Shown: positions 1 through 64,000 of the stretch, piece by piece | Position numbering within the stretch: the stretch's first letter is position 1 | How the letters are laid out: every line of letters starts with the position of its first letter | Origin: an uncultured Lachnospiraceae bacterium | Lineage (GTDB): Bacteria; Bacillota; Clostridia; Lachnospirales; Lachnospiraceae | Length of the DNA: 64,000 nt | Direction: 5' to 3' | Assembly: GCA_947626415.1 (NCBI GenBank) | Contig: CANQSA010000011.1 | Location: 11,100 to 75,099, forward strand | The notes under the pieces: model-generated | Databases searched by the model: none | What the model saw: only the letters and a program-made list of their open reading frames with translations | Told to the model about the DNA's origin: nothing | Translations under genes and position numbers: made by a program

Positions 1-855
1 TCGGTTTCGGAACTGCAGAAGGAGCTTGAAGATATGGTAACCGCAAATCTGCGGGAGATTATTACCATTGCTTCCAAAAATCCTGAGATCCTCAAAAATA
101 TCGACAATCTCAGCCTGCCCATTACAGAACCCGACGCCTGCCTTACCGATTTACAGGAAAAGATTCAGGCAGATTTTCCGGAAGGTCCTGAGACGCATTA
201 TGAAGTTAAGTATGTTTCTGAAGCGCTGAAAGAGCACATGAGTCCGGCCTTTTATTTAACCCCGCCGATTGACGCGCCCGAAGATAACGTCATTTACATC
301 AATCCGGGCAATTCGGCTCAGACAAACCAGACGCTTTACGCGACCCTGGCGCACGAAGGATATCCCGGACACCTGTATCAGATTACATACTTCAGCCAGA
401 CCAACCCCGCTCTGGTCCGCAATCTTTTAAACTATCCCGGTTATGTAGAAGGCTGGGCGACCTATGTAGAATGTCTTTCCTATGAATACAGCGGCGCTGA
501 TCCGACAGCGGCGAGAATCTTTCAGTTAGACACCACCTATTCCCTCGGTCTGTATTCCCTGGTGGATATCGGCGTAAATTATGAGGGCTGGACGCAAAAG
601 GATACAGCTGCCTTCCTGTCCGCCTACGGCATAACCGACCAGAATACCATAAAGAAAATTTTTGATACCATGGTAGCGGAGCCTTCCAATTATTTAAGCT
701 ACAGCGTCGGCTGTATGCAGTTTATGAAACTGCGGGACGCTGCGGCTGAGCAGCAGGGAGATGCCTTTTCCCTGAAAAAATTCCATAAAGCCATTCTGGA
801 TATCGGGCCCGCGCCTTTTTCGATTATAGAAAAATATCTGCCCGACTTCCTGTAA
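1..855 (+). CDS. DUF885-family protein, C-terminal part (5' end outside window)
   Basis: The frame is open from base 1. It has an HEGYPGH metallopeptidase-like motif and a C-terminal region as I recall for DUF885 proteins. Confidence 0.65.
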   Translation, partial: SVSELQKELEDMVTANLREIITIASKNPEILKNIDNLSLPITEPDACLTDLQEKIQADFPEGPETHYEVKYVSEALKEHMSPAFYLTPPIDAPEDNVIYINPGNSAQTNQTLYATLAHEGYPGHLYQITYFSQTNPALVRNLLNYPGYVEGWATYVECLSYEYSGADPTAARIFQLDTTYSLGLYSLVDIGVNYEGWTQKDTAAFLSAYGITDQNTIKKIFDTMVAEPSNYLSYSVGCMQFMKLRDAAAEQQGDAFSLKKFHKAILDIGPAPFSIIEKYLPDFL

Positions 856-944
856 AGAAAAAAGCGTTCCATAACCGCTCTCCCGCCCGTTCAGAGATCC
901 TCTCTGCCGCAGGATATGGTCATGGAACGCTCCTTATTTATAAT

Positions 945-1121
945 TTATTGTTTTCCGCCCGCCTCAGTTTTGCTACAGTTGGCAGACATATGACAGCCGT
1001 GGCAGGCGGCGCAGTTCCCGCCGCAGATCGGGCTTTTCCCCTGCTTTTTATCCCGGCACATACTCCAGATCACCAGGATCACCAGCGCCAATATGATCAA
1101 AGCTGCAACCACAGTTCCCAT
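945..1121 (-). CDS. FeoB-associated Cys-rich small membrane protein (58 aa, below the ORF-track cutoff)
   Basis: Hand translation gives MGTVVAALIILALVILVIWSMCRDKKQGKSPICGGNCAACHGCHMSANCSKTEAGGKQ. This is one TM helix plus a Cys-rich tail, starting 17 nt downstream of the feoB stop. Confidence 0.7.
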   Translation of the reverse strand: MGTVVAALIILALVILVIWSMCRDKKQGKSPICGGNCAACHGCHMSANCSKTEAGGKQ

Positions 1122-1138
1122 TTCTGAAACTTCCTTTC

Positions 1139-3541
1139 TTATTTTTCCAAAACAACCTTCGTCTTCAATACATTGCTTTCCTTATACGGTCTTACCAGCA
1201 GATAGATCAGACCCGCCAGCAATAAAACTGCCGCTACGGTTCCGATTCCAAAGGCGCCTGTCGTAAATACGCTGCCGATCTGATATACGATCAGCGCGAT
1301 AATGTAGGCAAATACACACTGATAACCGATCGCGAACCAGAACCATTTGATATTATTCATTTCCCGCTTGATCGCGCCCATAGCCGCAAAGCAGGGAGCG
1401 CATAACAGGTTAAAGATCAGGAAGGAGTACCCTGCCAGTCTTGTCATCGCCTGGAAATCCAGTACGCCGAATACGCCGACTACCTCTTCCTTTGCGACCA
1501 GTCCCATCACCGTCGCTACTGTTGCCGTAGACTCGCCAAAGCCAAGCGGCGCAAAGATCCATTTAATGGCATTTCCGACCTTTCCTAAGATACTGTCCGC
1601 CAGGTCCATATCCGGGTTAAATCCAAACCCGTTTCCGGTATCTCCGAACACGGAGCCGGCCCAGATCACGATGGAGGACAATAGGATGATGGTTCCGGCC
1701 TTTTTGATAAAGGACCAGCCTCTTTCCCACATGCTTCTCAAAATATTTCCCGGCGTAGGCCAGTGATAAGCCGGCAGTTCCATTACAAACGGCGCGGGAT
1801 CACCGGCAAACATCTTTGTTTTTTTCAAAATAATGCCGGAAACAACGATTGCCGCTACTCCCAGGAAATAAGCACTGGGCGCTACCCACCATGCGCCGCC
1901 GAACAGCGCCGCCGTAATCAGCGCGATGATCGGCAGTTTCGCGCCGCAGGGAATAAAGGTAGTCGTCATGATCGTCATTTTCCGATCTCTGTCGTTTTCA
2001 ATGGTACGGGAAGCCATAACGCCCGGCACCCCGCATCCGGTACCGATAAGCATCGGGATAAAGGATTTTCCGGACAGACCGAACTTCCTGAAAATACGAT
2101 CCATAATAAACGCAATCCTCGCCATATAGCCGCAGGATTCCAGGAACGCCAGGAAAATAAACAGTACCAGCATCTGCGGCACAAAGCCCAGTACAGCGCC
2201 CACGCCGGCAACGATTCCGTCTAAGATCAGGCCGGACAGCCATTCGGCGCAATGGATCTTCTCTAACAGATTTCCGATCAGGACCGGAACGCCCGGCACC
2301 CATACGCCGTAATCCGCCGGATCCGGCGCGTCCGCATAAGCGCCTTCCTCATCTAACGGCAATACCTCCGCCAGATCAAATCCCGCTTCCGCCAGCGCGT
2401 CTCCATAGGAACCGTAGGCCTCGTCAAACGCACCGAAATCTCCGTCCGCAATCGCGCTCTGAAGTTCATCCGAACCGGTTACGCCTGCTGCCGCCGCCTG
2501 ATCAACCATAGCAGCCACTTCTGCCGTAAAAATATTTTCTTCCGCGTATGCGTCATTTGCTTCCTCATAATCGCCGGAGCCGATCCCAAACAGATGCCAG
2601 CCGTCGCCAAAGACGCCGTCATTGGCCCAGTCGGTCGCCCAGGTTCCTACCGTTGTAACGGAAATATAGTAAACAATAATCATAACTACCGCAAAGATCG
2701 GCAGCGCCAGGATCCGATTGGTCACGATCCGGTCGATCCGGTCCGAAACGGACATTTTTTCCCGGCCCGCTTTTTTATAACAATCCGAAATAATAGAGGC
2801 AATATATTGATAGCGCTCATTGGTGATAATGCTTTCGGTATCATCATCCATTTCCTTTTCCGCCCTCGCGGAAATATCTTCTGCGGAAGGCGGATTGTCG
2901 ATCAGCTCTCCGATCCGGTTATCCCGCTCGAACAGCTTAATCGCCATAAAGCGGCGCTGCTCCTCCGGAACATTCTCGATCCGTCCTTCAATCTCCTCCA
3001 GATAAGCTTCGACTGCTTCTGAAAATTTATGTACCCGCTGTCCCGCCTGCTTTGCGTTCGCGCATGCGACCGCTTTCTTTGCTGCCGCTTCGATTCCGGT
3101 TCCCTTTAACGCGGAAATCTCAACCACTTCACAGCCCAGCGCTTTAGACAGTTTGGAAACATTGATCTTATCTCCGTTTTTATTGACCAGATCCATCATA
3201 TTTACCGCCATTACCACCGGGATACCCAGCTCCAGCAGCTGTGTAGATAAATACAGATTCCGTTCCAGATTCATTCCGTCTACGATATTTAAGATCGCGT
3301 CCGGTTTTTCGGCGACCAGATAATTCCTGGCTACCACTTCCTCCAGCGTATAGGGAGACAGCGAATAAATACCCGGCAGATCGACAATCGTAACCGATTT
3401 ATCTCCCTTCCATTTTCCTTCCTTTTTTTCCACTGTAACGCCGGGCCAGTTTCCCACAAACTGGTTAGAACCGGTCAGCGCGTTAAACAATGTTGTTTTC
3501 CCACAGTTTGGATTTCCTGCTAATGCGATTCTTACTGACAT
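1139..3541 (-). CDS. feoB: Ferrous iron transporter FeoB
   Basis: N-terminal G-domain motif GNPNCGKTTLFN followed by a polytopic membrane domain; 800 aa; preceded by two feoA genes. Confidence 0.95.
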   Translation of the reverse strand: MSVRIALAGNPNCGKTTLFNALTGSNQFVGNWPGVTVEKKEGKWKGDKSVTIVDLPGIYSLSPYTLEEVVARNYLVAEKPDAILNIVDGMNLERNLYLSTQLLELGIPVVMAVNMMDLVNKNGDKINVSKLSKALGCEVVEISALKGTGIEAAAKKAVACANAKQAGQRVHKFSEAVEAYLEEIEGRIENVPEEQRRFMAIKLFERDNRIGELIDNPPSAEDISARAEKEMDDDTESIITNERYQYIASIISDCYKKAGREKMSVSDRIDRIVTNRILALPIFAVVMIIVYYISVTTVGTWATDWANDGVFGDGWHLFGIGSGDYEEANDAYAEENIFTAEVAAMVDQAAAAGVTGSDELQSAIADGDFGAFDEAYGSYGDALAEAGFDLAEVLPLDEEGAYADAPDPADYGVWVPGVPVLIGNLLEKIHCAEWLSGLILDGIVAGVGAVLGFVPQMLVLFIFLAFLESCGYMARIAFIMDRIFRKFGLSGKSFIPMLIGTGCGVPGVMASRTIENDRDRKMTIMTTTFIPCGAKLPIIALITAALFGGAWWVAPSAYFLGVAAIVVSGIILKKTKMFAGDPAPFVMELPAYHWPTPGNILRSMWERGWSFIKKAGTIILLSSIVIWAGSVFGDTGNGFGFNPDMDLADSILGKVGNAIKWIFAPLGFGESTATVATVMGLVAKEEVVGVFGVLDFQAMTRLAGYSFLIFNLLCAPCFAAMGAIKREMNNIKWFWFAIGYQCVFAYIIALIVYQIGSVFTTGAFGIGTVAAVLLLAGLIYLLVRPYKESNVLKTKVVLEK

Positions 3542-3556
3542 GTTCCTGTTTCCTTT

Positions 3557-3778
3557 CTACTCTACCGTTATCATTTCCGCGTCCGCTTTCCGAAGCGATA
3601 ATTCATACCCACGCACCGTAACCTCAATCGGATCGCCAAGCGGGGCGACCTTACGCACATAGATCTCTGTGCCCTTCGTAATGCCCATATCCATGATCCT
3701 CCGTTTTACAGCGCCTTCGCCTGTGATTTTTGCGACGCGGACAGTCTTGCCGCATGGCGTTTCTTTTAAAGTTCCCAT
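3557..3778 (-). CDS. feoA: FeoA family protein
   Basis: 73-aa SH3-like FeoA pattern (RRIMDMGITKGTEI...) directly upstream of feoB. Confidence 0.85.
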   Translation of the reverse strand: MGTLKETPCGKTVRVAKITGEGAVKRRIMDMGITKGTEIYVRKVAPLGDPIEVTVRGYELSLRKADAEMITVE

Positions 3779-3802
3779 AGCCGTTTCCTTTCCGATCCCA
3801 GG

Positions 3803-4012
3803 TTATACCATTATCTTATTTGCCATTTCTTTTGAGATGGCAATTCGGGATTCCTTAATGTTCACAATCACATTCCCGTTCATAACCGACACCATTTTTA
3901 CAATCGAGCCGTTTACAAATCCGAGTGACTCCAAATATCTGCGAACATCCTCCTTGCCTCCCACTTTTTTGATACTGCTTTCTTCGCCGTTTTTCATCAT
4001 AGTTAAAGGCAT
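3803..4012 (-). CDS. feoA: FeoA family protein (second copy)
   Basis: 69 aa with a FeoA-like pattern (RRYLESLGFVNGSIVKMV); first gene of the feo operon. Confidence 0.8.
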   Translation of the reverse strand: MPLTMMKNGEESSIKKVGGKEDVRRYLESLGFVNGSIVKMVSVMNGNVIVNIKESRIAISKEMANKIMV

Positions 4013-4062
4013 TTTAATCCCTCCTTTTGTCTGAGAATCTTTCTCTATTTTTCCTTTCGCAT

Positions 4063-4080
4063 AGTTAGTATATGCTAACT
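4063..4080. promoter_or_regulatory. Palindromic operator AGTTAG-N6-CTAACT overlapping the feo promoter
   Basis: Perfect 6-bp arms. It overlaps the -10 and spacer of the minus-strand promoter and resembles DtxR/IdeR-type TTAG...CTAA iron boxes. Confidence 0.5.
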
Positions 4081-4095
4081 CTTAAAACTTGTCAA
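4067..4095 (-). promoter_or_regulatory. Sigma-A-type promoter of the feoA-feoA-feoB operon
   Basis: On the minus strand: TTGACA (4095-4090), 17-nt spacer, TATACT (4072-4067). It lies about 55 nt upstream of the feoA start. Confidence 0.5.
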
Positions 4096-4135
4096 GCCAT
4101 ATTTTAAAAAAATTATCGGCAGAAATATTATTCTC

Positions 4136-4164
4136 TTGAAGAAAATGAGCAGTTATGATATGAT
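4136..4164 (+). promoter_or_regulatory. Candidate promoter of the DtxR/MntR-family regulator gene
   Basis: TTGAAG (4136-4141), 17-nt spacer, TATGAT (4159-4164). Confidence 0.45.
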
Positions 4165-4169
4165 AACTG
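4150..4169. promoter_or_regulatory. Second palindromic operator CAGTTAT-N6-ATAACTG
   Basis: Perfect 7-bp arms sharing the AGTTA-N8-TAACT core with the site at 4063-4080. It overlaps the -10 of the regulator promoter. Confidence 0.45.
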
Positions 4170-4227
4170 CATAGAGATAACTTACGGAAATCGTAATCGG
4201 ATTGGATTATTAGAGAGGATTTACGGC

Positions 4228-4599
4228 ATGAAAACACAGGAATCTCCGGAAGATTACTTAGAGGCGATCTATCTGATCATCAAGACCACCGGCGATGTGC
4301 GTTCCATCGACATTGCCAACCATTTCGGCTATTCCAAAGCCAGCGTCAGCGTTGCCATGAAGAAGCTGCGGGAGCGCGGCTATATTACCATGGACCATTC
4401 CGGCAGGATCACACTGACGAACAGCGGGCTGGAAACTGCCGCTAAAGTTTATGAGCGGCATGAGGTTCTGACCCGGTTTTTGGTCGCGCTGCATGTAGAC
4501 GAGAAAACGGCTGCCGCCGACGCCTGCCGCATGGAGCATATTTTATCGGAAGAGAGCTTCCAGGCGATCCGGAAATGGACAAATCGCCTGGAAAATTAA
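4228..4599 (+). CDS. DtxR/MntR-family metal-dependent transcriptional regulator
   Basis: SPEDYLEAIY start, winged-HTH region and metal-binding helix pattern ERHEVLTRFL; 123 aa; divergent from the feo operon. Confidence 0.85.
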   Translation: MKTQESPEDYLEAIYLIIKTTGDVRSIDIANHFGYSKASVSVAMKKLRERGYITMDHSGRITLTNSGLETAAKVYERHEVLTRFLVALHVDEKTAAADACRMEHILSEESFQAIRKWTNRLEN

Positions 4600-4601
4600 A
4601 A

Positions 4602-4648
4602 AGAACGGCTGCAAATCATATTTTCTCCTGCAGTCGTTCTTTATTTTT
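4602..4648. terminator. Hairpin plus T-run between convergent genes
   Basis: AGAACGGCTGCA ... TGCAGTCGTTCT stem (one G-T pair) followed by TTTATTTTT. Confidence 0.5.
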
Positions 4649-4673
4649 AAGTTAGCCTACGCGAACTCTTCCG

Positions 4674-5996
4674 CTATTTTTGCAGATAAACATTGCGCGC
4701 CTCGCTGACCGTATTGGCGCGTCCGCTATCCATAATGGCGATCAGCGCTTCTGTTTTTGCCACATCCATAAACTCGCTTCCCATATAATTTCCATACCGG
4801 GACATCAGCTCCGCCCGCATGTGTTTGACGACGTTTTCCTGCTCCGTCTTCTGTTTTCCGAGTTCCGCTTCCTGTCCGCGCAGCGCTTCGATCTTAGGCG
4901 TATACTGATCCTGGATCTCCTTTACGATCACCGGACGGCTGGTTGTTTCAAACTCTTCCAGCGCCGATTCCCGCTTTTTGACAACCTGCCGGATACTTTC
5001 TTCCAAAGCCGCGATCTCCGCGTCAAAATTCCCCAGATTGTAGTGACTTTCGTCCGGGTCTCTGCGAATGGCGTTCTTAATCTCCCGGATCCGCCTGTTG
5101 TTCCGATCGATCGTATTCCGCTGTGCCCGCATTTCCGTCAGGATTCCGTTATTTTTCCCTCTGGTCCATTCCCAGACTGCTGCGTAGAGCGCGATCTCAA
5201 GGACTGCCAGCCCGACCCACAGCAGCGCCTTTCCCCAGGCAGGCCATCCGGTAAGCCAGGTGATCAGCCAGGGAATCCCGATCAGACCGACCAGCCATAT
5301 GATCAAAAACAGAACTTTGGCGCGCAGTCCTTTCGGATAATACATCAGATAATACGCTTTACTGTTGCAAAAAGTGGGAATTCCTTTTTGCTTAAACAGC
5401 GAATTGATGCTTTCCCCGATTCGTTTATTTTCCTGGATCAGATCGCTGGTTTCCGTATTCATCCGGGCTTTCATCCCTTTGGTTTTTGCCTTTTCCCGGT
5501 TTCCCCGGATCGTGCGAAGCCTCGCCTGATCCTTCCCCAGCGCGTCGTCAAAGGTATTCGCCAGTTCGTCTCGCCGCTTTTTCAAAACCGCGGCGATCGT
5601 ATCCTGCATCTTCTTTTCCATCGCGGCGGTTTCCCGTTCGGCTTTGGCGTGTTTTCCCGCCGCTTCCGCCGCTTCTTTGCTTTTAGTATCCAGCAATACA
5701 AGGGCGTCCCGCATCCGTTCCAGATCCACCTTCCCGCCGGATAGGATCGTCTGTCCGTTTTCCGCGGTCCGGGCGCCTGCGGACGCTTCCTGCACCGTCG
5801 GTGCTTTCTGTGCTGATCCTTCCGCCGTCGGTGCTTTCTGTGCCGGTTCCTCTGCCTCCGGCGCATCCTCTGCCGGCTCCGTTTGTGCCGGTTCCGTCTC
5901 CTGCACCTCATCGGTAATGTATTCCACTACGGGCACTTCTTCCGCGGCGGCTTCCTCCACGATATCTTCTGTTAATTCATTATTATCTTCCTTCAT
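4674..5996 (-). CDS. Hypothetical membrane protein with acidic N-terminus and coiled-coil regions
   Basis: 440-aa ORF with an E/P/A-rich N-terminus carrying a 10-aa repeat (AQKAPT...), a central pair of hydrophobic helices, and charged heptad-like flanks. I recognise no family. Confidence 0.6.
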   Translation of the reverse strand: MKEDNNELTEDIVEEAAAEEVPVVEYITDEVQETEPAQTEPAEDAPEAEEPAQKAPTAEGSAQKAPTVQEASAGARTAENGQTILSGGKVDLERMRDALVLLDTKSKEAAEAAGKHAKAERETAAMEKKMQDTIAAVLKKRRDELANTFDDALGKDQARLRTIRGNREKAKTKGMKARMNTETSDLIQENKRIGESINSLFKQKGIPTFCNSKAYYLMYYPKGLRAKVLFLIIWLVGLIGIPWLITWLTGWPAWGKALLWVGLAVLEIALYAAVWEWTRGKNNGILTEMRAQRNTIDRNNRRIREIKNAIRRDPDESHYNLGNFDAEIAALEESIRQVVKKRESALEEFETTSRPVIVKEIQDQYTPKIEALRGQEAELGKQKTEQENVVKHMRAELMSRYGNYMGSEFMDVAKTEALIAIMDSGRANTVSEARNVYLQK

Positions 5997-6020
5997 ACAC
6001 TGCCTCCATTCTGTACGATC

Positions 6021-7118
6021 CTACAAACGCAGGGTCATATCTCCGCTTAAGATCAAATTCATTTTCCGCATTGCTTCCGCGATCGCCAGGGTGATCACGC
6101 CCGGTAAAATAAACTGCATGATCAGGATTTCCAGCAGGACAACTGCCGGCGATCCGCCCGCCGCCGTCATAGTCTGATAAGTCATGATCTGCCCCACAAA
6201 ACCGGCGCTTCCCATACCGGACCCGACCGGATTACTGGTCATTTTCAAGAATACCGTAGATATCGGCGCCAGGATCGCGCTGGATAAGATCGGCGGAATC
6301 CAGATCAAAGGCCTCCGGAATATGTTCGGCACCTGCAGCATGGAAGTTCCGACTCCCTGCGCGACCAGACCGCCGAACCGGTTTTCCCGAAAGCTGGCAA
6401 CCGCGAAGCCTACCATCTGGCAGCAGCATCCGATCGTTGCGGCACCCGCCGCCAGTCCGCTCAATCCCATCGACACGCCAATGGCCGCCGAGCTGATCGG
6501 CAGCGTTAAGATCATACCCATCAGCACCGCTACGATGATGCCGCCGATGATCGGCTGTTTATCCACATTGACGTTAACCAGTTCCCCCAGATATTTCATA
6601 GCGCTGGAAATCGGCGGTCCCAACAACAGACCGACCGCGCTGCCGCTTCCGATGGAAATCAACGGGGTCAGCACAATATCCAGCTGTGTTTTTCCCGCGA
6701 TCAGCTGTCCCAGTTCAATCGCCACAAAAGCCGCCACAAAAGCGCCCAGCGGCTCGCCCGGTCCACTGTAAATAATGGCTTCACTGAGCGCCGTCTCGCC
6801 TGCTGCCGTCGCCAGCGTCCCCGTTACCAGAACGCCCCCCGCCAGCAGCTTGGATGCGAACGCGCCTACCATGCCGGCTACCGCCGCCGACACAGTTACC
6901 AGCGGTCCCTGTTTAAACTTCACGGCAACGCCTACGCCGATCCCGGCGCCGGTCACACTGGCCGCCGCTTTTCCGATCAGATAAATATAAGATCCGATCT
7001 GGCCGGGGATCAGTTCCCCGATCTGCTGAATGATCGTTCCGATGATCAGCGTGGAGAATAATCCCAGCGCCATGCCGCCTAATCCGTCAATAAATACATG
7101 ATTCAACCACTTCTTCAT
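6021..7118 (-). CDS. Polytopic membrane protein, possibly PTS EIIC_2-family transporter component
   Basis: 365 aa, Gly/Ala-rich multi-TM. The N-terminus WLNHVFIDGLGGMALGLFSTLIIGTI resembles proteins annotated as PTS subunit IIC (recollection only). Confidence 0.45.
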   Translation of the reverse strand: MKKWLNHVFIDGLGGMALGLFSTLIIGTIIQQIGELIPGQIGSYIYLIGKAAASVTGAGIGVGVAVKFKQGPLVTVSAAVAGMVGAFASKLLAGGVLVTGTLATAAGETALSEAIIYSGPGEPLGAFVAAFVAIELGQLIAGKTQLDIVLTPLISIGSGSAVGLLLGPPISSAMKYLGELVNVNVDKQPIIGGIIVAVLMGMILTLPISSAAIGVSMGLSGLAAGAATIGCCCQMVGFAVASFRENRFGGLVAQGVGTSMLQVPNIFRRPLIWIPPILSSAILAPISTVFLKMTSNPVGSGMGSAGFVGQIMTYQTMTAAGGSPAVVLLEILIMQFILPGVITLAIAEAMRKMNLILSGDMTLRL

Positions 7119-7134
7119 AAGTTTTCCTCTTCCT

Positions 7135-7773
7135 TTATTTCTTTAAGCTCTTCTGATAGCGTTTTAAAACCGTATCCTTTTTATTTCTCGCTTCCTCGAC
7201 CGACTTAACCAGATTATACAGGGATACCAGAAACCAGATCACCGCCGCAAACCAGATCAAAACGGCGATTGACATGATAACCGCGGAATCTCCGTACCCG
7301 ATAAACTGCAGCGCGTAATAAATCGGCAGTGTGCAGCCGTATACAAAGGAGGGCAGATACAACGTATTCTTCCCGCTCTTTCCATGGTCGGCCAGCAGCT
7401 TCACAAGGCCGTAGCCCAGGTAAACGCCCATTCCCACAAAGCAGATATATTCACAGGTCTCCAGTAAAATGCTGACATAATTCGTCAGCGCTGTATCCGC
7501 TTCTAAAAGGTTCATCACGAGAATCACCGCGTAATTTCCTACATACAGGATCAGATCGGGGATTAAAATGCGCCGCATCTGTTTCACCGGTTCATTGACC
7601 GCCGCCATCTGATTCGCCCCGATCAGCAGCATGATCCTGCCGACCAGCATCGTAATAATGGAAAGGTACGGGATCTGCAGGACCGCCAGCGCCGCTCCCC
7701 AGAGAAACATACGGAGAACCTTGCTTTCCGGATCGATGTTTTGTCGGGCGTCCTGTTTTCCACTGGTATTCAT
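7135..7773 (-). CDS. Hypothetical integral membrane protein
   Basis: 212-aa ORF with about 6 hydrophobic segments; no recognised family. Confidence 0.55.
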   Translation of the reverse strand: MNTSGKQDARQNIDPESKVLRMFLWGAALAVLQIPYLSIITMLVGRIMLLIGANQMAAVNEPVKQMRRILIPDLILYVGNYAVILVMNLLEADTALTNYVSILLETCEYICFVGMGVYLGYGLVKLLADHGKSGKNTLYLPSFVYGCTLPIYYALQFIGYGDSAVIMSIAVLIWFAAVIWFLVSLYNLVKSVEEARNKKDTVLKRYQKSLKK

Positions 7774-7940
7774 ATCACTGATTTCCTTTCTTTTTTGCCT
7801 GCAAATGTACGCTGCCCCAATTGTACCCTTTTTTGGTTAAAATTACAATGCCTGCCACAAAAATTTCACCAAGATATAAATTTTTATTGGCAAACAGGCT
7901 TTCTTATGCTAGGATAAAATACAAATAAGGAGGCGGACGC

Positions 7941-8204
7941 ATGCGGATCTGGTTTAAGCTCATGAAAGATACCCGGCTTTTGCAGGATATCACCATTACC
8001 GTGAATCAGGCGGATATGACCCGGACAAAGAAAATATTTTACGCGCTGGAACAGGCATGCTGCAGGCTGGATCTGAGTCAGCCCATCTGGCTGGACCGGA
8101 ATATCACGGAATTCAAGCGCCACAACCGGACCCGGTTCCGGCAGGACAGTTTTATTGAAACCATAGCATTTGATTTTTTGGAAATGCATATTATTGAAGA
8201 GTAA
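7941..8204 (+). CDS. Hypothetical small protein
   Basis: Strong SD (AAGGAGG) 7 nt upstream of the ATG. The overlapping minus-strand ORF 7884-8222 looks non-coding. Confidence 0.5.
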   Translation: MRIWFKLMKDTRLLQDITITVNQADMTRTKKIFYALEQACCRLDLSQPIWLDRNITEFKRHNRTRFRQDSFIETIAFDFLEMHIIEE

Positions 8205-8240
8205 TGCAGTCATATTCTGCAAAATAAGAGGAGGTTAGAA

Positions 8241-8861
8241 ATGAAAGTTATTTTGGTAAACGGAGGCCCGCATGAGAAGGGCTGTACTTACACGGCGCTG
8301 TGCGAAGCGGCGTCGGCGCTGGAGAAAAACGGAATTGAAACGGAAATTTTCTGGCTGGGCGTTAAGCCGGTCGGCGGCTGTATCGGCTGCGGCGCCTGCT
8401 ATAAAACCGGCCGATGCTTTATGAACGACTGTGTGAATACGTTTCTGGAGAAAGCGCCGGAAGCGGATGGCTTTATTTTCGGAAGTCCCGTGCATTACGC
8501 GGCTGCGTCAGGAACACTGACATCCTTTATGGACCGGGTTTTCTTCGGCAAGAGCGCGCAGTTCCGGGGCAAACCGGCTGCCGCCGTATTCAGCTGCCGC
8601 CGGGGCGGCGCTTCTGCCGCGTTCGATCAGATCAATAAGTATTTTACGATCAGCGAAATGCCGATCGTCTCTTCCCAGTATTGGAACATGGTACACGGGC
8701 AGAATCCCGACGAGGTCCGGCAGGATCAAGAAGGCCTGCAGATTATGCGGACACTTGGCAGCAACATGGCATGGATGTTAAAATGTATCGAAGCCGGCAA
8801 GGCTGCCGGGATCGAGCTGCCTGCACCGGAGCAGCGGATCTCTACCAATTTTATTCACTAA
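8241..8861 (+). CDS. Flavodoxin-like NAD(P)H-dependent FMN reductase / iron-sulfur flavoprotein
   Basis: MKVILVNGGPH start, CIGCGACYKTGRC cluster motif, GSPVHY flavodoxin-fold motif. Confidence 0.8.
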   Translation: MKVILVNGGPHEKGCTYTALCEAASALEKNGIETEIFWLGVKPVGGCIGCGACYKTGRCFMNDCVNTFLEKAPEADGFIFGSPVHYAAASGTLTSFMDRVFFGKSAQFRGKPAAAVFSCRRGGASAAFDQINKYFTISEMPIVSSQYWNMVHGQNPDEVRQDQEGLQIMRTLGSNMAWMLKCIEAGKAAGIELPAPEQRISTNFIH

Positions 8862-8870
8862 GCAAAAACT

Positions 8871-8905
8871 CCGCAGCAGTGTTTGATGTAAAAACACCGC
8901 TGCGG
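8871..8905. terminator. Bidirectional hairpin terminator
   Basis: CCGCAGCAGTGTTT / AAACACCGCTGCGG stem between convergent genes, flanked by A/T runs. Confidence 0.5.
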
Positions 8906-8913
8906 GGTTTCCT

Positions 8914-9897
8914 TTATGCAACCACTTCATTTTTCAATTCTTCCCCCTGCTCAACGGCGCGGGCATTCTCCAGGGTAACCTGGGTAATAGCGTCCATCGC
9001 TTCTTCCGTAAAATAGCCCTGGTGCGAGGTTACCAGTACGTTGGGGAATGTCATCAGTCTCGCGAGGTTCGGATCCGTGATAATATCGTTGGAACGGTCT
9101 TCATAGAAAACGCCTTCCTCCTCTTCATACACGTCTAACGCCACTCCGCCGATCCGCTTGGGGATCAGCAGCATATCGATCAGATCCGTGGTCCTGATCA
9201 GTTCGCCGCGGGACGTATTCACCAGATAAACGCCCTGTTTCATCATTTCCAGGCTGTGGGAATTGATCAGATACTTGGTTTCTGTCGTCAGCGGACAGTG
9301 CAGGGAAATAAAATCGGAATTTTTAAACAGGGTTTCCAGATCCACATATTCCACCGGCAGTTCTTCATTGGGATACAGATCGTACGCCAGGATTTTCATG
9401 TCAAATCCCTTGCAAATGTGGATCATTGCCTGTCCGATCTTGCCGGTTCCCACAATTCCCATGGTTTTATTGTGAAAATTCCGTCCCATCAGTCCCTGAA
9501 TGCTCATATTGAAATCCCGGGTCCGGCTGTACGCCCGGTGGAGTTTCCGGGAAATACAAAGAAGCTGCGCCATGGCGAATTCCGCAACTGCCTCCGGGGA
9601 ATAACTGGGCACACGCAGTACCGGAATCCGCCCCTTCGCAGCTTCCAGGTCTACATTATTATATCCCGCGCAACGCAGTAAGATCCCTTTCACTCCATAT
9701 TCCGCCAGCCTGTCGATAACGGTCCGATTCACTTCATCATTGACAAATACGCAAACCAGATCGCTGTCCTTTGCCAGCCTTACCGTATCCGGACGCAATC
9801 TTGTCTTATAAAACTTCATTTCATATCCATACTGCTCCGCTTTCGGCTCAAACCATTCCTGATCATATACTTTGGAATCAAAAAAAGAAATCTTCAT
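8914..9897 (-). CDS. ldhA: D-lactate dehydrogenase / D-2-hydroxyacid dehydrogenase
   Basis: 327 aa with NAD-binding GIVGTGKIGQ and the catalytic-domain pattern of the D-isomer-specific 2-hydroxyacid dehydrogenase family. Confidence 0.8.
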   Translation of the reverse strand: MKISFFDSKVYDQEWFEPKAEQYGYEMKFYKTRLRPDTVRLAKDSDLVCVFVNDEVNRTVIDRLAEYGVKGILLRCAGYNNVDLEAAKGRIPVLRVPSYSPEAVAEFAMAQLLCISRKLHRAYSRTRDFNMSIQGLMGRNFHNKTMGIVGTGKIGQAMIHICKGFDMKILAYDLYPNEELPVEYVDLETLFKNSDFISLHCPLTTETKYLINSHSLEMMKQGVYLVNTSRGELIRTTDLIDMLLIPKRIGGVALDVYEEEEGVFYEDRSNDIITDPNLARLMTFPNVLVTSHQGYFTEEAMDAITQVTLENARAVEQGEELKNEVVA

Positions 9898-9949
9898 AGC
9901 GCACCTCCATATTGACAGTGTACCCTACGAAGATTTTTTTATACGGGAT

Positions 9950-10597
9950 TTATGTTCCATATTTTTCCGCGGCCGCGTCTTCGATCCGGTCGCACCGCAC
10001 GGTAACACGGGCGTTTCCGGCGTAATTACAGGTAAACAGGCTCAGATCATATTCCGAATCAACCATATCGCCTACCGCAGTCGGCTCTAAGGTTTCCACC
10101 GTCCTAACCTGATAAGTAACCGCATTTCTCATTACGTCCACAAAGATCACTTTATCGCCCGTCTGCAGATCCTCGATATTCCGAAAATGCGTTCTGTAAT
10201 TATGCCCGCAGATCACCAGATCGTCCCGATATATTGAGCCGGAATAGCGGCACGGAGAAATCTTCATCTGATCGTAATCCCAGTCCTGCGAGACAGGCAG
10301 CTCCAGTCCGATCGCCGGTATGACGAGGGAACCGATATAGGCCTTGCCGTCTATGAGGATTGTCGGCATCGGGGCATCGGGAGAAATCGTTTCCTCCTCT
10401 GTAACGCCTGTCGGACGTTCTGAGGATTCCGTATATTTATCACGTTCAGCGTCTAATTGCTGTAAAACTGACAGCGCCGACTCCGCCGCAAGGGAATCCT
10501 CGTACAGATTGTAAGCCGTCAGTCCGAACGCCGCACCCATTAAAATGGCTCCTGACAGCATCAGCGCGATTCGTCTACTCTTTTTCATTATCTTCAC
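9950..10597 (-). CDS. Sortase-family transpeptidase (second sortase of the pilus locus, class undetermined)
   Basis: N-terminal TM anchor, His in LVICGHNY, Cys in LSLFTCNY, downstream Arg (ARVTVRC). Confidence 0.8.
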   Translation of the reverse strand: MKIMKKSRRIALMLSGAILMGAAFGLTAYNLYEDSLAAESALSVLQQLDAERDKYTESSERPTGVTEEETISPDAPMPTILIDGKAYIGSLVIPAIGLELPVSQDWDYDQMKISPCRYSGSIYRDDLVICGHNYRTHFRNIEDLQTGDKVIFVDVMRNAVTYQVRTVETLEPTAVGDMVDSEYDLSLFTCNYAGNARVTVRCDRIEDAAAEKYGT

Positions 10598-11561
10598 TCA
10601 ATCGGCCGGCAATGAATCCCGTAAAGAACAGGAATGCGCCTACCACGAAAAGTATCAGCACAGGATACCATAACTGCCCTGTCTGCGGAAGCTTCGGCGG
10701 ATTTGTACCGCCGGACGCCGGCGGGTTTTGAGCCGCAGTGGTTTCCGTTGTGGAAGGCGTATCGGTCGTATCCGGTTTCGTTGTTTCGGTTGAGCCGGAA
10801 GGTTTTACCGCCTTATTCTCAATCGTAAATGTGGTTTCTTCCAATATAATGGAAACCGTATAATTCACGGGGATATCTTTTTCGATCACATTCCAGTCAT
10901 AATCGGAAGATAAATCCTCCCATCTGTGAGACCAGTCATTTTCAGCAGATAACGTTACTTCATCAAATATCTCGTCATTTCGGAGTAACTGCACCGTAAC
11001 CGACTTCGGACGTTCTGTCCCTTCCTGATCCACCCATACTTTTCTGACCGTATAGGCAGTGCTGGCCGGACCTGTCGTTACCGTATATTTTGCAGTCGCT
11101 TCGATCAGATCCTCCGAACCTCCCACAACACGGATCAGCGCAGGCTTGGGCGTATAAATCAGATTTCCAATCGTAGCGGAAGACCCTGTCACAAGATAAA
11201 TTCCTGAAGGAAGCTCCGTAAAATCCACATATCCCAGCCCATTGGTAAGACCGGTGGCAACAGGCGTTCCAATCCCGCTTGCCGCATAAGAATCCAGCGT
11301 ATTCGCAAGACGGCTGACATTTTCACTATCGTCCAGCTCGCCGACCTCAATGGGGAGCGCCGCGAAATCTCCGAGCAGGCCGCCGTCATTCGCCATGACA
11401 TGGTACAGCTTAAATGCCGCATCCGTCACCGCTCCGGATTCCGTGATAAATTTCATTCGCAGCGTGCGCGTCTGCGTATCGGCATACGAAACAATCCCGC
11501 CGCACAGCAGAGCAACGACCATTATAATAATTGTCAGACATTTTCTGGATTTATGCATCAT
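10575..11561 (-). CDS. LPXTG-anchored minor/basal pilin (Cna-B-like domains)
   Basis: Signal peptide, then a C-terminal LPQTG motif plus hydrophobic helix and charged tail. VTVQLLRNDE and WSHRWEDL resemble Cna-B domains. Confidence 0.75.
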   Translation of the reverse strand: MMHKSRKCLTIIIMVVALLCGGIVSYADTQTRTLRMKFITESGAVTDAAFKLYHVMANDGGLLGDFAALPIEVGELDDSENVSRLANTLDSYAASGIGTPVATGLTNGLGYVDFTELPSGIYLVTGSSATIGNLIYTPKPALIRVVGGSEDLIEATAKYTVTTGPASTAYTVRKVWVDQEGTERPKSVTVQLLRNDEIFDEVTLSAENDWSHRWEDLSSDYDWNVIEKDIPVNYTVSIILEETTFTIENKAVKPSGSTETTKPDTTDTPSTTETTAAQNPPASGGTNPPKLPQTGQLWYPVLILFVVGAFLFFTGFIAGRLSEDNEKE

Positions 11562-12387
11562 TTTTCACCTTCTTTTTTCGTGTACGGCGTGAAACAATCA
11601 ACACAGTGATAAGTACTGCCGGAATTTCACAGATAATAACAATCCACCCTGCCGAAATATATTTTGCACCGGATTGTATCATAAGCTCTTCTGCTGTTTC
11701 CTCCTTGCCCAGAAGTTCGCCATGGATCAGCAGCCGATGCGAATTAATCCCGTAAGGAGTACAGGTCACGAGTGTGCAGTAATTTTTCCCGCTCTCAATA
11801 CGCAAGTTCTGCACATCAGTCGGTTCAACAGTTTCAATTCCCCTGACGCGATAAACATAGGATTCGCTTAGGATAGAGATGGTAAACGTATCTCCCTCCT
11901 CCATTCTGTCAAGGTTTGTGAACAGCAGCGCAGATGGCAGCCCTCTGTGACCGGAAAGGACCGCATGCACATTTTCTCCCGCAATGGGGAAGGACGAGCC
12001 TTCAATATGGCCTGCGCCTTCCTGCAAAACCGCCTCACTTATGCCGTGATAGATCGGCAGCATAATATCTCCTTTCGGAATGCTGATATAACCGATAATC
12101 CCGTCTCGCGCAATATCGAGAATGGAATTATATTCTGTCAGCAGCTCATCCGGCAGATTCATCAGCATATACTGACTGGCAGCCAGCTTTTTGTTAAATG
12201 CCTCCGCCTGTTCCAGATAGGCGGAATAATCCGCGTCGGGAATCTTCTCTACCGAGGAAATATAATTAAAGATCGCTCTGCGCTGACGCTGCGCATTGAT
12301 GTAATCGCTGACGGACGGGTACAGCAGCAGGGACAGACCCATAACCAGCATTATAAACGCAACAAGTGATACAATTCGCTGTTTCAT
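11551..12387 (-). CDS. Class C (pilin-polymerising) sortase
   Basis: TLVTCTPYGINSHRLLIHG catalytic motif, HRG motif, N- and C-terminal TM segments. The start is placed at MKQRIVSL (SD AAGGAGAG) rather than the track start at 12429. Confidence 0.85.
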   Translation of the reverse strand: MKQRIVSLVAFIMLVMGLSLLLYPSVSDYINAQRQRRAIFNYISSVEKIPDADYSAYLEQAEAFNKKLAASQYMLMNLPDELLTEYNSILDIARDGIIGYISIPKGDIMLPIYHGISEAVLQEGAGHIEGSSFPIAGENVHAVLSGHRGLPSALLFTNLDRMEEGDTFTISILSESYVYRVRGIETVEPTDVQNLRIESGKNYCTLVTCTPYGINSHRLLIHGELLGKEETAEELMIQSGAKYISAGWIVIICEIPAVLITVLIVSRRTRKKKVKNDA

Positions 12388-12444
12388 ATGAGGCTCTCCT
12401 TGCTGCTGCAATGAGGGTTTCCCCCTCATCGCAGCAAAATAGGT

Positions 12445-14703
12445 TTATTTCGCGGTTTTTCTTCTCGACAGGAAGAACAGCGCTGCGGAGAGCGCGATTC
12501 CACCGCCGCCGAGAATGTAAAATAAATATCTGCCGATACCACCCGTGGACGGGAGATCGGTATACAGGAAGTTGGCTACGATCATTTCGGCGCTGCCATC
12601 GTTGTCAGGATTATCAGTTTTCGAATCAACAAGTTGTACAAATTCTTCATAACTGAATGATTCATTATCCTCTACTGTATTGCTAACTTCAGCACCTGAG
12701 AGCGTACCTGTATATTCGCCAAGCCGATCTGTAGCTGCTTCAAGTTTGATTGTAAACGGGTCAATCTTAGCGTAGTCTCCAGAAGTTGGCATCGCTGTCT
12801 CGACCATCGTATAAGTTACACCTGCATCAAGACCAGAAATATTCAGAGCACCGTTTGAGAGGGAGGCAATGTTATATTCATTTTTGCCTTTATATGTTGC
12901 GATGTCAAGCCATTCAGAATTAAATGTCCCTGTAACTGCATTACCGCCACCATCTACTATTTCTTCCCATGAAATAATAGCGTAGTAGCCATTATCTTTA
13001 AATGACTGTGGTAAATTTTCCATTGTAGTTGGGTTAGGACCTATTGGCCTGAATTGGGCAATTTCCCATTTATCACCAGTTGCCGGACGCACTAATGCGA
13101 ATTTTGCATCTCCTAATGCAGCCGCTGATTTATCTTTGTCATTTTTCAGGAATGAGGCCGCATCAACTTTTACAATGTCAAGGCCAAACACATATACAAC
13201 TGCTGCTTGCGTTGTAGTTTTTGCTGTATCATCATATGCTTGTGGATTGTTGGAATAAGTAAGCACTGCAGAGTTTTTATTTCCATTCATATCAGAAACA
13301 TTTCTAGGGCTTACAACTGCATTTTGATTTACTTTTGCCTTGTAAGTAATATAGATTTGTGAAGATTCATCGTCTTTTACCCCAAGCGTATATGTATCCG
13401 AACCTTCTTTTACCGCTATTTCTTTTAGGCAAGGAAAGTTAATTTCCAAAGTATTTGTACTTTCCTCATAACTTTCAGTATATCCATAAACACTTCCCTT
13501 GTGTGTATGTTCTACCTCTGTGATATCCTGCGGCGTAATTGTGATTTCCTTTGTCGGCAACCAGATGTTTTCTTGATTATATACGCCTTTTGCTTTTACT
13601 GTTACATATACATTAGAAACACCAGCCTCTTTTAATTCCAACGTCAAACCCTTACTCAAAGTATCGGTGAAAATATATTGATAACCAAGAGTGAAATTGT
13701 CATAGTTGCTAGGGAGTGTACCTGTCAGCTTGAATGTTACTACATCCCCGACACCTGCAACTTCTGTATTATATTCACCACCGTCTCTGACAATCTCTTT
13801 GTCAAGTGTAGGGACATCTGCTTTCAGTTCCTGTGTAATATTGTCTGCCACAAAAAGCATACGGGCAGAATACGCTTCATTTACTTTTTCTTCATCTGAA
13901 AGGTCAAGAATCATGTAATAACCAGCAGGGACTGATATTGTACATTGATTACTAATACTGTTCCAAGGGATACTGCCATAATACTGATTCACAAAACTCT
14001 CATTTGCATATGTCGCTGTTCCTGAACTGTCACTTTCAAAACCTCCGAGGATATCAGCGAAATCCTGAAGCCATTCTCTGTTGGCATGAGATGAATCTGC
14101 AATAACATCGGCAACTGCCACAGCAAGTTTGTCAAAGTTTACCTTCGTCAAAGTGCCGCTAACATTACCATATTCATCTACATCTATCTCCTCTCCACCA
14201 TCCGTATAATCAGTATTAAGTATTTTTTTCCCGTCTTTTTCTTTTACAAAATCGTCAAATCCATCGAAATTATCAAAAGCATAGTTGTACTCACCACCAG
14301 CATCATTAGCTTTGGCAAGGGCAAATACAAATTTTATAATATTTTTTTGCCAAGCTTCTTCGCCCGTTGTCCCAAATGCATTACCCCATTTGATATCCGT
14401 GATAGGAATTGGTTCGTTCCTATTCCCGGGATTATCATCATATGTATCCCCTTTGACCGTACCAGAAAAGATCTGATATGCACCATACTTTGCCTCTTCA
14501 TCAACTACAGCATTATCATGCGGGTCAGTCAAGGTAATGGTATACTTATCCAGACCATCATATTGTTTATCTTGATTCAAATTAGTATCGCCACTATGAT
14601 GCTTATACCCACTAGCCGATGTCGCAAACGCCGGTACTGCTGAAGTGACAAGCAGAACAACGGAGACTGCTATGCTGAAAAATTTACGCATAAATTTTTT
14701 CAT
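12445..14703 (-). CDS. LPXTG-anchored major pilin (isopeptide-forming fimbrial subunit)
   Basis: Signal peptide ending AFATSA, E-box-like YTMVETAMPTSGDY, and C-terminal LPSTGG plus TM plus RRKTAK. Confidence 0.8.
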   Translation of the reverse strand: MKKFMRKFFSIAVSVVLLVTSAVPAFATSASGYKHHSGDTNLNQDKQYDGLDKYTITLTDPHDNAVVDEEAKYGAYQIFSGTVKGDTYDDNPGNRNEPIPITDIKWGNAFGTTGEEAWQKNIIKFVFALAKANDAGGEYNYAFDNFDGFDDFVKEKDGKKILNTDYTDGGEEIDVDEYGNVSGTLTKVNFDKLAVAVADVIADSSHANREWLQDFADILGGFESDSSGTATYANESFVNQYYGSIPWNSISNQCTISVPAGYYMILDLSDEEKVNEAYSARMLFVADNITQELKADVPTLDKEIVRDGGEYNTEVAGVGDVVTFKLTGTLPSNYDNFTLGYQYIFTDTLSKGLTLELKEAGVSNVYVTVKAKGVYNQENIWLPTKEITITPQDITEVEHTHKGSVYGYTESYEESTNTLEINFPCLKEIAVKEGSDTYTLGVKDDESSQIYITYKAKVNQNAVVSPRNVSDMNGNKNSAVLTYSNNPQAYDDTAKTTTQAAVVYVFGLDIVKVDAASFLKNDKDKSAAALGDAKFALVRPATGDKWEIAQFRPIGPNPTTMENLPQSFKDNGYYAIISWEEIVDGGGNAVTGTFNSEWLDIATYKGKNEYNIASLSNGALNISGLDAGVTYTMVETAMPTSGDYAKIDPFTIKLEAATDRLGEYTGTLSGAEVSNTVEDNESFSYEEFVQLVDSKTDNPDNDGSAEMIVANFLYTDLPSTGGIGRYLFYILGGGGIALSAALFFLSRRKTAK

Positions 14704-14741
14704 TCAAATCATTCCTTTCTTCTTAACTTTTGTCTCTATGC

Positions 14742-15284
14742 TTAATCTGGTATTTCCGGAGTTGGCAGAATACGCAGCAGCAGCTTTCCCTCAACTTGAT
14801 CGCTATCTATGTAACCAACCACAGTATTCCGTGAATCAATGGACGTTCGCCTGTTGTCGCCCATCACGAAATAGCTGCCTTCCGGTACAGTAACGGGATA
14901 TTCTACCGTGCTGTTGCCAAGACTGACGCCATTCAGGTATGGCTCGGCAAGTTCCGTGCCGTTCACATAGACAACGCCGTTTTCGTCGATACGGATTTCG
15001 TCGCCGCCTGTGCCGATCACGCGCTTGCAAAAAATCCTGCCATTCATTGAAAATACGCAAATATCGCCCCTTTCAAGTGTTGCGGTTTTCCGAGTGATCA
15101 CGATGTCTCCGTCAAACAGAGTCGGACTCATGGAATCCCCGTAAATGCGTACTACAGGAAATACACAGATCACAAGCAGGGTGACGGTTATTGCGGTGAC
15201 CGCCGCACTCACTGCCGCCGCTGCAAGGATCTTAAATAGCCTTTTCTTACGATTACGTTTCTTTTCTTTCCCCATAGGCATCAC
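14742..15284 (-). CDS. Signal peptidase I embedded in the pilus operon (SipA/LepA-like position)
   Basis: GDSMSPTL (catalytic Ser box) and CKRVIGTGGDE (Lys box) are both present, as is GDNRRTSIDSR. The start overlaps the stop of the upstream adhesin gene. Confidence 0.85.
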   Translation of the reverse strand: MMPMGKEKKRNRKKRLFKILAAAAVSAAVTAITVTLLVICVFPVVRIYGDSMSPTLFDGDIVITRKTATLERGDICVFSMNGRIFCKRVIGTGGDEIRIDENGVVYVNGTELAEPYLNGVSLGNSTVEYPVTVPEGSYFVMGDNRRTSIDSRNTVVGYIDSDQVEGKLLLRILPTPEIPD

Positions 15285-18200
15285 CCGTCCGGTCCGTCAC
15301 GGCTCAGGCGCTTTTTGCAGAGTAGCTGTTTTCTATATTTAAGATATTGCATTGCGATAGCCAGAATCCCCGCAATCATCAGCATCAAGCCAAGGAAAAG
15401 ACGCCCGTTAATGCCAAATCCGCCCGTTGTCGGCAGTTCCTTTATGAGTCCATTCACAAACAAACGGTATTGAACCGCATTTTTGCTGGTAATGGTGTCG
15501 CCGATAGGGTCGCCGCTCGTAAGCAGATTTGGTCCATCATCTGAATCATGATCTCTCACGTACAGGAGCATATATTTGTCCGTATTGGTTTCGGTAATTT
15601 GATACTGCGTATCTGCCGGAATATCGCTGAATTCAACCTTTTCACCATCCTTCAGCGTGAAGCTGTAGGTCCATTTATTAGTCTCTTTTTTAGGATCGAT
15701 GCTTTTCGTACCGCCCTTAACTGCCTTTATAATTTGGTCTGTATCATTTTTATAAGTAAACACGACCTCAAACCCAAATTCTGTCGTATCCGCTTCGCTG
15801 CTGCTGACAACCTTCTTGGCTACCGTAAGATTGCCGATGGCAACATTGGTAAAAGGAATCGTAACATTTGAATCCGTTGGTTCAGAAGGTTCCGCAGGAG
15901 CAGAACTGCTCACCCTGTGCGCATAGGTGGCGACAAGCTTATGGGTCGTTTCTGTACCGCCTGGAGTAATCTCCGGCTCCTGAATGGTTATAAACAAGTC
16001 AATGGCCGGTTCACGGCAGTACATATTTTCCAGATCTTCCGTTACCTCGGATATGGTAAATTTGTATTGTGTGCCTTCCGTCAGCGTACCGATATTGTTA
16101 ATTTCTACTTTGCCAAATGATTGTTTAATTATATCGCCAGTTGTAGAAACACTGTTAATTTTTACTGTATAAGAACCGTCCGATTCGTTTAGTTTCCCCG
16201 GCACTGTGATGGTTCCATTATCAATTGCATCCCGTGTTTTTAAATCCGGCTTGATCTTGAACGTAAATTGATCTTCTGCGGTCCATGCTCTCCCGATAAT
16301 CTGCTTAGAAATATCGAGATCAAATGCGGTGCTTTCGTAAGTGTTTGTAAATTGGAAAACCTCATCCTCGATCGTCTTGGAATCAGAACCCTCAATGGTC
16401 GGCTGAAGCGTACCGTCTCCGTTATCTTCAACTTCTACAATCACGTCATATGTGGCAAGTGAATTATTTTTTTCATCTTTTTCAGTAATTGTGAATTCGT
16501 ATGTTCCCGCCTTCGTGAATTTGATTGCATCAAACACTTTTGTGTAGTCATTAGTGATGTCATCGCTTGTAATGCTAAGTTCTTTGCTGTCTCCAGGCGC
16601 AAAGCTGCACCCGCCCACTTCATTCTCGCTATCAGCGGTTAGGGTAAATGTGAACTCATCAGTGGCAAGCCAATTCCTGCCGGCCAATACCTTTTGTATC
16701 TTTGGCACCCATGTATAGCTTGTGTGGTAGGTATTGGTGATCGTGATCGTGTGACTGCCTCCATTTACATCCTCATGCTTATCCCATCTTCTGACAAGGA
16801 GTTTGGCATCTTTCGGCTGTACAGTCTCGTGCGTTTCTGTGACATCTATTAATTTATTGTTTTTATCAACATAAAACCAGGCATACTTTCCACCATCAGA
16901 TGGCGTGCCAGGGACTTTCCATTGATCAAATTCCAGTACCTCTGCCCTTGTCTGACAAGTAGCTACACAATCTTCTTCCTTTAATTTGGTCACATCTGTC
17001 ACTGAATGATCAACATGATAGAGTTTCATGTCGATCTCATCAATAATGCCGTCTTCCTCTTCCTCTTCAAGACTTCCGACACTGACTTTTGCTTCTGCGT
17101 TTCTCAGAACGATCTGGAGATAATACACCGTATCATCATAGTCGATTCCCTTTGTCTCAGCCGGAATCGTCTCGGCAATTTTCAGCCAGTACGTGACAGG
17201 GATCGTCTGGGCGGAATATTGCCCAGGATTGCGGCCAATCTGTTCTTTCGGCGGTGTAGGATAATCTTCAGTGGAATTCCATACATTGTTCGGGTCTGTC
17301 GGATCTTCGCCATTTTTCACATACTGTACCGGAAAAATAATCCCGTTGAATGTAAATGAATCAAACTTCCACTCTGCATGACCTTCACTGCCACCAGTAA
17401 ATGTATGAACCCATTCATTTTTTGCACCCGCTTTACTCAGATCTCCAAACCCTGCGCCATTTATCACAAGATTTCCTTTTTTTATCGCATCCTGCGTTTC
17501 TGTGTCTACACCGGATACCGTAATCGTAAATTCATCTGTAGAAAGCCATTCATTTCCTTTTCTTCCCGTAAAATTCTTGACAATCTTGTAACTCGTATCC
17601 TGCTTTGCCGGGGCAGGCGCATACCGGTTGGTAAACAGCGGACTGCTTCCGGCGTAGATCTGTGTAACGCCATCTGCATCCTCTGTATAAGTAATAGAAG
17701 AAACTTCTGCTACAAGGTGGGAATTATCCTCCATTAAATCTGTTACTGCTGTTCCGGTTGCATCTGGCACACGGGTCACACTGAGGATAACCGTATATTC
17801 ATAGTCAGATTTTATCAAAGTATCATCATCTGTAATGTCATTTTCATAAATGGTAAAGGTATAGACACCTGCCATAGGGAATGTCACACCACAGAAAGAA
17901 GCGTATGTATTCGTTTTCGTACGGTCAAATTCACTGCCGTCTACCAGAAGCTGATCGGACATTTTCCGGTCGGCATAAGTAAATGTATTTGTTTTTCCTT
18001 CTACATGAGTGTCCTTTGCGGAATAGCTGTAATAAGGGTTAGAATTCCCCACTTCGACTATATTCTTTTTATCTGCCGAATTTTCTTTGAATTCGTCTGC
18101 GAACGCAGTAGCTAACACAAGAGGTGTCTCTCCCGCGTTACTAATGATTGCTTGTTCTGCTGCGTCAACTCTGATGCCGACTGCTGTACTCAATTCTGTT

Positions 18201-21200
18201 GAAGTACTGCTGTCGTATGCATTTAATACCTTAAACGAAAACCGGTCATTCTCTTGCCATGCTCTGCCCTCGATTCGTTTGAGAATATAGAAATTGGTAT
18301 CAGCAGGCGCGTTACCGACATCAACCTTTACATAATTATTAGTATCAAATTTGTATATCCCTTCTGCGGCATTAACCTCTTCTGATGAATCTTTAGCGTA
18401 TACAACATAAAACGGATTCAGGATACGGAAACCGGCAGGCGCGAACACTTCACGAATGAAATAACTCTTAGTCGGGTCAAGTCCGGGGAATGCGATACGT
18501 CCGTTAGATCTCGTGGTTGCAGAACCAACCTGGCAGTCTTTTAATGTTTTTGTAGCCGCCTGATCGCCTTTTTCCGCTTCTGTTACCAGGTTTTTCATCT
18601 CGTCTACGGTTTTTCCAGTCAGATCATAAACACGAAATGTAGCGCCCTGCAAAGCATTGCTTTCTACATTTGTGCCCTGATACTTGAAGATTTCAATCGT
18701 GCCGGGTGCTTTTGCATTAGTAATGGTAATGGTTGTCCTGTCCGAGCTGATATTTCTGTCAAGGACAGCTTTATAAAGGGCCGCATTTTCAGCAAGCGCA
18801 CTGCCCCAATTAATATTTTTTAGAACAGACAGGTCAGGAATATTGGAGAAGTTCTTCACCGTGCCGCCCAGTTCGGAAAGCTCTGCCCGGTATGTTGTCC
18901 CGACAAAGCTGCCATATTTTCCGTTTTCATAAGCAAATGTATGCCTATAGATATTATCACCGTCAATATAATACTCCGCCGCGACATAATAATCTTCAAC
19001 CGGACTGCCGTCAAATGTCTTAGAGAGATATTCGTTCTCATATTGCCATGATGTGATCGCCGATATTACATGGTAAGCATATACTTTATCGCCGCCGGTC
19101 GTATTGCAGTGTACCTCGTACGCGACTGCTGTCGGGTGAGTTTCCGTTGTATCCCATGTCTTTTTCAGCACAAGCGACTGTGACATTATCTCATAATTAT
19201 AACCGACATCGACCGCACAGACGGCGTTGGTTGTGTTTGGAACAGACGGATCATGGCCCATAACTGTCGGATCGACTTGACCAACTTGCTTGCCAACTAT
19301 AATGCGCTGCACTTCTGTCCCTTTATATGTTGTTCCATAACTCTTATTCGCATAGTAGCCATACGCTACTGAATCTCTGGTAAGAGACTCAGCCGTTATC
19401 CCTTGACTCGTCAGCGTATAACGTTCATCCGGCTTTATCACCTGATATAAGTATTCCGTTCCCGCTGTGGGATCATATTCCAGTCCCGTGAATTTATACA
19501 TTCCCTCGCCTGTAGTCAGACCTGTGTCAACAAGTTCATATTTATTGGAAGCGCTTGCAAAAGTGTTTGAATCAAGCAAAGTTACCGTACCATCATCCGA
19601 ATTATAAGTAACATATGTTTTTTTTGCATCATATGAAGTACTCGTTGTTTTCTTGTATAAATTCAGCGTAACATCTTTCAGTGGGTAGTCCCCATCCGCA
19701 CTCATGTCGTTATATATACCATCCTTTTTTACATCAAAGAAAACACGACCTGTGAGATTGAACGAATGCTCAGGACGCGGTCCAATTGTTATACCATCTA
19801 TATCGATGGATGCCCGAGCCGGTTTTGCGGGAATAAATGTCCAGAAATTAGCGATCGCATAATCCGTAGTAGAAGGAGTTGTAGTCGACTTGCCCACAGG
19901 ATTATCTAAACTGCTCAGATAGCTGATCATATTTTTCTGATCTTCCGTCGGTTTAGTTATCAGATTGCCGTTTTTGTCAAAATATTCAATAACATTTGTG
20001 GTGTGACTGTGATCGCCTATTCTGATATTCGGATGATCTTTAATGTATTGTGTATTCCGTGCGGCCTGTTCACCGCCGCCAGGGCCCATATTCTTATATT
20101 GGAAATACTGTCCTCCATTTCCATCATCCGTATTAAACTTATTTTTTGCCACATCTACATTTGCTTCTGAATGTCCGGTAGATGCGGCAGGTTCGCCGTA
20201 GTAGATGGCTGTTTCATCATAATAGATAACGTTTTTTGTCAGCTCATAAATGGAACCCTCCGTATCTTGCTGTTCTCCGTTTTTATCATAGATATGACTC
20301 AATCTGGTGAAAGTGATACCACCGGGCGCATTCTCCATATCAATGATAGGAAAATGGATCTCGCCGGCTTTCGTAGTAACAGTAAAGGTAAAATCATTTA
20401 TTGTATACTTGTTACTCGGTATAACAGTTCCATTGCCATCTTTACCGTTCCAGTAAAAATAATTAGTTGAATGTGGCGTAACCGCTCCCGATATTTCCAC
20501 CGGGGCATATTTTTGATTGCCTTCTCCTTCAAATTCAAGGCGCAAGGTCGCTGTCGTCGCTTCTTCTACATCGAAGGAAAAATATCCGCCCTCCCCCTCA
20601 TAAGCACCGGGAATATTATTTCCCTCGGTGTCTTTGATCGTACTTACAAAGCGCAGATTGGTTGCGGGATCCGGCTGGACCGCTTTCTCATATAATTCTC
20701 CCTCCAGCTGATCATTCGGATATTCCAGAAAAATATAATAGCTTTTCAACATTTCTGTATCCTTTGTACCGGGATATTTATACGCTGCGCCCATTTCATC
20801 AAAGGTGTTTTGATTGTTGATATCCTTCACCGAGGTGTAGATGATCTCACCTGTTGCGGAATCATAAATACCTTTATTATTCGTAAAGAAATTATAGGTA
20901 TATGGTTTCACATTGTTAAATTTCATTTTATAAATATAGCTGTCCGTTGTTAAAATATAGTAGGTGTCTACTACACCGGTAGCGGCAGGATGCATTTGTA
21001 AAGATAGAAAATCCGCATATGTGCGGCCATGTTGTTCCGTTCCGCTTTCGTCAAATACCGTTAAATTTAATGCGGCAATTTCTCCACCATAATTTATCTT
21101 TGGATTATGAAAAGGTTCCGATCTTTTTCTGTAATTTGCTTCATCGTTTACCGTATTGCTTTTATTATAAGAATGAAACTCAAAAGTATATACGCCTGTT

Positions 21201-21832
21201 TCAGTAACCGTGTAGGTATAGGGAATGTATTTATAAGTAGCGCTTCCATCCGTATATTCTCCAAAAAATTTTCCATCTTCTTTATGTAATGCGCTCACGG
21301 CGGCATATTCTGTCTGCCAATTGCCGATATATCCTGTTGTATTTAACTCATCCTCATCCCCTGCTTGAGAATTTCGGATATCAATTGTGTGTGTATTTCC
21401 ATTCAGATCGGTCATTACAATATCAACTGAGTCTTTATCGCCAGTATGCTTATTTGCAGTATGACTTAAATCCAGCGTAGAGTTGTACACGCTGGAACCT
21501 ACACAAATTGTATCTCCCTCAAAGGCATATACATGAAAAATTGTCCTATATTCTACTCCGCCGAAACTACTATTACGACATGCATAGTATGGACGTGCAG
21601 CTTCCAGATAATCCGTATCCGGTTTACCGTCCCCATTAGAATCCCACATATACTCCAGCGTCTCATTTTTATATTCATCCGGATCGTCCGCCGCAGCACT
21701 GACATTTTCCTTTTTCGTAAGATGAAACAGCTCCGGCAGCTCCGTTCCTGCCACTACCGATAAAACCATGATCAGGCACAAAAGCATCGAAAATGTTTTT
21801 TTAAGAAATGAATATGAGCCGTATTTTTTCAT
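15281..21832 (-). CDS. Giant LPXTG-anchored pilus tip adhesin (about 2183 aa)
   Basis: Signal peptide from MKKYGSYSFLKK (SD GGAGAG 7 nt upstream; the track start at 21871 lies inside a hairpin). It has an E-box YFIREVFAPAGF and repeated FxFxL-type modules (FSFKVLNAY, FTITVSGVD, FTFTLTADS, FTFKIKPD, FGFEVVFTY) like streptococcal pilin isopeptide-linker repeats. The C-terminus is LPTTGG plus a TM helix. Confidence 0.85.
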   Translation of the reverse strand: MKKYGSYSFLKKTFSMLLCLIMVLSVVAGTELPELFHLTKKENVSAAADDPDEYKNETLEYMWDSNGDGKPDTDYLEAARPYYACRNSSFGGVEYRTIFHVYAFEGDTICVGSSVYNSTLDLSHTANKHTGDKDSVDIVMTDLNGNTHTIDIRNSQAGDEDELNTTGYIGNWQTEYAAVSALHKEDGKFFGEYTDGSATYKYIPYTYTVTETGVYTFEFHSYNKSNTVNDEANYRKRSEPFHNPKINYGGEIAALNLTVFDESGTEQHGRTYADFLSLQMHPAATGVVDTYYILTTDSYIYKMKFNNVKPYTYNFFTNNKGIYDSATGEIIYTSVKDINNQNTFDEMGAAYKYPGTKDTEMLKSYYIFLEYPNDQLEGELYEKAVQPDPATNLRFVSTIKDTEGNNIPGAYEGEGGYFSFDVEEATTATLRLEFEGEGNQKYAPVEISGAVTPHSTNYFYWNGKDGNGTVIPSNKYTINDFTFTVTTKAGEIHFPIIDMENAPGGITFTRLSHIYDKNGEQQDTEGSIYELTKNVIYYDETAIYYGEPAASTGHSEANVDVAKNKFNTDDGNGGQYFQYKNMGPGGGEQAARNTQYIKDHPNIRIGDHSHTTNVIEYFDKNGNLITKPTEDQKNMISYLSSLDNPVGKSTTTPSTTDYAIANFWTFIPAKPARASIDIDGITIGPRPEHSFNLTGRVFFDVKKDGIYNDMSADGDYPLKDVTLNLYKKTTSTSYDAKKTYVTYNSDDGTVTLLDSNTFASASNKYELVDTGLTTGEGMYKFTGLEYDPTAGTEYLYQVIKPDERYTLTSQGITAESLTRDSVAYGYYANKSYGTTYKGTEVQRIIVGKQVGQVDPTVMGHDPSVPNTTNAVCAVDVGYNYEIMSQSLVLKKTWDTTETHPTAVAYEVHCNTTGGDKVYAYHVISAITSWQYENEYLSKTFDGSPVEDYYVAAEYYIDGDNIYRHTFAYENGKYGSFVGTTYRAELSELGGTVKNFSNIPDLSVLKNINWGSALAENAALYKAVLDRNISSDRTTITITNAKAPGTIEIFKYQGTNVESNALQGATFRVYDLTGKTVDEMKNLVTEAEKGDQAATKTLKDCQVGSATTRSNGRIAFPGLDPTKSYFIREVFAPAGFRILNPFYVVYAKDSSEEVNAAEGIYKFDTNNYVKVDVGNAPADTNFYILKRIEGRAWQENDRFSFKVLNAYDSSTSTELSTAVGIRVDAAEQAIISNAGETPLVLATAFADEFKENSADKKNIVEVGNSNPYYSYSAKDTHVEGKTNTFTYADRKMSDQLLVDGSEFDRTKTNTYASFCGVTFPMAGVYTFTIYENDITDDDTLIKSDYEYTVILSVTRVPDATGTAVTDLMEDNSHLVAEVSSITYTEDADGVTQIYAGSSPLFTNRYAPAPAKQDTSYKIVKNFTGRKGNEWLSTDEFTITVSGVDTETQDAIKKGNLVINGAGFGDLSKAGAKNEWVHTFTGGSEGHAEWKFDSFTFNGIIFPVQYVKNGEDPTDPNNVWNSTEDYPTPPKEQIGRNPGQYSAQTIPVTYWLKIAETIPAETKGIDYDDTVYYLQIVLRNAEAKVSVGSLEEEEEDGIIDEIDMKLYHVDHSVTDVTKLKEEDCVATCQTRAEVLEFDQWKVPGTPSDGGKYAWFYVDKNNKLIDVTETHETVQPKDAKLLVRRWDKHEDVNGGSHTITITNTYHTSYTWVPKIQKVLAGRNWLATDEFTFTLTADSENEVGGCSFAPGDSKELSITSDDITNDYTKVFDAIKFTKAGTYEFTITEKDEKNNSLATYDVIVEVEDNGDGTLQPTIEGSDSKTIEDEVFQFTNTYESTAFDLDISKQIIGRAWTAEDQFTFKIKPDLKTRDAIDNGTITVPGKLNESDGSYTVKINSVSTTGDIIKQSFGKVEINNIGTLTEGTQYKFTISEVTEDLENMYCREPAIDLFITIQEPEITPGGTETTHKLVATYAHRVSSSAPAEPSEPTDSNVTIPFTNVAIGNLTVAKKVVSSSEADTTEFGFEVVFTYKNDTDQIIKAVKGGTKSIDPKKETNKWTYSFTLKDGEKVEFSDIPADTQYQITETNTDKYMLLYVRDHDSDDGPNLLTSGDPIGDTITSKNAVQYRLFVNGLIKELPTTGGFGINGRLFLGLMLMIAGILAIAMQYLKYRKQLLCKKRLSRDGPDG

Positions 21833-21861
21833 AATAGTCTCTCCAATCTGATCCAGACAAC

Positions 21862-21911
21862 GCAAAAGCACCTGACCGCGGCATCAATATGCCGCAGCCA
21901 GGTGCTTTTGC
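21862..21911 (-). promoter_or_regulatory. 50-nt extended hairpin in the pilus operon leader
   Basis: 13-bp outer stem GCAAAAGCACCTG/CAGGTGCTTTTGC plus 7-bp inner stem GCGGCAT/ATGCCGC. There is no U-run on either strand. It ends 30 nt upstream of the adhesin ATG. Confidence 0.6.
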
Positions 21912-21932
21912 TCTATAATTGCTCTATAATTG
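21911..21932. repeat. Tandem direct repeat, 2 x 11 bp (CTCTATAATTG)
   Basis: Two exact adjacent copies read directly from the sequence. Confidence 0.9.
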
Positions 21933-21950
21933 ACAGGGTATACTATCCCC

Positions 21951-22030
21951 TGTTCTGTTCTGTTCTGTTCTGTTCTGTTCTGTTCTGTTCTGTTCTGTTC
22001 TGTTCTGTTCTGTTCTGTTCTGTTCTGTTC
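21951..22030. repeat. Pentanucleotide microsatellite (TGTTC)16, which reads (GAACA)16 on the pilus-coding strand
   Basis: 16 exact uninterrupted units (80 bp), counted directly. Confidence 0.97.
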
Positions 22031-22032
22031 AA

Positions 22033-22061
22033 ATCGTAGTCCCAAGTCATAACCCTGTCAA
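22033..22061 (-). promoter_or_regulatory. Candidate promoter P2 abutting the microsatellite
   Basis: On the minus strand: TTGACA (inside the right inverted repeat), 17 nt, TACGAT. The predicted start falls in the first GAACA units. Confidence 0.35.
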
Positions 22062-22098
22062 CCCCTTTTTAAAAATTTTCATATACCAAATCCGTTTT

Positions 22099-22127
22099 AT
22101 TATACAAACTGTTTATCACTTTGTCAA
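22099..22127 (-). promoter_or_regulatory. Consensus sigma-A promoter P1 for the pilus operon
   Basis: On the minus strand: TTGACA (22127-22122), exactly 17 nt, TATAAT (22104-22099). This gives a leader of about 260 nt to the adhesin ATG. Confidence 0.6.
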
Positions 22128-22216
22128 GATAATCATAACTGGTTCGAATTTTTCTTATGAATTTGCGAGTTAGAACGACCCCACGGACTCTGCGGAAAAC
22201 GCAATATAAATCGAAG

Positions 22217-22245
22217 TTGCATTTTTACGCTTTTTTGGTTATTAT
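22217..22245 (+). promoter_or_regulatory. Candidate promoter of the DUF3990/NADAR gene set
   Basis: TTGCAT, 17 nt, TATTAT. Confidence 0.45.
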
Positions 22246-22309
22246 TTATTTGGGAGGAGGATGCGTTATGCCAGCAGTAAATATATATATATGACGCGTG
22301 AAGGTAAAG

Positions 22310-22800
22310 ATGGAAAAAATAATATTATATCATGGAACTCCCGATAAAAACGTTCTGCCTACTTTCGGTTTAGGAGATGATAAACATGATTACGGAAGAG
22401 GCTTTTATCTGACTGAAGATCCGGAACTTGCAAAAGAATGGGCAGTTTGCCGGCCTAATAATGAAAACGGTTGGCTCCATAAATTGATGTTGTTAAGGGC
22501 TGGCGGGCCAATGCTTCCTACTTCTACATAGTCAAAGAGTTTGTCAGAGATAATGTAGATGTTGATATTCTTGAAGAACTTTTACAATTAGGCGGATTGG
22601 GAATGCAGTATTGTATCAAATCTCAATTTGCATACACAAGGCTTCACGAAGCAGAAACTGAACCGACGATAGTAAGCTACGACGAATTTAACGCAAAGTA
22701 TAATTCACGGGATGTTGCGGCAAGACAGAAAATGCGGGATCTGGTGAATTCCGATGCTAACAAAGTAACTAATGTCTTCAGTACACTTTTTGAAAGGTAA
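22310..22800 (+). pseudogene. DUF3990-family gene, frameshifted and probably internally deleted
   Basis: The N-terminal part MEKIILYHGTPD...DYGRGFYLTEDPELAKEWA stops at 22531. The continuation (VVKGWRANASYFYIVKEF...LGGLGMQYCIKSQFAY) is in the -1 frame, open from 22483 to 22800. Confidence 0.6.
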
Positions 22801-22805
22801 AAACA

Positions 22806-23222
22806 ATGCCGGCATATTCAGATGTTTATTTGGATGATGTGGTAGAAAATCAGGGAAAACTCTTTGATTTTGTAGCACAGTCATTTCCTAATACGGATAC
22901 AATAGAATTCATTAAGGCGTATATGACTAGTAAAACACGAAAGAGCATTGATGAAGCAAAAGCTTATGTGATTACGATGACCGCGGAAGAACTGTGGAAT
23001 TACTTTTCAAAAACGGAAGGGTATAAACTTAAAACAGGACATGCACTCCAGGGATTTATGCCCGATTGGATCGGTGAATTCTATGCTTATTATCAATGGT
23101 ATTACAATATACCAAGCCCGGAAGTGATTAAAAAAGTGCCCATTGACTTTTTGATGAAAGCTTATTATGGGCTCCATGATCTGGAACTGGATCTGGCAGT
23201 AAAGAAAGTTGGTGAAGTGTAA
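22806..23222 (+). CDS. Hypothetical protein (138 aa) between the DUF3990 remnant and NADAR
   Basis: Intact ORF whose stop overlaps the NADAR start (TAATG); no recognised family. Confidence 0.55.
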   Translation: MPAYSDVYLDDVVENQGKLFDFVAQSFPNTDTIEFIKAYMTSKTRKSIDEAKAYVITMTAEELWNYFSKTEGYKLKTGHALQGFMPDWIGEFYAYYQWYYNIPSPEVIKKVPIDFLMKAYYGLHDLELDLAVKKVGEV

Positions 23223-23695
23223 TGCAGATTTTATGTTTTCACAACCCTGGTGAAGAAAACGGTTTTTTAAGTAACTGGTACCTTTCTCGCTTTATAGTAG
23301 ATGATATTTCCTTTTCTTCCATGGAGCAGTTTATGATGTATAAAAAAGCTGTCTGTTTCCGAGATGCTAATATAGCCGCTCAGATTTTAGAATCCGAGGA
23401 TGTTTCTCAAATAAAATCGCTTGGACGTCTTGTTGCCGGTTATGATGACAATCTTTGGAATGGCATCAGACAGATTGTGGTATATCAAGGACTTTTTGAG
23501 AAGTTTTCACAGAATAAAGACCTAAAGGAAAAACTGTTGGAAACAGGTAATTCCATTTTAGCGGAATGCGCGGTTAACGATAGAATCTGGGGTATCGGCT
23601 TATCTATGAAAGATCCAGACAGACTTGAAAAAACAAAATGGAAAGGACAAAATCTGCTCGGTTATACTTTAATGATGGTTCGAGATCGTTTGTAA
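23222..23695 (+). CDS. NADAR (YbiA/DUF1768) family protein
   Basis: FLSNWY, MEQFMMYKKA, W-x-VV-x-GL-x-KFSQN, ECAVNDRIWGIG and NLLGYTLMMVR align with E. coli YbiA motifs as I recall them. Confidence 0.85.
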   Translation: MQILCFHNPGEENGFLSNWYLSRFIVDDISFSSMEQFMMYKKAVCFRDANIAAQILESEDVSQIKSLGRLVAGYDDNLWNGIRQIVVYQGLFEKFSQNKDLKEKLLETGNSILAECAVNDRIWGIGLSMKDPDRLEKTKWKGQNLLGYTLMMVRDRL

Positions 23696-23720
23696 ATGAT
23701 CCATTTCCGGAAGCTTTCTC

Positions 23721-23800
23721 ATTCATTCGTCCCAAAAAATACACCGTTCGTCCCAAATCTTTGTCAGCCTGCTTGTTTTAGCAGGCTGATTTATTATAAT
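23721..23800 (+). promoter_or_regulatory. Promoter/operator module, left copy
   Basis: Direct repeats TTCGTCCCAAA at 23726 and 23747 (21-bp period), then TTGTTT (23773-23778), 16 nt, TATAAT (23795-23800). About 80% identical to the inverted copy at 33281-33360. Confidence 0.6.
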
Positions 23801-23824
23801 AAAGATACGGGAATGGAGGTTTTC

Positions 23825-24397
23825 ATGAAAAAAAGAAAGCAACGCAGATTCTGGATCTGTATATCCGCGTTTATAATTGGAATTACAATAATTGCGGTTT
23901 GGCTCACCGGCCGTTTGGATTTTCCTTATAATCAGGAATTATCCAAATATTTATACCGGGACAGCAGCTGTAGGATTGAAAAAATCGAAATCCTTCGGAA
24001 ACATAAACCGGAAGAGTCCGCTCTTCCCATACAAAGGCAAAATATAATACTGGATGATCCGGCACAGATTTCCGCACTGCTCGAACAGATTGGCAATATC
24101 CGGATTGACAAACCGGAGGAGGGAGACGGAACCGACTGGGAAACATTTCGGAAAGCACAGCTTAACAATCTTTCTGATGTGAATTCCTATACAGAGTATA
24201 CGCTCACATTTCATATTGCAGGAGAAGATGAGAAATATGATGTAGAATTGCAGTACGAATATTTTTATGACAAAAATATCATAGCTGTGAGTTATCAGGA
24301 AAAAAACGGAAGCTGGAAATACAGCTTTTGTCAGACAGATCAGTGCCTGAACGACAGGATCGACGTATTTTTAAAAGCGCAGGAAGCAGGAGGGTGA
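23825..24397 (+). CDS. Hypothetical N-terminally anchored extracytoplasmic protein
   Basis: Start at MKKRKQRRFW with SD GGAGG 5 nt upstream, one TM helix. The track start at 23696 reads through the regulatory repeats. Confidence 0.55.
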   Translation: MKKRKQRRFWICISAFIIGITIIAVWLTGRLDFPYNQELSKYLYRDSSCRIEKIEILRKHKPEESALPIQRQNIILDDPAQISALLEQIGNIRIDKPEEGDGTDWETFRKAQLNNLSDVNSYTEYTLTFHIAGEDEKYDVELQYEYFYDKNIIAVSYQEKNGSWKYSFCQTDQCLNDRIDVFLKAQEAGG

Positions 24398-24404
24398 AAA
24401 AGCC

Positions 24405-25634
24405 GTGACGATAATCTGGAATCTGTACCGGGATTACGATAGAAAAAATAACAAACAGAGCATTCTGCCAACTGTAGTGTTTATCATTTCTATTTTTATA
24501 TTGCTGATCACTAATATTGCTTCCGCCATTATCCACAAAAGTATTGATAAGACAGTTCTGACCTATGCACAGAGAACGATTACCGTAGAAGGTTTGGAAG
24601 ATTTCGCATGGTATGACTTACTGGAAAAAGAATTCGGACAAAATCCGGACATCGAAGCAGTGGAATTTGACACAAATGGAATTTTAGAACTACAGGATAT
24701 CCCGGATGGGTTTCCGCTAAAACTGACTTCAACCGGAGAAATAACGAATCAAATGTCCTTTCATGCCATACAAAAGTCAGCCATGGACTCCTGTCCCCAG
24801 ACAGAACCGGACGATCATCTTGCAGAAAATGAAATCCTGATTCCCAAATATATGTTTCGTTTGGGGCATATAAACGGTGCTTCTCAGGAATATATTGCAG
24901 GTGAACAGTTCATCGGAAAAACGCTGCAATGCGATCTGTGCGGCCAACAAACAACTTTCGTTATCCGAGGCATATACGACAATGCAGCGGAACAGGATAT
25001 CGGAACCATATATCTTTCAGCCAGTACAGCCCGATCTGCCGCTGCACGGGGAAATCTGGGATATCGGTACAGCGTTGTTGTACAGAATTATGAAGATCTT
25101 GACTTTTATAAAAGTAAAATCCGTACCTGGTATGACAGGCTGGCAGCAGAAGCACAGATTACGGATCCGGCGGGCAGTATACAAACAAATCACGGATTAA
25201 AAGAGGATGCCATTACCTTCGCAAATGCACTTTTAATCGTCTCCACGATTCTCGCAATATCAGCGATGGCCTGGGCTTGTTTCGGAATGCTCTTATCCCG
25301 TTCAAAGTCTGTAAACGCAAGAAGACAGGAATTCGGACTGCTAAAGGCGGTTGGCTATCAGGATCGGCAATTATGCGCCATGCTGCGGATGGAGTCAGCA
25401 ATTCTGTCCCTGCGGGTACTCCTGATCGCAGGCGGTTTTACGCTTGTAATTGCAACAGGCTATGGGATTTGGGTATTGACGCAATTAAATGTAATGTACC
25501 GGATCATTTTACCACAAATCAATCCTGTCTTTTTGTTTTTCATTCTGGCCGCCGACTTTCTTGTTCCCATGCTTGCCGGAGAACTGGCAGTGCGAGAAGT
25601 AAAAAAGATCACGCCTATCGAAGCGCTGCGATAA
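24405..25634 (+). CDS. ABC transporter permease, FtsX/MacB-type
   Basis: N-terminal TM, large extracytoplasmic domain, then a C-terminal 3-TM FtsX-like module (LLKAVGYQDRQL...). There is no adjacent ATPase gene. Confidence 0.75.
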   Translation: MTIIWNLYRDYDRKNNKQSILPTVVFIISIFILLITNIASAIIHKSIDKTVLTYAQRTITVEGLEDFAWYDLLEKEFGQNPDIEAVEFDTNGILELQDIPDGFPLKLTSTGEITNQMSFHAIQKSAMDSCPQTEPDDHLAENEILIPKYMFRLGHINGASQEYIAGEQFIGKTLQCDLCGQQTTFVIRGIYDNAAEQDIGTIYLSASTARSAAARGNLGYRYSVVVQNYEDLDFYKSKIRTWYDRLAAEAQITDPAGSIQTNHGLKEDAITFANALLIVSTILAISAMAWACFGMLLSRSKSVNARRQEFGLLKAVGYQDRQLCAMLRMESAILSLRVLLIAGGFTLVIATGYGIWVLTQLNVMYRIILPQINPVFLFFILAADFLVPMLAGELAVREVKKITPIEALR

Positions 25635-25644
25635 CGCAGTACCG

Positions 25645-26298
25645 CTACAGCCTTTCACACGCCATATCACATACTGCCCGCAGCTGCTGCCATTCCGCGG
25701 CAGAATACGCATCATAAACGCCAAGTACCGGAAATCCCGCGTATTTGGCGCTTTTTGCCGCATGGAGCGCGTCTTCGATCACCAGCACCGCTTCCGGTTT
25801 CGCGCCGAAGCGTTCCGCACATTTTAAATAAATGCCCGGTCCGGATTTCCCCTCCGGCACTTCATTGGCGGTATACAGAAATGATATGTATGCGGCAATG
25901 CCGTTTTTCTCACAGACGGCTTTCACATTATTCCGGTCGGAAGCGGTGGCGATACACATCTGTTTCCCCTGCGCGAAGCAGTCTGTCAGTAACTGTTTTA
26001 CGCCCGGCTTCAGCGGAATTTTTGTCTCGTATTTTTCTCTGGCCCGGTGCATAATCTCCAGGACCATAGCCTGCAGGCTGTCCTGCAGTTGAAATTCGTC
26101 CAGGAAAAATTGTGCCGACTCTTCCAGACTCATGGTCTTGATCCGCTGGCTGATGGCAGGATTGATCCGGATGCCCCGCGCCGCCAGAAGTTCGCGGTCC
26201 AGTTCCGCCCACATCCACATGGAATCCACCATTGTGCCGTCAAAGTCCCAGATCAGATATTGATATTGGTCCAAAAATTCTCTCCAGTTTTCAGTCAT
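25645..26298 (-). CDS. HAD-superfamily hydrolase (beta-phosphoglucomutase-like subfamily)
   Basis: LIWDFDGTMVDS motif I, ATAS motif II, IEDALHAAKSAKYAG motif IV region. Confidence 0.8.
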   Translation of the reverse strand: MTENWREFLDQYQYLIWDFDGTMVDSMWMWAELDRELLAARGIRINPAISQRIKTMSLEESAQFFLDEFQLQDSLQAMVLEIMHRAREKYETKIPLKPGVKQLLTDCFAQGKQMCIATASDRNNVKAVCEKNGIAAYISFLYTANEVPEGKSGPGIYLKCAERFGAKPEAVLVIEDALHAAKSAKYAGFPVLGVYDAYSAAEWQQLRAVCDMACERL

Positions 26299-26320
26299 AT
26301 GCCTCTCCCGTTCGTTGCCT

Positions 26321-28732
26321 CTATAATTCCAGAATCCGGTCGCTGACTGCCTCGATCACCTTCCGGTCATGAGAAATGAATAAAATCGCCAGCTTCCTTT
26401 CTTTCTGCAGCTTCAGCAATAATTCCAGTACCTGCGCGCCCACTGTCGCGTCCAGTGCGGACACCGGTTCGTCCGCGATCACAAATTCCGGATTTAACAT
26501 AAGCGCCGCCGCAATGCTCACCCGCTGCCGCTGTCCGCCGCTCAGCGCGCTCGGAGAACGCCAGGCAATTTCCGGCGCAAGTCCCACCTGTTTTAACATC
26601 TGCGCTGTGCGCTGCGCCATAGCTTCCCGCTTTTTCCGGCCCGGTTCCGGCCACCAGGTTCCCTTCTGATACGCGATCCGAAGCGGCTCTTCTAAGATCC
26701 TGCCGACGGTCATCACCGGATTCAGGGAACTGTACGGATCCTGGAATACCATCTGCGGCTGTTTTGCTTTACAGGAAATGCTCCCTTCATAGCCCTTATG
26801 CAGTCCCAGCACCGCCATAGACAATGTTGTTTTCCCGCATCCACTCGGGCCTGCGACGCCCAGGATCTCGCCTTTGCGTACGGAAAAATTCAGATCCTTC
26901 TGCACATACCGTTTCCTCCGGTTTCTGCCGTAATACAGCGCACAGTGCTTCACTTCCAAAATCGGCTCTCCTTCAACCCGTACCGGCTGCTTTACCGGAA
27001 GTCTGGTCGCCGCCAGCAGCTGTCTGGTATACGTTTCTTTCGGATTTTGGAATATAGCTTCCGCAGAGCCCCGTTCTACAATCCTGCCGTTATGCAGAAC
27101 CAAAATCGAGTCGCAGATGCGATTTACCACTTCCAGATCATGAGAAATCAGGATCAGCGCCGTTTTCTGCTGACTGCAGAGCCGCTGCAGCAAAGTCAGG
27201 ATCTGCTCCTGCACTCTGGCGTCCAGCGCCGTGGTCGGTTCATCCGCGATCAGGACAGCCGGTTTACAGATCATCGCCATCGCGATCATAACCCGCTGCC
27301 GCATACCGCCCGAAAGTTCGTGCGGGTATTTGCCGCAGATCTGCTCCGGTTCCGGCAGTTCTGCCATAGACAGGGCTTCCAGTACCCGCTGATGCCGTTC
27401 CCGCCGGCTCAGCCCGGTGTGGAGCCGCAGCACTTCTTCTACCTGCGTTCCGATCCGTTTTACCGGATTTAATGAAGTCATGGGCTCCTGATAGATCATG
27501 GCGATCTGCTGCCCCTGATACCGCTTTCTCTGCTTTGCGGACAAGGCAAACAGATCGACCGGCCCGTTTTCCGTCTGATACCAGACATGACCGCTGTATG
27601 CCGCCTCTTTTGGCAGCAGCCCCATAATACTCAGCGCTGTCATGGATTTCCCGGAGCCGGACTCTCCCACAATGCCTAACTGCTGCCCCGCATGCAGCGT
27701 GAAAGAAACGCCGTCTACCACCTTCTGCGCTCCAAACGCTGCCTGTAGATTTTCCACCCGAAGCAGCGACGCGGTTTCTTCATTTCCGGCTCTTCCCGCC
27801 GCAGATTCGGCAGCCTTCGGAATCCGTTCTTCCGCTGCCTCCGCCGCCTTCAGAATTTCTATTTCTGCCATCTGATCGTCCGGCTGCGGCCGGTATCCGC
27901 CCCGTAACCGGCTGCCGCCTTTGGTGCTTACCATAACCACGCTCATTACCATAAGAACTACCGTCAGCGCCGGAAACAGACAGTACCACGGCGCGCTCAT
28001 CAGATATCCCTGAGACTCCGCCAGCATCCGCCCTAAACTGGCGTCCGGCGGCTGTACGCCCAGTCCCAGATAACTCATACTGGATTCCGCCAGCACCGCG
28101 TTGTTAAAGCCGACCACGATCGCGGACAACAGAGTTCCCCGCACATTGGGCAAAATATGTACCAGGATGATCCGTGCGTGAGACGCTCCCATCAGTCTGG
28201 CGCTTTTCACAAAAGCCTGATGGCGCAGTCCGATAAACGCGCTGCGCACTACTCTCGCATAACTGGGGATAAATACGATGCCCAGCGCCAGGATCAGCTG
28301 TGCCGTTCCGGTTCCCAGCAGACTGACGATCACCAGTGCCAGCAAGATACTGGGAAATACGGTCAGCGAGTCATTGATCCGCATCAAAATCTCATCGATC
28401 CAGCCGCCGAAATATCCGGTCAGCGCGCCGACTGCCGTTCCGATCACGGTTCCGATCAGGATCGTGGACGCGGAGATCACAAAGGTCGTCCGCATGCCTA
28501 CCAGTACCCGACTAAAAATATCCCGTCCGAAATTATCGGTTCCCATCCAGTGTGCCAAAGAAGGCGTGGAAAACCGTTCCGCCGCAGACATGGCGTTGGG
28601 ATCATACGGCGTTCGGAAAAAACTGACGCATGCCAGCAGCGCCAGCGCGCCGATCAGACATACGCCCAGCCAGAAGCTGAACCCATGCGCCTGTGTCCGT
28701 TCGATTCGATTTTTCCTGCTCGCTTTCGACAT
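26321..28732 (-). CDS. Fused peptide/nickel ABC transporter protein: DppC-like permease plus two ATPase domains
   Basis: About 285 aa of BPD-type permease, then two Walker A sites (GESGSGKS, GPSGCGKT) and two signature motifs (LSGGMRQR, LSGGQRQR) in a single 803-aa ORF. Confidence 0.85.
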   Translation of the reverse strand: MSKASRKNRIERTQAHGFSFWLGVCLIGALALLACVSFFRTPYDPNAMSAAERFSTPSLAHWMGTDNFGRDIFSRVLVGMRTTFVISASTILIGTVIGTAVGALTGYFGGWIDEILMRINDSLTVFPSILLALVIVSLLGTGTAQLILALGIVFIPSYARVVRSAFIGLRHQAFVKSARLMGASHARIILVHILPNVRGTLLSAIVVGFNNAVLAESSMSYLGLGVQPPDASLGRMLAESQGYLMSAPWYCLFPALTVVLMVMSVVMVSTKGGSRLRGGYRPQPDDQMAEIEILKAAEAAEERIPKAAESAAGRAGNEETASLLRVENLQAAFGAQKVVDGVSFTLHAGQQLGIVGESGSGKSMTALSIMGLLPKEAAYSGHVWYQTENGPVDLFALSAKQRKRYQGQQIAMIYQEPMTSLNPVKRIGTQVEEVLRLHTGLSRRERHQRVLEALSMAELPEPEQICGKYPHELSGGMRQRVMIAMAMICKPAVLIADEPTTALDARVQEQILTLLQRLCSQQKTALILISHDLEVVNRICDSILVLHNGRIVERGSAEAIFQNPKETYTRQLLAATRLPVKQPVRVEGEPILEVKHCALYYGRNRRKRYVQKDLNFSVRKGEILGVAGPSGCGKTTLSMAVLGLHKGYEGSISCKAKQPQMVFQDPYSSLNPVMTVGRILEEPLRIAYQKGTWWPEPGRKKREAMAQRTAQMLKQVGLAPEIAWRSPSALSGGQRQRVSIAAALMLNPEFVIADEPVSALDATVGAQVLELLLKLQKERKLAILFISHDRKVIEAVSDRILEL

Positions 28733-28781
28733 CCGCGTTTCTCCTCTTTTTCTTAGCGCGCACCGGCCGCAGAGTTCTCCA

Positions 28782-29735
28782 TTATACCGCTTCCCGGCTT
28801 CTCGGATCGATAAACCGGTACAAAATATCCACCAGCAGATTGATGCCGATGACCAGTACGGCGATATACATAACGATCGCCTGCACCACAGGATAATCCC
28901 TGGCGCTGATTGCCGTGATCAATGCGCGGCCCATACCCGGCAGATTAAATACCTGCTCCACCACCAGACTGCCCGCCAGGATTTCCGCTACGATCACGCC
29001 CAAAACCGTGCTGACCGGCATCAGCGCGTTTTTCAGTACATGGCGAAACAGGATCCGGTTCTCGCCCGCACCCTTTCCTCTGGCAGTCCGCACATAATCC
29101 AGATGCATCTGCCCGCTGATCTCACTTTTTAAAAATTTGACAACCATCGCCGCTTTGGGAATCGCGATTGCTGCCGCCGGCGTGATCAAATACGCCAGAA
29201 ATCTGCTGAAATTCTCCTTATAGGAGACATAGCTTCCGGGCGTGAACCATTCGATGACGATCCCGAACAGATACACAAACAAAATGCCGATCACAAAGGA
29301 CGGGATTGCCATAACCGCCTGATTTCCGGTATCAAACAAACCGGTCCCGTTCTTTTTGCCGAAACGGGCCCCCAGAATTCCGATCGGGATCGAAGTTATA
29401 AGGATCATGGCAAATGCCAGCAGTCCAAGCGTAACCGTCACCGGCACCCGTTCCTGAAGCAGATCCGCTACAGTCATATTGTGCTGATAATACTGATAGG
29501 ATATCCCCAGATCGCCCCGAAGCAATCCGCCCAGCCAGTCCACATACCGTTCCATTACCGGCCGGTCAAGCCCCAGCTGTGTCCGCAGCGACGCAATCTG
29601 TTCCGGCGCCGCGTCCGTCCCCAGCAGATTCGTCGCCGGATCTCCGGGGATAACCTCAAACGCAAAAAAAGTCACAAAGGAGACCAGCAGCAGCGTTAAA
29701 ATAACCGTTATGATTTTTTTTCCGATAAAACGCAT
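28782..29735 (-). CDS. Peptide/nickel ABC transporter permease (DppB/OppB-like)
   Basis: 317 aa with a typical N-terminus (RFIGKKIITVILTLLLVSFVTFF) and EAA-loop region. Confidence 0.9.
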   Translation of the reverse strand: MRFIGKKIITVILTLLLVSFVTFFAFEVIPGDPATNLLGTDAAPEQIASLRTQLGLDRPVMERYVDWLGGLLRGDLGISYQYYQHNMTVADLLQERVPVTVTLGLLAFAMILITSIPIGILGARFGKKNGTGLFDTGNQAVMAIPSFVIGILFVYLFGIVIEWFTPGSYVSYKENFSRFLAYLITPAAAIAIPKAAMVVKFLKSEISGQMHLDYVRTARGKGAGENRILFRHVLKNALMPVSTVLGVIVAEILAGSLVVEQVFNLPGMGRALITAISARDYPVVQAIVMYIAVLVIGINLLVDILYRFIDPRSREAV

Positions 29736-29984
29736 GGCTGGTGTCTCCTTTCTATATTTAATAGTTATCTAAAGTATATAACAATTATCTAAAATCTTTA
29801 CTTTGTTGATTTAAAAGATTTTGGAGCAAGTGACTTACAAGCCATGGAGATGAGACGCTCAAATCGTGGAAGCCTTTGCTGAACACGATTTTGGTTTGGA
29901 AGCGGCTCATCGGAATGATTGGCTTGACGGAGCTTGCGGAAAAATTTTTTGAATCAGCTTATAAGTATGATTTTACAGATTTTA

Positions 29985-31553
29985 TTACTGCAAGTAAACC
30001 GTCGACATATCCTGTACGAACAGAGGATAAAATTCATATCCTTTCACATTCTTGCCGACGGCGACCAGTTTGGCCGGATCCTGCAGGAATACGGAAGCGG
30101 CGTCGTCTGCCAGGATTTTCTGCGCCTGCTTATACAGGGTTTCTTTTTCGTCCTGCTTGATGGTAGCAATGGCTTTTGCCAGTACCTCGTCGTATTCGTC
30201 GCTCTTGTAATTACACATATTCTTGCCGTATTCGGACTGGTAACGCAGCATCAGATCCTTGGGGGCCAGCGTAGAATCCACGCCGATCACGGTGGCTTCA
30301 AAGTTTCGGCCCGCATATACGTCGCTTACCCAGGTATTCCAGTCAATGGCGTCGATTTTCATGGTAACGCCGATTTCCTTTAACTGCTCTACGATCACCT
30401 GTGCCGTATCCATGTGGAACTGATAATTGGACGGCACCCGTACCGTAAATTCAAATCCGTTCGGATATCCCGCCTGCGCCAGCAGTTCCTTCGCCTTTTC
30501 GGTATCATGCGGGTAGGTATTGACGATATCCGCGTTAAAATAGCTCTTCAATCCGGGATAGAGGTTGCTGCCGATCAAGGTTCCCTTGCCGCCCGCTACC
30601 ATATCCAGGATCATCTGGCGGTCAATGGCGTAACACAGCGCCTGCCGCACTTCCTTTTTGTTAAACGGCTCTTTTGCGTTGTTTAAATACAGTGCCTGCA
30701 CCAGATTACTGGTTCCGTAAAGGATATCCATATTATCCAGTTCCTTTGCCTGCGCGTCGGTCAGATACGGGTAGAGATCGATCGCGCCTGCTTTCATATC
30801 CATCAGGACGGAATCCGTATTCGCAACCACCCGAAATTCCACCTGATCCAGATAAGGCACGCCTTTCTGCCAGTAATTCTCATTTTTCTTCATAACGATA
30901 TTCTGCCCGGCCGTATAAGAAACAAAACAAAAAGGACCCGTTCCTACCGGTTTGGCTGCCTGTTCCTTATAATCCTTCGGTAAAATGGCGACTGTCAGAC
31001 AACTGATAAATTCTGAATCGCCCTCCGATAATACAACCTCTACAGTAGACGCGTCCTTAATATTAACTTCCTTCACTGCTTCCAACCCATCCTGTAACGG
31101 TTTCCCGTCTTCGGAAAGGATTCCCGCGCAGCGTTCCACGGAATATTTCACGTCCTCTGCTGTTACCGGCGCGCCATTGTGGAATGTCACTCCACTGCGC
31201 AGTTTAAATGTGTACACCGTGCTATCCTCTGATACATCATAGCTTTCGGCAACGGCAGGAACCAGATCTCCTTCACGATTGGGCTTTACCAGGCCCTCAA
31301 ACATGTTAAACAGGACTTCCATTGTTCCTGCCCCGACTGCTAAATGGGGGTCAAGACTGTCCAGGTCTTGTTGGATCCCGACTACGATATTTCCACCGTA
31401 TTTCGGTTCTCCCTGTGTATCATCGGAAGCGGTCGTCGGGCCCGCCGTATTCGCTCCTGTTCCTTCCTTGCCGTCTCCGCATCCGCAGAGTACAACAGTC
31501 AGTACCAGCAGCAGGGCAGCTGCCTTCACCTTAGACAAAATGCTTTTTCTCAT
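29985..31553 (-). CDS. ABC transporter substrate-binding lipoprotein, family 5 (peptide/nickel)
   Basis: Lipobox LCGCG and the family-5 SBP pattern throughout. The start is preferred at MRKSIL (SD AAGGAG) rather than the track start at 31571. Confidence 0.9.
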   Translation of the reverse strand: MRKSILSKVKAAALLLVLTVVLCGCGDGKEGTGANTAGPTTASDDTQGEPKYGGNIVVGIQQDLDSLDPHLAVGAGTMEVLFNMFEGLVKPNREGDLVPAVAESYDVSEDSTVYTFKLRSGVTFHNGAPVTAEDVKYSVERCAGILSEDGKPLQDGLEAVKEVNIKDASTVEVVLSEGDSEFISCLTVAILPKDYKEQAAKPVGTGPFCFVSYTAGQNIVMKKNENYWQKGVPYLDQVEFRVVANTDSVLMDMKAGAIDLYPYLTDAQAKELDNMDILYGTSNLVQALYLNNAKEPFNKKEVRQALCYAIDRQMILDMVAGGKGTLIGSNLYPGLKSYFNADIVNTYPHDTEKAKELLAQAGYPNGFEFTVRVPSNYQFHMDTAQVIVEQLKEIGVTMKIDAIDWNTWVSDVYAGRNFEATVIGVDSTLAPKDLMLRYQSEYGKNMCNYKSDEYDEVLAKAIATIKQDEKETLYKQAQKILADDAASVFLQDPAKLVAVGKNVKGYEFYPLFVQDMSTVYLQ

Positions 31554-31660
31554 CCTTTTGTCTCCTTCCATATGATATTGTCGCGTATTGAAACGCCTTC
31601 CTCATTCTATACAAAAAAATCAGAAAATGCAAGCCGCATTTTCTGACTTTCTGCTTTTCG

Positions 31661-32518
31661 CTATGCTCCATGCCCGTTTTTCTTCCAAAATTCCTCGATC
31701 TTGGGATCCCGGATATCCTTTTGGATCATGGATTCGTTTTTTTTCAGCAAAATATGTTCCGGTCTGTAAAGCGGTTTATAGAACCGCTCCCATCCATTTT
31801 CTCTTTTCTGATCGGAAACCGAGAGCGACCATCCGTTTCCCAGATCCACGCTGTAACTGCCCTGTGCGGTTCCCTCCGCTGCCAGAGTAGAAAATTCCTC
31901 ATAACATTCAAAATCCCGCCAGACCAGATCTGTTTTCCCAAACAGAGACCGGACCTCGTCCATGGTCATAGATTTTTGGTGCGCTTCCAGGAAATCCAGC
32001 AGGATCGACCGGATCGTCTTCACATCTGCCTGCAGGTATGGGACAAGCCCTTCGCTGTCTTCTTCCATATAAATCTTACCATTATCTTCCCCCTGAAAGC
32101 TGCGGTCGTTAACGGTAATCCGCCAAAGCTCTTTTGTCTGCGTTTGTTCCTTTTGAACTTGCTCCGGTTCTGCGGACGCCGCATCCGTCATTGAAACCCG
32201 GTCCATTTCTTCCCTAAATATCCGGATCAGCTCCGGATCGGAAAACGACATACTTTTCCGCTCGGCCGAATAAGAAATCGTGTCGATCCAGACGTACTCC
32301 CATTCGCCGGTTTCCGGAGCCGCAAGCTCTGAAAATCGCCGGTTATACACCGACAGGATCTTCTCATTTTCCCATTCCCTGGATTCCTGCGCAAGGCCGG
32401 TATATACCGCCACGCTTCCCGCGATCACAAGAAAGATCACGGCCAAAAAAATAAGGATCCGATTACTCTTCCTGTGTTTATTTTTCTGTAGCTCCATCAG
32501 GTCTTCAAATTCATTCAT
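31661..32518 (-). CDS. Hypothetical N-terminally anchored protein
   Basis: 285-aa ORF with one TM helix, lying downstream of the ABC ATPase gene; no recognised family. Confidence 0.55.
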   Translation of the reverse strand: MNEFEDLMELQKNKHRKSNRILIFLAVIFLVIAGSVAVYTGLAQESREWENEKILSVYNRRFSELAAPETGEWEYVWIDTISYSAERKSMSFSDPELIRIFREEMDRVSMTDAASAEPEQVQKEQTQTKELWRITVNDRSFQGEDNGKIYMEEDSEGLVPYLQADVKTIRSILLDFLEAHQKSMTMDEVRSLFGKTDLVWRDFECYEEFSTLAAEGTAQGSYSVDLGNGWSLSVSDQKRENGWERFYKPLYRPEHILLKKNESMIQKDIRDPKIEEFWKKNGHGA

Positions 32519-32559
32519 CGCGTATACTCCCCCTTCTGCGGACGCGATTCTGCTCCTCC

Positions 32560-33219
32560 CTATGCCTTTTTCAGCATCAGAACCGCATCCGCATAATCCT
32601 TAACCGCGTCATTGTGTGAAATGACAATGACCATCTTTCCACTCTCTGCCAGTATCTTTAATGTTTCAAATATATTTTCCTCATTTTTCTCATCCAGGTT
32701 GCCGGTCGGTTCATCCGCCAGAATAATCTCCGGATTGTTTGCCAGCGCCCGGGCAATTCCTACCCGCTGCTGTTCCCCGCCGGACAGCTCACTGGGATAC
32801 CGGTCTTCATATTCTTCTATATGAAATTGCCGCAGCAGTTCTCTGGCGCGCTGCCGTTTCTTTTCCCGGTTTGCTTTCCCGCTGTATTCCGGATGAATGT
32901 GCATAGGCACCATCACATTTTCCAATACGGTCAGCTTCGGATTCAGGAAAAATTCCTGAAAGACGAATCCAAACGTCATCAGCCGCATGTCCGCCCGTTC
33001 TTCTTCCCCCTGCAGGGCAAGCGGCACACTATCCAGCCGGATCTCCCCCGAGGTCTTTTCATCCAGTAATCCCAAAATATGCAGCAGCGTGGACTTTCCT
33101 ACTCCGGAAGGTCCCATTACCGCGTAAAATTTACCGGATTCAAAGGTATAATTAAAATCCTTCAGTACATAATCTTTTCCATTATACGTTTTTGCCAGAT
33201 CTGCGATCTCCAGTTTCAT
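32560..33219 (-). CDS. ABC transporter ATP-binding protein, MacB/LolD/FtsE-like
   Basis: Walker [10 protein letters not shown], signature LSGGEQQRV, Walker [12 protein letters not shown]. There is no adjacent permease gene. Confidence 0.9.
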
Positions 33220-33280
33220 CCGCCTGCCCTCTCTTTCTTCTTATTTCTACTCACGCCTCGGCGATACAAATTACAATTTT

Positions 33281-33360
33281 ATTGTAGCAGATTCTGAACG
33301 TAAAACAAGCCGCTCGACACAAATTTGGGACGAACGGCCTGTTTTTTGGGACGAATGAAC
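33281..33360 (-). promoter_or_regulatory. Promoter/operator module, right (inverted) copy
   Basis: On the minus strand: TTCGTCCCAAA at 33355-33345 and 33334-33324 (21-bp period), TTGTTT, 16 nt, TACAAT (33286-33281). The internal spacings are identical to the left copy. Confidence 0.6.
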
Positions 33361-33385
33361 ATGGAAAGGCTATTTTAATCGAATT

Positions 33386-34342
33386 TCAGTTCTCAAATAC
33401 GTCTATTCGCTCTTCCATAAGAGCAGCAAAGCGTTCTTTCAGGTGTTCCGGCAACAGGGAGCTGCCGCACATTGCAAGAAAAGTTTCTTTTTTAGAAACA
33501 AGCATTGCAAGCATTTTCTCAGCAGAACTGCGTGCAATTCCACATTTATCTGCAAACACAAGAAAATCCTTTTTGCGGATATTCGTCTTTTTTCCGTTCA
33601 TAGGAAGCGCAAACTGCTCTTTATCTTCAGGCATAATAACATTCACAGGAAGCAGATCATATGCAGGAGAAAGCACATAGTTTCCATTTCCTTCCTCTGT
33701 TTCAATGAGAGAAAAGTTCTTCAGATGCATATCGGAATTGCCGACAAGAAACGAAAACGCCAACCGCAAAAAAAATTCCGCCCTGTCCAGTCCGCTGCGA
33801 AACGAATATTGGTCGATAATTTTAACACACCGCTCATAAGAGCCGCGGTACTTATCCTGCGTTAAACGCAAGTCAAGCTGGCAAAAATCCTCCATTGCAA
33901 GCATTTGCATTTTATCTTTATCAAAGATACGGTCAATCCGTTTCGTAATATAAGCAAGTCTGTCATTTTCCATAATGAGCGCATGCGGCACCGTAGAAAT
34001 ACCCGCAGCGTCCGCCATACTCATAACCAACTGTTCTGCTTCCGGCAGCGATTCAAATTCTGCCACCTGCGGCTTCAAAATATATCCGGTCGGGTAATTG
34101 ACTAAAGTAAGCCGCGGACGGTGGCCCTGCCCCGAGAACAGATGCAGAGACAGCTTTTTTTGAACACCGGGAACTGTATATCCCTTACTTGTACTTTCAG
34201 CAGCAATAAATTCCAGTGTTTTCTCATCAATGGTTATTTCCGGCAATTCAGCTGTACCGAAAAACTTCCTGATACAACTTTTATGCCATCCTGCCTGTGT
34301 ATTCTTCGAATAAAGTGGTTTCCCACAGCATAAACAATTCAT
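33386..34342 (-). CDS. hipA: HipA-family Ser/Thr kinase toxin, core kinase only (HipT-like length)
   Basis: PGVQKKLSL Gly-rich loop, GNSDMHLKNFSL catalytic motif, 318 aa. It has an N-terminal CCGKPL...WHKSC Zn-ribbon-like segment. The start overlaps the upstream stop (ATGA). Confidence 0.85.
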   Translation of the reverse strand: MNCLCCGKPLYSKNTQAGWHKSCIRKFFGTAELPEITIDEKTLEFIAAESTSKGYTVPGVQKKLSLHLFSGQGHRPRLTLVNYPTGYILKPQVAEFESLPEAEQLVMSMADAAGISTVPHALIMENDRLAYITKRIDRIFDKDKMQMLAMEDFCQLDLRLTQDKYRGSYERCVKIIDQYSFRSGLDRAEFFLRLAFSFLVGNSDMHLKNFSLIETEEGNGNYVLSPAYDLLPVNVIMPEDKEQFALPMNGKKTNIRKKDFLVFADKCGIARSSAEKMLAMLVSKKETFLAMCGSSLLPEHLKERFAALMEERIDVFEN

Positions 34343-34668
34343 ATGCGATCCTCCCTAATCTGAACATTGCCGATCCCATCCTTACAGGCGACAAGCAGGA
34401 GCCCAAAACGATCTCCGGGATCGATCTTCCAGTTCCGGCTTACTACGCCAAGCAGCCAGCCTTCCGGGATCAGGCCATCAAAAAATGAAAACAGGGTTTT
34501 TGATGTATAGGATTCGCTGCTAAGCGGTAAGGTAAGCGAAACGGCGCTGGCTCCGTCTCTGCGCAGATATTCCGCATCATAGGAAAAAGAATATCCCTCA
34601 TCGGTTTCGCAGAGTTTCCCGGCAAATACGCCACGTACATATACATAAGCACTTCGAAAAACATCCAT
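34339..34668 (-). CDS. HipA N-terminal-subdomain protein (HipS-like)
   Basis: 109-aa standalone ORF resembling the HipA N-terminal coupling domain (VYVRGVFAGKL...FFDGLIPEGW). It is translationally coupled on both sides. Confidence 0.75.
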   Translation of the reverse strand: MDVFRSAYVYVRGVFAGKLCETDEGYSFSYDAEYLRRDGASAVSLTLPLSSESYTSKTLFSFFDGLIPEGWLLGVVSRNWKIDPGDRFGLLLVACKDGIGNVQIREDRI

Positions 34669-34871
34669 TATTTTCCATCCTTTCTTCCCGGGACAACTTC
34701 CATATCAAACATGCCAAGAGCAGCATTGACCTTATCCATGCGAACGGTTTCCTTTCCCTGTTCGAGTTCCCGAATAAAACGCAGTCCGAGGCCGGAACGT
34801 ATAGCAAACTGCTCCTGCGTCAGTCCCGCAGCTTTTCGATTTTCTTTAACAAATTCGGCAATCCGATTCAT
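34668..34871 (-). CDS. hipB: XRE-family HTH protein (HipB-like)
   Basis: LTQEQFAIRSGLGLRFIRELEQGK HTH. The start is placed at MNRIAEF (34871, SD AGGAAGTGAG) because the promoter and operator occupy the upstream part of the track ORF. Confidence 0.75.
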   Translation of the reverse strand: MNRIAEFVKENRKAAGLTQEQFAIRSGLGLRFIRELEQGKETVRMDKVNAALGMFDMEVVPGRKDGK

Positions 34872-34905
34872 AACAATCTCACTTCCTAAAATATTTCTTT
34901 TCATG

Positions 34906-34934
34906 ATTTTACACCCTATCGGGTATGATTTCAA
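34906..34934 (-). promoter_or_regulatory. Candidate promoter of the hipB/S/A operon
   Basis: On the minus strand: TTGAAA (34934-34929), 17 nt, TAAAAT (34911-34906). The spacer is occupied by one arm of the inverted repeat. Confidence 0.5.
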
Positions 34935-34970
34935 GAGGGTTTCTCATGATTATACCCGATAGGGTGTAAA
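34908..34970. promoter_or_regulatory. Pair of operators: 19-bp perfect inverted repeat, each arm with an internal ACCC-N4-GGGT palindrome
   Basis: TTTACACCCTATCGGGTAT (34908-34926) and ATACCCGATAGGGTGTAAA (34952-34970). The palindrome centres are 41 bp apart. Confidence 0.7.
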
Positions 34971-35027
34971 CTTGTTTTGTTGTTTTATTTTTTTCTTCTT
35001 TTTTATGAATACGAATTTCCCTTGCCG

Positions 35028-36425
35028 CTACAGCGCTTCCTTTTCGCTATCTAACCCGACATCTTCCTCAGTACTGCCCGGCTCGGTATTCTCTTTCGCG
35101 CTGTCCGACTCGGGATCTGCCACAGGTTCCGATTCGGATTCGGTCGCCATATTGGCCGCCACGGATTTCGCCGTATTTTTAAAGCGCTTCCAGAAATTTT
35201 CTTCCTTGGGCCGCGTTTCCTCTTCATCCGGGAACAAAAGGTCCTCCTCCACTTCTTCAAACTTCTGATAAGAGGTTTCATAATTCCGCTGATACCACAG
35301 TTTGAGCAGCGTGATCAGAGATGCGGTCACCGGTACCGCCAGGATCATACCCAACAGACCCCACTGGGAGCCGCCGATGGTAATCGCGATCAGGATAATG
35401 GCAGGATGTACGCCTACCGTATTGCCTACAATTCGCGGACACAGCACATTGGCGTCCAGCTGCTGAACCGCGAACAGGCATAATACAACCCACAGCGCCG
35501 TCCAGCCGTCATGCGTCAGCAGACCCATTAAACCGCCCAAGATCACGCCGATGGTAGAGCCCACATAAGGGATCAGGTTCAGGATTCCCGTAATAACACC
35601 GATCACTAACGCATAGTCCACATCAAAGAGCACCAGAACCAAAGAACAGAGCGCCGCCACGCAGCACGCCTCGATCAGCTGTCCGCGGATATAATTGGAA
35701 AACGTATAGTTGATGATCCGCAGTCCCCGTTTGATCGACAATCCGATCGGCCGGTCCCGAAATACAAAATAATAAGCCCGCCGCCAGATCGAAAGGAAAA
35801 ATTCCTGACTGGAGATCACGTAAATACTTAAAATCAGAGAGATCAAAATGGAAAGCATATTGGAACCCAGACTTAAGATCCAGTTCGCGAAATCCCCTAC
35901 CAGGTCCTGAATGAAGCCCTGCAGCCACTCCGCCAGTTCCGTGATCCGGGGCCCCAGCACATCGGCAAACGGAATATTCATACTTTCAACCTGCGCGGTC
36001 AGATCCGCACCGCTGCCGATCGTCTTAATATAGTCTGAAATCAGACCAAAGATACTGGAATTTTTGGAAATCTGGCCGCTTACCATGCTCAATATTCCAA
36101 AGACCATTCCGAGAATAACGCCCAGCAGCACCAGATATGTAATGATGATCCCCAGCGCGCGACACACTCCCTGCCGTTTTATATGACATTTTTCCCGAAA
36201 GAAGCGCTCCAGTGCCCGAACCGGTCCAATCAGCAGATATGCGATGATAAAGCCCAGAATGATTGGGAACAGCAAAGAAAACAGCGTCCCGGCCAGAGAA
36301 ACCGCTCCGATCGACAGATTCGGGATCACGCCGAGCACGCTGTCTACGATCCGGATCAGAAAGACTGTCAGCACCACATACAGGGAAATTTTCAGATATT
36401 TTTTATCAAATTTGAATTTATCCAT
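35028..36425 (-). CDS. AI-2E family transporter (PerM/YhhT-like) with acidic C-terminal tail
   Basis: 465 aa, 8 TM-like segments, conserved LNLIPYVGS and AVPV motifs as I recall for this family. Confidence 0.8.
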   Translation of the reverse strand: MDKFKFDKKYLKISLYVVLTVFLIRIVDSVLGVIPNLSIGAVSLAGTLFSLLFPIILGFIIAYLLIGPVRALERFFREKCHIKRQGVCRALGIIITYLVLLGVILGMVFGILSMVSGQISKNSSIFGLISDYIKTIGSGADLTAQVESMNIPFADVLGPRITELAEWLQGFIQDLVGDFANWILSLGSNMLSILISLILSIYVISSQEFFLSIWRRAYYFVFRDRPIGLSIKRGLRIINYTFSNYIRGQLIEACCVAALCSLVLVLFDVDYALVIGVITGILNLIPYVGSTIGVILGGLMGLLTHDGWTALWVVLCLFAVQQLDANVLCPRIVGNTVGVHPAIILIAITIGGSQWGLLGMILAVPVTASLITLLKLWYQRNYETSYQKFEEVEEDLLFPDEEETRPKEENFWKRFKNTAKSVAANMATESESEPVADPESDSAKENTEPGSTEEDVGLDSEKEAL

Positions 36426-36575
36426 AAATCCGATTCATCTCCTTACGCTTAATAAATTTAGTATAACACAAATTTCACATTCTGTATCATAAATTTTAGA
36501 AATTTTTCCACTTGTATTCTTATAAATTCTGTATTAAAATAAGAGCAAATCTAAACTTAAGAAGGAGGCTGTATT

Positions 36576-36746
36576 ATGGCACATGTAATTTCCGATGCCT
36601 GTGTAAGCTGCGGCGCTTGCGAGGCTACCTGTCCCGTTGAGGCGATTTCCGCCGGTGATACACAATATCAGGTTGATGCGGATGCCTGCATCGATTGCGG
36701 TGCCTGCGAAGATGCTTGCCCGACCGGTGCAATCGCAGGAGAATAA
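36576..36746 (+). CDS. 2x[4Fe-4S] ferredoxin (56 aa, below the ORF-track cutoff)
   Basis: Hand translation gives MAHVISDACVSCGACEATCPVEAISAGDTQYQVDADACIDCGACEDACPTGAIAGE. It has two CxxCxxCxxxCP motifs and SD GAAGGAGG. Confidence 0.9.
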   Translation: MAHVISDACVSCGACEATCPVEAISAGDTQYQVDADACIDCGACEDACPTGAIAGE

Positions 36747-36760
36747 TAAGCACATACATA

Positions 36761-36810
36761 AAGCAGCAGCAAGACGGGAACCCGTTTTTGCCGCTGCTTT
36801 TTATTTTTTT
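36761..36810 (+). terminator. Intrinsic terminator after the ferredoxin gene
   Basis: Long imperfect stem (AAGCAGCAGCAAGACGGG / CCCGTTTTTGCCGCTGCTT) followed by TTTTTATTTTTTT. Confidence 0.65.
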
Positions 36811-37432
36811 ATTTTCTTTTTTTAAACAGGCTGTGTCTGCGCTCCGCTTTCGCGGCCGCGGCTTCCGTTCTTCCCTTCTGATAACTGCGGATCGTTTCAT
36901 CCAGTTTCTTATACCGCGTCTCTTCCTGCTCCTCCTTCATGCGCATCAGATAATCCATTTCCTTAATGACATGATCGCTGACCTGATGGCTGACGCTTTT
37001 TGACAGTTCTTCGTTGTTATCCCGCAGAGCTTGTCCGATGATCTCCCCCAGGATCGTCTGAAACTGCTCCATTTTTGTCAGCGTTTCCGTCTGTACCGCC
37101 GTATTTTTTTCCGAAACCGCCAGCATATCCTTATCTCCCGCCTGTTCTTCTTCCGCTAAGGTTTCTTTCAGCAATTCCTGGGCTTTTTCTGTCACATCCT
37201 TACCCTCCATTAATTCCGGCATTAACATCTTGATCGCTTTTAAGCCGAAGCCCTGCTCCTTTAACAGCTTGATCCGCTGCAGTAACTTAATATGAAATTC
37301 TGTATAGTATCGATGGCCCAATTCATTTCTGGGTATCTTTATCTCCAGTTCTTCTTCCCAGTATCGAAGCACGTGAGATTCTACGTCCACGAGCTTCGAT
37401 GCGTCTGATATAATGTACCGTTTGTCCGACAT
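36809..37432 (-). CDS. MerR-family transcriptional regulator
   Basis: N-terminal YIISDASKLVDVESHVLRYWEEE HTH followed by a long coiled-coil C-terminus. Confidence 0.8.
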   Translation of the reverse strand: MSDKRYIISDASKLVDVESHVLRYWEEELEIKIPRNELGHRYYTEFHIKLLQRIKLLKEQGFGLKAIKMLMPELMEGKDVTEKAQELLKETLAEEEQAGDKDMLAVSEKNTAVQTETLTKMEQFQTILGEIIGQALRDNNEELSKSVSHQVSDHVIKEMDYLMRMKEEQEETRYKKLDETIRSYQKGRTEAAAAKAERRHSLFKKRK

Positions 37433-37471
37433 TCCGTCTTAACCTCCTTTCTTAAGCCTGTCTGACACCAT

Positions 37472-37507
37472 AAGAAAAGAGACTGTTGTTTCTTTTACAA
37501 CAGTCTC
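37472..37507 (-). terminator. Intrinsic terminator downstream of dnaB
   Basis: Perfect 11-bp stem GAGACTGTTGT/ACAACAGTCTC followed on the minus strand by TTTTCTT. Confidence 0.65.
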
Positions 37508-37598
37508 ATCTTTTGTACATACAGTTATGCAATTGTGCCAAACTTGTCTACAAAATGCATTATACACAATATCTGGTAGTTTTGCAACGATTTTATAC

Positions 37599-38942
37599 CT
37601 ATATTTTGCTATTATCTCGCTCCAGATTGGCGAATTTTGTATAATTCGGCAGCCAGGCCAGCTTTACGGTGCCGACGGAACCATGCCGCTGTTTCCCGAT
37701 AATCACCTCCGCAATGCCTTTTTCCTCAGAATCCTTGTGATAATATTCATCCCGATACAAGAACATAACAATATCCGCGTCCTGTTCAATGGCTCCGGAC
37801 TCCCGCAGGTCGGAAAGCATGGGCCGCTTATCCGGTCTCGCTTCCACCGCGCGGCTTAACTGGGAACAGGCGATGATCGGAATATTTAACTCCCTGGCAA
37901 GCCCCTTTAAGGCACGGGAAATCTCCGCAACCTCCTGCTGCCTGCTTTCTGTTTTCCCACCGCTGGTCATAAGCTGCAGGTAATCGATAATCACCAGCTG
38001 AATATCATTTTCCAGCTTGTATTTCCGGCATTTGGAGCGCATCTCCGCAATACTGATACTGGACGTATCGTCAATAATCAGCTTAGAGTTGCCTACCACG
38101 CTGGCGCTTTCGATCAGCCGCTCCCATTCGGAATCCGACAGATTGCCGGTCCGGATATTCTGCGCGTCTACCTTGGACCACTGCGCAAATAAACGGTTTA
38201 CCAGCTGCTCCTTCGACATTTCCAGACTGAAGATCACAGCGGGAATATTTTTCTTCAGTGAAATATACTCCGCCAGATTCAGCACAAAAGAGGTCTTTCC
38301 CATGGCCGGCCGCGCCGCCAACAGAATCAGATCGGACGGCTGAAAACCTGCCGTTTTGTAATCCAGATCAACAAAGCCGGACGGGATCCCGGTTACTGCG
38401 CCCGATATCTTGGACGCCGCCTCGATCTTATCCAATACGTTCAGTACGACCTGCCGGATCGGCACATAATCCGACGCGCCTCTGGACTGTACCAGATCAA
38501 ATATTTTCTTTTCTGTATCATTTAATATTGTATCGATATCCTCATGCCCGGCATAACAGCGGCTGCTGATCTCCTCATTCGCCCGGATGATATTGCGAAG
38601 CACGGCCTTTTCCTTTACGATATTGGCATAGTGCCTCACATTCACGGACGTCGGCACACTGTTCAGCAATTCCCGTATCACTTCTACGCTGGAAATCTCC
38701 GGCGGCGCGCCGTTTTGTTCAAGCCGGTCTTTTAAGGTAACCAGATCCACTGCCCTGCCTTCCGCATATAACTGTACCATTGCCTCGAACATCAGCTTAT
38801 GCTGTTTGGCATAGAAATCCTCTGCCGTCAAAATTTCCGAAGCTGCCAGTACCGCCTCCGCATCCATGATCATGGAGCCGATCACCGACTGCTCCGCTTC
38901 CATACTGTAGGGCAGAATCCGTTTTACAACTGCTTCCTCCAT
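37599..38942 (-). CDS. dnaB: Replicative DNA helicase DnaB
   Basis: 447 aa with Walker A ARPAMGKTSF, the IIDYLQLM motif, and the conserved N-terminal domain PYSMEAEQSVIGS. Confidence 0.95.
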   Translation of the reverse strand: MEEAVVKRILPYSMEAEQSVIGSMIMDAEAVLAASEILTAEDFYAKQHKLMFEAMVQLYAEGRAVDLVTLKDRLEQNGAPPEISSVEVIRELLNSVPTSVNVRHYANIVKEKAVLRNIIRANEEISSRCYAGHEDIDTILNDTEKKIFDLVQSRGASDYVPIRQVVLNVLDKIEAASKISGAVTGIPSGFVDLDYKTAGFQPSDLILLAARPAMGKTSFVLNLAEYISLKKNIPAVIFSLEMSKEQLVNRLFAQWSKVDAQNIRTGNLSDSEWERLIESASVVGNSKLIIDDTSSISIAEMRSKCRKYKLENDIQLVIIDYLQLMTSGGKTESRQQEVAEISRALKGLARELNIPIIACSQLSRAVEARPDKRPMLSDLRESGAIEQDADIVMFLYRDEYYHKDSEEKGIAEVIIGKQRHGSVGTVKLAWLPNYTKFANLERDNSKI

Positions 38943-38966
38943 TCTTTTATCCCCATTTTACGTTCT

Positions 38967-39413
38967 CTATAATGCTTCTACCACAACCGTCAGATTTGCG
39001 GTGACGTCTTTATGAAGCTTAACCGGTACCGTATAAGTCCCCACATTTTTAATTGCTTCATTTAACACGATCTTCTTCTTATCGATCTCCAGCCCTAACT
39101 GTTTCTGAACCGCTGCCCCGATCTCCTTATTGGATACCGAACCAAAGGTACGGCCGCCCTCTCCGGTCTTGATCGCAACCGTTATCTTGCCTGCCGCGAT
39201 CTTTTCCGCCAGCGCCTTCGCGTCCGCAAGCTTCTGTGCTGCGACTTTGTCGGCATTGGCTTTCTGCAGCTTTAAGTCGTTCAGATTTTTGCTGTTGGCT
39301 TCGATCCCCAGTTTTTTCGGCAGCACATAATTCCGTGCGTAGCCGTCGTTAATCTTAACAATCTCTCCCTTTTTTCCAAGTGATTTTACGTCCTGTAATA
39401 AAATAACTTCCAT
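38967..39413 (-). CDS. rplI: 50S ribosomal protein L9
   Basis: [36 protein letters not shown] N-terminus. The start is trimmed from the track start at 39539. Confidence 0.9.
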
Positions 39414-39463
39414 GTCCGATTCTCCTGTCTTTTTATCCGGATGTCTGCCGGATTCAGATCCGG

Positions 39464-41539
39464 CTATGTCAGATCGCCGTCCTCCTGCATGCCCCGGATC
39501 GTCTCTTTTAATAATGCCTTCGCGTTCCAAATGGAACAATTCTCGATCTGCGTGCCTGCTATGTTCATATGGCCTCCGCCGCCCAGCCGCTCCATGATCA
39601 GCTGTACATTGACCTCGTCGATGGAACGGGCGCTGATATATACTTTATTCTGGAAAGAGGTCAGCACAAAGGAGGCCCTGACGTCTCTCATATTCAGCAG
39701 TTCATTGGCTGCCTGCGCCGCGATGATTGTCGGGCTCTCCAGATTCTCTGCCGGGCTCTCCGCAATGGCAAATCCGCCGGGCATGATCTCCGTATGCCGG
39801 ATTGCCTCCGCCTTGGCCTTATATTCCGTCTCGCTGTCCCGGAAGATCTTTCTGACACGCACTACATCCGCGCCGTGCCGCCGCAGAAATGCCGCCGCTT
39901 CAAAGGTCCTTACGCCGGTCTTCATGGTAAAGTTGGTCGTATCCAGGATAATGCCGGCGTACATCGCATCCGCTTCCTGATATTTCACCCGGATATCGTC
40001 GCCGAAATACTGCAGGATCTCGGAAACCATTTCACAGGCTGAGGAAGCATAGGGTTCCACATAAGACAGCACCGCATGCTCAATGCTTTCCGACGACTGC
40101 CGGTGATGATCCAGCACGACCGTAGCCTTCGACATCTTAAGCAGCTCCGGGCATTCCGTATAGCTGGGCCGGTTCACATCCACAACGATGACAACCGTAT
40201 CCTCGTTGATCCGTTCGATCGCCTGCTGGCTGTTTAAAAACAGATCCGCCGGATACCCCGCTTCCGGAGTAAAATTCTCATACACCTGCCGCAGCGAGGT
40301 GGTAATATCGTTAATAACGATATGCGTTTCTTTTTCCAGGGTACGCATCGCGCAGTACAGACCGATCGCCGCGCCGAACGCATCCACATCCGCCAGCTTA
40401 TGCCCCATCAGCAGCACCTGCTGTTTCGCGGACACCAGCTCTCGCAGCGCGTGTGCCTTCATTCTGGCTTTTACCCGCGTACTCTTTTCTACCGAGCGAG
40501 TCTTGCCGCCGTAATAAGAGATCTTTTCGCCTTCCTTTAATACCGCCTGATCGCCGCCGCGGCCCAGCGCCAGATCGATGGCGGTCCGGGAATCCTCGCA
40601 CTTCTGCTGGTAGGAACCTTCCCCAACCCCCAGACCGATACTGATCGTAACCGCCATGGAGTTTCCGATATTGACGCTCTTTACCTCGTCCAGAATGGAA
40701 AATTTATTGCTCTGCAGTGTATTCAGGTACCGATGCCGGAAAGCAAGAAAATATTTATCATTTTCGATCTTGCGTACAATTCCGTCCACACCGGAAAAAT
40801 ATTTGTTGATCTTTCGGTCGATCAGCGCGATCAGAAGCGACCGGCGCACATCTTCCACGCTCTCCATCACTTCGTCATAATTATCAATATAGATCAGACC
40901 GGCAACCATCTTTTCATCCTGAAATTCTTTCTGCAGCTGCCGCAGGTCCGTCTCGTCAAATACGGTTACCGCAACCAGATAGGTTGCTTCGTCTACTTCA
41001 AACATGGACGCGTCATCAAATGCGTCCGCGATCTCCAGACGTTTCAGCTGTACCCGGTAGATCCGTTCCTCCTTTGTGATCTCCAGTTCCGCCGTATCCT
41101 CAAGCTGCAGCATATCCGCAGGCATCTTCGGAAATACGGAGACAATGGTTTTTCCGACCATATTGCGCTTACTGCCGTCGCCCAATACATCGGCAAACGC
41201 TTCATTGACCCACATCAGCTTGCCGGCGTTATCCATGACAGCATAAGGCAGTTCCAGTTCCCGCAGGATCCGCTTCTGCAGCCTGCCGTAATCGGACGCG
41301 AAGTCCACCATATCCTTAAAAATAACCGGATTCTGCAGGATATAAGCTACAACGGAAAAAATCGTAGAAAACAGCGTAAAAATGCCCAGCGCTGCCGCAA
41401 CCTTAAAGTCCACAAACAGCAGCCATACCACGATCGCCCATAAAAACAGATTCATAAACACAGGCCAGCGCAGATAATATTTCAATGTTCCTTTGATCTT
41501 TGCCTTTTTTCCCTTTTTTTCCTTCATACCATTCTCCAT
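39464..41539 (-). CDS. gdpP: GdpP-type DHH/DHHA1 phosphodiesterase (c-di-AMP phosphodiesterase)
   Basis: Two N-terminal TM helices, a PAS-like and degenerate GGDEF region, DHH (VVLDHHRQS) and GGGGH motifs. Conserved synteny gdpP-rplI-dnaB. Confidence 0.85.
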
Positions 41540-41572
41540 TCCGGAGCGTTTCCGCGACGAGTGCTTCCGCGA

Positions 41573-42106
41573 TCAGCGTTTAAACTCCACCAACCGCAGG
41601 ATAATCTCCTGACAGACGGTTTCCACATCCTTTCCGTCCGTCTCAACGATCAGATCCGCCGCATCCAGATACTTTTGTCTCCGCTGCTCCATCAGACCGG
41701 CAATGTATTCCACATTCATGTTCCCATTCAAAAGCGGACGGTCCTTACTGTTCCGTACCCGTTTATAAATGGTCTCCGGCCGTGCCGTCAGTAAAACCAC
41801 AATCCCATTTTTCTTCATAAGCGCGCTGTTTTCCGGTCTGACTACAACGCCGCCTCCGCAGGATACCAGCAGTCCGGTCTTTTCCTGCAGCGTTTCGATC
41901 ATCCGGCTTTCCGCGTCCCGAAAATACGCTTCTCCGTATTTCGCGAAAATATCAGCGATCGGCATGCCCTGCTCCCGGACGAGTTCCGCATCCATTTCCA
42001 GATATTCCACATCCAGATATTCCGTCAGTTTCCTTGCGACGGTACTCTTGCCCGCGCCCATAAAACCGATTAAAAAAATATTACAGTCCAGTCTCTTTCT
42101 ATTCAT
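41573..42106 (-). CDS. aroK: Shikimate kinase
   Basis: IFLIGFMGAGKSTVARKL P-loop, 177 aa, adjacent to aroD. Confidence 0.9.
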   Translation of the reverse strand: MNRKRLDCNIFLIGFMGAGKSTVARKLTEYLDVEYLEMDAELVREQGMPIADIFAKYGEAYFRDAESRMIETLQEKTGLLVSCGGGVVVRPENSALMKKNGIVVLLTARPETIYKRVRNSKDRPLLNGNMNVEYIAGLMEQRRQKYLDAADLIVETDGKDVETVCQEIILRLVEFKR

Positions 42107-42155
42107 CGTTACTCCATATGTCGTTTGTTCTGACCTTTGGTATCATATTAGCACA

Positions 42156-42923
42156 TTATTGTAAAATCTCCAACACTTTTTTCAAATCTGCCGCCTGAAC
42201 CTGTCCGGGCGCCGATCCTTCCCCGACCGCGCCAAAGGTAACGGCGGAACCGAAGAACTGTCCCGACAGGCGGCTGATGCAGCCCGGCTTTCCCATCGAC
42301 ATGGTAATGATCGAACAACGCAGGCTGTGAGACGCCTCCCAGGTAACGTCCAGCAGTCGTTTTACATCTGTTTCATTCTGCGGCATGACCGCAATCTTGG
42401 CAATATCGGCGCCAAACGCCTGCATACTGCGCAGGGTTTCCAGCATTTCCGACTCCGGCGGGGTTTTCTCAAAATCATGGCTGGAAACGATAACCCGGAT
42501 TCCCTGCTCCCGGGCGGCCTGCAGCAGCTCTTTTTGTGCGGGATCTGATTTGGAAAATTCAACATCCACCAGGTCTGCCAGCTGATGGGAGATCACATAG
42601 CGATTGATCTGTACATACTGCGCTTCGTCCATATCCGCCTCTCCGCCCTCCGGGACGGTCCGTATGGTAAATAAAATGGGAATTTCCCCGAAAACAGCGC
42701 GCAGGCGTCCAAATACAGACGCAACCGCCTGTACATCGGACACCTGCTCAAATTGATCCGCGCGCCACTCGATCAGATCCGCGACACATTTTCGCGTCTT
42801 TTCATCGATACTGGCCGCGATTCGTCTGGCCTGTTTTCGAATTTCCGTTTCATTCCTGCCGGTAACCGGCACGCAGATTTTGGGTCTGCCTTCCCCGATC
42901 TTTAAATTTCTGACTTCTACCAT
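42156..42923 (-). CDS. aroD: Type I 3-dehydroquinate dehydratase
   Basis: 255 aa with PKICVPV, DLIEWRAD, SHDFEKTP and KIAVMP motifs. Confidence 0.9.
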   Translation of the reverse strand: MVEVRNLKIGEGRPKICVPVTGRNETEIRKQARRIAASIDEKTRKCVADLIEWRADQFEQVSDVQAVASVFGRLRAVFGEIPILFTIRTVPEGGEADMDEAQYVQINRYVISHQLADLVDVEFSKSDPAQKELLQAAREQGIRVIVSSHDFEKTPPESEMLETLRSMQAFGADIAKIAVMPQNETDVKRLLDVTWEASHSLRCSIITMSMGKPGCISRLSGQFFGSAVTFGAVGEGSAPGQVQAADLKKVLEILQ

Positions 42924-42930
42924 TGCTCTG

Positions 42931-43488
42931 TTATCCTTTTTTCTGATACGCCTTCGCTGCGGTTTCGTACAGATTATTCCCCTTCGTATCGATCACCACG
43001 ATCACAGGAAAATTCTCTACCCGAAGTTCCCGGATCGCTTCTGTTCCCAGATCCTCATAGGCCACGACTCTGCTCGCTGTGATCCGTTTTGACAGCAGCG
43101 CGCCCGCGCCGCCTACCGCCGCAAAATACACCGCCTTATTTTTCACAATGCCGTCGATCACCGCCTGGCTGCGTTTTCCTTTTCCGATCATGCCCTTCAG
43201 GCCCAGATCCAGAAATGCCGGCGCATACTTATCCATCCGGCTGGCTGTCGTCGGTCCGGCAGAACCGATCACCCGGCCCTCTCTGGCGGGAGAAGGTCCC
43301 ATATAGTAAATCATATTGTTTTTCATATCAATGGGAAGCGGCTCTCCTGCCGCCAGCGCTTCATACATGCGTTTATGCGCCGCATCCCGCGCCGTATACA
43401 GGGTTCCGGTTATGTACACATAATCGCCCGCCCGCAATTCTTCCAAAATCCGGTTATCCTTGACCGGTACTTCTATATAACGATCCAT
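42931..43488 (-). CDS. Fe-S hydro-lyase beta subunit (class I fumarate hydratase / tartrate dehydratase C-terminal type)
   Basis: 185 aa with the GTLYTARDAAHKR and GPTTASRMD motifs. Confidence 0.85.
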   Translation of the reverse strand: MDRYIEVPVKDNRILEELRAGDYVYITGTLYTARDAAHKRMYEALAAGEPLPIDMKNNMIYYMGPSPAREGRVIGSAGPTTASRMDKYAPAFLDLGLKGMIGKGKRSQAVIDGIVKNKAVYFAAVGGAGALLSKRITASRVVAYEDLGTEAIRELRVENFPVIVVIDTKGNNLYETAAKAYQKKG

Positions 43489-43529
43489 TTTCTGCTTCCT
43501 TCGTGTGAAAGATCACACTTCCTCCATTC

Positions 43530-44372
43530 TCATAAAATCCGCGTCGCATGGCGGTTTACATGGCAGCAGATATTGACTGCGACCGGCAGCCCCGCAATAT
43601 GGGTCGGATAAGTCAAAATATTGACGGCCAGCGCGGTTTTCGTACCGCCCAGCCCGCCGGGCCCGATCCCCAGATTGTTGATCTTCTGAAGCAGTTCCTC
43701 CTCCAGTTCTCTGACATAGGGGATCTCCGAATGGGAATCCGCCGAAAGCGTCAGCGCTTTCTTTGCCAGATACGCGCATTTCTCAAAGGTGCCGCCGATT
43801 CCTACGCCTACCACCATCGGCGGACAGGCGTTCGGCCCCGCGTCCCGTACCGCGGTCATAACCGCGTCCTTTACGCCCTCGATCCCGTCAGCCGGTTTTA
43901 ACATAAAGATCCGACTCATATTTTCACTGCCGAAGCCCTTCGGCGCAACCGTGACCGTCACCTTATCGCCGGGCACGATGCTGTAATGAATGACCGCCGG
44001 CGTATTGTCCTTCGTATTCTCCCGGTAAATCGGGTCTTTCACCACGGATTTCCGCAGATATCCTTCGGTATAACCTTTCCGCACGCCGGCGTGAATGGCT
44101 TCCTCCAGACTGTCGCCGGTCAGATGTACGTCCTGCCCGACTTCCACAAATACAACCGCCATTCCGGTATCCTGACAGATCGGGATCCGGTCCGTTTTGG
44201 CTATCTGCAGATTTTCCTCCAATTGCTCCAGGATCTGCCTGCCGAGCGGCGCTTCCTCTGTTTCTTTTGCCTGTTCAAATACGGCTTTCATATCCGAAGA
44301 CAGTTCATAATTTGCTTCTATGCATAGTTCGGCAATCGCTTCCGTGACTGCCGATACCTGAATTTCTCTCAT
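43530..44372 (-). CDS. Fe-S hydro-lyase alpha subunit (class I fumarate hydratase N-terminal type)
   Basis: 280 aa with ICQDTGMAVVF and GVGIGGTFE motifs. Confidence 0.85.
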   Translation of the reverse strand: MREIQVSAVTEAIAELCIEANYELSSDMKAVFEQAKETEEAPLGRQILEQLEENLQIAKTDRIPICQDTGMAVVFVEVGQDVHLTGDSLEEAIHAGVRKGYTEGYLRKSVVKDPIYRENTKDNTPAVIHYSIVPGDKVTVTVAPKGFGSENMSRIFMLKPADGIEGVKDAVMTAVRDAGPNACPPMVVGVGIGGTFEKCAYLAKKALTLSADSHSEIPYVRELEEELLQKINNLGIGPGGLGGTKTALAVNILTYPTHIAGLPVAVNICCHVNRHATRIL

Positions 44373-45265
44373 TCTTTTTCTCCCAATGTAATTTCTGCCG
44401 AAAACTTCCGCTCTTCTGCCGGTACATTCTGGCTGCCAATCCCGGCGGAATTGATATTTACAATATAAGCTTCTATCACCGTCTTCTCTGTAATTTCACA
44501 GGTGATCTGGTTTACCGACGCAAGGAACGCCGCCGCGTCTGTCCCTTCTTTCGCCGTATAGTGCGGGATTCCGCCCGCCATCAGATCGGTTTCCTTTAAT
44601 ACGGCCTGGCTGCCGCTCCAGCATAAGGTCAGGTTTTCATCGGTCGGCACCGCGTTTCCGGTCCGGTATGCCAGCGTATATGTATTTTCCGCAGACTGAT
44701 CTACAAGATAGATCTGGTTCCAGTCAGAACCGGAGCCTGCGCGCACCGGATTGGTAAACAGCCGGTCTTCCGCCTGTTTTACACCGTCATTTCCTTTTGT
44801 CAGTGTGATCGTCATAACCTTCTGTACGCTGCTGTCACCGATCTTGCTGACAGCTTCCTCTGTTGCCATATAGACAATGGCGCGGACAGTTGCCGTTTCA
44901 TAGACATTTCCGTCCGCATCCTCCGGAGCCCATACCGCATGCTCGGCCGCCGTGGTATAAGCGGTATGCCACAGATTTTCCGGTCTGTCCTGCTGCCGCA
45001 AAAATGTGTCCTCCGAGGCAGTCTGCGGCTTTACGGTACCGCCGTCCGCTTCCCAGTAAATATACAGACCGGAAATGTCCCCTTCCATCGGCACAGAAAG
45101 GGAACCGTCCTCATGGAGGACGATCCGCACTTCTTCGATGCTGTTGTCAAACCAGTCGTTGGCATATTCCAAAACCAGAAAATACGCCACAATCGCAACC
45201 GTAGCGATCAGCAGCACAAATCCGCCGTTGATCATGATCTTACGGAAACCGCTTTTTACTTTCAT
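44369..45265 (-). CDS. Hypothetical N-terminally anchored protein
   Basis: The start is preferred at MKVKSGFRK (45265), which avoids overlap with the gyrA stop. One TM helix; no recognised family. Confidence 0.55.
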   Translation of the reverse strand: MKVKSGFRKIMINGGFVLLIATVAIVAYFLVLEYANDWFDNSIEEVRIVLHEDGSLSVPMEGDISGLYIYWEADGGTVKPQTASEDTFLRQQDRPENLWHTAYTTAAEHAVWAPEDADGNVYETATVRAIVYMATEEAVSKIGDSSVQKVMTITLTKGNDGVKQAEDRLFTNPVRAGSGSDWNQIYLVDQSAENTYTLAYRTGNAVPTDENLTLCWSGSQAVLKETDLMAGGIPHYTAKEGTDAAAFLASVNQITCEITEKTVIEAYIVNINSAGIGSQNVPAEERKFSAEITLGEKE

Positions 45266-45275
45266 TGTCTTCCTT

Positions 45276-47732
45276 TCACTGCGCTTCCGAATCCCGAACT
45301 TTCGCGATACTTGCCACGCGGATGTCATTTTCTGTATCCAGCGCCATCAGTTTTACGCCGGAGGTCGCGCGTCCGACCACGGATATGGTATCTACCGGCA
45401 TCCGGATCAGGATCCCTTCATTGGTAATGAGCAGGATCTCCTGATATTCATTGACTGCCTTAAACCCGACCACGTTTCCGGTTTTTTCATTGATCCGGTA
45501 GCACTTTACGCCTTTGCCGCCCCGATGCTGCGGAGAAAATTCTGTGATATTGGTCCGTTTTCCCATACCGTTTTCGGATACCAGAAGCAGCGCTTCTCCC
45601 TGCGTATCCATCTGCATTCCGACGATCTCGTCTCCGTCCGTCAGATCCATTCCGATCACGCCCATCGAGCTTCTGCCGGTAGGCCGCACATCCGTTTCAT
45701 GGAACCGGATACACTGACCGAATTTGGTTACCAGGAAAATATCTTTCTGGTTATTGGTCCGTTTTACCTCGATCAGTTCATCATCTTCCCGCAGGGTAAT
45801 CCCCTGGATTCCGGTCTTCCGGATATTCTGATATTCTGTAATGGAAGTCTTTTTGACAATACCCTTTTTGGTCGTCATAAACAGGTATTCGTCGTCCTTA
45901 TATTCCCGCACTGCCATAGCGGCGCTGATCTTTTCGCCCGGCTGCAGCTGCAGCAAATTGATGATCGCCGTTCCGCGGGCCGTTCTGCCTGCCTCCGGGA
46001 TCTCATATCCCTTCAGACGGTAGACCCGTCCCCGGTTGGTAAAGAACAGGATATAGTGGTGGGTGGTCGTCATAAACAGTTCCTTAATGAAATCCTCCTC
46101 TAAGGTCTGCATTCCTTTGACGCCCTTGCCTCCCCGGTTCTGAGAGCGGAAATTATCCACGCTCATCCGTTTGATATAACCCAGATTCGTCATACTGATC
46201 ACCGTATTTTCCACCGGAATCAGATCTTCCGTAGAAAGATCGTAAACATCTCTGCCGATTTCGGTCCGCCGGTCGTCGCCGTACTTATCCCGGATCACCA
46301 GAATTTCTTCTTTGATAACGCCTAACAGCAGCTTTTCGTCGGCCAGAATGGATTTCAGATACTCGATCCGTTCCATCAGTTCTTTGTATTCCTGTTCGAG
46401 CTTCTCCCGTTCCAGACCGGTCAGCTGACGCAGACGCATATCGACAATGGCCTGTGCCTGTGGGTCTGACAGTCCGAACCGTTCCATCAGGCTTTCCTTC
46501 GCGATCTGTGTGGTACGAGAACTCCGGATGATCCGGATCACTTCGTCAATATGATCCAGCGCGATCAGCAGCCCCTCTAAAATATGGGCACGTTCCTCGG
46601 CTTTGTTCAGTTCATATTTTGTTCTTCTGGTTACGACATCCTCCTGATGCCGCAGATAATGTACCAGCATATCAAGCAGTGTGAGGATCTTTGGCTCATT
46701 ATTCACCAGAGCCAGCATAATCACACCGAAGGTATCCTGCATCTGCGTATGTTTATAGAGCTGATTTAAAATGACATTGGCGTTGGCGTCCTTACGCAGT
46801 TCAATGACGATCCGCATTCCCTGTTTATCGGATTCATCCCGCAGCTCCGTAATGCCGTCGACCCGCTTTTCTTTTACCATATCGGCAATCTTCTCGATCA
46901 GCTTCGCTTTATTCACCATATACGGCAGTTCCGTTACAATGATCCGGCTTTTGCCGTTTTCCATCGTCTCGATATTGGAAATGGCGCGTACCCGGATTTT
47001 TCCTCTGCCGGTCCGGTATGCTTCTTCGATCCCTTTTCTCCCTAAGATCACGCCGCCGGTCGGAAAATCCGGTCCCTTAATGATTTCCATCACTTCTTCA
47101 ATGGAAGTCTCCCGGTCTTCTTCGATCCGGTTGTCAATAATCTTCACTACGCCGTCAATGATCTCCCGCAGATTATGCGGCGGGATATTGGTTGCCATAC
47201 CGACCGCGATCCCGTTGGTTCCGTTGGCAAGCAGATTCGGATACCGGGACGGCAGTACCACCGGTTCCCGCTCCGTCTCGTCAAAGTTCGGTACGAAATC
47301 TACGGTATCTTTATTGATATCCGCCAGCATTTCCATGGAAATCTTGCTTAATCTTGCCTCCGTATAACGCATGGCAGCCGCGCCGTCTCCGTCCACGGAG
47401 CCGAAATTTCCGTGACCGTCTACCAAAGGATACCGGGTCGACCACTCCTGCGCCAGATTCACCAGCGCGCCGTAAATCGAGCTGTCGCCGTGCGGGTGGT
47501 ATTTACCCATGGTATCACCCACGATACGGGCGCATTTTCGATGGGGCTTATCCGGCCCGTTATTCAGTTCGATCATAGAAAACAGAACCCGCCGCTGTAC
47601 CGGCTTTAACCCGTCTCTGACATCCGGAAGCGCTCTGGCCGCGATTACGCTCATGGCATACTGGATATAGGATTCTTCCATTGTCTGTTTCAGATCGACT
47701 TCATTGATCTTGTCAAAAATTGTCTCGTCCAT
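45276..47732 (-). CDS. gyrA: DNA gyrase subunit A
   Basis: AMSVIAARALPDVRDGLKPVQRR, HPHGDSSIY QRDR-region, 818 aa. Confidence 0.97.
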   Translation of the reverse strand: MDETIFDKINEVDLKQTMEESYIQYAMSVIAARALPDVRDGLKPVQRRVLFSMIELNNGPDKPHRKCARIVGDTMGKYHPHGDSSIYGALVNLAQEWSTRYPLVDGHGNFGSVDGDGAAAMRYTEARLSKISMEMLADINKDTVDFVPNFDETEREPVVLPSRYPNLLANGTNGIAVGMATNIPPHNLREIIDGVVKIIDNRIEEDRETSIEEVMEIIKGPDFPTGGVILGRKGIEEAYRTGRGKIRVRAISNIETMENGKSRIIVTELPYMVNKAKLIEKIADMVKEKRVDGITELRDESDKQGMRIVIELRKDANANVILNQLYKHTQMQDTFGVIMLALVNNEPKILTLLDMLVHYLRHQEDVVTRRTKYELNKAEERAHILEGLLIALDHIDEVIRIIRSSRTTQIAKESLMERFGLSDPQAQAIVDMRLRQLTGLEREKLEQEYKELMERIEYLKSILADEKLLLGVIKEEILVIRDKYGDDRRTEIGRDVYDLSTEDLIPVENTVISMTNLGYIKRMSVDNFRSQNRGGKGVKGMQTLEEDFIKELFMTTTHHYILFFTNRGRVYRLKGYEIPEAGRTARGTAIINLLQLQPGEKISAAMAVREYKDDEYLFMTTKKGIVKKTSITEYQNIRKTGIQGITLREDDELIEVKRTNNQKDIFLVTKFGQCIRFHETDVRPTGRSSMGVIGMDLTDGDEIVGMQMDTQGEALLLVSENGMGKRTNITEFSPQHRGGKGVKCYRINEKTGNVVGFKAVNEYQEILLITNEGILIRMPVDTISVVGRATSGVKLMALDTENDIRVASIAKVRDSEAQ

Positions 47733-47750
47733 TCTTCGTTCTCACCTCTG

Positions 47751-50778
<3,028 letters not shown>

Positions 50779-50779
50779 C

Positions 50780-50989
50780 TTACTTTACAATAGAAACCTG
50801 CTGGCCCTGGTAAGAAACCACATCTCCGTCATACAATTTCTTACCGCGCTGCAAAATGACTTCTCCGTTTACCGTTACCAGTCCGTCCAAAATAACTTCT
50901 TTCGCTTCCGAACCGGATTCCACAAAACCAGCGGCCTTCAGCGCCTGTCCCAGTTTGATAAACTCATCTCTTAATACTACTGTTTCCAT
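50780..50989 (-). CDS. yaaA: S4-domain RNA-binding protein YaaA
   Basis: 69 aa in the conserved position between dnaN and recF, with S4-like sequence. Confidence 0.8.
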   Translation of the reverse strand: METVVLRDEFIKLGQALKAAGFVESGSEAKEVILDGLVTVNGEVILQRGKKLYDGDVVSYQGQQVSIVK

Positions 50990-51007
50990 TCACAGATCTC
51001 CTTACAT

Positions 51008-52117
51008 TTATGAAACGGTAACGATCTGTACCGGCAATACCAGATAAATGTATTTTCCTTCGTCATCCCGGATAAAACACGGAGCCTTTGGATTTACCAG
51101 ATACATGGAAATCTGTTCGTCGTCGATTACACGAAGCGCGTCGATCAAAAACTTCGGATTAAAGCCGATTACAATATCCTTGCCTTCTTTTTCGATATCG
51201 ATCTCTTCATCCATAGAACCGATAAACGACTGGATCTTCAATTCCATTGTTTTATCGTTGATATATAAGATAACCGGTTTTTTATCGCCCTCTTTGATCA
51301 GCAGCGTTGCTCTGTCGATACAATCAAGCAGTTCCCGCTTATTGATCACGACTTTGGTATTGTAATCGCTGGAAAGCATCTGATCGATCCGGAAATACTC
51401 CCCTTCGATCAGTCTGGAAACTACAATGGTTTCGTCAAATTCAAACACAATATGATTCTTGGTAAATGAAATCTGCACTTCATCTTCGATTCCGCCGGTC
51501 AAAATCTTACTGATCTCATTTAACGTCTTGCCCGGTACGATCACTTTGATATCTCCAAAGGAATCCTTTAATTCAACCTTCCGAATCGCAATCCGATGTC
51601 CGTCCAAAGCTACGACCTTCAGCTCATTCTCATGGATCTCAAATAATTCACCGGTCATCAGGCGGTTGGAATCGTTATCCGCAACAGAAAAAATCGTCTG
51701 TCTGATCATTTCCCGCAAGGTAAACTGAGAAAGGTATACGGAACGGTCCTTTTCCACAAACGGCAGATAAGAAAAATCTTCTCCTGATTTTCCCAAAATA
51801 GAAAATTTCGCTTTTTCACAGGTGATCAATGTCTCAAAATTAGACGCGACGTCAATCGTAATCTCATTTTCCGGAAGTTTTCTTACAATGTCGGAAAATA
51901 CTCTAGCGTCAATCGCTACAATTCCTTTTTCGACAATAGTTCCGGTTACTTTCGTTTCAATTCCCAGTTCCATATCGTTAGCGGTCATCTTGATCTCATT
52001 GGAAGACGCGTCAATCAGAACACATTCCAAAATAGACATCGTCGTTTTGGAAGGAACTGCTTTCATAACGATATTGATCGCGGAAACTAAATCTGTTTTT
52101 TGACATATGATTTTCAT
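51008..52117 (-). CDS. dnaN: DNA polymerase III beta sliding clamp
   Basis: Start at MKIICQKTDL (SD AGGAG) rather than the track start at 52300, which runs through the AT-rich oriC segment. 369 aa. Confidence 0.95.
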   Translation of the reverse strand: MKIICQKTDLVSAINIVMKAVPSKTTMSILECVLIDASSNEIKMTANDMELGIETKVTGTIVEKGIVAIDARVFSDIVRKLPENEITIDVASNFETLITCEKAKFSILGKSGEDFSYLPFVEKDRSVYLSQFTLREMIRQTIFSVADNDSNRLMTGELFEIHENELKVVALDGHRIAIRKVELKDSFGDIKVIVPGKTLNEISKILTGGIEDEVQISFTKNHIVFEFDETIVVSRLIEGEYFRIDQMLSSDYNTKVVINKRELLDCIDRATLLIKEGDKKPVILYINDKTMELKIQSFIGSMDEEIDIEKEGKDIVIGFNPKFLIDALRVIDDEQISMYLVNPKAPCFIRDDEGKYIYLVLPVQIVTVS

Positions 52118-52318
52118 GGTGAATAGAACTCCTTTCTCTGACTGCCGCACAGCGGCAATTATGTAATAATAAAATAAATAATGTAGTAGTATTATTAGAG
52201 GGCGTGGAAATGCGAAAAAGTATATCCAGCCCTTATGTTTTAATTGATTTCTTTCAGAATAAATCTGTGGAAATTCAAAAAAGTTATCAACGGTTTCCAC
52301 AATTTACAGAAGATCTGT
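52118..52318. other. oriC part II (dnaA-dnaN intergenic): DnaA boxes, candidate DnaA-trios, AT-rich unwinding element
   Basis: Degenerate boxes TGTGGAAAT (52266), TTATCAACG (52284), GTTTCCACA (52293) and GTGGAAATG (52204). A GC cluster AGGGC lies next to TAGTAGTATTATTAG (52084+100, i.e. 52184-52198). An AT-only run spans about 52158-52183. Confidence 0.55.
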
Positions 52319-53698
52319 TTAATTTGGAACGATTTTTTTCTTGATGATTTCAATCGTGCTGCGGACAGATTCATCTTCTCGAATGGATTTATCGATCTTG
52401 TCGATTCCATAGCTGATTGTGGTATGGTCTTTTTTATTGATTAAGGCGCCGATGGTATTTAAGGATTCATCGGTCATTTGTCTTCCCAGGTACATATAGA
52501 TCTGTCTTGCAAAAGCGATATCCTTAGTTCGCTTCTTACTGGTAAGATCCTGTACGCTTAACGCAAAGTGATCCGCCACAGTTTCCAGTATAATGGAGGG
52601 TGTGATCTGTTTGTCTACGTCCGGATAGATCGTATCTTTTAAGATATCGACGGCATCTTCCAGCGTCAAACTATTGTGAGAAACTTTAGAAAAAGCATGC
52701 AGCTTGATTAGCGCGCCTTCCAGTGTTCGGATATTGGATTTGATATTCGTTGCGATATAGTCCAGAATATCATTGGAAATGTTGAATCCGGAGGTTTCAC
52801 TTTTCGTCTTTAAGATTGCCATTCTGGTTTCATAATCCGGCGCCTGAATATCAATGGAAAGGCCTGCTTCAAACCGGGTCCGAAGTCTGTCCTCCAATCC
52901 GTTCATATCTTTCGGCGGTTTATCGGAAGATATGACGATCTGTTTATCTGCCATACGGAGCGCGTTAAAGGTATTAAAAAATTCTTCCTGAATTCCTTCT
53001 TTATTGATCAAGAATTGGATATCGTCTATGATCAGTGCGTCAATATTCCGATATTTATTCTTGAACGCAGTCGTATTGGCACCGTTTCGGATGGCGTCGA
53101 TAAATTGATTGGTGAAATCCTCACTGGTTGTATAAAGAACTCGGGCGCTCTTATTGTTTTCAATAATAAAATGCGCGATAGACTGGATCAGATGCGTCTT
53201 GCCGAGTCCTACGCCGCCGTAAATAAACAACGGATTATAGAGCGTACCGGGAGATTCTGCGGCAGCCAGCGCGGCAGCATGCGCGTACCGGTTATTGGAA
53301 CCAACTACAAACGCGTCAAAGGTATAATTTAAATTTAGATTCGCTTCCAGCTTCCGGTTCATCGTAACGGAATCTTCTGTGTTTGGTTTTAACCGGTCAA
53401 AATTCTTATCAGATGTATTTTTATGTAGATTATTGATCTGATCCGGCAATAAGATTTTTACGTCAAATTCACTGTTTAACGCTTCTGAGATTACAACCAT
53501 AAAGGCTTCCTTGTATTTATGATTGATGATATTCAGACCGATATCGGAAATATTCGCGACCAGCGTGACCAGCCCGTCTTCTACAGAATACACAGTAATG
53601 GGTTCAATCCAGGTTCTGTAAGAGACATCTGTAATTTCATATTCATTTTTTAAAGTGAATAATATCTCATCCCATTTATCGAGTAATTCCTGCAGCAT
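52319..53698 (-). CDS. dnaA: Chromosomal replication initiator DnaA
   Basis: GGVGLGKTHL Walker A, IIDDIQFL Walker B, and a C-terminal DNA-binding domain (ARQIYMYL...). 459 aa. Confidence 0.97.
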   Translation of the reverse strand: MLQELLDKWDEILFTLKNEYEITDVSYRTWIEPITVYSVEDGLVTLVANISDIGLNIINHKYKEAFMVVISEALNSEFDVKILLPDQINNLHKNTSDKNFDRLKPNTEDSVTMNRKLEANLNLNYTFDAFVVGSNNRYAHAAALAAAESPGTLYNPLFIYGGVGLGKTHLIQSIAHFIIENNKSARVLYTTSEDFTNQFIDAIRNGANTTAFKNKYRNIDALIIDDIQFLINKEGIQEEFFNTFNALRMADKQIVISSDKPPKDMNGLEDRLRTRFEAGLSIDIQAPDYETRMAILKTKSETSGFNISNDILDYIATNIKSNIRTLEGALIKLHAFSKVSHNSLTLEDAVDILKDTIYPDVDKQITPSIILETVADHFALSVQDLTSKKRTKDIAFARQIYMYLGRQMTDESLNTIGALINKKDHTTISYGIDKIDKSIREDESVRSTIEIIKKKIVPN

Positions 53699-54044
53699 AT
53701 CGTAATCTCCGTTCTATTGATCTCATTTGTTTGTATAAAAACACATATAACCACCTATACATTTTACAGCAAAAAATAGGGAATTGCAAGAAAAAAAACC
53801 GTTTCCCGATTCGACAGAATTTGCGTGGTGGATAAAAGTTATCCACATATAAACCATTTAAAAATAAGGAAGTACGGATAAATTTTCAAAAAAATAAGCA
53901 ACTTATCCACAAATTATCCACATAATGTGGAAAAATTGAGGAAAATGCGGATAAAAAAAGTTTATATTTTACTTGACGCAAGAAATCTTTTTTAGTACAA
54001 TCGGAATGATGTTTTACTATGAACCAGAAGGAGGTGCTTTGACG
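53699..54044. other. oriC part I: DnaA-box cluster between dnaA and rpmH
   Basis: Perfect TTATCCACA at 53839-53847, 53903-53911 and 53914-53922. One-mismatch inverted boxes at 53827-53835, 53927-53935 and 53946-53954. Confidence 0.8.
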
Positions 54045-54179
54045 ATGAAAATGACATTTCAGCCAAAGAAACGGTCAAGATCCAAAGTTCATGGATTTAG
54101 AAAAAGAATGCATACTGCAAACGGCAGAAAAGTTTTAAAGGCCAGAAGAGCAAAAGGAAGAAAGATACTGTCAGCATAA
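54045..54179 (+). CDS. rpmH: 50S ribosomal protein L34
   Basis: [22 protein letters not shown]..., 44 aa, SD GAAGGAGG. The track start at 53973 is rejected. Confidence 0.92.
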
Positions 54180-54279
54180 GGAATAAGGTCGCAGTCATGT
54201 GGCCTTTTCATTCTTTAATGGCAGTAATTAGCTGTGTCAGGCAGTGACACAGGAATTTAAGTCATAAACGGAGGTATAA

Positions 54280-54702
54280 ATGAGCCAGTTTATGCATCTG
54301 AGGAAGCCGCAGGAATTTCAGGCTGTATATCAGCATGGAAGATCTCTGGCGAATCGTTACCTTGTTATGTATCTGCTGCCGAACGGTACCGGCGAAAACA
54401 GGCTGGGAATCTCAGCCAGTAAAAAATTAGGGAACAGCGTAGTAAGACATCGGTTTGTACGGCTGGTACGGGAAGCATACAGATTAAACAGGGAGTCGTT
54501 GAACGGTGGGTTCGACATAGTAGTGATCGCGCGAATTGGCGCGAAAGGAAAAAGTTTCAGAGAAATAGAAAGCGCGTTTTTGCATTTATGCAGAAAGCAC
54601 AATATGATTCGGAAAGGACAGGACTATTGTGATGAAACGGTTTTTACTGGGAAGCATCCGGTTTTACCAGAGAAATCTGTCGGGTCTGAAAAGGACCTGT
54701 AA
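54280..54702 (+). CDS. rnpA: Ribonuclease P protein component
   Basis: [30 protein letters not shown] (RNR-like motif), conserved position after rpmH. Confidence 0.85.
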
Positions 54703-54844
54703 CTGTAAATTTATGCCGACCTGTTCACAATATGCCGTCGAGGCAATCGAAAAATATGGACCGTTAAAGGGGTCTTTTCTAGCAGTGAAACGAATATTAC
54801 GGTGTAATCCATTTTCAAAAGGTGGATATGATCCGGTTCCGTAA
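54629..54844 (+). CDS. yidD: Membrane protein insertion efficiency factor YidD
   Basis: IRFYQRNLS...[17 protein letters not shown]...RILRCNPF signature. Confidence 0.88.
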
Positions 54845-54856
54845 GGAGGAAACAAC

Positions 54857-56116
54857 GTGTTAAATTTGTTTTTAACAAAAGAAGACGGTTTTATTTTAGG
54901 TCCCATCAGCGCGCTGCTCGGTAAGATTCTGGAGTGGATTTATGATTTCTTCTCCATGATGAGTATCGAAAGCGTGGGAATCTGTATTATCGTCTTTACC
55001 ATTATTGTCAGAATGTTGTTGTTGCCGCTTAATATCAAGCAGCAGAAATTTTCCAAGCTGTCTTCGCTTATGAATCCGGAATTGCAGGCAATTAACAAAA
55101 AGTACAAGGACAAGCGGGATCCCGATTCCATGACAAAGATGCGGGAGGAAACCAATGCGATTTATCAGAAATATGGAACCTCTCCCACAGGCGGATGTCT
55201 GCAGCTGATCATTCAGATGCCGATCCTGTTTGCATTGTGGCGGGTTATGATGAACATTCCCGCGTATGTGCCGAAGATTAAGGAAATGTATCTCGGTATC
55301 ATCAATGCGATCACGAGCGGAGTCAGTGACGCGGCAGGACAGGTATCCGCACTGGCAAACAGCGGGTTTACGCTGGAAGGTGCTGATCAGGCGGCTTTTG
55401 CAGGCTGTACCACGCCGGAGTCCGTAGTCGATGTCATGAAGAACTTCGGCGCCGATCAGTGGGACGCTCTGCAGAATCATTTTACGGGCGCTGCCAATGT
55501 GATCGCTGAAAATTCAGCGCATCTGACAGATGTTAATACATTTCTGGGGATTAATTTAAGTTCAACGCCTCTGATCATCGGCGGAATCGCATTTTTGATC
55601 CCGATTTTGTCCGTATTGGGTCAGTGGTTCAGCATGCAGCTTGCCATGAAGCTGCAAAAAGGCAGAAACGGCGAAGATATGCCGGGTATGGGTTCCATGA
55701 AGATGATGAACAACATTATGCCGATCGTATCCGGCGTTATGTGTTTGTCCCTGCCCGCAGGTCTTGGTATTTACTGGGTTGCCGGCAGTGTGATCCAGAT
55801 CATTCAGCAGATCGTTATGAACCGGTATTTTTCAAAACTGGATGTTAATGTGCTGGTGGAGAAGAATATCGAGAAACAGAACAAGAAGCGCGCGAAGCGT
55901 GGTTTGCCGCCGCAGAAGGTGACAAATGTCGCCCATATGAATGTGAAGAACATTGAGCACAATGAAAAGAGCAGTGCGGAAAAGCGGGCGGAAAAGGTAA
56001 AGGAATCTACGGAATATTATGCAAAGAATGCGCCAAAGCCGGGCAGTCTGGCCGCGAAAGCGAATATGGTGCAGATGTATAATGAGAAGCAGCAGAACAA
56101 GGGTAAAAAGAAGTAA
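54857..56116 (+). CDS. yidC: YidC/Oxa1-family membrane protein insertase
   Basis: Conserved LLLPLNIKQQKF, MPILFALW and LGIYWV motifs plus a basic C-terminal tail. 419 aa. Confidence 0.9.
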   Translation: MLNLFLTKEDGFILGPISALLGKILEWIYDFFSMMSIESVGICIIVFTIIVRMLLLPLNIKQQKFSKLSSLMNPELQAINKKYKDKRDPDSMTKMREETNAIYQKYGTSPTGGCLQLIIQMPILFALWRVMMNIPAYVPKIKEMYLGIINAITSGVSDAAGQVSALANSGFTLEGADQAAFAGCTTPESVVDVMKNFGADQWDALQNHFTGAANVIAENSAHLTDVNTFLGINLSSTPLIIGGIAFLIPILSVLGQWFSMQLAMKLQKGRNGEDMPGMGSMKMMNNIMPIVSGVMCLSLPAGLGIYWVAGSVIQIIQQIVMNRYFSKLDVNVLVEKNIEKQNKKRAKRGLPPQKVTNVAHMNVKNIEHNEKSSAEKRAEKVKESTEYYAKNAPKPGSLAAKANMVQMYNEKQQNKGKKK

Positions 56117-56132
56117 GAGTGATGGAGGAATC

Positions 56133-56789
56133 ATGGAACGGATTGAAGTAAAAGGAAAAACAGCGGAAGACGCGCTGACAGATGCGCTGGTACAGTTAGG
56201 CGTTACCAGTGATAAAGTAGAATATGAAGTAATTGAGAAAGGAAGCGCAGGCTTTCTGGGAATCGGCAGCAAACCGGCGGTCGTTCAGGTATGGTTAAAG
56301 GAAGAGCCTAAGAAATCTGTGGAAGAAGTTGCAGAGGAATTTATCGTAAAGGTTTGCGCTGCAATGAACCTGGATGTAAAGGTTAAGATTGAAACAGAAG
56401 ATAAGAATCTGAATATCGAAATCGTCGGAGACGATATGGGCGTTCTGATCGGCAAGCGGGGCCAGACACTGGATTCCCTGCAGTATCTGGTAAGCCTGAT
56501 CGTAAATAAGGAATCCGAGAGCTTTTACCGGGTAAAACTGGATACCGAGAATTACCGGGAACGCAGAAAGGAAACTCTGGAAAATCTTGCGAGAAACATT
56601 GCCTTTAAGGTAAAGAAAACGAGACATTCCGTAGCGCTGGAGCCTATGAATCCTTATGAGAGAAGAATCATTCATGCCGCGCTGCAGAATGACAAGTATG
56701 TTACGACAGCCAGCAAGGGTGAAGATCCTAACCGTTATGTAGTAATTTCTTTTAAGAAAAATAATTTCTATAAGGAAAAAGAAGATTAA
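56133..56789 (+). CDS. jag: Jag/KhpB RNA-binding protein (Jag_N-KH-R3H)
   Basis: Start at MERIEVKGKTAEDAL. Has GKRGQTLDSLQYL (KH) and ERRIIHAAL (R3H) motifs. The track start at 56019 overlaps yidC. Confidence 0.88.
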   Translation: MERIEVKGKTAEDALTDALVQLGVTSDKVEYEVIEKGSAGFLGIGSKPAVVQVWLKEEPKKSVEEVAEEFIVKVCAAMNLDVKVKIETEDKNLNIEIVGDDMGVLIGKRGQTLDSLQYLVSLIVNKESESFYRVKLDTENYRERRKETLENLARNIAFKVKKTRHSVALEPMNPYERRIIHAALQNDKYVTTASKGEDPNRYVVISFKKNNFYKEKED

Positions 56790-56793
56790 AAAT

Positions 56794-58176
56794 ATGGGAC
56801 ATGCAGATACCATTGCGGCTATCGCAACCGGAATGACGCAAAGTGGAATCGGGATCATCCGGATCAGCGGAACCGATTCCATTTTAATTGCAGACAAGAT
56901 ATTTAAGCCATACCGGGAAAACCGATCCCTGCGGCAGGCAAAAAGCCATACGATCCACTATGGTACCATTGTGGAGCAGGACGCTGTAATCGACGAAGTC
57001 CTGGTGGCCATAATGCGCGCGCCGGCAACGTATACCAGAGAGGATACGGTGGAGATCAACTGCCACGGAGGCGTTCTGGTAATGAAAAAGGTGCTGGCGG
57101 CAGTAATTCATGCCGGGGCCAGGATGGCGGAACCCGGAGAATTTACAAAGCGGGCGTTTTTAAACGGAAGGATCGATCTGTCCCAGGCGGAAGCAGTAAT
57201 TGATGTGATCCACGCGCAGAATGAATTTGCGCTGCAGAGTTCCGTCAATCAGTTAAAGGGAACGTTATCCGTTAAGATCCGGCAGCTGCGGGAGCAGCTT
57301 TTAGATGAGATCGCTTTTATTGAGGCGGCTTTGGACGATCCGGAGCATATTTCTCTGGAAGGGTATCCGGAGCGGCTTTCAGCGCATGTAAAAACGATTC
57401 GGGCGGCTCTGAAAAAAAGCCTGGATCTGTTTGAAAACGGAAGAATCCGGAAGGAAGGGATCAAGACCGTTATTTTAGGCAGACCCAACGCCGGAAAATC
57501 TTCTCTGTTAAATGCGCTGATGCAGGAAGACCGCGCCATTGTAACCGAAATCGCGGGGACGACCAGAGATACGCTGGAAGAACAGGTGCGGCTGGGAACC
57601 GTCAGCCTGCGTCTGGTAGATACGGCGGGTATCCGGAGCACGGAGGACGTCGTGGAGAAGATCGGAATTAAGAAGGCCATGGAACAGGCAGAACAGGCCG
57701 ACTTGATCTTGTATGTGGCTGACAGTTCCGAACCGCTGGATGAAAATGACGCGGAGATCATACAGGCAATCGCGGAGAAACAGGCGATCGTTTTACTGAA
57801 TAAATCCGATCTGGAGCCGGTGACGACGGAAGAAATGCTGAGAGCCCGAATTCCGGATAAGCAGATTTTAACGGTTTCCGCAAAGGAAGAGACCGGGATT
57901 TCGCAGTTAGAAACAGCCATTGAAGCGCTGTTCGGCGACGGAAAGATCCGCTGGAATGAAGCCGACGGAATCACCAATATCCGACATAAGCTGGCGATGG
58001 AAGAGGCGGACGGAAGTCTTGCGGAGGTAGAAAACAGCATTGCGGCAGGAATGCCGGAGGATTTCTTTTCCATTGACCTGATGCGCGCTTATGAGGTGCT
58101 GGGCACCATTGTGGGCGAGCGGGTGGAAGAAGACGTTGTGGAACAGATATTCAGTAAATTTTGTATGGGAAAATAG
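56794..58176 (+). CDS. mnmE: tRNA modification GTPase MnmE
   Basis: DTIAAIAT, GRPNAGKSSLLN G1, DTAGIR G3, C-terminal FCMGK. Confidence 0.96.
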   Translation: MGHADTIAAIATGMTQSGIGIIRISGTDSILIADKIFKPYRENRSLRQAKSHTIHYGTIVEQDAVIDEVLVAIMRAPATYTREDTVEINCHGGVLVMKKVLAAVIHAGARMAEPGEFTKRAFLNGRIDLSQAEAVIDVIHAQNEFALQSSVNQLKGTLSVKIRQLREQLLDEIAFIEAALDDPEHISLEGYPERLSAHVKTIRAALKKSLDLFENGRIRKEGIKTVILGRPNAGKSSLLNALMQEDRAIVTEIAGTTRDTLEEQVRLGTVSLRLVDTAGIRSTEDVVEKIGIKKAMEQAEQADLILYVADSSEPLDENDAEIIQAIAEKQAIVLLNKSDLEPVTTEEMLRARIPDKQILTVSAKEETGISQLETAIEALFGDGKIRWNEADGITNIRHKLAMEEADGSLAEVENSIAAGMPEDFFSIDLMRAYEVLGTIVGERVEEDVVEQIFSKFCMGK

Positions 58177-58206
58177 ATTTCCAAATAAAAAATATTGAAT
58201 TTATGG

Positions 58207-58235
58207 TTGACATTATACAGGTATGGTTATAATAT
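58207..58235 (+). promoter_or_regulatory. Candidate promoter of the type III toxin-antitoxin insert
   Basis: TTGACA (58207-58212), 17 nt, TAATAT (58230-58235). Alternatively TATAAT with a 15-nt spacer. Confidence 0.5.
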
Positions 58236-58241
58236 AAAGGT

Positions 58242-58334
58242 AAGAAAAAATTCAGGTATTTCATGATCTTGGAAAGATGAATTAAATTATGTTGGGTGTT
58301 CCGCCACCATAAAGGGCGAATTATGATAATATGG
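58242..58334 (+). ncRNA. Candidate type III antitoxin RNA region (non-canonical: no clear tandem repeats)
   Basis: Untranslated stretch between the promoter and the terminator, upstream of a ToxN-like gene. Only AATT(C/A) anchors recur at about 34-36-nt intervals. Confidence 0.3.
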
Positions 58335-58364
58335 GCAGAGGCTTCGGCCTCTGCTCGTTTCTTT
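58335..58364 (+). terminator. Intrinsic terminator between the antitoxin region and the toxin gene
   Basis: GCAGAGGC-TTCG-GCCTCTGC stem-loop followed by TCGTTTCTTT. Confidence 0.7.
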
Positions 58365-58379
58365 AACAGAGGAGAAGGC

Positions 58380-58886
58380 ATGGATTTATTTTTTTATGAT
58401 GTTGATCCACAGTATATAAAATATTTAAAACAAAAAGAAATAGAAAAAAGAGGGTTTACACGAGTTCCGGATATTGAATATAAAAATGAAAAAAAGATGG
58501 TTTGCGGGATTGTTTTAGAAATCAATGATTATAAATATTATGTTCCTATTTCGTCATATAAGAAGAAACAAGAGAATAATTTGTTAATTGTGCTTAAAGA
58601 TGATGCCTACAATCAAATAAAAGGATCTCTTCGATTTAACTATATGTTTCCGATTGCGGATCAATATATATCGAAAAGAGATTTTTCAAGATCAAAAAGT
58701 TTAAGCAGAAAAGAATTTCTTCGTAGACAATGGGTATATTGTAATACGATTGTTGAAGATATCAAAAAAATGGCATTAGATACATACAATGAAGTGATTG
58801 AGGGGAAAAATGAGAAACTAATAAAAGCGTCCTGTGATTTTAAGTTATTAGAGGAAGCAGCAAAAGCATACAGAAATACAAAATGA
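58380..58886 (+). CDS. toxN: ToxN/AbiQ-family type III toxin endoribonuclease
   Basis: [38 protein letters not shown] and CDFKLLEE match ToxN/AbiQ hallmarks as I recall them. SD AGAGGAGAAGG. The track start at 58296 runs through the terminator hairpin. Confidence 0.8.
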
Positions 58887-58900
58887 AAAGGAGAATCAGG

Positions 58901-60778
58901 TTGGCAGTATTGGAAGAATCCTATGATATTGTTGTAGTGGGTGCGGGTCACGCAGGCTGTGAGGCCGCGCTTGCTGCCGCAAGACTGGGAAATGAAACGA
59001 TCATGTTTACGGTAAGTGTAGACAGTATTGCGCTGATGCCCTGTAATCCCAATATCGGCGGCAGTTCCAAGGGACATCTGGTGCGGGAGATAGACGCGTT
59101 AGGCGGAGAAATGGGAAAGAATATCGATAAAACCTTTATTCAGTCCAAGATGCTGAATGCTTCTAAGGGGCCGGCGGTTCATTCTCTGCGCGCGCAGGCG
59201 GACAAGCAGGAATATTCCCGGGCAATGCGGAAGACTTTGGAAAATACAGAGCACTTGACTGTCCGGCAGGGTGAAGTATGTACGCTTATCGTGGAAGAAG
59301 GCAGAGTGACCGGGGTAACGACGCTGTCCGGCGCCGTTTATCATTGTAAAGCGGTTGTGCTGGCGACCGGAACGTATCTGAAAGCCAGGTGCATTTACGG
59401 GGACGTGAGTGAACATACCGGGCCTAACGGATTAAAAGCGGCAAATCACCTGACGGATTCTTTAAAAGAGCTGGGAATAAAGATGTACCGGTTTAAGACC
59501 GGAACGCCGGCTCGGGTGGATAAGCGCAGTATTGATTTCAGCAAAATGGAAGAACAGTTTGGCGATACGCCAATAGTACCGTTTTCGTTTTCTACCGATC
59601 CGGACAGTGTTCAGAAAGAACAGATTTCCTGCTGGTTAACCTATACGAATGAAAATACACATAATATTATAAGAAGTAATATCGACCGTTCTCCGCTGTT
59701 TTCCGGTATGATTGAAGGAACAGGACCCAGATATTGTCCTTCCATTGAAGATAAAGTGATGAAATTTGCGGATAAAGAGCGGCATCAGGTTTTTGTAGAG
59801 CCGGAAGGCAATTATACCAATGAGATGTATCTGGGCGGCATGTCAAGTTCTCTGCCGGAGGACGTGCAGTACGCCATGTATCGGACGGTTCCGGGCCTGG
59901 AGCATGTAAAAATCGTAAGAAACGCATATGCGATCGAATATGACTGCATTGACGCCAGACAGTTAAATCCTACACTGGAATTTAAGCAAATAAAAGGATT
60001 ATTCAGCGGCGGCCAGTTTAACGGAAGCAGCGGGTATGAAGAAGCGGCTGCGCAGGGCCTGATTGCGGGGATCAATGCGGCAATGTCTGTTTTGGGACGG
60101 GAACTGTTGATCTTAGACCGTTCCCAGGCCTATATCGGCGTACTGATCGATGATCTGGTAACAAAGGAAAATAAGGAACCGTATCGGATGATGACCTCCC
60201 GGGCAGAATACCGGCTGCTCCTTCGGCAAGATAACGCGGACTTGCGGCTGACGGAAATCGGGGCAGAGATCGGCCTGAATACGAAGGAACAGGCAGAAGC
60301 GGTTGCGAAAAAGTGCGAACAGATCGCAGAAGAAGTGCGCCGTATGAAAAATACACCCATTGGCGCGAATAAACGGGTGCAGGAATTTCTGGCTGCCCAT
60401 AACAGCGCTCCGCTGCACACCGGAGCGACACTGGCGGAGTTGATCCGCCGACCAGAATTGGGATATGAAGCATTGGCGGAGTTTGATGCAGAACGGGAAC
60501 CGCTGCCGAAAGATGTGACGGAGCAAGTGGAGATCCAGATCCGATATGAAGGATATATTGAGCGGCAGAAAAAACAGGTAGAGGAATTTGCCCGTCTGGA
60601 AAAACGAAAATTGCCGGTGGATATTGATTATACGGAAATCCACGGGCTGCGTCTGGAAGCGCAGCAGAAGCTGAATGCGATGAAGCCGTTGTCTATCGGA
60701 CAGGCCAGCCGGATTTCCGGCGTTACGCCGGCGGATATTTCAGTTTTGCTGGTGTATCTGGCACAGAATCAGAAATAG
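58901..60778 (+). CDS. mnmG: tRNA uridine 5-carboxymethylaminomethyl modification enzyme MnmG
   Basis: [26 protein letters not shown] motif. A TTG start at 58901 (SD AAAGGAG) is preferred over the ATG at 58883, which overlaps the toxN stop. Confidence 0.95.
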
Positions 60779-60793
60779 AATGGGTGAAAAGAG

Positions 60794-61594
60794 ATGGAGA
60801 ATATGACAGATCTGTGGCTTCCGCCTGAGATCGAAAAGAAAACAGCAGATTTGTCTTATACAGAAAATAGCATCGGTATGTCCGGCGCCCTCGTTCGGAT
60901 TTACGAGGATATGGTATTAAAGGTTCAGTCGTCCGCTCCGTGGACGAAGCGGGAAGTGACAATCCTCAAATGGCTTTGCGGAAAAATTCCTGTGCCGGAA
61001 GTAATCGCCTGCGGGGAGCAGGATGGAAAGACCTATCTATTGATGACGCGAGTGAAAGGAAAAATGGCATGCGATGAGTTTTTTCTTCAGCGACCGGAAC
61101 TTTTAACTGCGCGTCTGGCTGAGGCGATGCGGATGCTGTGGGATGTGGATATTTCAGACTGTCCGATTTCGCGCGATCAGGAGACGGAACTTGCGGAAGC
61201 GCGTCTTCGAGTGGAGTGGGGACTGGTGGATCTGGATAACGTGGAACCAACCACCTTCGGTCCCGGCGGATTTAAAGATCCGGAAGCGCTGCTTCATTGG
61301 CTGGAGCGTAATCGGCCGTCTTATGAGCCGGTGTTGTCCCACGGTGATTTTTGCCTGCCAAATGTATTTTTTACTGAAACAGGCATCAGCGGTTTCATCG
61401 ATTTGGGTGACGCAGGTGTCGGCGACCGCTGGCGGGATATTGCGCTCTGCCACCGGAGCCTGCGTCACAATATGAGCGGAAAATATGCATCAAAGGAGCG
61501 GGAGATAGACGCAGACCGCTTATTTGACGCGTTGGGCGTTAAGCCGGACGCAGAGAAACTGCGGTGGTATCTGTTGCTGGATGAACTATTTTGA
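60794..61594 (+). CDS. APH(3')-family aminoglycoside O-phosphotransferase-like kinase
   Basis: SHGDFCLPNVF catalytic loop, GFIDLGDAGVGDRWRDIA, DISDCP, and a C-terminal YLLLDELF matching the APH(3')-III-type terminus as I recall it. Confidence 0.8.
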   Translation: MENMTDLWLPPEIEKKTADLSYTENSIGMSGALVRIYEDMVLKVQSSAPWTKREVTILKWLCGKIPVPEVIACGEQDGKTYLLMTRVKGKMACDEFFLQRPELLTARLAEAMRMLWDVDISDCPISRDQETELAEARLRVEWGLVDLDNVEPTTFGPGGFKDPEALLHWLERNRPSYEPVLSHGDFCLPNVFFTETGISGFIDLGDAGVGDRWRDIALCHRSLRHNMSGKYASKEREIDADRLFDALGVKPDAEKLRWYLLLDELF

Positions 61595-61648
61595 TTCAAA
61601 TTCTCCTGTGATTCGGAAGTGTTCATTGGAGATAAAAGACTTGAATAA

Positions 61649-61864
61649 AGAACACTTTCGGATGGCGGCGGTATCGGTAATTGTGAAGGCATAAAAGCAA
61701 AAGCGTTAAAAGAGGCGTTCAGAGTATTGAAGCCGGGCGGCAAGCTCATAACTTCAACGGGTTTTGCAAACAAAGAAACACTTGCTTACGAGCTATATCA
61801 GATATTGCGTAAAGGAATAAAACGCCTTATTAGGGGTCGCAGAAATAGGGGGAGTTTCTGCTAA
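61649..61864 (+). pseudogene. Remnant of a class I SAM-dependent methyltransferase (C-terminal fragment, no start codon)
   Basis: The open frame reads ...KALKEAFRVLKPGGKLITSTGF..., the post-motif-II region typical of Methyltransf_11/25 proteins. There is an upstream in-frame stop and no Met. Confidence 0.35.
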
Positions 61865-61867
61865 AAA

Positions 61868-63208
61868 TCATGGTATCCTTCTCCGTCGCTTTATTTCAAA
61901 CCAAATCAAATAAGCAGATGTGATTATTATCGCAAATATTGTTGCGAGCGGTGTTGCGAAGCCTATTTGAAACAGACTCACTCCGGCAACTTTGCTCATC
62001 AGGTACGAAACGGGAATCCTTACAAGAAATGTACTTAAAATTCCCTGCAAAGCCACAAAACCCGTGTGCCCGTTGCCGTTAAGATACCCTGCCATACTGA
62101 AGCTGAAGCCTACAAGCACGCAGTCAATCGAATATGATTTAAGATAATCTGCCGCAGCCGCGGCTATGTCCGCATCTGATGTGAAGAAATGCGCCAGCCA
62201 TGCGCCGTTTGTAAAACTTGCGGCAAACATACATAATCCCACCGCAAATGTGAAAGCCATTCCTATGAACATAGCTTTTAAAGCTCTGCCGCTTTTTCCT
62301 GCGCCGACATTCTGAGCTGTGAACGCAGAATCCGCCGACATGATCGCGCCCGGAACTATAAACATCAGCGCACAGATTTTTTCCGCCACCCCCACTCCTG
62401 CGGATGCGATAAGTCCGAATGAATTTAAAATTGCAAGAATAACCATAAATGATATACCGGTAAGTAGCTCCTGTCCGGCTATGGGCAGCCCATATTTCAG
62501 GATTTTTATGGTTTCATGTTTTGTTGGCTTAATCTCATTTTTATCGGCTTCTATTCCAAGTCCATTCCGGCGTATAATAAGAAGCGCACTTAAAACGCTT
62601 ATTCCCTGAGCGGCAACTGTCGCGAAAGCAGCGCCGCTGCTTCCTAAATGAAATACGCCGACTAAAATTAAATCTCCCAGTATATTGAAAGCACACGCAA
62701 TACCCATTAAAATCAACGGCGTTTTTGAATCGCCCATTCCCCGGAACATTCCGCTTAATGCATTAAAAAGCACGATAAAAATAATACCTGCTCCGCATAT
62801 TCTGATATATCCGATTGTAAATGAAACAGCCTCCTCGGGTGCGTTCATTACACGTGCAATCGGGACGGCAGTTATCACAATCCCAGCGGCAAGGAGCAAT
62901 CCCGTAAGAATAAACAGGCAAAGTGACGAACCTATTGTTCTTGCGGCACCAGTTTTGTCCCCCTTTCCGATGTTTTGTCCCAATAAAACCGTACAGCCCA
63001 TTGTAAGTCCCGTGATAATTCCGGTGATGGTCTGCATAGCCATACTGCCCGTAGAAACAGCCGATACGGCGGCAGCGTCGGAAAACAATCCAACTATCAT
63101 TAAGTCCACGGTTCCGTACATAGCCTGAAGCAAATTTGCTCCCATAATAGGCAATGCAAATAACAAGAGTTTTTTCCATACCGAGCCCACAGTTAAATTG
63201 TGTTTCAT
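61868..63208 (-). CDS. MATE-family efflux transporter
   Basis: LLLFALPIMGANLLQAMYGTVDLMIVG N-terminus and 12 TM-like segments. The start is placed at MKHNLTV (63208) because the track start lies inside the terminator hairpin. Confidence 0.9.
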   Translation of the reverse strand: MKHNLTVGSVWKKLLLFALPIMGANLLQAMYGTVDLMIVGLFSDAAAVSAVSTGSMAMQTITGIITGLTMGCTVLLGQNIGKGDKTGAARTIGSSLCLFILTGLLLAAGIVITAVPIARVMNAPEEAVSFTIGYIRICGAGIIFIVLFNALSGMFRGMGDSKTPLILMGIACAFNILGDLILVGVFHLGSSGAAFATVAAQGISVLSALLIIRRNGLGIEADKNEIKPTKHETIKILKYGLPIAGQELLTGISFMVILAILNSFGLIASAGVGVAEKICALMFIVPGAIMSADSAFTAQNVGAGKSGRALKAMFIGMAFTFAVGLCMFAASFTNGAWLAHFFTSDADIAAAAADYLKSYSIDCVLVGFSFSMAGYLNGNGHTGFVALQGILSTFLVRIPVSYLMSKVAGVSLFQIGFATPLATIFAIIITSAYLIWFEIKRRRRIP

Positions 63209-63227
63209 AAATAATATGCACCTCCAT

Positions 63228-63275
63228 AAAAAAACGGATAAGAGAGCAGCCATTTCGGACTGCCATCTTATCCGG
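63228..63275 (-). terminator. Intrinsic terminator inside the MATE leader (candidate attenuator)
   Basis: On the minus strand: 9-bp stem CGGATAAGA/TCTTATCCG with an inner GCAG/CTGC pairing, followed by U7. It ends 2 nt before the SD GGAGG of the MATE gene. Confidence 0.65.
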
Positions 63276-63321
63276 TTTGCCGTTTCCTAATTGAACAGTT
63301 TACCCTCCGATGAACGTTCGT

Positions 63322-63350
63322 ATTATATAACGGACAAAAATTAAAGTCAA
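63322..63350 (-). promoter_or_regulatory. Candidate promoter of the MATE leader
   Basis: On the minus strand: TTGACT (63350-63345), 17 nt, TATAAT (63327-63322). Confidence 0.5.
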
Positions 63351-63360
63351 TACAAAATTA

Positions 63361-64000
63361 TTAATTATTTACGGTTACATTCCCACAATCGCAATTTATT
63401 TTTAATGTAATTTCTGAGTTTCTATTACTTTTATTTATATTCGTTTTTCCTAAATCGACATCTGCATCGATATAGATATCATTTGTATTGTTAATATCTA
63501 CATTTCCTAAATCGGCTTTTAGTGTAGAGTTTTCTTTTATTGATAGAGTATCAATTTCGATATTGCCGCAATCTACTTTTATATCACATGCATTCAGAAT
63601 TCCTTTTATTTCTACACTTCCATAATCGCATTTTATATTTGCGTTTTTTATGGTGCCTAGGTTAACATTTCCTGCATTACAATCGATATCTACGGAAGCA
63701 TTTTCTAAATGGGAGAATTCACATTTTCCATAATCACTTTTAATTTTTATTTCTTTGCTATATATGGAAGGAATATATACGATAATATCTTTCGCGGTAA
63801 TGCCAAAATTAAAAAATGCAAATTTTTTCGTTCGAGTGTTATCAATAGACAAACTATTTTGATCTAAATTAACATCTACATCACTCTCATTTTCTCCGTA
63901 AACAACTACTTGAATATCATCACCTGATGTTTCTTTAAAAATAATATCACCTGCATCTTGATTTATATCAATGTTATTGATATCTTCCATTTTATATGTT
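63361..64000 (-). CDS. DUF4097-like beta-strand repeat protein (putative adhesin fold), 5' end outside window
   Basis: Repetitive D/N/I-rich pattern (G.V.I....D..I..D.G.I.I). The frame stays open to the window edge, and the region is strongly AT-rich. Confidence 0.55.
   Translation of the reverse strand, partial: TYKMEDINNIDINQDAGDIIFKETSGDDIQVVVYGENESDVDVNLDQNSLSIDNTRTKKFAFFNFGITAKDIIVYIPSIYSKEIKIKSDYGKCEFSHLENASVDIDCNAGNVNLGTIKNANIKCDYGSVEIKGILNACDIKVDCGNIEIDTLSIKENSTLKADLGNVDINNTNDIYIDADVDLGKTNINKSNRNSEITLKINCDCGNVTVNN

What the first reader, a model, noticed from the sequence alone, without database searches (positions are those of the whole stretch)
21930..22127. Exact (GAACA)16 microsatellite, bracketed by 10-bp inverted repeats, in the leader/promoter of the pilus operon
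Between a textbook promoter (TTGACA-17-TATAAT, 22127-22099, minus strand) and the tip-adhesin ATG (21832) lies an uninterrupted 80-bp pentanucleotide repeat (21951-22030). It is flanked by perfect inverted repeats TTGACAGGGT/ACCCTGTCAA (21930-21939 and 22052-22061).

The right inverted repeat also provides a -35 for a second possible promoter (TTGACA-17-TACGAT) that would start transcription inside the repeat.

Long perfect non-triplet microsatellites upstream of surface-structure genes are the classic substrate for slipped-strand phase variation. Separately, inverted-repeat-bracketed segments of about 110 bp are the signature of invertible promoters (invertons) in gut bacteria. Either mechanism would make pilus expression stochastic.

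A third, more speculative reading is that the RNA (GAACA)16, with a trinucleotide-plus-2-nt-spacer periodicity, is a docking array for an oligomeric RNA-binding regulator. The combination of microsatellite and flanking inverted repeats is not something I know as a described switch in Clostridia.
Basis: partly seen in the sequence, partly recalled or inferred. Interest (0 to 1): 0.75.

Follow-up and report, generated by a model that had tools for sequence, protein, structure and literature searches.

The report
Repeat-driven on/off switch for pili
The 80-base (GAACA)16 repeat lies inside a tiny leader gene just ahead of a transcription stop signal, so gaining or losing one repeat unit should randomly switch a Gram-positive pilus operon between low and high expression; this mechanism has been proven in Streptococcus gallolyticus and appears here in a gut or rumen-type bacterium, and the same layout turns up in many other bacteria.

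Summary
**Observation:** confirmed. There is an exact (GAACA)16 at 21951-22030 on the minus strand, a 10-bp inverted repeat, and two consensus-like promoters.

- A leader ORF: Shine-Dalgarno GGGG, ATG at 22050, 35 codons. It contains the whole repeat.
- A 23-bp hairpin at 21911-21862 (about -45 kcal/mol) with a U-rich tail, placed between the repeat and the adhesin's ribosome-binding site.

**Frame logic:** the unit number modulo 3 sets where the leader ribosome stops.
- n=16: stop 31 nt before the hairpin.
- n=17: stop 12 nt before the hairpin.
- n=15 or 18: UGA inside the hairpin.

This is the leader-peptide SSR plus attenuator switch shown experimentally for S. gallolyticus pil1/pil3 (GCAGA repeats; Danne 2014).

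**Family:** I found the same layout in 16 further loci from Lachnospiraceae, Oscillospiraceae, Ruminococcus, Pseudolactococcus, Treponema and unassigned metagenome contigs. Most sit upstream of secreted proteins. One near-identical pair carries 10 versus 20 units.

**Rejected readings:** the inverton and RNA-docking interpretations are not supported.

**Unexplained:** a conserved second promoter (P2) fires into the array, downstream of the leader ATG.

**Verdict:** a new member of a known kind. The state prediction and the switching are inferred, not measured.

The parts
22099..22127 (-). P1 promoter: -35 TTGACA (22127-22122), 17-nt spacer, -10 TATAAT (22104-22099). The predicted start near 22092 lies upstream of the leader ORF's ribosome-binding site.
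   Evidence: 12/12 match. A strong upstream promoter with its -10 ending 5-63 nt before the P2 -35 (37-63 nt in eight of them) occurs in 10 of 16 family loci. The transcription start is not mapped.
22062..22067 (-). Shine-Dalgarno-like AAGGGG of the leader ORF, 11 nt before its ATG.
   Evidence: Sequence. A Shine-Dalgarno motif plus a start codon with an open frame into the array is found in 15 of 17 family loci, against 17% in shuffles and at random positions.
21943..22050 (-). Leader ORF (uORF): ATG at 22050-22048, 35 codons (MTWDYDL(NRTEQ)n...RG), stop TAG at 21945-21943 when n=16. It contains the whole repeat.
   Evidence: translation; frame bookkeeping. TTGACA-N(2-5)-ATG recurs in about a dozen related loci (sequences).
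21951..22030 (-). (GAACA)16 microsatellite. It is open in all three frames and encodes the repeating peptide E-Q-N-R-T. The slippage unit of 5 nt shifts the leader frame.
22033..22061 (-). P2 promoter-like element: -35 TTGACA (22061-22056), 17 nt, -10 TACGAT (22038-22033). The predicted start falls in the first repeat unit, downstream of the leader ATG. Its role is unexplained.
   Evidence: An exact TTGACA lies 29-38 nt before the array in 21 of 108 arrays (about 0.26 expected). 25 of 27 of these have a -10-like hexamer at 16-18 nt, against 25% background.
22052..22061 (-). 5' arm of the 10-bp inverted repeat (UUGACAGGGU). It lies in the spacer between the leader's Shine-Dalgarno motif and its AUG.
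   Evidence: As RNA it pairs with the 3' arm and closes the array into a loop (-19.4 kcal/mol, z -2.8).
21930..21939 (-). 3' arm of the inverted repeat (ACCCUGUCAA), 11 nt after the array. It also forms a local hairpin, ACAGGG/CCCUGU, with the end of the array.
21924..21926 (-). TAG stop used by the leader frame when n = 17, 14 or 20. It ends 12 nt before the hairpin.
21884..21886 (-). UGA stop used by the leader frame when n = 15, 18 or 12. It lies at the junction of the loop and the 3' arm of the terminator hairpin.
21908..21932 (-). 11-nt direct repeat, TTATAGAGCAA x 2.3, between the array and the hairpin. It carries the frame-0 stop. No function is assigned.
21852..21911 (-). Intrinsic-terminator-like attenuator: a 23-bp stem with a 4-nt loop (21911-21862). 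The stem base is AAAAG/CUUUU and it is followed by GUUGUCUGG. After the GC-rich core the U-rich tract reads UUUUGCGUUGU.
   Evidence: On the minus strand it folds at -45.5 kcal/mol (z -9.5) with all 23 pairs formed, including 2 G-U pairs. On the + strand the value is -36 kcal/mol with two mismatches. Hairpin plus U-tract occurs at the same place in 10 other family loci.
21839..21844 (-). Shine-Dalgarno GGAGAG of the adhesin gene.
   Evidence: Sequence.
15281..21832 (-). First gene of the pilus operon: 2183-aa LPXTG protein with FctA/DUF7601 isopeptide-type domains (adhesin or tip pilin candidate).
14742..15281 (-). S26 signal-peptidase-like gene (179 aa).
12445..14703 (-). Backbone pilin (752 aa, GramPos_pilinBB domain, LPXTG anchor).
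11551..12387 (-). Sortase (278 aa as called in public assemblies).
9950..11561 (-). Cna_B protein (10575-11561) and a second sortase (9950-10540) at the end of the locus.

Best explanation
**What it is.** The repeat belongs to a phase-variable transcription attenuator of the Streptococcus gallolyticus pil1 type.

**How it works (proposed).**
1. Transcripts from P1 carry a short leader ORF (Shine-Dalgarno AAGGGG, ATG at 22050). Its body is the (GAACA)n array, which has no stop codon in any frame.
2. A strong hairpin with a U-rich tail (21911-21852) sits 40 nt after the array and 30 nt before the adhesin's ATG. When left alone it ends most transcripts.
3. The unit is 5 nt, so each gain or loss of a unit by replication slippage moves the leader ribosome into another frame:
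   - One frame stops 8 nt after the array, 31 nt before the hairpin (n=16, as assembled; predicted low state).
   - One frame stops 12 nt before the hairpin (n=17; predicted intermediate or high).
   - One frame reads 21 more codons to a UGA at the hairpin loop (n=15 or 18). The ribosome then melts the 5' arm, the terminator cannot form, and RNA polymerase runs on into the pilus operon (predicted high).
4. A clonal population would therefore hold weakly and strongly piliated cells.

**Shown here:** every sequence part, its geometry, its recurrence in related loci, and length polymorphism in a sister locus.

**Inferred:** use of P1 and of the ATG, termination at the hairpin, ribosome-dependent read-through, and the switching rate.
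For: **In the window**
- The array, the leader ORF and the stop codons are in place.
- The hairpin folds at -45.5 kcal/mol (z -9.5). It folds better as minus-strand RNA.
- The stop positions relative to the hairpin are +8, +27 and +67, against a hairpin spanning +40 to +89.

**The experimentally proven precedent (PMC3894217)**
- The layout is identical: promoter, RBS+ATG leader peptide made of pentanucleotide repeats, stem-loop terminator, then pilA-pilB-srtC.
- Leader stops at least 28 nt before the terminator gave low expression.
- Stops just before or inside the terminator gave high expression.
- Mutating the ATG and RBS, adding three stop codons, or deleting the terminator behaved as that model predicts.

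**Recurrence of the module**
- The layout is found in 17 loci, counting the window.
- It comprises an upstream promoter, Shine-Dalgarno plus start, the array, an early stop, a terminator, and then a gene with a signal peptide.

**Statistics**
- Shine-Dalgarno plus start with an open frame into the array: 15/17 observed against 0.17 expected, binomial P about 4e-10.
- One early-stop frame together with one read-in frame: 10 of 12 non-redundant loci against about 0.34 expected.

**Length polymorphism**
- L140 has 10 units and L141 has 20, with 99.6% and 98.4% identical flanks. They fall in different predicted frames.
- L135 has 10 units versus 15 in L143. L058 has 7 versus 20 in L142.
- At the window's own locus, 7 contig ends from other samples fall at or inside the array. 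The one contig that spans it has 5 units.
Against: - **No experimental data for this locus.** There is no read-level or expression data for this organism.
- **Geometry alone is not significant.** For the window by itself, about 35% of shuffled spacers give the same stop pattern.
- **Imperfect U-tract.** The tract after the hairpin is interrupted (UUUUGCGUUGU).
- **Long Shine-Dalgarno spacing.** The spacing to the ATG is 11 nt.
- **Alternative start.** A TTG at 22033 would put n=16 in the read-in frame, so the assigned state depends on the start codon chosen.
- **P2.** The conserved P2 would produce transcripts that lack the leader start codon. The model does not explain this.
- **The 5-unit allele may be an artefact.** It could be an assembler loop collapse at k=21 (my inference).
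- **Non-independent loci.** Some family loci are homologous to each other.
Confidence: 0.7

Rival explanations
1. **The SSR acts without translation.** The array is simply a variable-length 5' untranslated region (or the 5' end of P2 transcripts). Its length tunes mRNA stability, folding or the distance to downstream sites. This would resemble repeats in 5' UTRs of some Gram-negative adhesin genes, such as Moraxella uspA2 (my own knowledge, not checked here).
For: - P2 is conserved and is tied in position to the array, not to the leader ATG.
- L139 has P2, the array and a terminator, but no detectable P1 and no same-strand gene downstream.
- As RNA, the inverted repeat closes the array into a loop.
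Against: - It does not explain the conserved Shine-Dalgarno plus ATG in front of the array (15/17 loci).
- It does not explain the stop codon 1-11 nt after the array in 11 of 12 non-redundant loci.
- It does not explain why one frame regularly reads into the terminator.
- In the S. gallolyticus precedent, translation of the leader was required.
Confidence: 0.12
2. **Inverton.** A site-specific recombinase flips the 112-bp segment between the 10-bp inverted repeats. This would remove the leader ATG and the P2 -10 from the sense strand.
For: - A perfect 10-bp inverted repeat brackets the array.
- One low-coverage contig (L010) ends inside the left arm.
Against: - All 5 left junctions (L001, L009, L011, L012, L149) and all 3 right junctions (L001, L002, L004) have the window's orientation.
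- No recombinase is among the called neighbours.
- 10 bp is short for a recombination site.
- Related loci show either no such repeat or complementarity of a different sequence, which fits an RNA role better than a DNA one.
Confidence: 0.04
3. **Protein docking array.** The (GAACA)n RNA binds an oligomeric RNA-binding protein (TRAP-like or another type) that controls the downstream terminator.
For: - The array has a 5-nt periodicity and lies upstream of a terminator.
- The same unit recurs in many phyla.
Against: - There is no alternative antiterminator structure overlapping the array.
- The array does not overlap the terminator.
- The triplets are not the (G/U)AG that TRAP binds (my own knowledge).
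- The unit number varies twofold between near-identical loci.
- A working precedent needs no such protein.
- No candidate protein was identified.
Confidence: 0.04
4. **Neutral microsatellite.** The array has no regulatory role, and the surrounding features are coincidental.
For: For the window alone, the stop-codon geometry is not statistically unusual.
Against: - The whole layout recurs in 16 other loci from several families and two phyla.
- Shine-Dalgarno plus start is strongly enriched in front of the array.
- The hairpin has z -9.5.
Confidence: 0.05

Closest known systems
Streptococcus gallolyticus pil1 and pil3 leader-peptide / GCAGA-repeat attenuator (Danne, Dubrac, Trieu-Cuot, Dramsi 2014, PLoS Pathog, PMC3894217)
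   Same: - The order of parts is the same: promoter, RBS+ATG leader ORF made almost wholly of a pentanucleotide repeat with no stops in any frame, stem-loop terminator, adhesin, major pilin, sortase C.
- The frame set by the unit number decides whether the leader stop lies well before the terminator (at least 28 nt there, 31 nt here) or within it.
- The target is a sortase-assembled pilus.
- One related locus (L139) even carries (GAACA)10 followed by (GAGCA)3, which is the GCAGA unit in another phase.
   Different: - The unit is GAACA, not GCAGA.
- The host is unidentified; the closest leader sequences come from Oscillospiraceae, Ruminococcus and Lachnospiraceae, not a streptococcus.
- The hairpin is much stronger (-45 versus -18.7 kcal/mol) and its U-tract is weaker.
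- The distance to the gene is much shorter: the hairpin ends 30 nt before the ATG, versus about 130 nt.
- A second, conserved promoter-like element (P2) lies inside the leader's initiation region, and an inverted repeat brackets the array. In S. gallolyticus only the upstream promoter was active.
- Nothing has been tested experimentally here.
Leader-peptide attenuation of amino-acid operons (E. coli trp; described)
   Same: The position of a ribosome translating a short leader ORF decides whether an intrinsic terminator forms.
   Different: - There, the ribosome's position depends on charged-tRNA supply and on an alternative antiterminator hairpin.
- Here it depends on a heritable frame change, and no alternative hairpin is evident.
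Clostridioides difficile cwpV switch (own knowledge, not checked here)
   Same: A heritable DNA change between the promoter and a surface-protein gene determines whether a terminator in the leader stops transcription.
   Different: - That change is a recombinase-driven inversion between long inverted repeats.
- Here no inversion was seen, and the variable element is a microsatellite.
Classical SSR contingency loci, with repeats in the 5' coding region or between -35 and -10 (outlined)
   Same: Slipped-strand mispairing of a short unit drives stochastic, reversible switching of surface structures.
   Different: - The repeat is neither inside the regulated gene nor inside a promoter spacer.
- It acts through a separate leader ORF and a terminator.

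Membership tests
Leader-peptide SSR attenuator (S. gallolyticus pil1 type) | Promoter upstream of the leader ORF, so that the ORF's ribosome-binding site and start codon are transcribed. | tested here: met
   P1 matches the consensus 12/12, and its -10 ends 37 nt before the P2 -35 and 33 nt before the Shine-Dalgarno core GGGG. This is a sequence match only; the transcription start is not mapped.
Leader-peptide SSR attenuator (S. gallolyticus pil1 type) | Short ORF with RBS and start codon whose body is a non-triplet repeat that is open in all frames. | tested here: met
   AAGGGG, 11 nt, then ATG at 22050. The ORF is 35 codons at n=16, and GAACA has no stop in any frame. 15 of 17 family loci show the same arrangement.
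Leader-peptide SSR attenuator (S. gallolyticus pil1 type) | Intrinsic terminator between the leader ORF and the first pilus gene. | tested here: met
   A 23-bp hairpin at 21911-21862, -45.5 kcal/mol, z -9.5, with the U-rich tail UUUUGCGUUGU. The simple terminator scan missed it because the U run lies inside the stem base. Termination itself was not measured.
Leader-peptide SSR attenuator (S. gallolyticus pil1 type) | At least one frame stops well before the terminator and at least one stops within or just before it. | tested here: met
   The stops end at +8 (31 nt before the hairpin), +27 (12 nt before) and +67 (at the loop/3' arm junction). Taken alone, this pattern arises in about 35% of shuffles.
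Leader-peptide SSR attenuator (S. gallolyticus pil1 type) | Unit number varies among cells or strains. | tested here: inconclusive
   At the window's own locus there are 16 units, against 5 in the only other spanning contig, which may be an assembler collapse. Seven contig ends fall at the array. In a sister locus, 10 versus 20 units occur with about 99% identical flanks. No read-level data are available.
Leader-peptide SSR attenuator (S. gallolyticus pil1 type) | The regulated genes form a sortase-pilus operon. | tested here: met
   An LPXTG protein with FctA domains, an S26 peptidase, a backbone pilin and sortases.
Leader-peptide SSR attenuator (S. gallolyticus pil1 type) | Read-through depends on translation of the leader. 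| not testable with these tools
   This needs ATG/RBS and three-stop mutants, as.
Invertible promoter (inverton) | Both orientations of the segment between the inverted repeats occur in sequence data. | tested here: not met
   Eight junction observations from independent contigs all show one orientation. The sampling is small and from low-coverage assemblies.
Invertible promoter (inverton) | A site-specific recombinase, usually encoded nearby. | tested here: not met
   None is among the called genes for about 12 kb downstream and about 10 kb upstream. A recombinase acting in trans is not excluded.
Promoter-spacer SSR switch | The repeat lies between the -35 and -10 elements (or otherwise changes their spacing). 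| tested here: not met
   The array starts 2 nt after the P2 -10 and 68 nt after the P1 -10.
TRAP-like RNA-binding attenuation | Triplet repeats overlap an antiterminator that competes with the terminator; a cognate oligomeric protein exists. | tested here: not met
   The folds show no alternative pairing between the array and the terminator. No candidate protein was sought beyond the neighbouring genes.

The most novel reading that the evidence does not exclude
The (GAACA)n leader-ORF switch may be a widespread, possibly mobile, phase-variation cassette. It occurs across Bacillota and Spirochaetota, and, placed inside genes, in several other phyla.

Its conserved internal promoter P2 is always placed so that transcription starts at the first repeat unit, downstream of the leader start codon. 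P2 may therefore be a functional second layer that has not been described. Possible roles are:
- dedicated transcription through the array that raises slippage;
- a sigma-dependent pause that couples the ribosome to the polymerase;
- a separate (GAACA)n RNA.

In the window, the inverted repeat would be the RNA helix that closes the leader's initiation region once the array has been transcribed.
Probability: 0.25. Interest if true: 0.7.

Novelty: new member of a known kind. Interest (0 to 1): 0.5.

Why it matters
In the searchable literature, the leader-peptide SSR attenuator is documented for one species only, S. gallolyticus.

- **Wider use of the design.** Finding the same design with another repeat unit, in front of a pilus operon in a different Gram-positive lineage and in front of many secreted proteins of rumen and gut Clostridia and Treponema, suggests that commensals commonly use it to diversify their surface.
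- **Annotation.** Such arrays break short-read assemblies: seven contig ends fall at this one. They also sit in 'intergenic' DNA, so they are easily missed.
- **Ready predictions.** The window gives which unit numbers should be low or high.
- **An open puzzle.** The conserved promoter P2 remains unexplained.

Tried and rejected
- **Rfam.** A scan of 21000-23000 at permissive threshold gave only two chance microRNA matches.
- **Homologues of the adhesin N-terminus.** They are very rare: 10 hits. The two I fetched, at 59% and 41% identity, have quite different leaders with no array. The switch is therefore not inherited along with the adhesin.
- **Exact-protein look-ups for more spanning contigs.** These returned mostly contigs broken at the array. 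The long NCBI contigs in the index could not be displayed, apart from a related strain that lacks the island.
- **Metagenome pattern scan.** It found five family members but not the window's own species.
- **Stop-codon geometry as a statistic.** It is not significant for a single locus, only across the family.
- **Long-range complementarity across the array.** It is significant in only 5 of 15 loci, so I do not treat the inverted repeat as a defining part.
- **The hairpin as a terminator for a + strand gene.** Rejected: no + strand gene ends there, and the stem is better on the minus strand.
- **A regulator-dependent third promoter at the 11-nt direct repeats.** Considered from the sequence only and dropped for lack of any support.
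- **Literature searches for GAACA or TGTTC repeats.** They found nothing.
Full report
**1. The observation**

- The microsatellite is real and exact. Tandem Repeats Finder gives 21950-22030, period 5, 16.2 copies, 100% identity. On the minus strand, the coding strand of the neighbouring operon, it reads (GAACA)16 at 22030-21951.
- The 10-bp inverted repeat lies at 21930-21939 and 22052-22061 and is perfect.
- Two promoter-like sites are on the minus strand: TTGACA-17-TATAAT at 22127-22099 (12/12 match; P1) and TTGACA-17-TACGAT at 22061-22033 (10/12; P2).
- The genes downstream form a sortase-pilus operon:
  - a 2183-aa LPXTG protein with FctA and DUF7601 domains;
  - an S26 signal peptidase;
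  - a 752-aa backbone pilin;
  - a sortase, then a Cna_B protein and a second sortase.

**2.

- *A hairpin.* Between the repeat and the adhesin's ribosome-binding site lies a 23-bp hairpin with a 4-nt loop (21911-21862).
  - As minus-strand RNA all 23 pairs form, two of them G-U. The energy is -45.5 kcal/mol, against -19.3 +/- 2.8 for shuffles (z -9.5).
  - The + strand version has two mismatches and -36 kcal/mol.
  - The stem base is AAAAG/CUUUU and is followed by GUUGUCUGG. After the GC-rich core the RNA therefore reads UUUUGCGUUGU, the shape of an intrinsic terminator with an imperfect U-tract.
  - It ends 30 nt before the adhesin ATG, so it sits inside the operon's leader.
- *A leader ORF.* Twenty nucleotides before the repeat there is an ATG (22050-22048), preceded at 11 nt by AAGGGG.
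  - The ORF runs through the whole array, which has no stop codon in any frame.
  - With 16 units it ends at TAG 21945-21943, giving MTWDYDL(NRTEQ)n...RG, 35 codons.

**3. Geometry**

Measured from the last base of the array, the hairpin spans +40 to +89. The three frames stop as follows.

| Unit number n | Leader stop | Position relative to the hairpin |
|---|---|---|
| 16 | ends at +8 | 31 nt before the hairpin |
| 17 | ends at +27 | 12 nt before the hairpin |
| 15 or 18 | UGA at +65 to +67 (21886-21884) | junction of the loop and the 3' arm |

- In the third frame the ribosome must unwind the entire 5' arm.
- Each slippage of one 5-nt unit moves the leader into a different frame.
- This bookkeeping assumes the ATG at 22050. 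A TTG at 22033 with a weak GGGA upstream would shift the assignments.

**4. This is a known mechanism**

A literature search led to Danne et al. 2014 (PMC3894217). That paper shows the following.

- In S. gallolyticus, the pil1 operon (pilA adhesin, pilB pilin, srtC) is preceded by a promoter, an RBS+ATG leader peptide gene made of 22 GCAGA repeats, and a stem-loop terminator.
- Out-of-frame gain or loss of repeats lengthens the leader peptide so that its stop lies within or after the terminator. The ribosome then prevents terminator formation and transcription rises about 11-fold.
- Leader stops at least 28 nt before the terminator gave the low, heterogeneous state. Stops immediately before or inside it gave the high state.
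- ATG/RBS mutants, three-stop mutants and terminator deletions behaved as that model predicts.
- pil3 has the same arrangement.

Part for part the window matches this, with a different unit (GAACA) and a different host. By those rules, n=16 is the low state and n=15 or 18 the high state.

**5. Related sequences**

*The module does not travel with the adhesin.* Homologues of the adhesin N-terminus are rare, and their leaders lack the array.

*The genome scan.*
- In some hits the array lies inside real ORFs just after a start codon. These are ordinary translational contingency loci, for example in Brachyspira, restriction-modification-like genes and a GNAT gene.

*A subset repeats the window's whole layout*.
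- The subset comprises Lachnospiraceae L135, L136, L078, L113 and L041; Oscillospiraceae or Ruminococcus L042, L091 and L058; Pseudolactococcus L126; and Treponema L038 and L060.
- The layout is: upstream promoter, Shine-Dalgarno plus start 3-28 nt before the array, array, stop codon within 4-11 nt in at least one frame, hairpin plus U-tract, then RBS plus ATG of a gene.
- L042 is cut off 36 nt after its array, so only its upstream half could be checked.
- Most downstream genes that could be read begin with a signal-peptide-like N-terminus. They include a CBM_2 protein, a DUF5648 protein, fn3 lipoproteins and a 1514-aa protein.
- In L139 the next same-strand ORF lies 542 nt downstream and has a zinc-finger domain, not a signal peptide.

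*Five more members.* A metagenome scan for GGGGTTGACA-N(18-36)-(GAACA)4 added L139-L143.

*Statistics.*
- Shine-Dalgarno plus start with an open frame into the array occurs in 15/17 loci, against 17% for shuffled or random positions (P about 4e-10).
- One early-stop frame together with one frame open for at least 50 nt occurs in 10/12 non-redundant loci, against about 0.34 expected. For the window alone this pattern is not unusual.
- The loci are partly homologous, so these P values are optimistic.

**6. Is the array variable?**

- *Sister loci.*
  - L140 and L141 come from sibling metagenomes. Their flanks are 99.6% and 98.4% identical, but they carry 10 and 20 units, which places them in different leader frames: stop at +172 versus +11.
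  - L135 and L143 carry 10 and 15 units.
  - L058 and L142 carry 7 and 20.
- *The window's own locus.* All other public contigs come from one sample series.
  - Seven contig ends fall inside or at the array (L002/L008, L004, L009, L011, L012, L149, and L010 just before it).
  - The single spanning contig (NODE_530) has 5 units.
  - Five units is what a de Bruijn assembler would give by passing once round a k=21 loop, so I do not count it as firm evidence (my inference).

**7. The inverted repeat**

- No inverted junction was seen in 5 left and 3 right junctions.
- No recombinase is among the neighbours.
- As RNA, the two arms close the array into a loop. They cover the stretch from the last Gs of the Shine-Dalgarno motif to the AU of the leader AUG (-19.4 kcal/mol, z -2.8).
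- Complementarity between the 45 nt before and the 40 nt after the array is at or below 5% of shuffles in 5 of 15 loci: the window, L135, L143, L038 and L060. Their sequences differ.
- I read this as a possible RNA-level accessory that closes the leader's initiation region once the array has been transcribed. I do not read it as a recombination site. This is weakly supported.

**8. The unexplained part: P2**

- An exact TTGACA lies 29-38 nt before the first GAACA in 21 of 108 arrays, where about 0.26 is expected. It is also present in all five metagenome hits and in the window.
- 25 of 27 of these have a -10-like hexamer at 16-18 nt, against 25% for other TTGACA sites in the same loci.
- The predicted start falls in the first repeat unit, downstream of the leader's start codon.
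- The hexamer's position follows the array, not the ATG.
  - In one subfamily, which includes the window, the ATG lies 2-5 nt after TTGACA.
  - In another, the Shine-Dalgarno motif and the ATG lie inside the P2 spacer and -10.
- P2 is also present where the array is inside a real gene.
- P1-type promoters further upstream are found in 10 of 16 loci.
- P2 transcripts would lack the leader ORF and should end at the attenuator. Their purpose is open. In S. gallolyticus only the upstream promoter was active.

**9. Context**

- A related strain (GCA_947625465.1, about 96.5% nucleotide identity) lacks window 9951-23692.
- The pilus operon, its switch and four small genes (a truncated DUF3990 gene, two ORFs with no Pfam match, and a NADAR gene) therefore form a 13.7-kb accessory island.

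**10. Verdict**

- The element is best explained as a leader-peptide SSR attenuator of the S. gallolyticus pil1 type, making it a new member of a known kind (confidence about 0.7).
- The inverton and RNA-docking readings are not supported.
- The points of interest are the apparent breadth of this design among gut and rumen bacteria and the conserved, unexplained promoter P2.

Noticed in passing
window 9951-23692: The whole pilus locus, its leader switch and four small genes (a truncated DUF3990 gene of 73 aa, 65-aa and 138-aa ORFs, and a NADAR gene) are absent from a related strain (GCA_947625465.1, about 96.5% identity in the flanks). In that strain the 2-Hacid_dh gene abuts the 190-aa/FtsX genes. 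The region is a 13.7-kb accessory island. The relative carries instead an AbiEii insertion on the other side of 2-Hacid_dh.
   Followed up: partly
L019-L138 (genome scan); TTGACA 29-38 nt before each array: A conserved promoter-like element (TTGACA, 16-18 nt, then a -10-like hexamer) is placed so that transcription would start at the first GAACA unit. It occurs in 21 of 108 arrays from many phyla, including arrays inside real genes. It lies downstream of the start codon that reads the array.
   Followed up: partly
L027, L028, L033, L093, L097, L129, L055, L064, L068 (Brachyspira): Several (GAACA)n arrays occur per Brachyspira genome. Many lie directly after an ATGA start, downstream of a terminator-like hairpin. 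They look like a set of translational contingency loci.
   Followed up: no
L023, L088, L124, L062, L047: (GAACA)7-21 arrays lie inside long ORFs with conserved flanks (...FPEYLYE... / ...LTEEQEKNLVICTSG). These are probably phase-variable restriction-modification or methyltransferase-like genes in Alphaproteobacteria and Pelistega.
   Followed up: no
L139 1090-1155 (oriented copy): A composite array: (GAACA)10 followed directly by (GAGCA)3, which is the S. gallolyticus GCAGA unit in another phase. This locus has P2 and a terminator, but no clear P1. The next same-strand ORF lies 542 nt downstream and encodes a zinc-finger-domain protein.
   Followed up: partly
L041, L058, L078, L140, L142, L135: first 25 nt after the array: A conserved motif, GG(C)-UAAnUGn-(G)CC-UUUUU, follows the array. 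It forms a 3-4-bp mini-hairpin with the early stop codon in its loop, then a U run. The U run with the CC is complementary to the AAAAAGGGG at the leader's ribosome-binding site. The window has GGGGAUAGUAUACCC at the same place.
   Followed up: no
L013/L014 3651-5986: The closest homologue of the adhesin N-terminus (59% identity) is split into 89-aa and 661-aa ORFs. This is probably a frameshifted gene. It lies downstream of a tRNA-like sequence and a plain promoter without any repeat.
   Followed up: no
L002 9581-10222 versus window 11551-12387: In sample ERZ27249106 the sortase next to the pilin is called as 213 aa instead of 278 aa, followed by a gap of about 180 nt. This may be a truncating variant of the pilus sortase in that population.
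   Followed up: no
window 21908-21932: An 11-nt direct repeat, TTATAGAGCAA x 2.3, lies between the array and the hairpin. Loss or gain of one copy would also shift the read-in frame. No function is assigned.
   Followed up: no

What the first reader, a model, noticed from the sequence alone, without database searches (positions are those of the whole stretch)
23721..23800. Duplicated 80-bp promoter module with TTCGTCCCAAA direct repeats at 21-bp spacing (second copy inverted at 33281-33360)
Two copies about 80% identical share the same architecture. Each has an 11-mer TTCGTCCCAAA repeated exactly 21 bp apart, 15 bp further a -35-like TTGTTT inside a conserved GCTTGTTTTA block, a 16-nt spacer, and a -10 (TATAAT or TACAAT).

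Direct repeats with two-helical-turn periodicity just upstream of a weak -35 are typical binding sites for response-regulator activators (OmpR/PhoB-type or LytTR-type). No such regulator gene is present in the window.

The element explains the spurious N-terminal extension of ORF 23696 (…SHSFVPKNTPFVPN…).
Basis: partly seen in the sequence, partly recalled or inferred. Interest (0 to 1): 0.65.

Follow-up and report, generated by a model that had tools for sequence, protein, structure and literature searches.

The report
Shared LytTR-type promoter, split ABC transporter
Two promoters 9.6 kb apart carry the same pair of 21-bp-spaced repeats, which look like docking sites for a LytTR-family activator encoded elsewhere in the genome; together they would switch on the ATPase half and the membrane half of one MacB-type ABC transporter, which is a neat but fairly ordinary regulon.

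Summary
TTCGTCCCAAA occurs exactly four times in the window, as two pairs 21 bp apart. Each pair sits 15 bp upstream of TTGTTT-16 nt-TATAAT/TACAAT and points at a downstream operon. Similarity between the copies is confined to the 80-bp module (58/80 identical; flanks are at random level).

A conspecific MAG has four such modules. They share only the blocks TTCATTCGTCCCAAAA / CCGTTCGTCCCAAA / CTTGTTTT / TAnnAT.

The repeats read as 9-mers TCATTCGTC and CCGTTCGTC separated by 12 bp, the canonical LytTR layout. The proximal 9-mer equals the experimentally defined AlgR box.

Scanning public genomes and metagenomes for TTCGTCCCAA-N11-TTCGTCCCAA found Pfam-confirmed LytTR genes immediately next to the motif in many unrelated lineages. 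That is about a 16-fold enrichment within 1 kb.

No LytTR or receiver-domain gene was found in the window, so the regulator is unidentified. Module A drives an orphan membrane protein plus an FtsX permease. Module B drives the matching ABC ATPase plus another orphan membrane protein.

Verdict: an activator-dependent promoter with LytTR-type sites, and a new member of a known kind. Binding and transcription starts are inferred, not shown.

The parts
23723..23736 (+).
   Evidence: invariant in the four-module alignment
23744..23757 (+). Module A proximal repeat CCGTTCGTCCCAAA (9-mer core CCGTTCGTC at 23744-23752, identical to the AlgR consensus; 12-bp spacer from the distal core)
   Evidence: AlgR consensus
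23773..23778 (+). Module A weak -35 TTGTTT inside the invariant CTTGTTTT block
23795..23800 (+). Module A -10 TATAAT, 16 nt after the -35
23763..23790 (+). GC-rich hairpin (11 pairs) with the -35 in its loop, followed by a T-rich run. Present in module A and its near-identical paralogue L049, absent from module B and L010. Possibly a terminator for the upstream gene.
   Evidence: -20.1 kcal/mol, z = -5.25
23825..24397 (+). First gene of operon A: a 190-aa protein with a hydrophobic N-terminal segment (membrane anchoring judged by eye) and no known family. The true start is ATG 23825, after GGAGG at 23815-23819.
24405..25634 (+). Second gene of operon A: a 409-aa FtsX-type (MacB-like) ABC permease
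   Evidence: Pfam FtsX E = 3.2e-10; PDB 5xu1_M, deposited as an ABC transporter permease, E = 1e-4
33345..33358 (-). Module B distal repeat TCATTCGTCCCAAA
33324..33337 (-). Module B proximal repeat CCGTTCGTCCCAAA
33303..33308 (-). Module B -35 TTGTTT
33281..33286 (-). Module B -10 TACAAT, preceded by TGc (extended -10-like), 16 nt after the -35
32560..33219 (-). First gene of operon B: a 219-aa ABC ATPase of the MacB/LolD/lactococcin-972-exporter type
   Evidence: Pfam ABC_tran E = 3.6e-33; NCBIfam TIGR03608, LolD, DarD and MacB are the best hits, all below their curated cut-offs
31661..32518 (-). Second gene of operon B: a 285-aa orphan protein with a hydrophobic N-terminal segment (membrane anchoring judged by eye). 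A 37%-identical paralogue follows the L010 module.

Best explanation
Each 80-bp module is an activator-dependent housekeeping-sigma promoter. It has a weak -35 (TTGTTT) and a good -10.

The promoter is preceded by two direct repeats, TCATTCGTCCCAAA and CCGTTCGTCCCAAA. Their 9-bp cores are separated by 12 bp (21-bp period, same DNA face). They are centred at about -78 and -57 from the inferred start.

A LytTR-domain transcription factor encoded outside the window would bind the two repeats, probably as a dimer, and recruit RNA polymerase.

One module precedes an FtsX-type permease and the other precedes a MacB-type ATPase. The regulator would therefore co-induce the two halves of one type VII (MacB-like) ABC transporter, plus two lineage-specific accessory proteins.

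In the same species at least two more modules front paralogous permease and accessory genes, so this is a small regulon of envelope or peptide-export and resistance-type transporters.

Shown: the sequence architecture, its conservation, and the genomic association of the repeat with LytTR genes. Inferred: binding, activation, transcription start, regulator identity and substrate.
For: 1. Only four exact 11-mers occur in the window, as two 21-bp-spaced pairs. Chance expectation is 0.01.
2. Similarity is confined to the module; the flanks are at random level.
3. A conspecific MAG (96-97% nucleotide identity) carries four modules. Only the repeats, CTTGTTTT and TAnnAT are invariant, at fixed distances, and all four point at downstream genes.
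4. Downstream genes all belong to one functional set: 190-aa protein + FtsX; ATPase + 285-aa protein; a 295-aa paralogue; FtsX + a 151-aa protein.
5. The module stays with the downstream operon when the upstream context differs between strains.
6. The 9 + 12 bp layout matches the LytTR canon (PMC6193735; PMC11347149). The proximal core matches the AlgR consensus CCGTTCGTC 9 of 9 and the distal core 7 of 9.
7. TTCGTCCCAA-N11-TTCGTCCCAA lies beside LytTR genes in 8 of 52 genome loci and 13 of 93 metagenome loci. It is typically 13-80 bp from the gene end, or just upstream or divergent.
8. LytTR is the largest genuine neighbour family. All ten neighbours checked pass Pfam LytTR.
9. There are 19 LytTR ORFs within 1 kb of the motif (247 kb of sequence) against 3 in the other 607 kb.
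10. Contig L105, which I take to be Firmicutes-like from its sequence only, pairs the motif with a REC-LytTR gene. There the motif sits 5 bp upstream of a TTGAAC-17-TATAGT promoter.
Against: - No LytTR gene is present in the window or in the four 8-kb MAG loci, so no cognate regulator is identified.
- The proximal 9-mer core ends 20 bp before the -35 (15 bp from the end of the 11-mer). Described LytTR systems usually have 4-11 bp, so the site is about one helical turn further upstream.
- The cross-lineage association was found using the exact 10-mer as bait. Most hits (about 85%) have no LytTR gene in the DNA held, although many contigs are short. Some hits are clearly other things: Rep_3-type iterons and acidic coding repeats.
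- Several LytTR-adjacent loci are near-duplicates of one another, so the number of independent lineages is nearer 13 than 21.
- There are no expression or binding data.
Confidence: 0.7

Rival explanations
1. The repeats are sites for an OmpR/PhoB-type winged-helix response regulator.
For: Direct repeats upstream of a weak -35 are also typical of this family. MacB/FtsX-type resistance transporters in Firmicutes are often controlled by OmpR-family regulators (established knowledge, not tested here).
Against: OmpR/PhoB boxes are tandem half-sites with a 10-11 bp period. Here nothing resembling the repeat occurs at that offset, and the period is 21 bp. The core equals a LytTR (AlgR) site. The recurring neighbour of the motif elsewhere is LytTR; no winged-helix family emerged from the neighbour clustering.
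Confidence: 0.08
2. A DNA-binding protein of some other family, or a repressor or architectural protein, uses the repeats. On this reading the resemblance to LytTR boxes is coincidental in this lineage.
For: The same 10-mer at the same phase also serves as an apparent iteron next to Rep_3-like initiator genes (L013, L016). It also forms arrays with no LytTR gene nearby in Planctomycetes and rumen Bacteroidales. The sequence is therefore not exclusive to LytTR contexts. The spacing to the -35 is atypical.
Against: The position at about -50 to -85, upstream of a weak -35, fits activation rather than repression. The 16-fold local enrichment of LytTR genes and the 9/9 AlgR match would both have to be coincidence.
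Confidence: 0.15
3. The module is non-regulatory repeated DNA: a REP-like or mobile-element remnant, or a relic of segmental duplication. The hairpin in copy A would merely be the terminator of the NADAR gene.
For: Module A and the L049 module are 93.5% identical over 77 bp, which suggests recent duplication. Copy A contains a strong terminator-like hairpin.
Against: There are only 2 copies in 64 kb and 4 exact-pattern copies in the conspecific MAG. All lie 5' of, and are oriented towards, genes of one functional class. Conservation is block-wise, covering the repeats, -35 and -10, with variable sequence in between. The hairpin is absent from modules B and L010. The module persists when the upstream gene is different or absent.
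Confidence: 0.04

Closest known systems
AlgR binding sites of Pseudomonas aeruginosa (LytTR-family response regulator; consensus CCGTTCGTC)
   Same: The proximal 9-mer of all four modules is CCGTTCGTC, identical to the footprinted and ChIP-seq consensus (PMC4064291, PMC4787818). The distal one is TCATTCGTC (7 of 9).
   Different: AlgR sites are mostly single 9-mers at very variable distances (-470 to +391) and in either orientation. Here there are two phased repeats at a fixed distance from the promoter, with a conserved CCCAAA extension that is not part of the AlgR consensus. The organism is a Lachnospiraceae-like Firmicute (by resemblance to a MAG titled so), and no AlgR homologue was identified.
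Direct-repeat promoters of the AgrA / ComE / PlnC / BlpR type (LytTR response regulators of quorum-sensing and bacteriocin loci)
   Same: Two 9-bp direct repeats separated by 12 bp lie upstream of a weak -35 and act as activator sites. They often control peptide export and immunity ABC transporters (established knowledge).
   Different: The repeat sequence differs from those boxes (I recall AgrA's as ACAGTTAAG-like; this is from memory and was not checked here). The proximal repeat is 15-20 bp rather than a few bp from the -35. No peptide pheromone, histidine kinase or bacteriocin gene is visible nearby.
LytTR Regulatory Systems (HdrRM/BrsRM of Streptococcus mutans and relatives; PMC6193735)
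   Same: The 9 + 12 bp direct-repeat layout upstream of the -35 is the same. Some of these systems are linked to ABC transporters. Membrane-embedded LytTR regulators in Bacteroides are noted in that paper and resemble the regulators found next to this motif in Bacteroidota loci.
   Different: LRS boxes are ACCNCTTAN-like and sit about 10 bp from the -35. None of the boxes tabulated there contains TCGTCC or GTCCCA. LRS are autoregulated operons that encode the regulator; here the regulator is not adjacent.
MacB-type (type VII) ABC transporters of Gram-positive bacteria, for example Spr0694-0695 (PDB 5xu1), and lactococcin-972-type exporters
   Same: The ATPase scores best against the Lcn972-exporter, LolD, DarD and MacB models. 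The permease has an FtsX domain and matches 5xu1 chain M.
   Different: The ATPase and permease genes are in two separate, oppositely oriented operons 7 kb apart and are linked only by the shared promoter module. All NCBIfam scores are below the curated cut-offs. The accessory proteins are orphans (5 representatives among 1.84 billion). Substrate is unknown.

Membership tests
LytTR-family regulator binding site (LytTR box) | Two or more direct repeats of about 9 bp separated by 11-13 bp (period about 21 bp) | tested here: met
   TCATTCGTC-12 bp-CCGTTCGTC in both modules. The same holds in the two extra MAG modules. Canon taken from PMC6193735 and PMC11347149.
LytTR-family regulator binding site (LytTR box) | Repeat sequence matches an experimentally defined LytTR site | tested here: met
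   The proximal core matches the AlgR consensus CCGTTCGTC 9 of 9; the distal core matches 7 of 9. It does not match the LRS-type ACCNCTTAN box.
LytTR-family regulator binding site (LytTR box) | Repeats lie immediately upstream (about 4-11 bp) of the -35 of the regulated promoter | tested here: inconclusive
   They are upstream of and co-oriented with a conserved -35/-10. The gap is 20 bp from the 9-mer core (15 bp from the 11-mer), about one helical turn more than usual. In the Firmicutes-like contig L105 the same motif is 5 bp from a -35.
LytTR-family regulator binding site (LytTR box) | The same motif is genomically linked to LytTR-domain genes | tested here: met
   8 of 52 genome loci and 13 of 93 metagenome loci have a LytTR gene, mostly 13-80 bp from the motif. 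Pfam LytTR was confirmed in 10 of 10 tested. There are 19 LytTR ORFs within 1 kb against 3 in 2.5 times more distal DNA.
LytTR-family regulator binding site (LytTR box) | A cognate LytTR protein of this organism binds the repeats and activates transcription | not testable with these tools
   No LytTR domain is found in the window (best E = 0.49) or in the MAG loci. The rest of the genome could not be scanned. No binding or expression data exist.
OmpR/PhoB-type response-regulator box | Tandem half-sites with a 10-11 bp period | tested here: not met
   The period is 21 bp. The 12-bp spacer (CCAAAAAATACA in module A) holds no copy of the repeat core.
REP-like or dispersed intergenic repeat | Many copies, including at non-promoter positions and in either orientation relative to genes | tested here: not met
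   There are 2 copies in 64 kb even with 3 mismatches allowed and 4 exact-pattern copies in the conspecific MAG. All lie 5' of and point towards transporter or accessory genes. The full genome was not scanned with a degenerate pattern.
MacB-type (type VII) ABC transporter | Cytoplasmic ABC ATPase of the MacB/LolD/FtsE clade plus a permease with a C-terminal FtsX domain | tested here: met
   ABC_tran E = 3.6e-33 and FtsX E = 3.2e-10. Best NCBIfam hits are the Lcn972 exporter, LolD, DarD and MacB, all below the curated cut-offs. PDB 5xu1_M matches at E = 1e-4. That the two proteins pair physically is inferred from shared regulation only.

The most novel reading that the evidence does not exclude
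TTCGTCCCAA repeated at a 21-bp phase may be an unusually conserved, cross-phylum recognition code for one subfamily of LytTR domains. That subfamily would include receiver-less proteins with a membrane-like N-terminal region, REC-LytTR response regulators and stand-alone LytTR proteins. In this scan the motif lies beside such genes in loci titled Bacteroidales, Prolixibacteraceae, Saprospiraceae, Blastocatellia (Acidobacteria), Ramlibacter (Proteobacteria) and Kapaibacterium, and in a Firmicutes-like contig. If so, the regulons of these uncharacterised regulators, including the one here, can be read from sequence. The box is an AlgR-like class distinct from the AgrA/ComE and LRS boxes described so far.
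Probability: 0.45. Interest if true: 0.55.

Novelty: new member of a known kind. Interest (0 to 1): 0.42.

Why it matters
- It gives a concrete, testable cis-regulatory code for an uncultured gut Lachnospiraceae-like species. One signal, acting through a LytTR-type factor, would co-induce a transporter whose ATPase and permease genes lie in separate operons. Gene order alone would not reveal that link.
- It assigns a first functional context (LytTR-controlled envelope or export module) to orphan proteins that have almost no relatives.
- More broadly, the same 10-mer pair next to LytTR genes across phyla suggests a reusable motif for predicting targets of the many uncharacterised LytTR regulators that lack a receiver domain.
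- It is not a new kind of mechanism.

Tried and rejected
- Metagenome scan with a 26-base lineage-specific pattern (ATTCGTCCCAAA-N8-CCGTTCGTCCCAAA): 0 hits, so no extra Lachnospiraceae modules or adjacent regulators were obtained.
- Homologue searches with the FtsX permease and the 285-aa protein returned only the same-species cluster. An exhaustive HMMER search found just 5 representatives of the 285-aa family. No comparative context from other species was therefore available.
- Contigs carrying the 285-aa protein only re-sample the window region.
- Viral-contig scan: 4 hits, at least 2 of them duplicates of metagenome loci (L151 = L086, L154 = L126); the other two were not examined.
- Rfam on the whole window: nothing, so no known leader RNA accounts for the conservation.
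- PDB sequence search for the 285-aa protein: nothing. The 190-aa and 285-aa proteins are not detectably related to each other.
- Full-text search for TTCGTCCCAA: only incidental primer-like occurrences among the 15 listed of 63 papers, and no bacterial regulatory motif. A search for 'LytTR' together with 'FtsX' gave nothing relevant.
- ECF-sigma promoter reading of the repeats: considered by eye and rejected. The conserved CTTGTTTT / TAnnAT blocks at a 16-17 nt spacing already form a housekeeping-type promoter downstream of the repeats.

Full report
**Observation**

The 11-mer TTCGTCCCAAA occurs exactly four times in the 64-kb window: at 23726 and 23747 on the + strand, and at 33345-33355 and 33324-33334 on the - strand. 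Allowing three mismatches, the two-repeat pattern still matches only these two places. Shuffled sequence gives 0.01 expected matches.

Both copies have the same downstream anatomy:
- 15 bp, then TTGTTT inside a conserved CTTGTTTT block;
- a 16-nt spacer;
- then TATAAT (23795-23800) or TACAAT (33286-33281).

Ungapped identity over the 80 bp is 58/80 (72.5%). The 80-nt flanks on either side are 21/80 and 17/80 identical, which is random level. The similarity is therefore confined to the module.

**Gene context**

Module A points at two genes:
- A 190-aa protein with a hydrophobic N-terminal segment (23825-24397). Public gene calls also give 190 aa.
- A 409-aa FtsX-domain permease (24405-25634).

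Module B points the other way, also at two genes:
- A 219-aa ABC ATPase (33219-32560).
- A 285-aa orphan protein with a hydrophobic N-terminal segment (32518-31661).

The ATPase scores best against the lactococcin-972-exporter, LolD, DarD and MacB models, all below their curated cut-offs. The permease matches a chain of PDB entry 5xu1 deposited as an ABC transporter permease; I recall this entry as a pneumococcal MacAB-like transporter. The two operons thus encode complementary halves of a MacB-type ABC transporter. They are separated by an Opp-like transporter and a HAD hydrolase.

The genes just upstream of the modules are unrelated: NADAR before A and hipA before B.

**No regulator in the window**

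A profile built from LytTR domains finds nothing in six-frame translation (best E = 0.49). Pfam scans of 30 window ORFs, including those I could not place by eye, show no receiver, OmpR-type or LytTR domain. The remaining ORFs were judged only by eye from their first 60 residues. Rfam finds no known RNA anywhere in the window.

**A regulon in the same species**

A scan of representative genomes for TTCGTCCCAA-N11-TTCGTCCCAA hit a Lachnospiraceae MAG (CANQOK01). That MAG is 96-97% identical to the window at the nucleotide level and carries four modules:
- the two seen in the window (L042, L051);
- one between an ABC ATPase gene and a 295-aa paralogue of the 285-aa protein (L010; 37% identity);
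- one between two FtsX permease genes (L049).

Aligning the four modules, the invariant columns fall into four blocks at fixed spacing: TTCATTCGTCCCAAAA, CCGTTCGTCCCAAA, CTTGTTTT and TAnnAT. The sequence between them varies. This is the footprint expected of functional promoter elements rather than of a recently copied segment.

All four modules face genes of one functional class.

In the MAG, the hipBA genes and a 13.7-kb sortase/pilus/adhesin/NADAR island are absent. The modules then abut different upstream genes. The module therefore travels with the downstream operon.

**What binds the repeats**

Read in a 9-mer register, the repeats are TCATTCGTC and CCGTTCGTC separated by 12 bp. That is the canonical LytTR layout: 9-bp direct repeats, an 11-13 bp spacer, upstream of the -35 (PMC6193735; PMC11347149).

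CCGTTCGTC is exactly the consensus of AlgR, a LytTR-family response regulator. It was defined by footprinting and confirmed by ChIP-seq (PMC4064291; PMC4787818).

Independent evidence comes from the genome scan and a later metagenome scan:
- The largest genuine protein family encoded next to the motif is LytTR: 8 of 52 genome loci and 13 of 93 metagenome loci.
- By record title, the genome loci include Bacteroidales, Prolixibacteraceae, Saprospiraceae, Anaerophaga, Blastocatellia, Ramlibacter and Kapaibacterium. One metagenome contig looks Firmicutes-like from its sequence.
- The motif usually lies 13-80 bp beyond the stop of the LytTR gene in the same orientation, or 20-80 bp upstream of it, or in a divergent intergenic region.
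- All ten neighbours tested pass Pfam LytTR. Five have no receiver domain and carry a hydrophobic, membrane-like N-terminal region (judged by eye), four are REC-LytTR proteins and one is a stand-alone domain.
- As an internal control, 19 LytTR ORFs lie within 1 kb of the motif (247 kb of DNA) against 3 in the remaining 607 kb. That is a roughly 16-fold enrichment.

Some loci are near-duplicates, so about 13 independent lineages is a fairer count.

In the Firmicutes-like contig L105, a REC-LytTR gene is divergent from a lipoprotein gene. That gene's TTGAAC-17-TATAGT promoter starts 5 bp after the second repeat.

**Mechanism proposed**

A LytTR-domain factor encoded elsewhere binds the two phased repeats, centred near -78 and -57. 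It activates a promoter whose -35 is too weak to work well alone. This co-induces the permease operon and the ATPase operon, plus at least two more operons outside the window.

The architecture, its conservation and the genomic association are shown. Binding, activation, the start sites, the pairing of ATPase with permease, the signal and the substrate are inferred.

**Differences from the textbook case**

- The proximal core is 20 bp from the -35 (15 bp from the end of the 11-mer). Tabulated LytTR systems have 4-11 bp. The extra distance is about one helical turn, so the binding face is kept.
- The conserved CCCAAA extension is not part of the AlgR consensus.
- The box differs from the ACCNCTTAN boxes of LytTR regulatory systems. 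None of those tabulated contains this core.

**Rivals**

- OmpR/PhoB-type box: disfavoured, because there is no half-site at a 10-11 bp period and the neighbour analysis did not recover such a family.
- Dispersed repeat or duplication relic: disfavoured by copy number, orientation, block-wise conservation and persistence across different upstream contexts.
- Some other DNA-binding family: cannot be excluded. The same 10-mer at the same phase also appears as apparent iterons next to Rep_3-like genes (L013, L016). It also forms multi-copy arrays with no LytTR gene in the DNA held, in Planctomycetes and rumen Bacteroidales.

**Known or new**

This is a new member of a known kind: a LytTR-type direct-repeat activator site controlling export-type ABC transporter genes. 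Two aspects are mildly new:
- the split transporter tied together only by the shared module;
- the apparent cross-phylum conservation of the TTCGTCCCAA pair beside LytTR genes. I did not find this described in the open-access literature searched.

**What failed**

- A lineage-specific metagenome pattern found nothing.
- Protein homologue searches returned only the same species.
- The 285-aa family has 5 representatives among 1.84 billion.

The regulator could therefore not be identified by comparative context.

Noticed in passing
window 23763-23790 (also L049 about 2455-2488, - strand): A strong GC-rich hairpin (about -20 kcal/mol, z about -5) followed by a T-rich run, with the promoter's -35 hexamer in its loop. 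It is present only in module A and its near-identical paralogue, not in module B or L010. It may be a terminator for the upstream gene nested inside the promoter.
   Followed up: partly
window 9950-23692 and 33363-35127: Both stretches are absent from a conspecific MAG (96-97% identity). The first is a 13.7-kb island with sortases, Cna_B pilin, a 2196-aa surface protein, a DUF3990 fragment and NADAR. The second is a hipBA toxin-antitoxin cassette. Each indel ends flush against module A or module B.
   Followed up: partly
window 21950-22030: A perfect (CTGTT)x16 pentanucleotide tract lies just upstream of the 2196-aa surface-protein ORF (15281-21871, - strand). It is a candidate slipped-strand phase-variation switch.
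   Followed up: no
window 58296-58886: A ToxN-family (type III toxin-antitoxin) ORF sits between mnmE and mnmG near the replication origin. Only a 19-nt x2.1 repeat (58202-58242) lies upstream, not a long ToxI-like array.
   Followed up: no
window 26321-28732 (- strand): A single 803-aa ORF fuses an Opp-type permease domain (BPD_transp_1) to two ABC ATPase domains. It lies in the peptide-transporter operon between the two modules.
   Followed up: no
L011, L033, L060, L066, L072, L089, L148 and others: Planctomycete-type contigs carry 3-5 tandem 21-bp units (CCCGATTCGTCCCAACGCGCG). In L011 the array lies upstream of a very large secreted-protein-like ORF. No LytTR gene is present in the DNA held.
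   Followed up: partly
L004, L019, L022, L024, L027, L046, L052, L058: Rumen and rectum Bacteroidales MAGs share arrays of TTGGGATA-TTCGTCCCAAG units at a 21-bp period in apparently non-coding DNA. Their function and partner protein were not determined.
   Followed up: no
L013 about 171-222 and L016 321-372: The same 10-mer forms 3-4 tandem 21-bp units next to Rep_3-like replication initiator genes, which look like plasmid iterons. The motif is therefore not exclusive to LytTR contexts.
   Followed up: partly
L028, L038, L070, L074, L111, L121, L128, L136: In Bacteroidales, a LytTR gene with a membrane-like N-terminal region is followed by the motif and then a conserved multi-pass membrane protein of about 220 aa (MDYLSALLLGLSSGIACISxCLPG...). 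This is a recurrent regulator-target pair.
   Followed up: partly
window 31661-32518 (- strand): The 285-aa accessory protein belongs to a tiny family: 5 representatives among 1.84 billion clustered proteins. It has conserved WRDFECY and DIRDxxIEEFW motifs shared with its 295-aa paralogue.
   Followed up: partly

Follow-up and report, generated by a model that had tools for sequence, protein, structure and literature searches.

Where is the antitoxin of a ToxN/AbiQ-type toxin gene whose leader carries no tandem repeats? The 64-kb stretch of DNA analysed here (the window) raises this question at the junction between mnmE and mnmG. An earlier note on the sequence described a toxin at this site behind a non-repetitive RNA, and pointed out that such an arrangement would be an unusual variant. 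The locus departs only slightly from a known system. It is probably a ToxIN-family type III toxin–antitoxin cassette of the abortive-infection type, with an array shrunk to one working unit.

A mobile cassette between mnmE and mnmG

The genes mnmE (56794–58176) and mnmG flank the toxN ORF (58380–58886, forward strand). The gap between them is 724 bp in the window versus 50–54 bp in two related insert-free strains, L057 and L058, and the GC content of the insert is 25–35% versus about 50% in the flanks, in agreement with the AT-rich insert described earlier. The toxIN cassette itself has about 680 bp and 30% GC. Cassettes in other genomes are homologous to it from about 25 nt before the –35 box through to the stop codon of toxN. 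The cassette is mobile, and this self-contained element of about 0.7 kb turns up in five or more distinct genomic contexts. Searches with the exact toxin and MnmE sequences gave only the same strain (0 differences over 781 nt), and the locus is identical in five other assemblies. A minus-strand ORF of 76 aa (58151–58381) overlaps the leader and was treated as spurious.

Comparison of the mnmE–mnmG junction in related strains, as the earlier note had proposed, located the insert precisely. The cassette-free sites were drawn from the 90% cluster of MnmE, and the flanking genes of L057 and L058 are about 95% identical to those of the window. The AT-rich segment missing from their gap is 58181–58861 (forward strand), that is, the toxIN cassette less its final ~25 nt. 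These last nucleotides, the 3′ end of toxN (58862–58886, forward strand), are retained in both strains at 92–95% identity, which is compatible with loss of the cassette. The retained stretch reads AAAAGCATAC...TGA. In the window, the last 8 codons of toxN and its stop give K A Y R N T K *, with an invariant Y164 and family-typical K-x-Y codons. A second scar in L057/L058, from the T-tract behind the terminator (TTTCTTTA(C)AA), was considered and rejected; it is an 11-nt exact match to L050, and the match to the window cassette is equalled by 15% of shuffles.

Downstream, mnmG (MnmG, 625 aa) starts at TTG 58901 according to gene callers, and its GGAG Shine-Dalgarno sequence and TTG start codon occupy 58890–58903 on the forward strand. 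The gene begins 15 nt past the toxN stop, and a search after toxN found no terminator between this stop and mnmG. The cassette puts a terminator and a toxin gene ahead of the housekeeping gene mnmG.

The toxin

The ORF 58380–58886 encodes a ToxN/AbiQ-family endoribonuclease toxin of 168 aa. PF13958 (ToxN_toxin), its sole significant Pfam family, matches over the full length (E = 1.3e-33, 157/159 model positions), and the AbiQ model of PADLOC matches with 4.7e-30. The PDB sequence matches are 4glk, 2xd0, 7d8o, and 4ato, the best being 4glk (AbiQ, E = 2.4e-11). The AF2 model (pLDDT 90.8) superimposes on the same four structures with TM-scores of 0.75–0.83. Hence profile and predicted fold confirm the family proposed in the earlier note, and the motif CDFKLLEE is present in the ORF. 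Membership of the cptIN or tenpIN family was not found, the toxin being unlike CptN (4rmo, Foldseek TM 0.33, E = 0.03).

The catalytic residues of ToxN are Lys33, Thr52, Ser53, and Lys55 (PMC8860590). In a phmmer alignment to 2xd0 they correspond to K38/K39, S58, S59, and K61 of the window toxin, of which K39, S59, and K61 are invariant among 31 relatives and S58 is kept in at least 90%. The window toxN is thus predicted to have catalytic residues equivalent to those of ToxN. All invariant and nearly invariant family residues are present. Codon positions 1 and 2 are 85–87% identical to those of relatives versus 48–63% at position 3, a mark of purifying selection that refers to whole pairwise distances, not to the window's own branch. 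The gene is apparently intact.

Promoter, terminator, and ribosome-binding site

The type III layout reported earlier (promoter, untranslated RNA, terminator, Shine-Dalgarno sequence, toxin) is found in the sequence. A predicted sigma-70-type promoter, TTGACA-17-TAATAT, lies at 58207–58235 (forward strand) and fits 10/12 consensus positions; its –35 and –10 boxes line up with their counterparts in the relatives L050, L052, L055, and L042. Transcription probably starts at about 58241–58243. An intrinsic terminator (58331–58365, forward strand) separates the antitoxin RNA from toxN and is composed of a hairpin (58331–58358; 12 pairs, 7 of them G-C) followed by TTTCTTT. The terminator is conserved, its stem being kept in 14 related loci with compensatory changes in 7/12 pairs. 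The toxN Shine-Dalgarno sequence GAGGAG (GGAG-type; 58369–58374, forward strand) is located 5 nt before the ATG at 58380, and relatives conserve AGGAG at this site.

One intact ToxI unit in an array-free leader

The earlier observation that canonical tandem repeats are lacking is upheld. TRF (score ≥30) and an exact-seed repeat search of 58177–58380 detected no 30–40-nt tandem array; the repeats there are limited to a match of 10 nt (58215/58250) and, within the promoter, a duplication of 19 nt. TRF also detected no array in the window with the two published parameter sets or with default or relaxed settings. Run with the default, relaxed, and score-30 settings on 36 related or control loci, it recovered arrays in 31, among them pECA1039 with 5.6 copies. 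The window falls short of the operational criterion that Blower et al. 2012 applied to toxIN loci, a tandem array of at least about 1.9 direct repeats of 31–62 nt ahead of the toxin. A search of the leader against Rfam (E ≤ 10) returned no ToxI-like or other meaningful family. The best match, sbrA, scores 22.9 bits versus a gathering score of 45 and covers the terminator hairpin only. The names sbrA, STnc400, and rliE were discarded as identities of the leader because their matches are restricted to this hairpin, and the TRF 19-nt 'repeat' (58202–58242) and AGGTAT at 58219 were discarded as antitoxin units because they lie within the promoter.

We then compared the leader with those of relatives. 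Forty-odd related loci reveal a pair of 34-nt ToxI-type pseudoknot units in this Lachnospiraceae clade, A (AGGTGTCCCACTACC...) followed by B (TGGTGTTCCGCCACC...). Loci with 59–80% toxin identity have A+B or A+B+B between promoter and terminator. In the four closest relatives A is 94–100% and B 100% identical, far above the toxN third codon positions (45–66%), indicating that both units are under strong selection there. The pseudoknot is conserved across relatives as well: 92% of cells are paired, compared with 21–69% when the partners are slid as a control, and 5/8 pairs show compensatory change.

The window retains unit B. The segment 58293–58327 (forward strand; UGGGUGUUCCGCCACCAUAAAGGGCGAAUUAUGAU) is an intact type-B unit, 97–100% identical to the second unit of the relatives' arrays, and is presumed to be the antitoxin. 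Stem 1 of its pseudoknot pairs 58295–58298 with 58305–58308, and stem 2 pairs 58302–58304 with 58316–58318. The covariance model R1, which was built from relatives only with the window left out, scores unit B at 46.6 bits (E = 3.8e-8). The segment 58293–58327 is a classic pseudoknot unit of the ToxI type, with homologues in bona fide arrays. Unit B is also the sole match of the model in the 64-kb window, which contains no further ToxI unit. This runs against the earlier suggestion of an antitoxin encoded elsewhere.

The decayed first unit

The segment upstream of unit B, 58253–58293 (forward strand; CAGGTATTTCATGATCTTGGAAAGATGAATTAAATTATGTT), aligns by position with the type-A unit of relatives and is its decayed homologue. 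The leader is therefore not a non-repetitive RNA with unrelated interiors, as the earlier note had it. Its idea of a 'single-copy' antitoxin comes close to the truth. The weak anchors that it listed are explained in part by the units: AGGTAT at 58254 is the start of the decayed unit, and AATT at 58250, 58285, and 58319 belongs to the 5′ flank and the junction motifs between units, whereas AGGTAT at 58219 is a chance occurrence in the untranscribed promoter spacer.

Unit A of the window is 62–67% identical to A of the relatives, and differs further by an inserted GG and a duplicated stretch of 5 nt, AATTA. The AATTA-AATTA junction could stem either from a 5-nt tandem duplication or from an imprecise 29-nt deletion of the middle unit of an L050-like A+B+B array. 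In a 224-nt search unit A scores 2.8 bits (E = 0.79). Local alignment of unit B with the leader recovers unit B alone and leaves the decayed unit below the shuffle range, so the homology of unit A rests on positional alignment with relatives. Single-sequence folding is uninformative for the units, as pseudoknots are beyond its prediction and z-scores are near 0. A candidate plain 5′ hairpin formed out of unit A (AAUUCA...UGAAUU, UUUCA/UGGAA) was rejected as not significant; with an MFE of –6.4 kcal/mol, it is equalled by 7.5% of shuffles.

As 7/8 pseudoknot pairs are still possible in unit A (58255–58280; counted by eye on the alignment), one with a double compensatory change (CAC/GUG to CAU/AUG) and one with G-C turned into G-U, the unit may have residual function. 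Both units might even work, A being diverged rather than decayed, with ToxN bound by each of two unlike pseudoknots in a two-unit array. The A/B heterogeneity found throughout the clade would then be taken to an extreme; the unit's 3′ half and tail are well kept, and non-identical, still foldable repeats have been noted for E. coli tenpIN (PMC12283969). We consider it unlikely, however, since the covariance score of unit A is below that given to gammaproteobacterial ToxI, 4/10 positions invariant in all 22 other units are altered, and the two insertions fall in loop and linker. Furthermore, it resembles type A only as closely as synonymous sites do, versus 94–100% identity in all other close relatives, and its changes are mostly G>A or C>T, as expected from drift in an AT-rich element. 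These features argue for decay of unit A, whose 3′ tail still supplies the junction motif AATTATG (58285–58291) upstream of unit B.

Proposed mode of action and possible fate of the module

We infer processing, inhibition, cleavage site, toxicity, and phage defence at this locus as follows. The strong promoter would drive a leader of about 120 nt ending at the terminator, and read-through would supply toxN and, in the window, mnmG. Unit B (34 nt, 58293–58327) has the junction motif AAUUAUG, which would be single-stranded, on either flank. Cutting by ToxN at these junctions is expected to free unit B, which would then keep the toxin inactive. When transcription stops, for example upon phage infection, the RNA would decay and free ToxN would cut cellular and phage RNA. 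Unit A (58253–58293), released from constraint, would mainly provide the 5′ junction for unit B. A role in phage defence by abortive infection is suggested by family precedent (ToxIN, AbiQ) and by the PADLOC match.

Besides a working single-unit system, one can picture a module on its way out, in which the array erodes, the toxin is attenuated or poorly expressed, and the cassette rides along almost neutrally, with its promoter and terminator acting chiefly on the expression of mnmG. The decay of unit A and the 3′ end kept by the cassette-free strains would fit this picture, as would relatives with a truncated toxN behind intact A+B arrays (L027, L028, L047, and L048). The state of the window locus makes it improbable: toxN is full length with its conserved residues in place and is far better conserved at codon positions 1 and 2 than at position 3, and unit B, both junction motifs, terminator, Shine-Dalgarno sequence, and promoter are all intact. 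A cognate antitoxin encoded elsewhere, or consisting of a novel RNA with no repeats and no relation to ToxI, would accord with the empty TRF and Rfam results in the leader, but is highly improbable given that 58293–58327 is of ToxI type by homology and structure and that a second unit is absent from the 64-kb window.

Loci with a single unit

A cassette with a single intact unit is not confined to the window. The relatives L013, L019, and L026 also combine a single unit with an intact toxin, making four single-unit loci among 36 ToxN loci; these four fail the TRF filter. In these four, ToxN is kept with one intact ToxI unit, below the 1.9–5.6 repeats of the published census, which took only loci with detectable tandem repeats. 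Strong selection in the clade preserves two units that are unlike each other and always in the same order, and the window shows that the first can be lost.

Taken jointly, these observations allow a wider, tentative reading, to which we give somewhat less than even weight. Single-unit type III loci might be functional, recurrent, and missed by tandem-repeat pipelines, such that some 'orphan' ToxN/AbiQ genes are not orphans; the clade's array would consist of two pseudoknot types, each conserved separately (A and B are kept down to 59% toxin identity); and B alone might suffice, with A distinct and dispensable, for example tuning the activation threshold or complex assembly. If so, the window would be a natural A-knockout. 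The A-less window offers a simple genetic handle on how repeat number and repeat identity contribute. As the mechanism is already known, interest in the locus itself is modest.

Comparison with known type III systems

The window shares toxin family and fold with ToxIN of Pectobacterium atrosepticum pECA1039 (and with E. coli ToxIN; 2xd0/7d8o), as well as the gene order of promoter, RNA units, terminator, and toxin. The pseudoknot plan of the unit is also alike, AGGUG...CUACCUUUAAG...GCA in pECA1039 ToxI and AGGUG...CACUACCUUAAAGGUG in the window, and the clade model gives weak in-register matches (8.7–10.6 bits) on every pECA1039 ToxI repeat. Different from the window, with one intact 34-nt unit and a decayed one, pECA1039 has 5.5–5.6 near-identical 36-nt repeats. 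Its junction has the cleavage motif GAAAU (PMC8860590), whereas the window junction, GAAUUAUG, lacks AAAU, the site cut by ToxN of Pectobacterium and E. coli. The toxins are only about 23% identical, and pECA1039 ToxIN is plasmid-borne whereas the window toxIN is chromosomal, in the mnmE–mnmG gap.

CptIN of Eubacterium rectale (4rmo), also type III and found within the same bacterial family, has a pseudoknot RNA as antitoxin, in units of 40–48 nt (PMC3401426), but its toxin is dissimilar. In cluster 1 of E. coli tenpIN, two non-identical repeats could both fold, and the function of both was left open (PMC12283969). The toxin there is TenpN, of another family, whereas the A/B pair of the window belongs to toxIN, whose repeats are 'mostly perfect' (PMC12283969).

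The toxIN loci that Blower et al. 2012 listed for gut Clostridia, for example in Roseburia intestinalis, Ruminococcus torques ATCC 27756, and Clostridium nexile, belong to the same family and phylogenetic neighbourhood, the likeness being drawn from the published description. They are small chromosomal loci whose units of 31–62 nt number 1.9–5.6 copies (PMC3401426). They were accepted only with TRF repeats, a filter that the window, L013, L019, and L026 do not pass.

AbiQ/antiQ of Lactococcus lactis (4glk) likewise has a Gram-positive host, and its array of 35-nt units is short. The antiQ array has 2.8 repeats, of which at least 1.8 are needed in cis, a clone with 0.8 repeat being inviable (PMC5086642), and P. 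atrosepticum ToxI needs 2.5 of its 5.5 repeats in cis (review PMC5086642). The window has about one unit plus the tail of a decayed one. As both experimentally tested systems needed more than one repeat in cis, one unit with a partial tail lies at the lower limit, including the limit found experimentally for antiQ, which counts against a module with a single working unit.

Layout of the locus and the toxin

Between mnmE and mnmG, the sequence agrees with the earlier note, which had described a toxin ORF with ToxN/AbiQ motifs, a promoter, and a hairpin on an AT-rich segment. By sequence and gene calls, mnmE ends at 58176 on the plus strand, and the elements that follow lie on the same strand: a consensus promoter match (TTGACA-17-TAATAT, 58207-58235), a GC-rich terminator-type hairpin of 12 bp followed by a T run (58331-58365), the 168-aa toxN ORF with all three quoted motifs (58380-58886), and, directly 3' of toxN, the mnmG SD GGAG (58890-58893) with a TTG start at 58901. 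The GC content is 25-35% over ~58100-58900 versus ~50% in both flanks. The terminator stem is present in 14 loci, with compensatory changes in 7 of its 12 pairs. The -35 box, the -10 box, and an A-rich upstream stretch align across the window and four fetched loci (L050, L052, L055, and L042), and homology between cassettes reaches from ~25 nt 5' of the -35 box to the toxN stop. Farther upstream, ~60-150 nt 5' of the toxI -35 box, many ~70% relatives from different genomes (L002, L003, L006, L007, L009, L014, L017, and L046) share a conserved stretch of ~90 nt (…TTGAATATTTTTCACAGATTGTG.TATACTAATTGTGG…TGAATGCAGGAAAAT) that includes a promoter-like TTGAAT-17-TA.ACT of its own; just its first bases (AAAATATTGAAT) are left in the window and L050.

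The assignment of the toxin to ToxN/AbiQ, proposed from its motifs, was confirmed by profile, sequence, and structure comparisons. The ORF is a full-length match to Pfam ToxN_toxin (PF13958, E=1.3e-33) and matches the PADLOC AbiQ model (4.7e-30). A sequence-only search of solved structures returned AbiQ (4glk, 2.4e-11), P. atrosepticum ToxN (2xd0, 1.2e-10), E. coli ToxN (7d8o), and B. thuringiensis ToxN (4ato). The AlphaFold2 model (mean pLDDT 90.8) superimposes on these four structures with a TM of 0.75-0.83, and on CptN (4rmo) with 0.33 only. The reported catalytic residues of ToxN, Lys33, Thr52, Ser53, and Lys55 (PMC8860590), align with K38/K39, S58, S59, and K61, of which K39, S59, and K61 are invariant among 31 relatives and S58 is kept in at least 90% of them. 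The toxin looks intact and constrained, since none of the 35 invariant and 26 nearly invariant residues of these relatives is missing and identity to the four closest relatives is far higher at codon positions 1+2 (85-87%) than at position 3 (48-63%).

The leader and its ToxI-type units

We fetched ~45 loci encoding relatives (34 from genomes, 8 from metagenomes, several via exact look-up of the closest proteins, and 2 from viral contigs). One leader plan is common to all Lachnospiraceae relatives at 59-80% toxin identity, in the order promoter, small 5' hairpin, unit A, unit B, terminator hairpin, SD, and toxN. The type III layout recognized in the earlier note is supported. The consensus of unit A in the clade is (T/C)AGGTGT(C/T)CCACTACCTTAAAGGTGAATTATGAT, and that of unit B is TGGTGTTCCGCCACCAT(A/G)AAGGGCGAATTATGAT. 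In more distant ToxN loci, the units number 2-4, are near-identical, and measure 36-53 nt.

By sequence, the clade unit is a ToxI-type pseudoknot. When 24 distinct units are aligned, crossing stems of the GGUG/CACC and CNC/GNG types, two in all, have 92% of cells paired, and in 5 of the 8 pairs both sides have changed; comparison of the unit types shows compensatory pairs directly (A-U vs G-C, U-A vs C-G, and G-C vs A-U). Moving the 3' partners by 1-3 columns gave 21-69% of cells paired, a control that somewhat favors the stems because they were picked by eye from the same 24 units. The ToxI repeat of pECA1039, AGGTGATTTGCTACCTTTAAGTGCAGCTAGAAATTC, which is printed in part in PMC5772629 and found at 100% identity on NC_011767.1, has the same pseudoknot plan, and the clade covariance model gives weak in-register matches (8.7-10.6 bits) on every one of its repeats. 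On that plasmid, a RefSeq-derived 'hypothetical protein' CDS overlaps the ToxI array (L059:872-1093), an example of mis-annotation of a type III antitoxin RNA; the 76-aa minus-strand ORF at 58151-58381 of the window is probably an annotation artefact of the same kind.

Unit B of the window (58293-58327) scores 46.6 bits (E=3.8e-8) with a covariance model trained on 22 units from relatives, the window left out, and a scan of both strands of the 64-kb window gave no second unit. Since unit B scores so well and is the sole match, the antitoxin RNA is predicted to be neither exotic nor encoded elsewhere, contrary to the unrelated, non-canonical RNA or distant antitoxin considered in the earlier note. 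An isolated match to the ToxI-unit covariance model (23 bits, E=0.022) was seen in the fetched locus L005 (L005:2045-2083), ~900 nt 5' of its toxN and outside the array.

MAFFT pairs window 58253-58293 with the relatives' unit A, from which ~7 substitutions set it apart, mainly G>A and C>T; in addition, GG is inserted in its loop, and the 5 nt AATTA are duplicated in its linker. Unit A is 94-100% identical among the four closest relatives and 62-67% identical between them and the window. The respective values are 100% and 97% for unit B, 45-66% and 48-63% for toxN third codon positions, and 59-87% and 55-81% for promoter and spacer segments; thus, unit A of the window is on par with synonymous sites and promoter/spacer segments. 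It scores 2.8 bits (E=0.79 despite a search space of just 224 nt), is outscored by gammaproteobacterial ToxI under the clade model, and is altered at 4 of the 10 positions that never vary among the 22 other units. The junction motif AATTATG stands on both sides of unit B (58285-58291 and 58319-58325) because the 3' tail of unit A is kept. Our reading is that the core of unit A has lost constraint and the portion that flanks unit B on its 5' side has been retained. That both units work, unit A having diverged rather than decayed and retaining residual antitoxin activity, is improbable: its kept tail and the 7 of 8 pseudoknot pairs that can still form, one via a double change, speak for this, but the score, the altered invariant positions, and the synonymous-level identity speak against it. 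The 'single-copy' antitoxin suggested earlier is nearly right.

Copy number and the tandem-repeat criterion

The absence of a detectable array, already remarked on from the sequence, was upheld: upstream of the toxN ORF, TRF (score 30) and an exact-seed search found no 30-40-nt array, but a 10-nt match at 35-nt distance and a 19-nt duplication within the promoter. Run on 36 loci with both parameter sets of the published census (PMC3401426), TRF detected arrays in 31 (1.9-5.8 copies, periods 33-53 nt), including the positive control pECA1039 (5.6 x 36 nt), and none in the window and four fetched loci. Among these four, L012 has two units with indels, and L013 (Roseburia), L019 (Hungatella), and L026 (Ruminococcaceae) have a single unit between the 5' hairpin and the terminator with a full-length toxin; the L026 leader is that of L023 with one unit in place of three. 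Single-unit loci, the window included, are therefore recurrent. For toxIN, the census gave 1.9-5.6 copies and discarded loci without a TRF match, so the detection criterion itself sets the limits of this range (PMC3401426). In L050, the closest relative (80% toxin identity), the leader is A+B+B with identical B units (L050:2037-2138), so unit number changes through duplication or deletion of whole units, close relatives included. In the window, the GAATTA-AATTATG junction may have arisen when an L050-like middle unit was lost through an imprecise 29-nt deletion.

Genomic context of the cassette

Five other assemblies encode the identical toxin, always at the mnmE-mnmG site, with 100% identity to the window over 781 nt. 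In two cassette-free strains, mnmG comes directly after mnmE, with gaps of 50 nt (L057:4884-4933) and 54 nt (L058:2503-2556). L057 (GCA_947625465.1) is 95.3% identical to the window in mnmE and 96.5% in mnmG at the nucleotide level, and L058 is 95.9% identical in mnmE. Both gaps hold AAAAGC(A/T)TACAGA(G/A)AT(A/G)CAAAGTGA, corresponding to window 58862-58886, the last eight toxN codons plus stop, within a 39-nt local match (58862-58900) of 92-95% identity. An insertion in the window joined by AAAAG microhomology predicts the same junction picture. We nevertheless consider deletion scars rather than virgin sites the likelier origin, because the retained codons carry the family-typical K-x-Y with invariant Tyr164. 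If the sites are deletion scars, the module was lost in L057 and L058.

Related cassettes occupy quite different sites, mostly co-directional with neighbor genes: after atpC (L052 and L053), between a Bac_transf gene and NAPRTase (L055), and beside Flg_new genes (L050). Another lies on a predicted viral contig of 107 kb (L060:1330-1500, IMG/VR IMGVR_UViG_3300045988_153380), with a 59% identical toxN and the A+B leader of the clade; phages or prophages may also be vehicles for cassettes of the clade. Neither a recombinase nor terminal repeats were found accompanying the cassette. In L028 (L028:3001-3200, Schaedlerella arabinosiphila DSM 106076), L027, L047, and L048, toxN stops after ~66 residues, followed by unrelated sequence, and the promoter and units A and B upstream are intact, which looks like an antitoxin array remaining after toxin inactivation.

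No terminator was found after the window toxN, whose stop is followed by 3 nt, the mnmG SD, and the TTG start (58884-58903). Hence mnmG, a housekeeping gene that the toxI promoter and terminator now precede, must presumably rely on read-through of this terminator. In the window, mnmG is followed by genes for an APH-family phosphotransferase (60794-61594) and, on the minus strand, a MatE transporter (61868-63253); in L057, a DUF4097 gene comes directly after mnmG (L057:6811-7932 vs window 60794-63253). This segment is apparently a second indel difference, adjoining the origin-proximal rnpA-yidC-jag-mnmE-mnmG block.

Proposed mechanism and comparison with known systems

In the locus, a ToxN-family nuclease gene under constraint is accompanied by a promoter match, a single conserved pseudoknot unit of the ToxI type with a junction motif on either side, and a terminator whose structure is conserved. 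By analogy with the family (PMC3401426, PMC8860590, PMC5772629), leader RNA would be in excess because most transcripts would end at the terminator. ToxN would cleave the single-stranded junctions, and the released unit would stay bound across the active site, keeping ToxN inactive. Once the short-lived RNA is no longer transcribed, free ToxN would degrade RNA, and phage infection would be aborted or growth arrested. If each transcript supplies a single unit, nothing but terminator efficiency would set the RNA:protein ratio, and a thinner safety margin is to be expected than in loci with several repeats.

Judged from sequence, the locus is of the toxIN family by descent. The operational tandem-repeat criterion leaves it out, so it is classed as a reduced variant rather than a canonical member. 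Known biology accounts for the locus; the recurrence of single-unit loci and the conservation of an array of unlike A and B units add a little to it and are open to experimental test. The Pectobacterium and E. coli enzymes cut AAAU, whereas the conserved junction of the clade, GAAUUAUG, has no AAAU. In experiments reviewed in PMC5086642, antiQ was functional with 1.8 repeats and not with 0.8, and P. atrosepticum ToxI required 2.5; compared with these, the window has one complete unit and two flanks, thus near the functional minimum.
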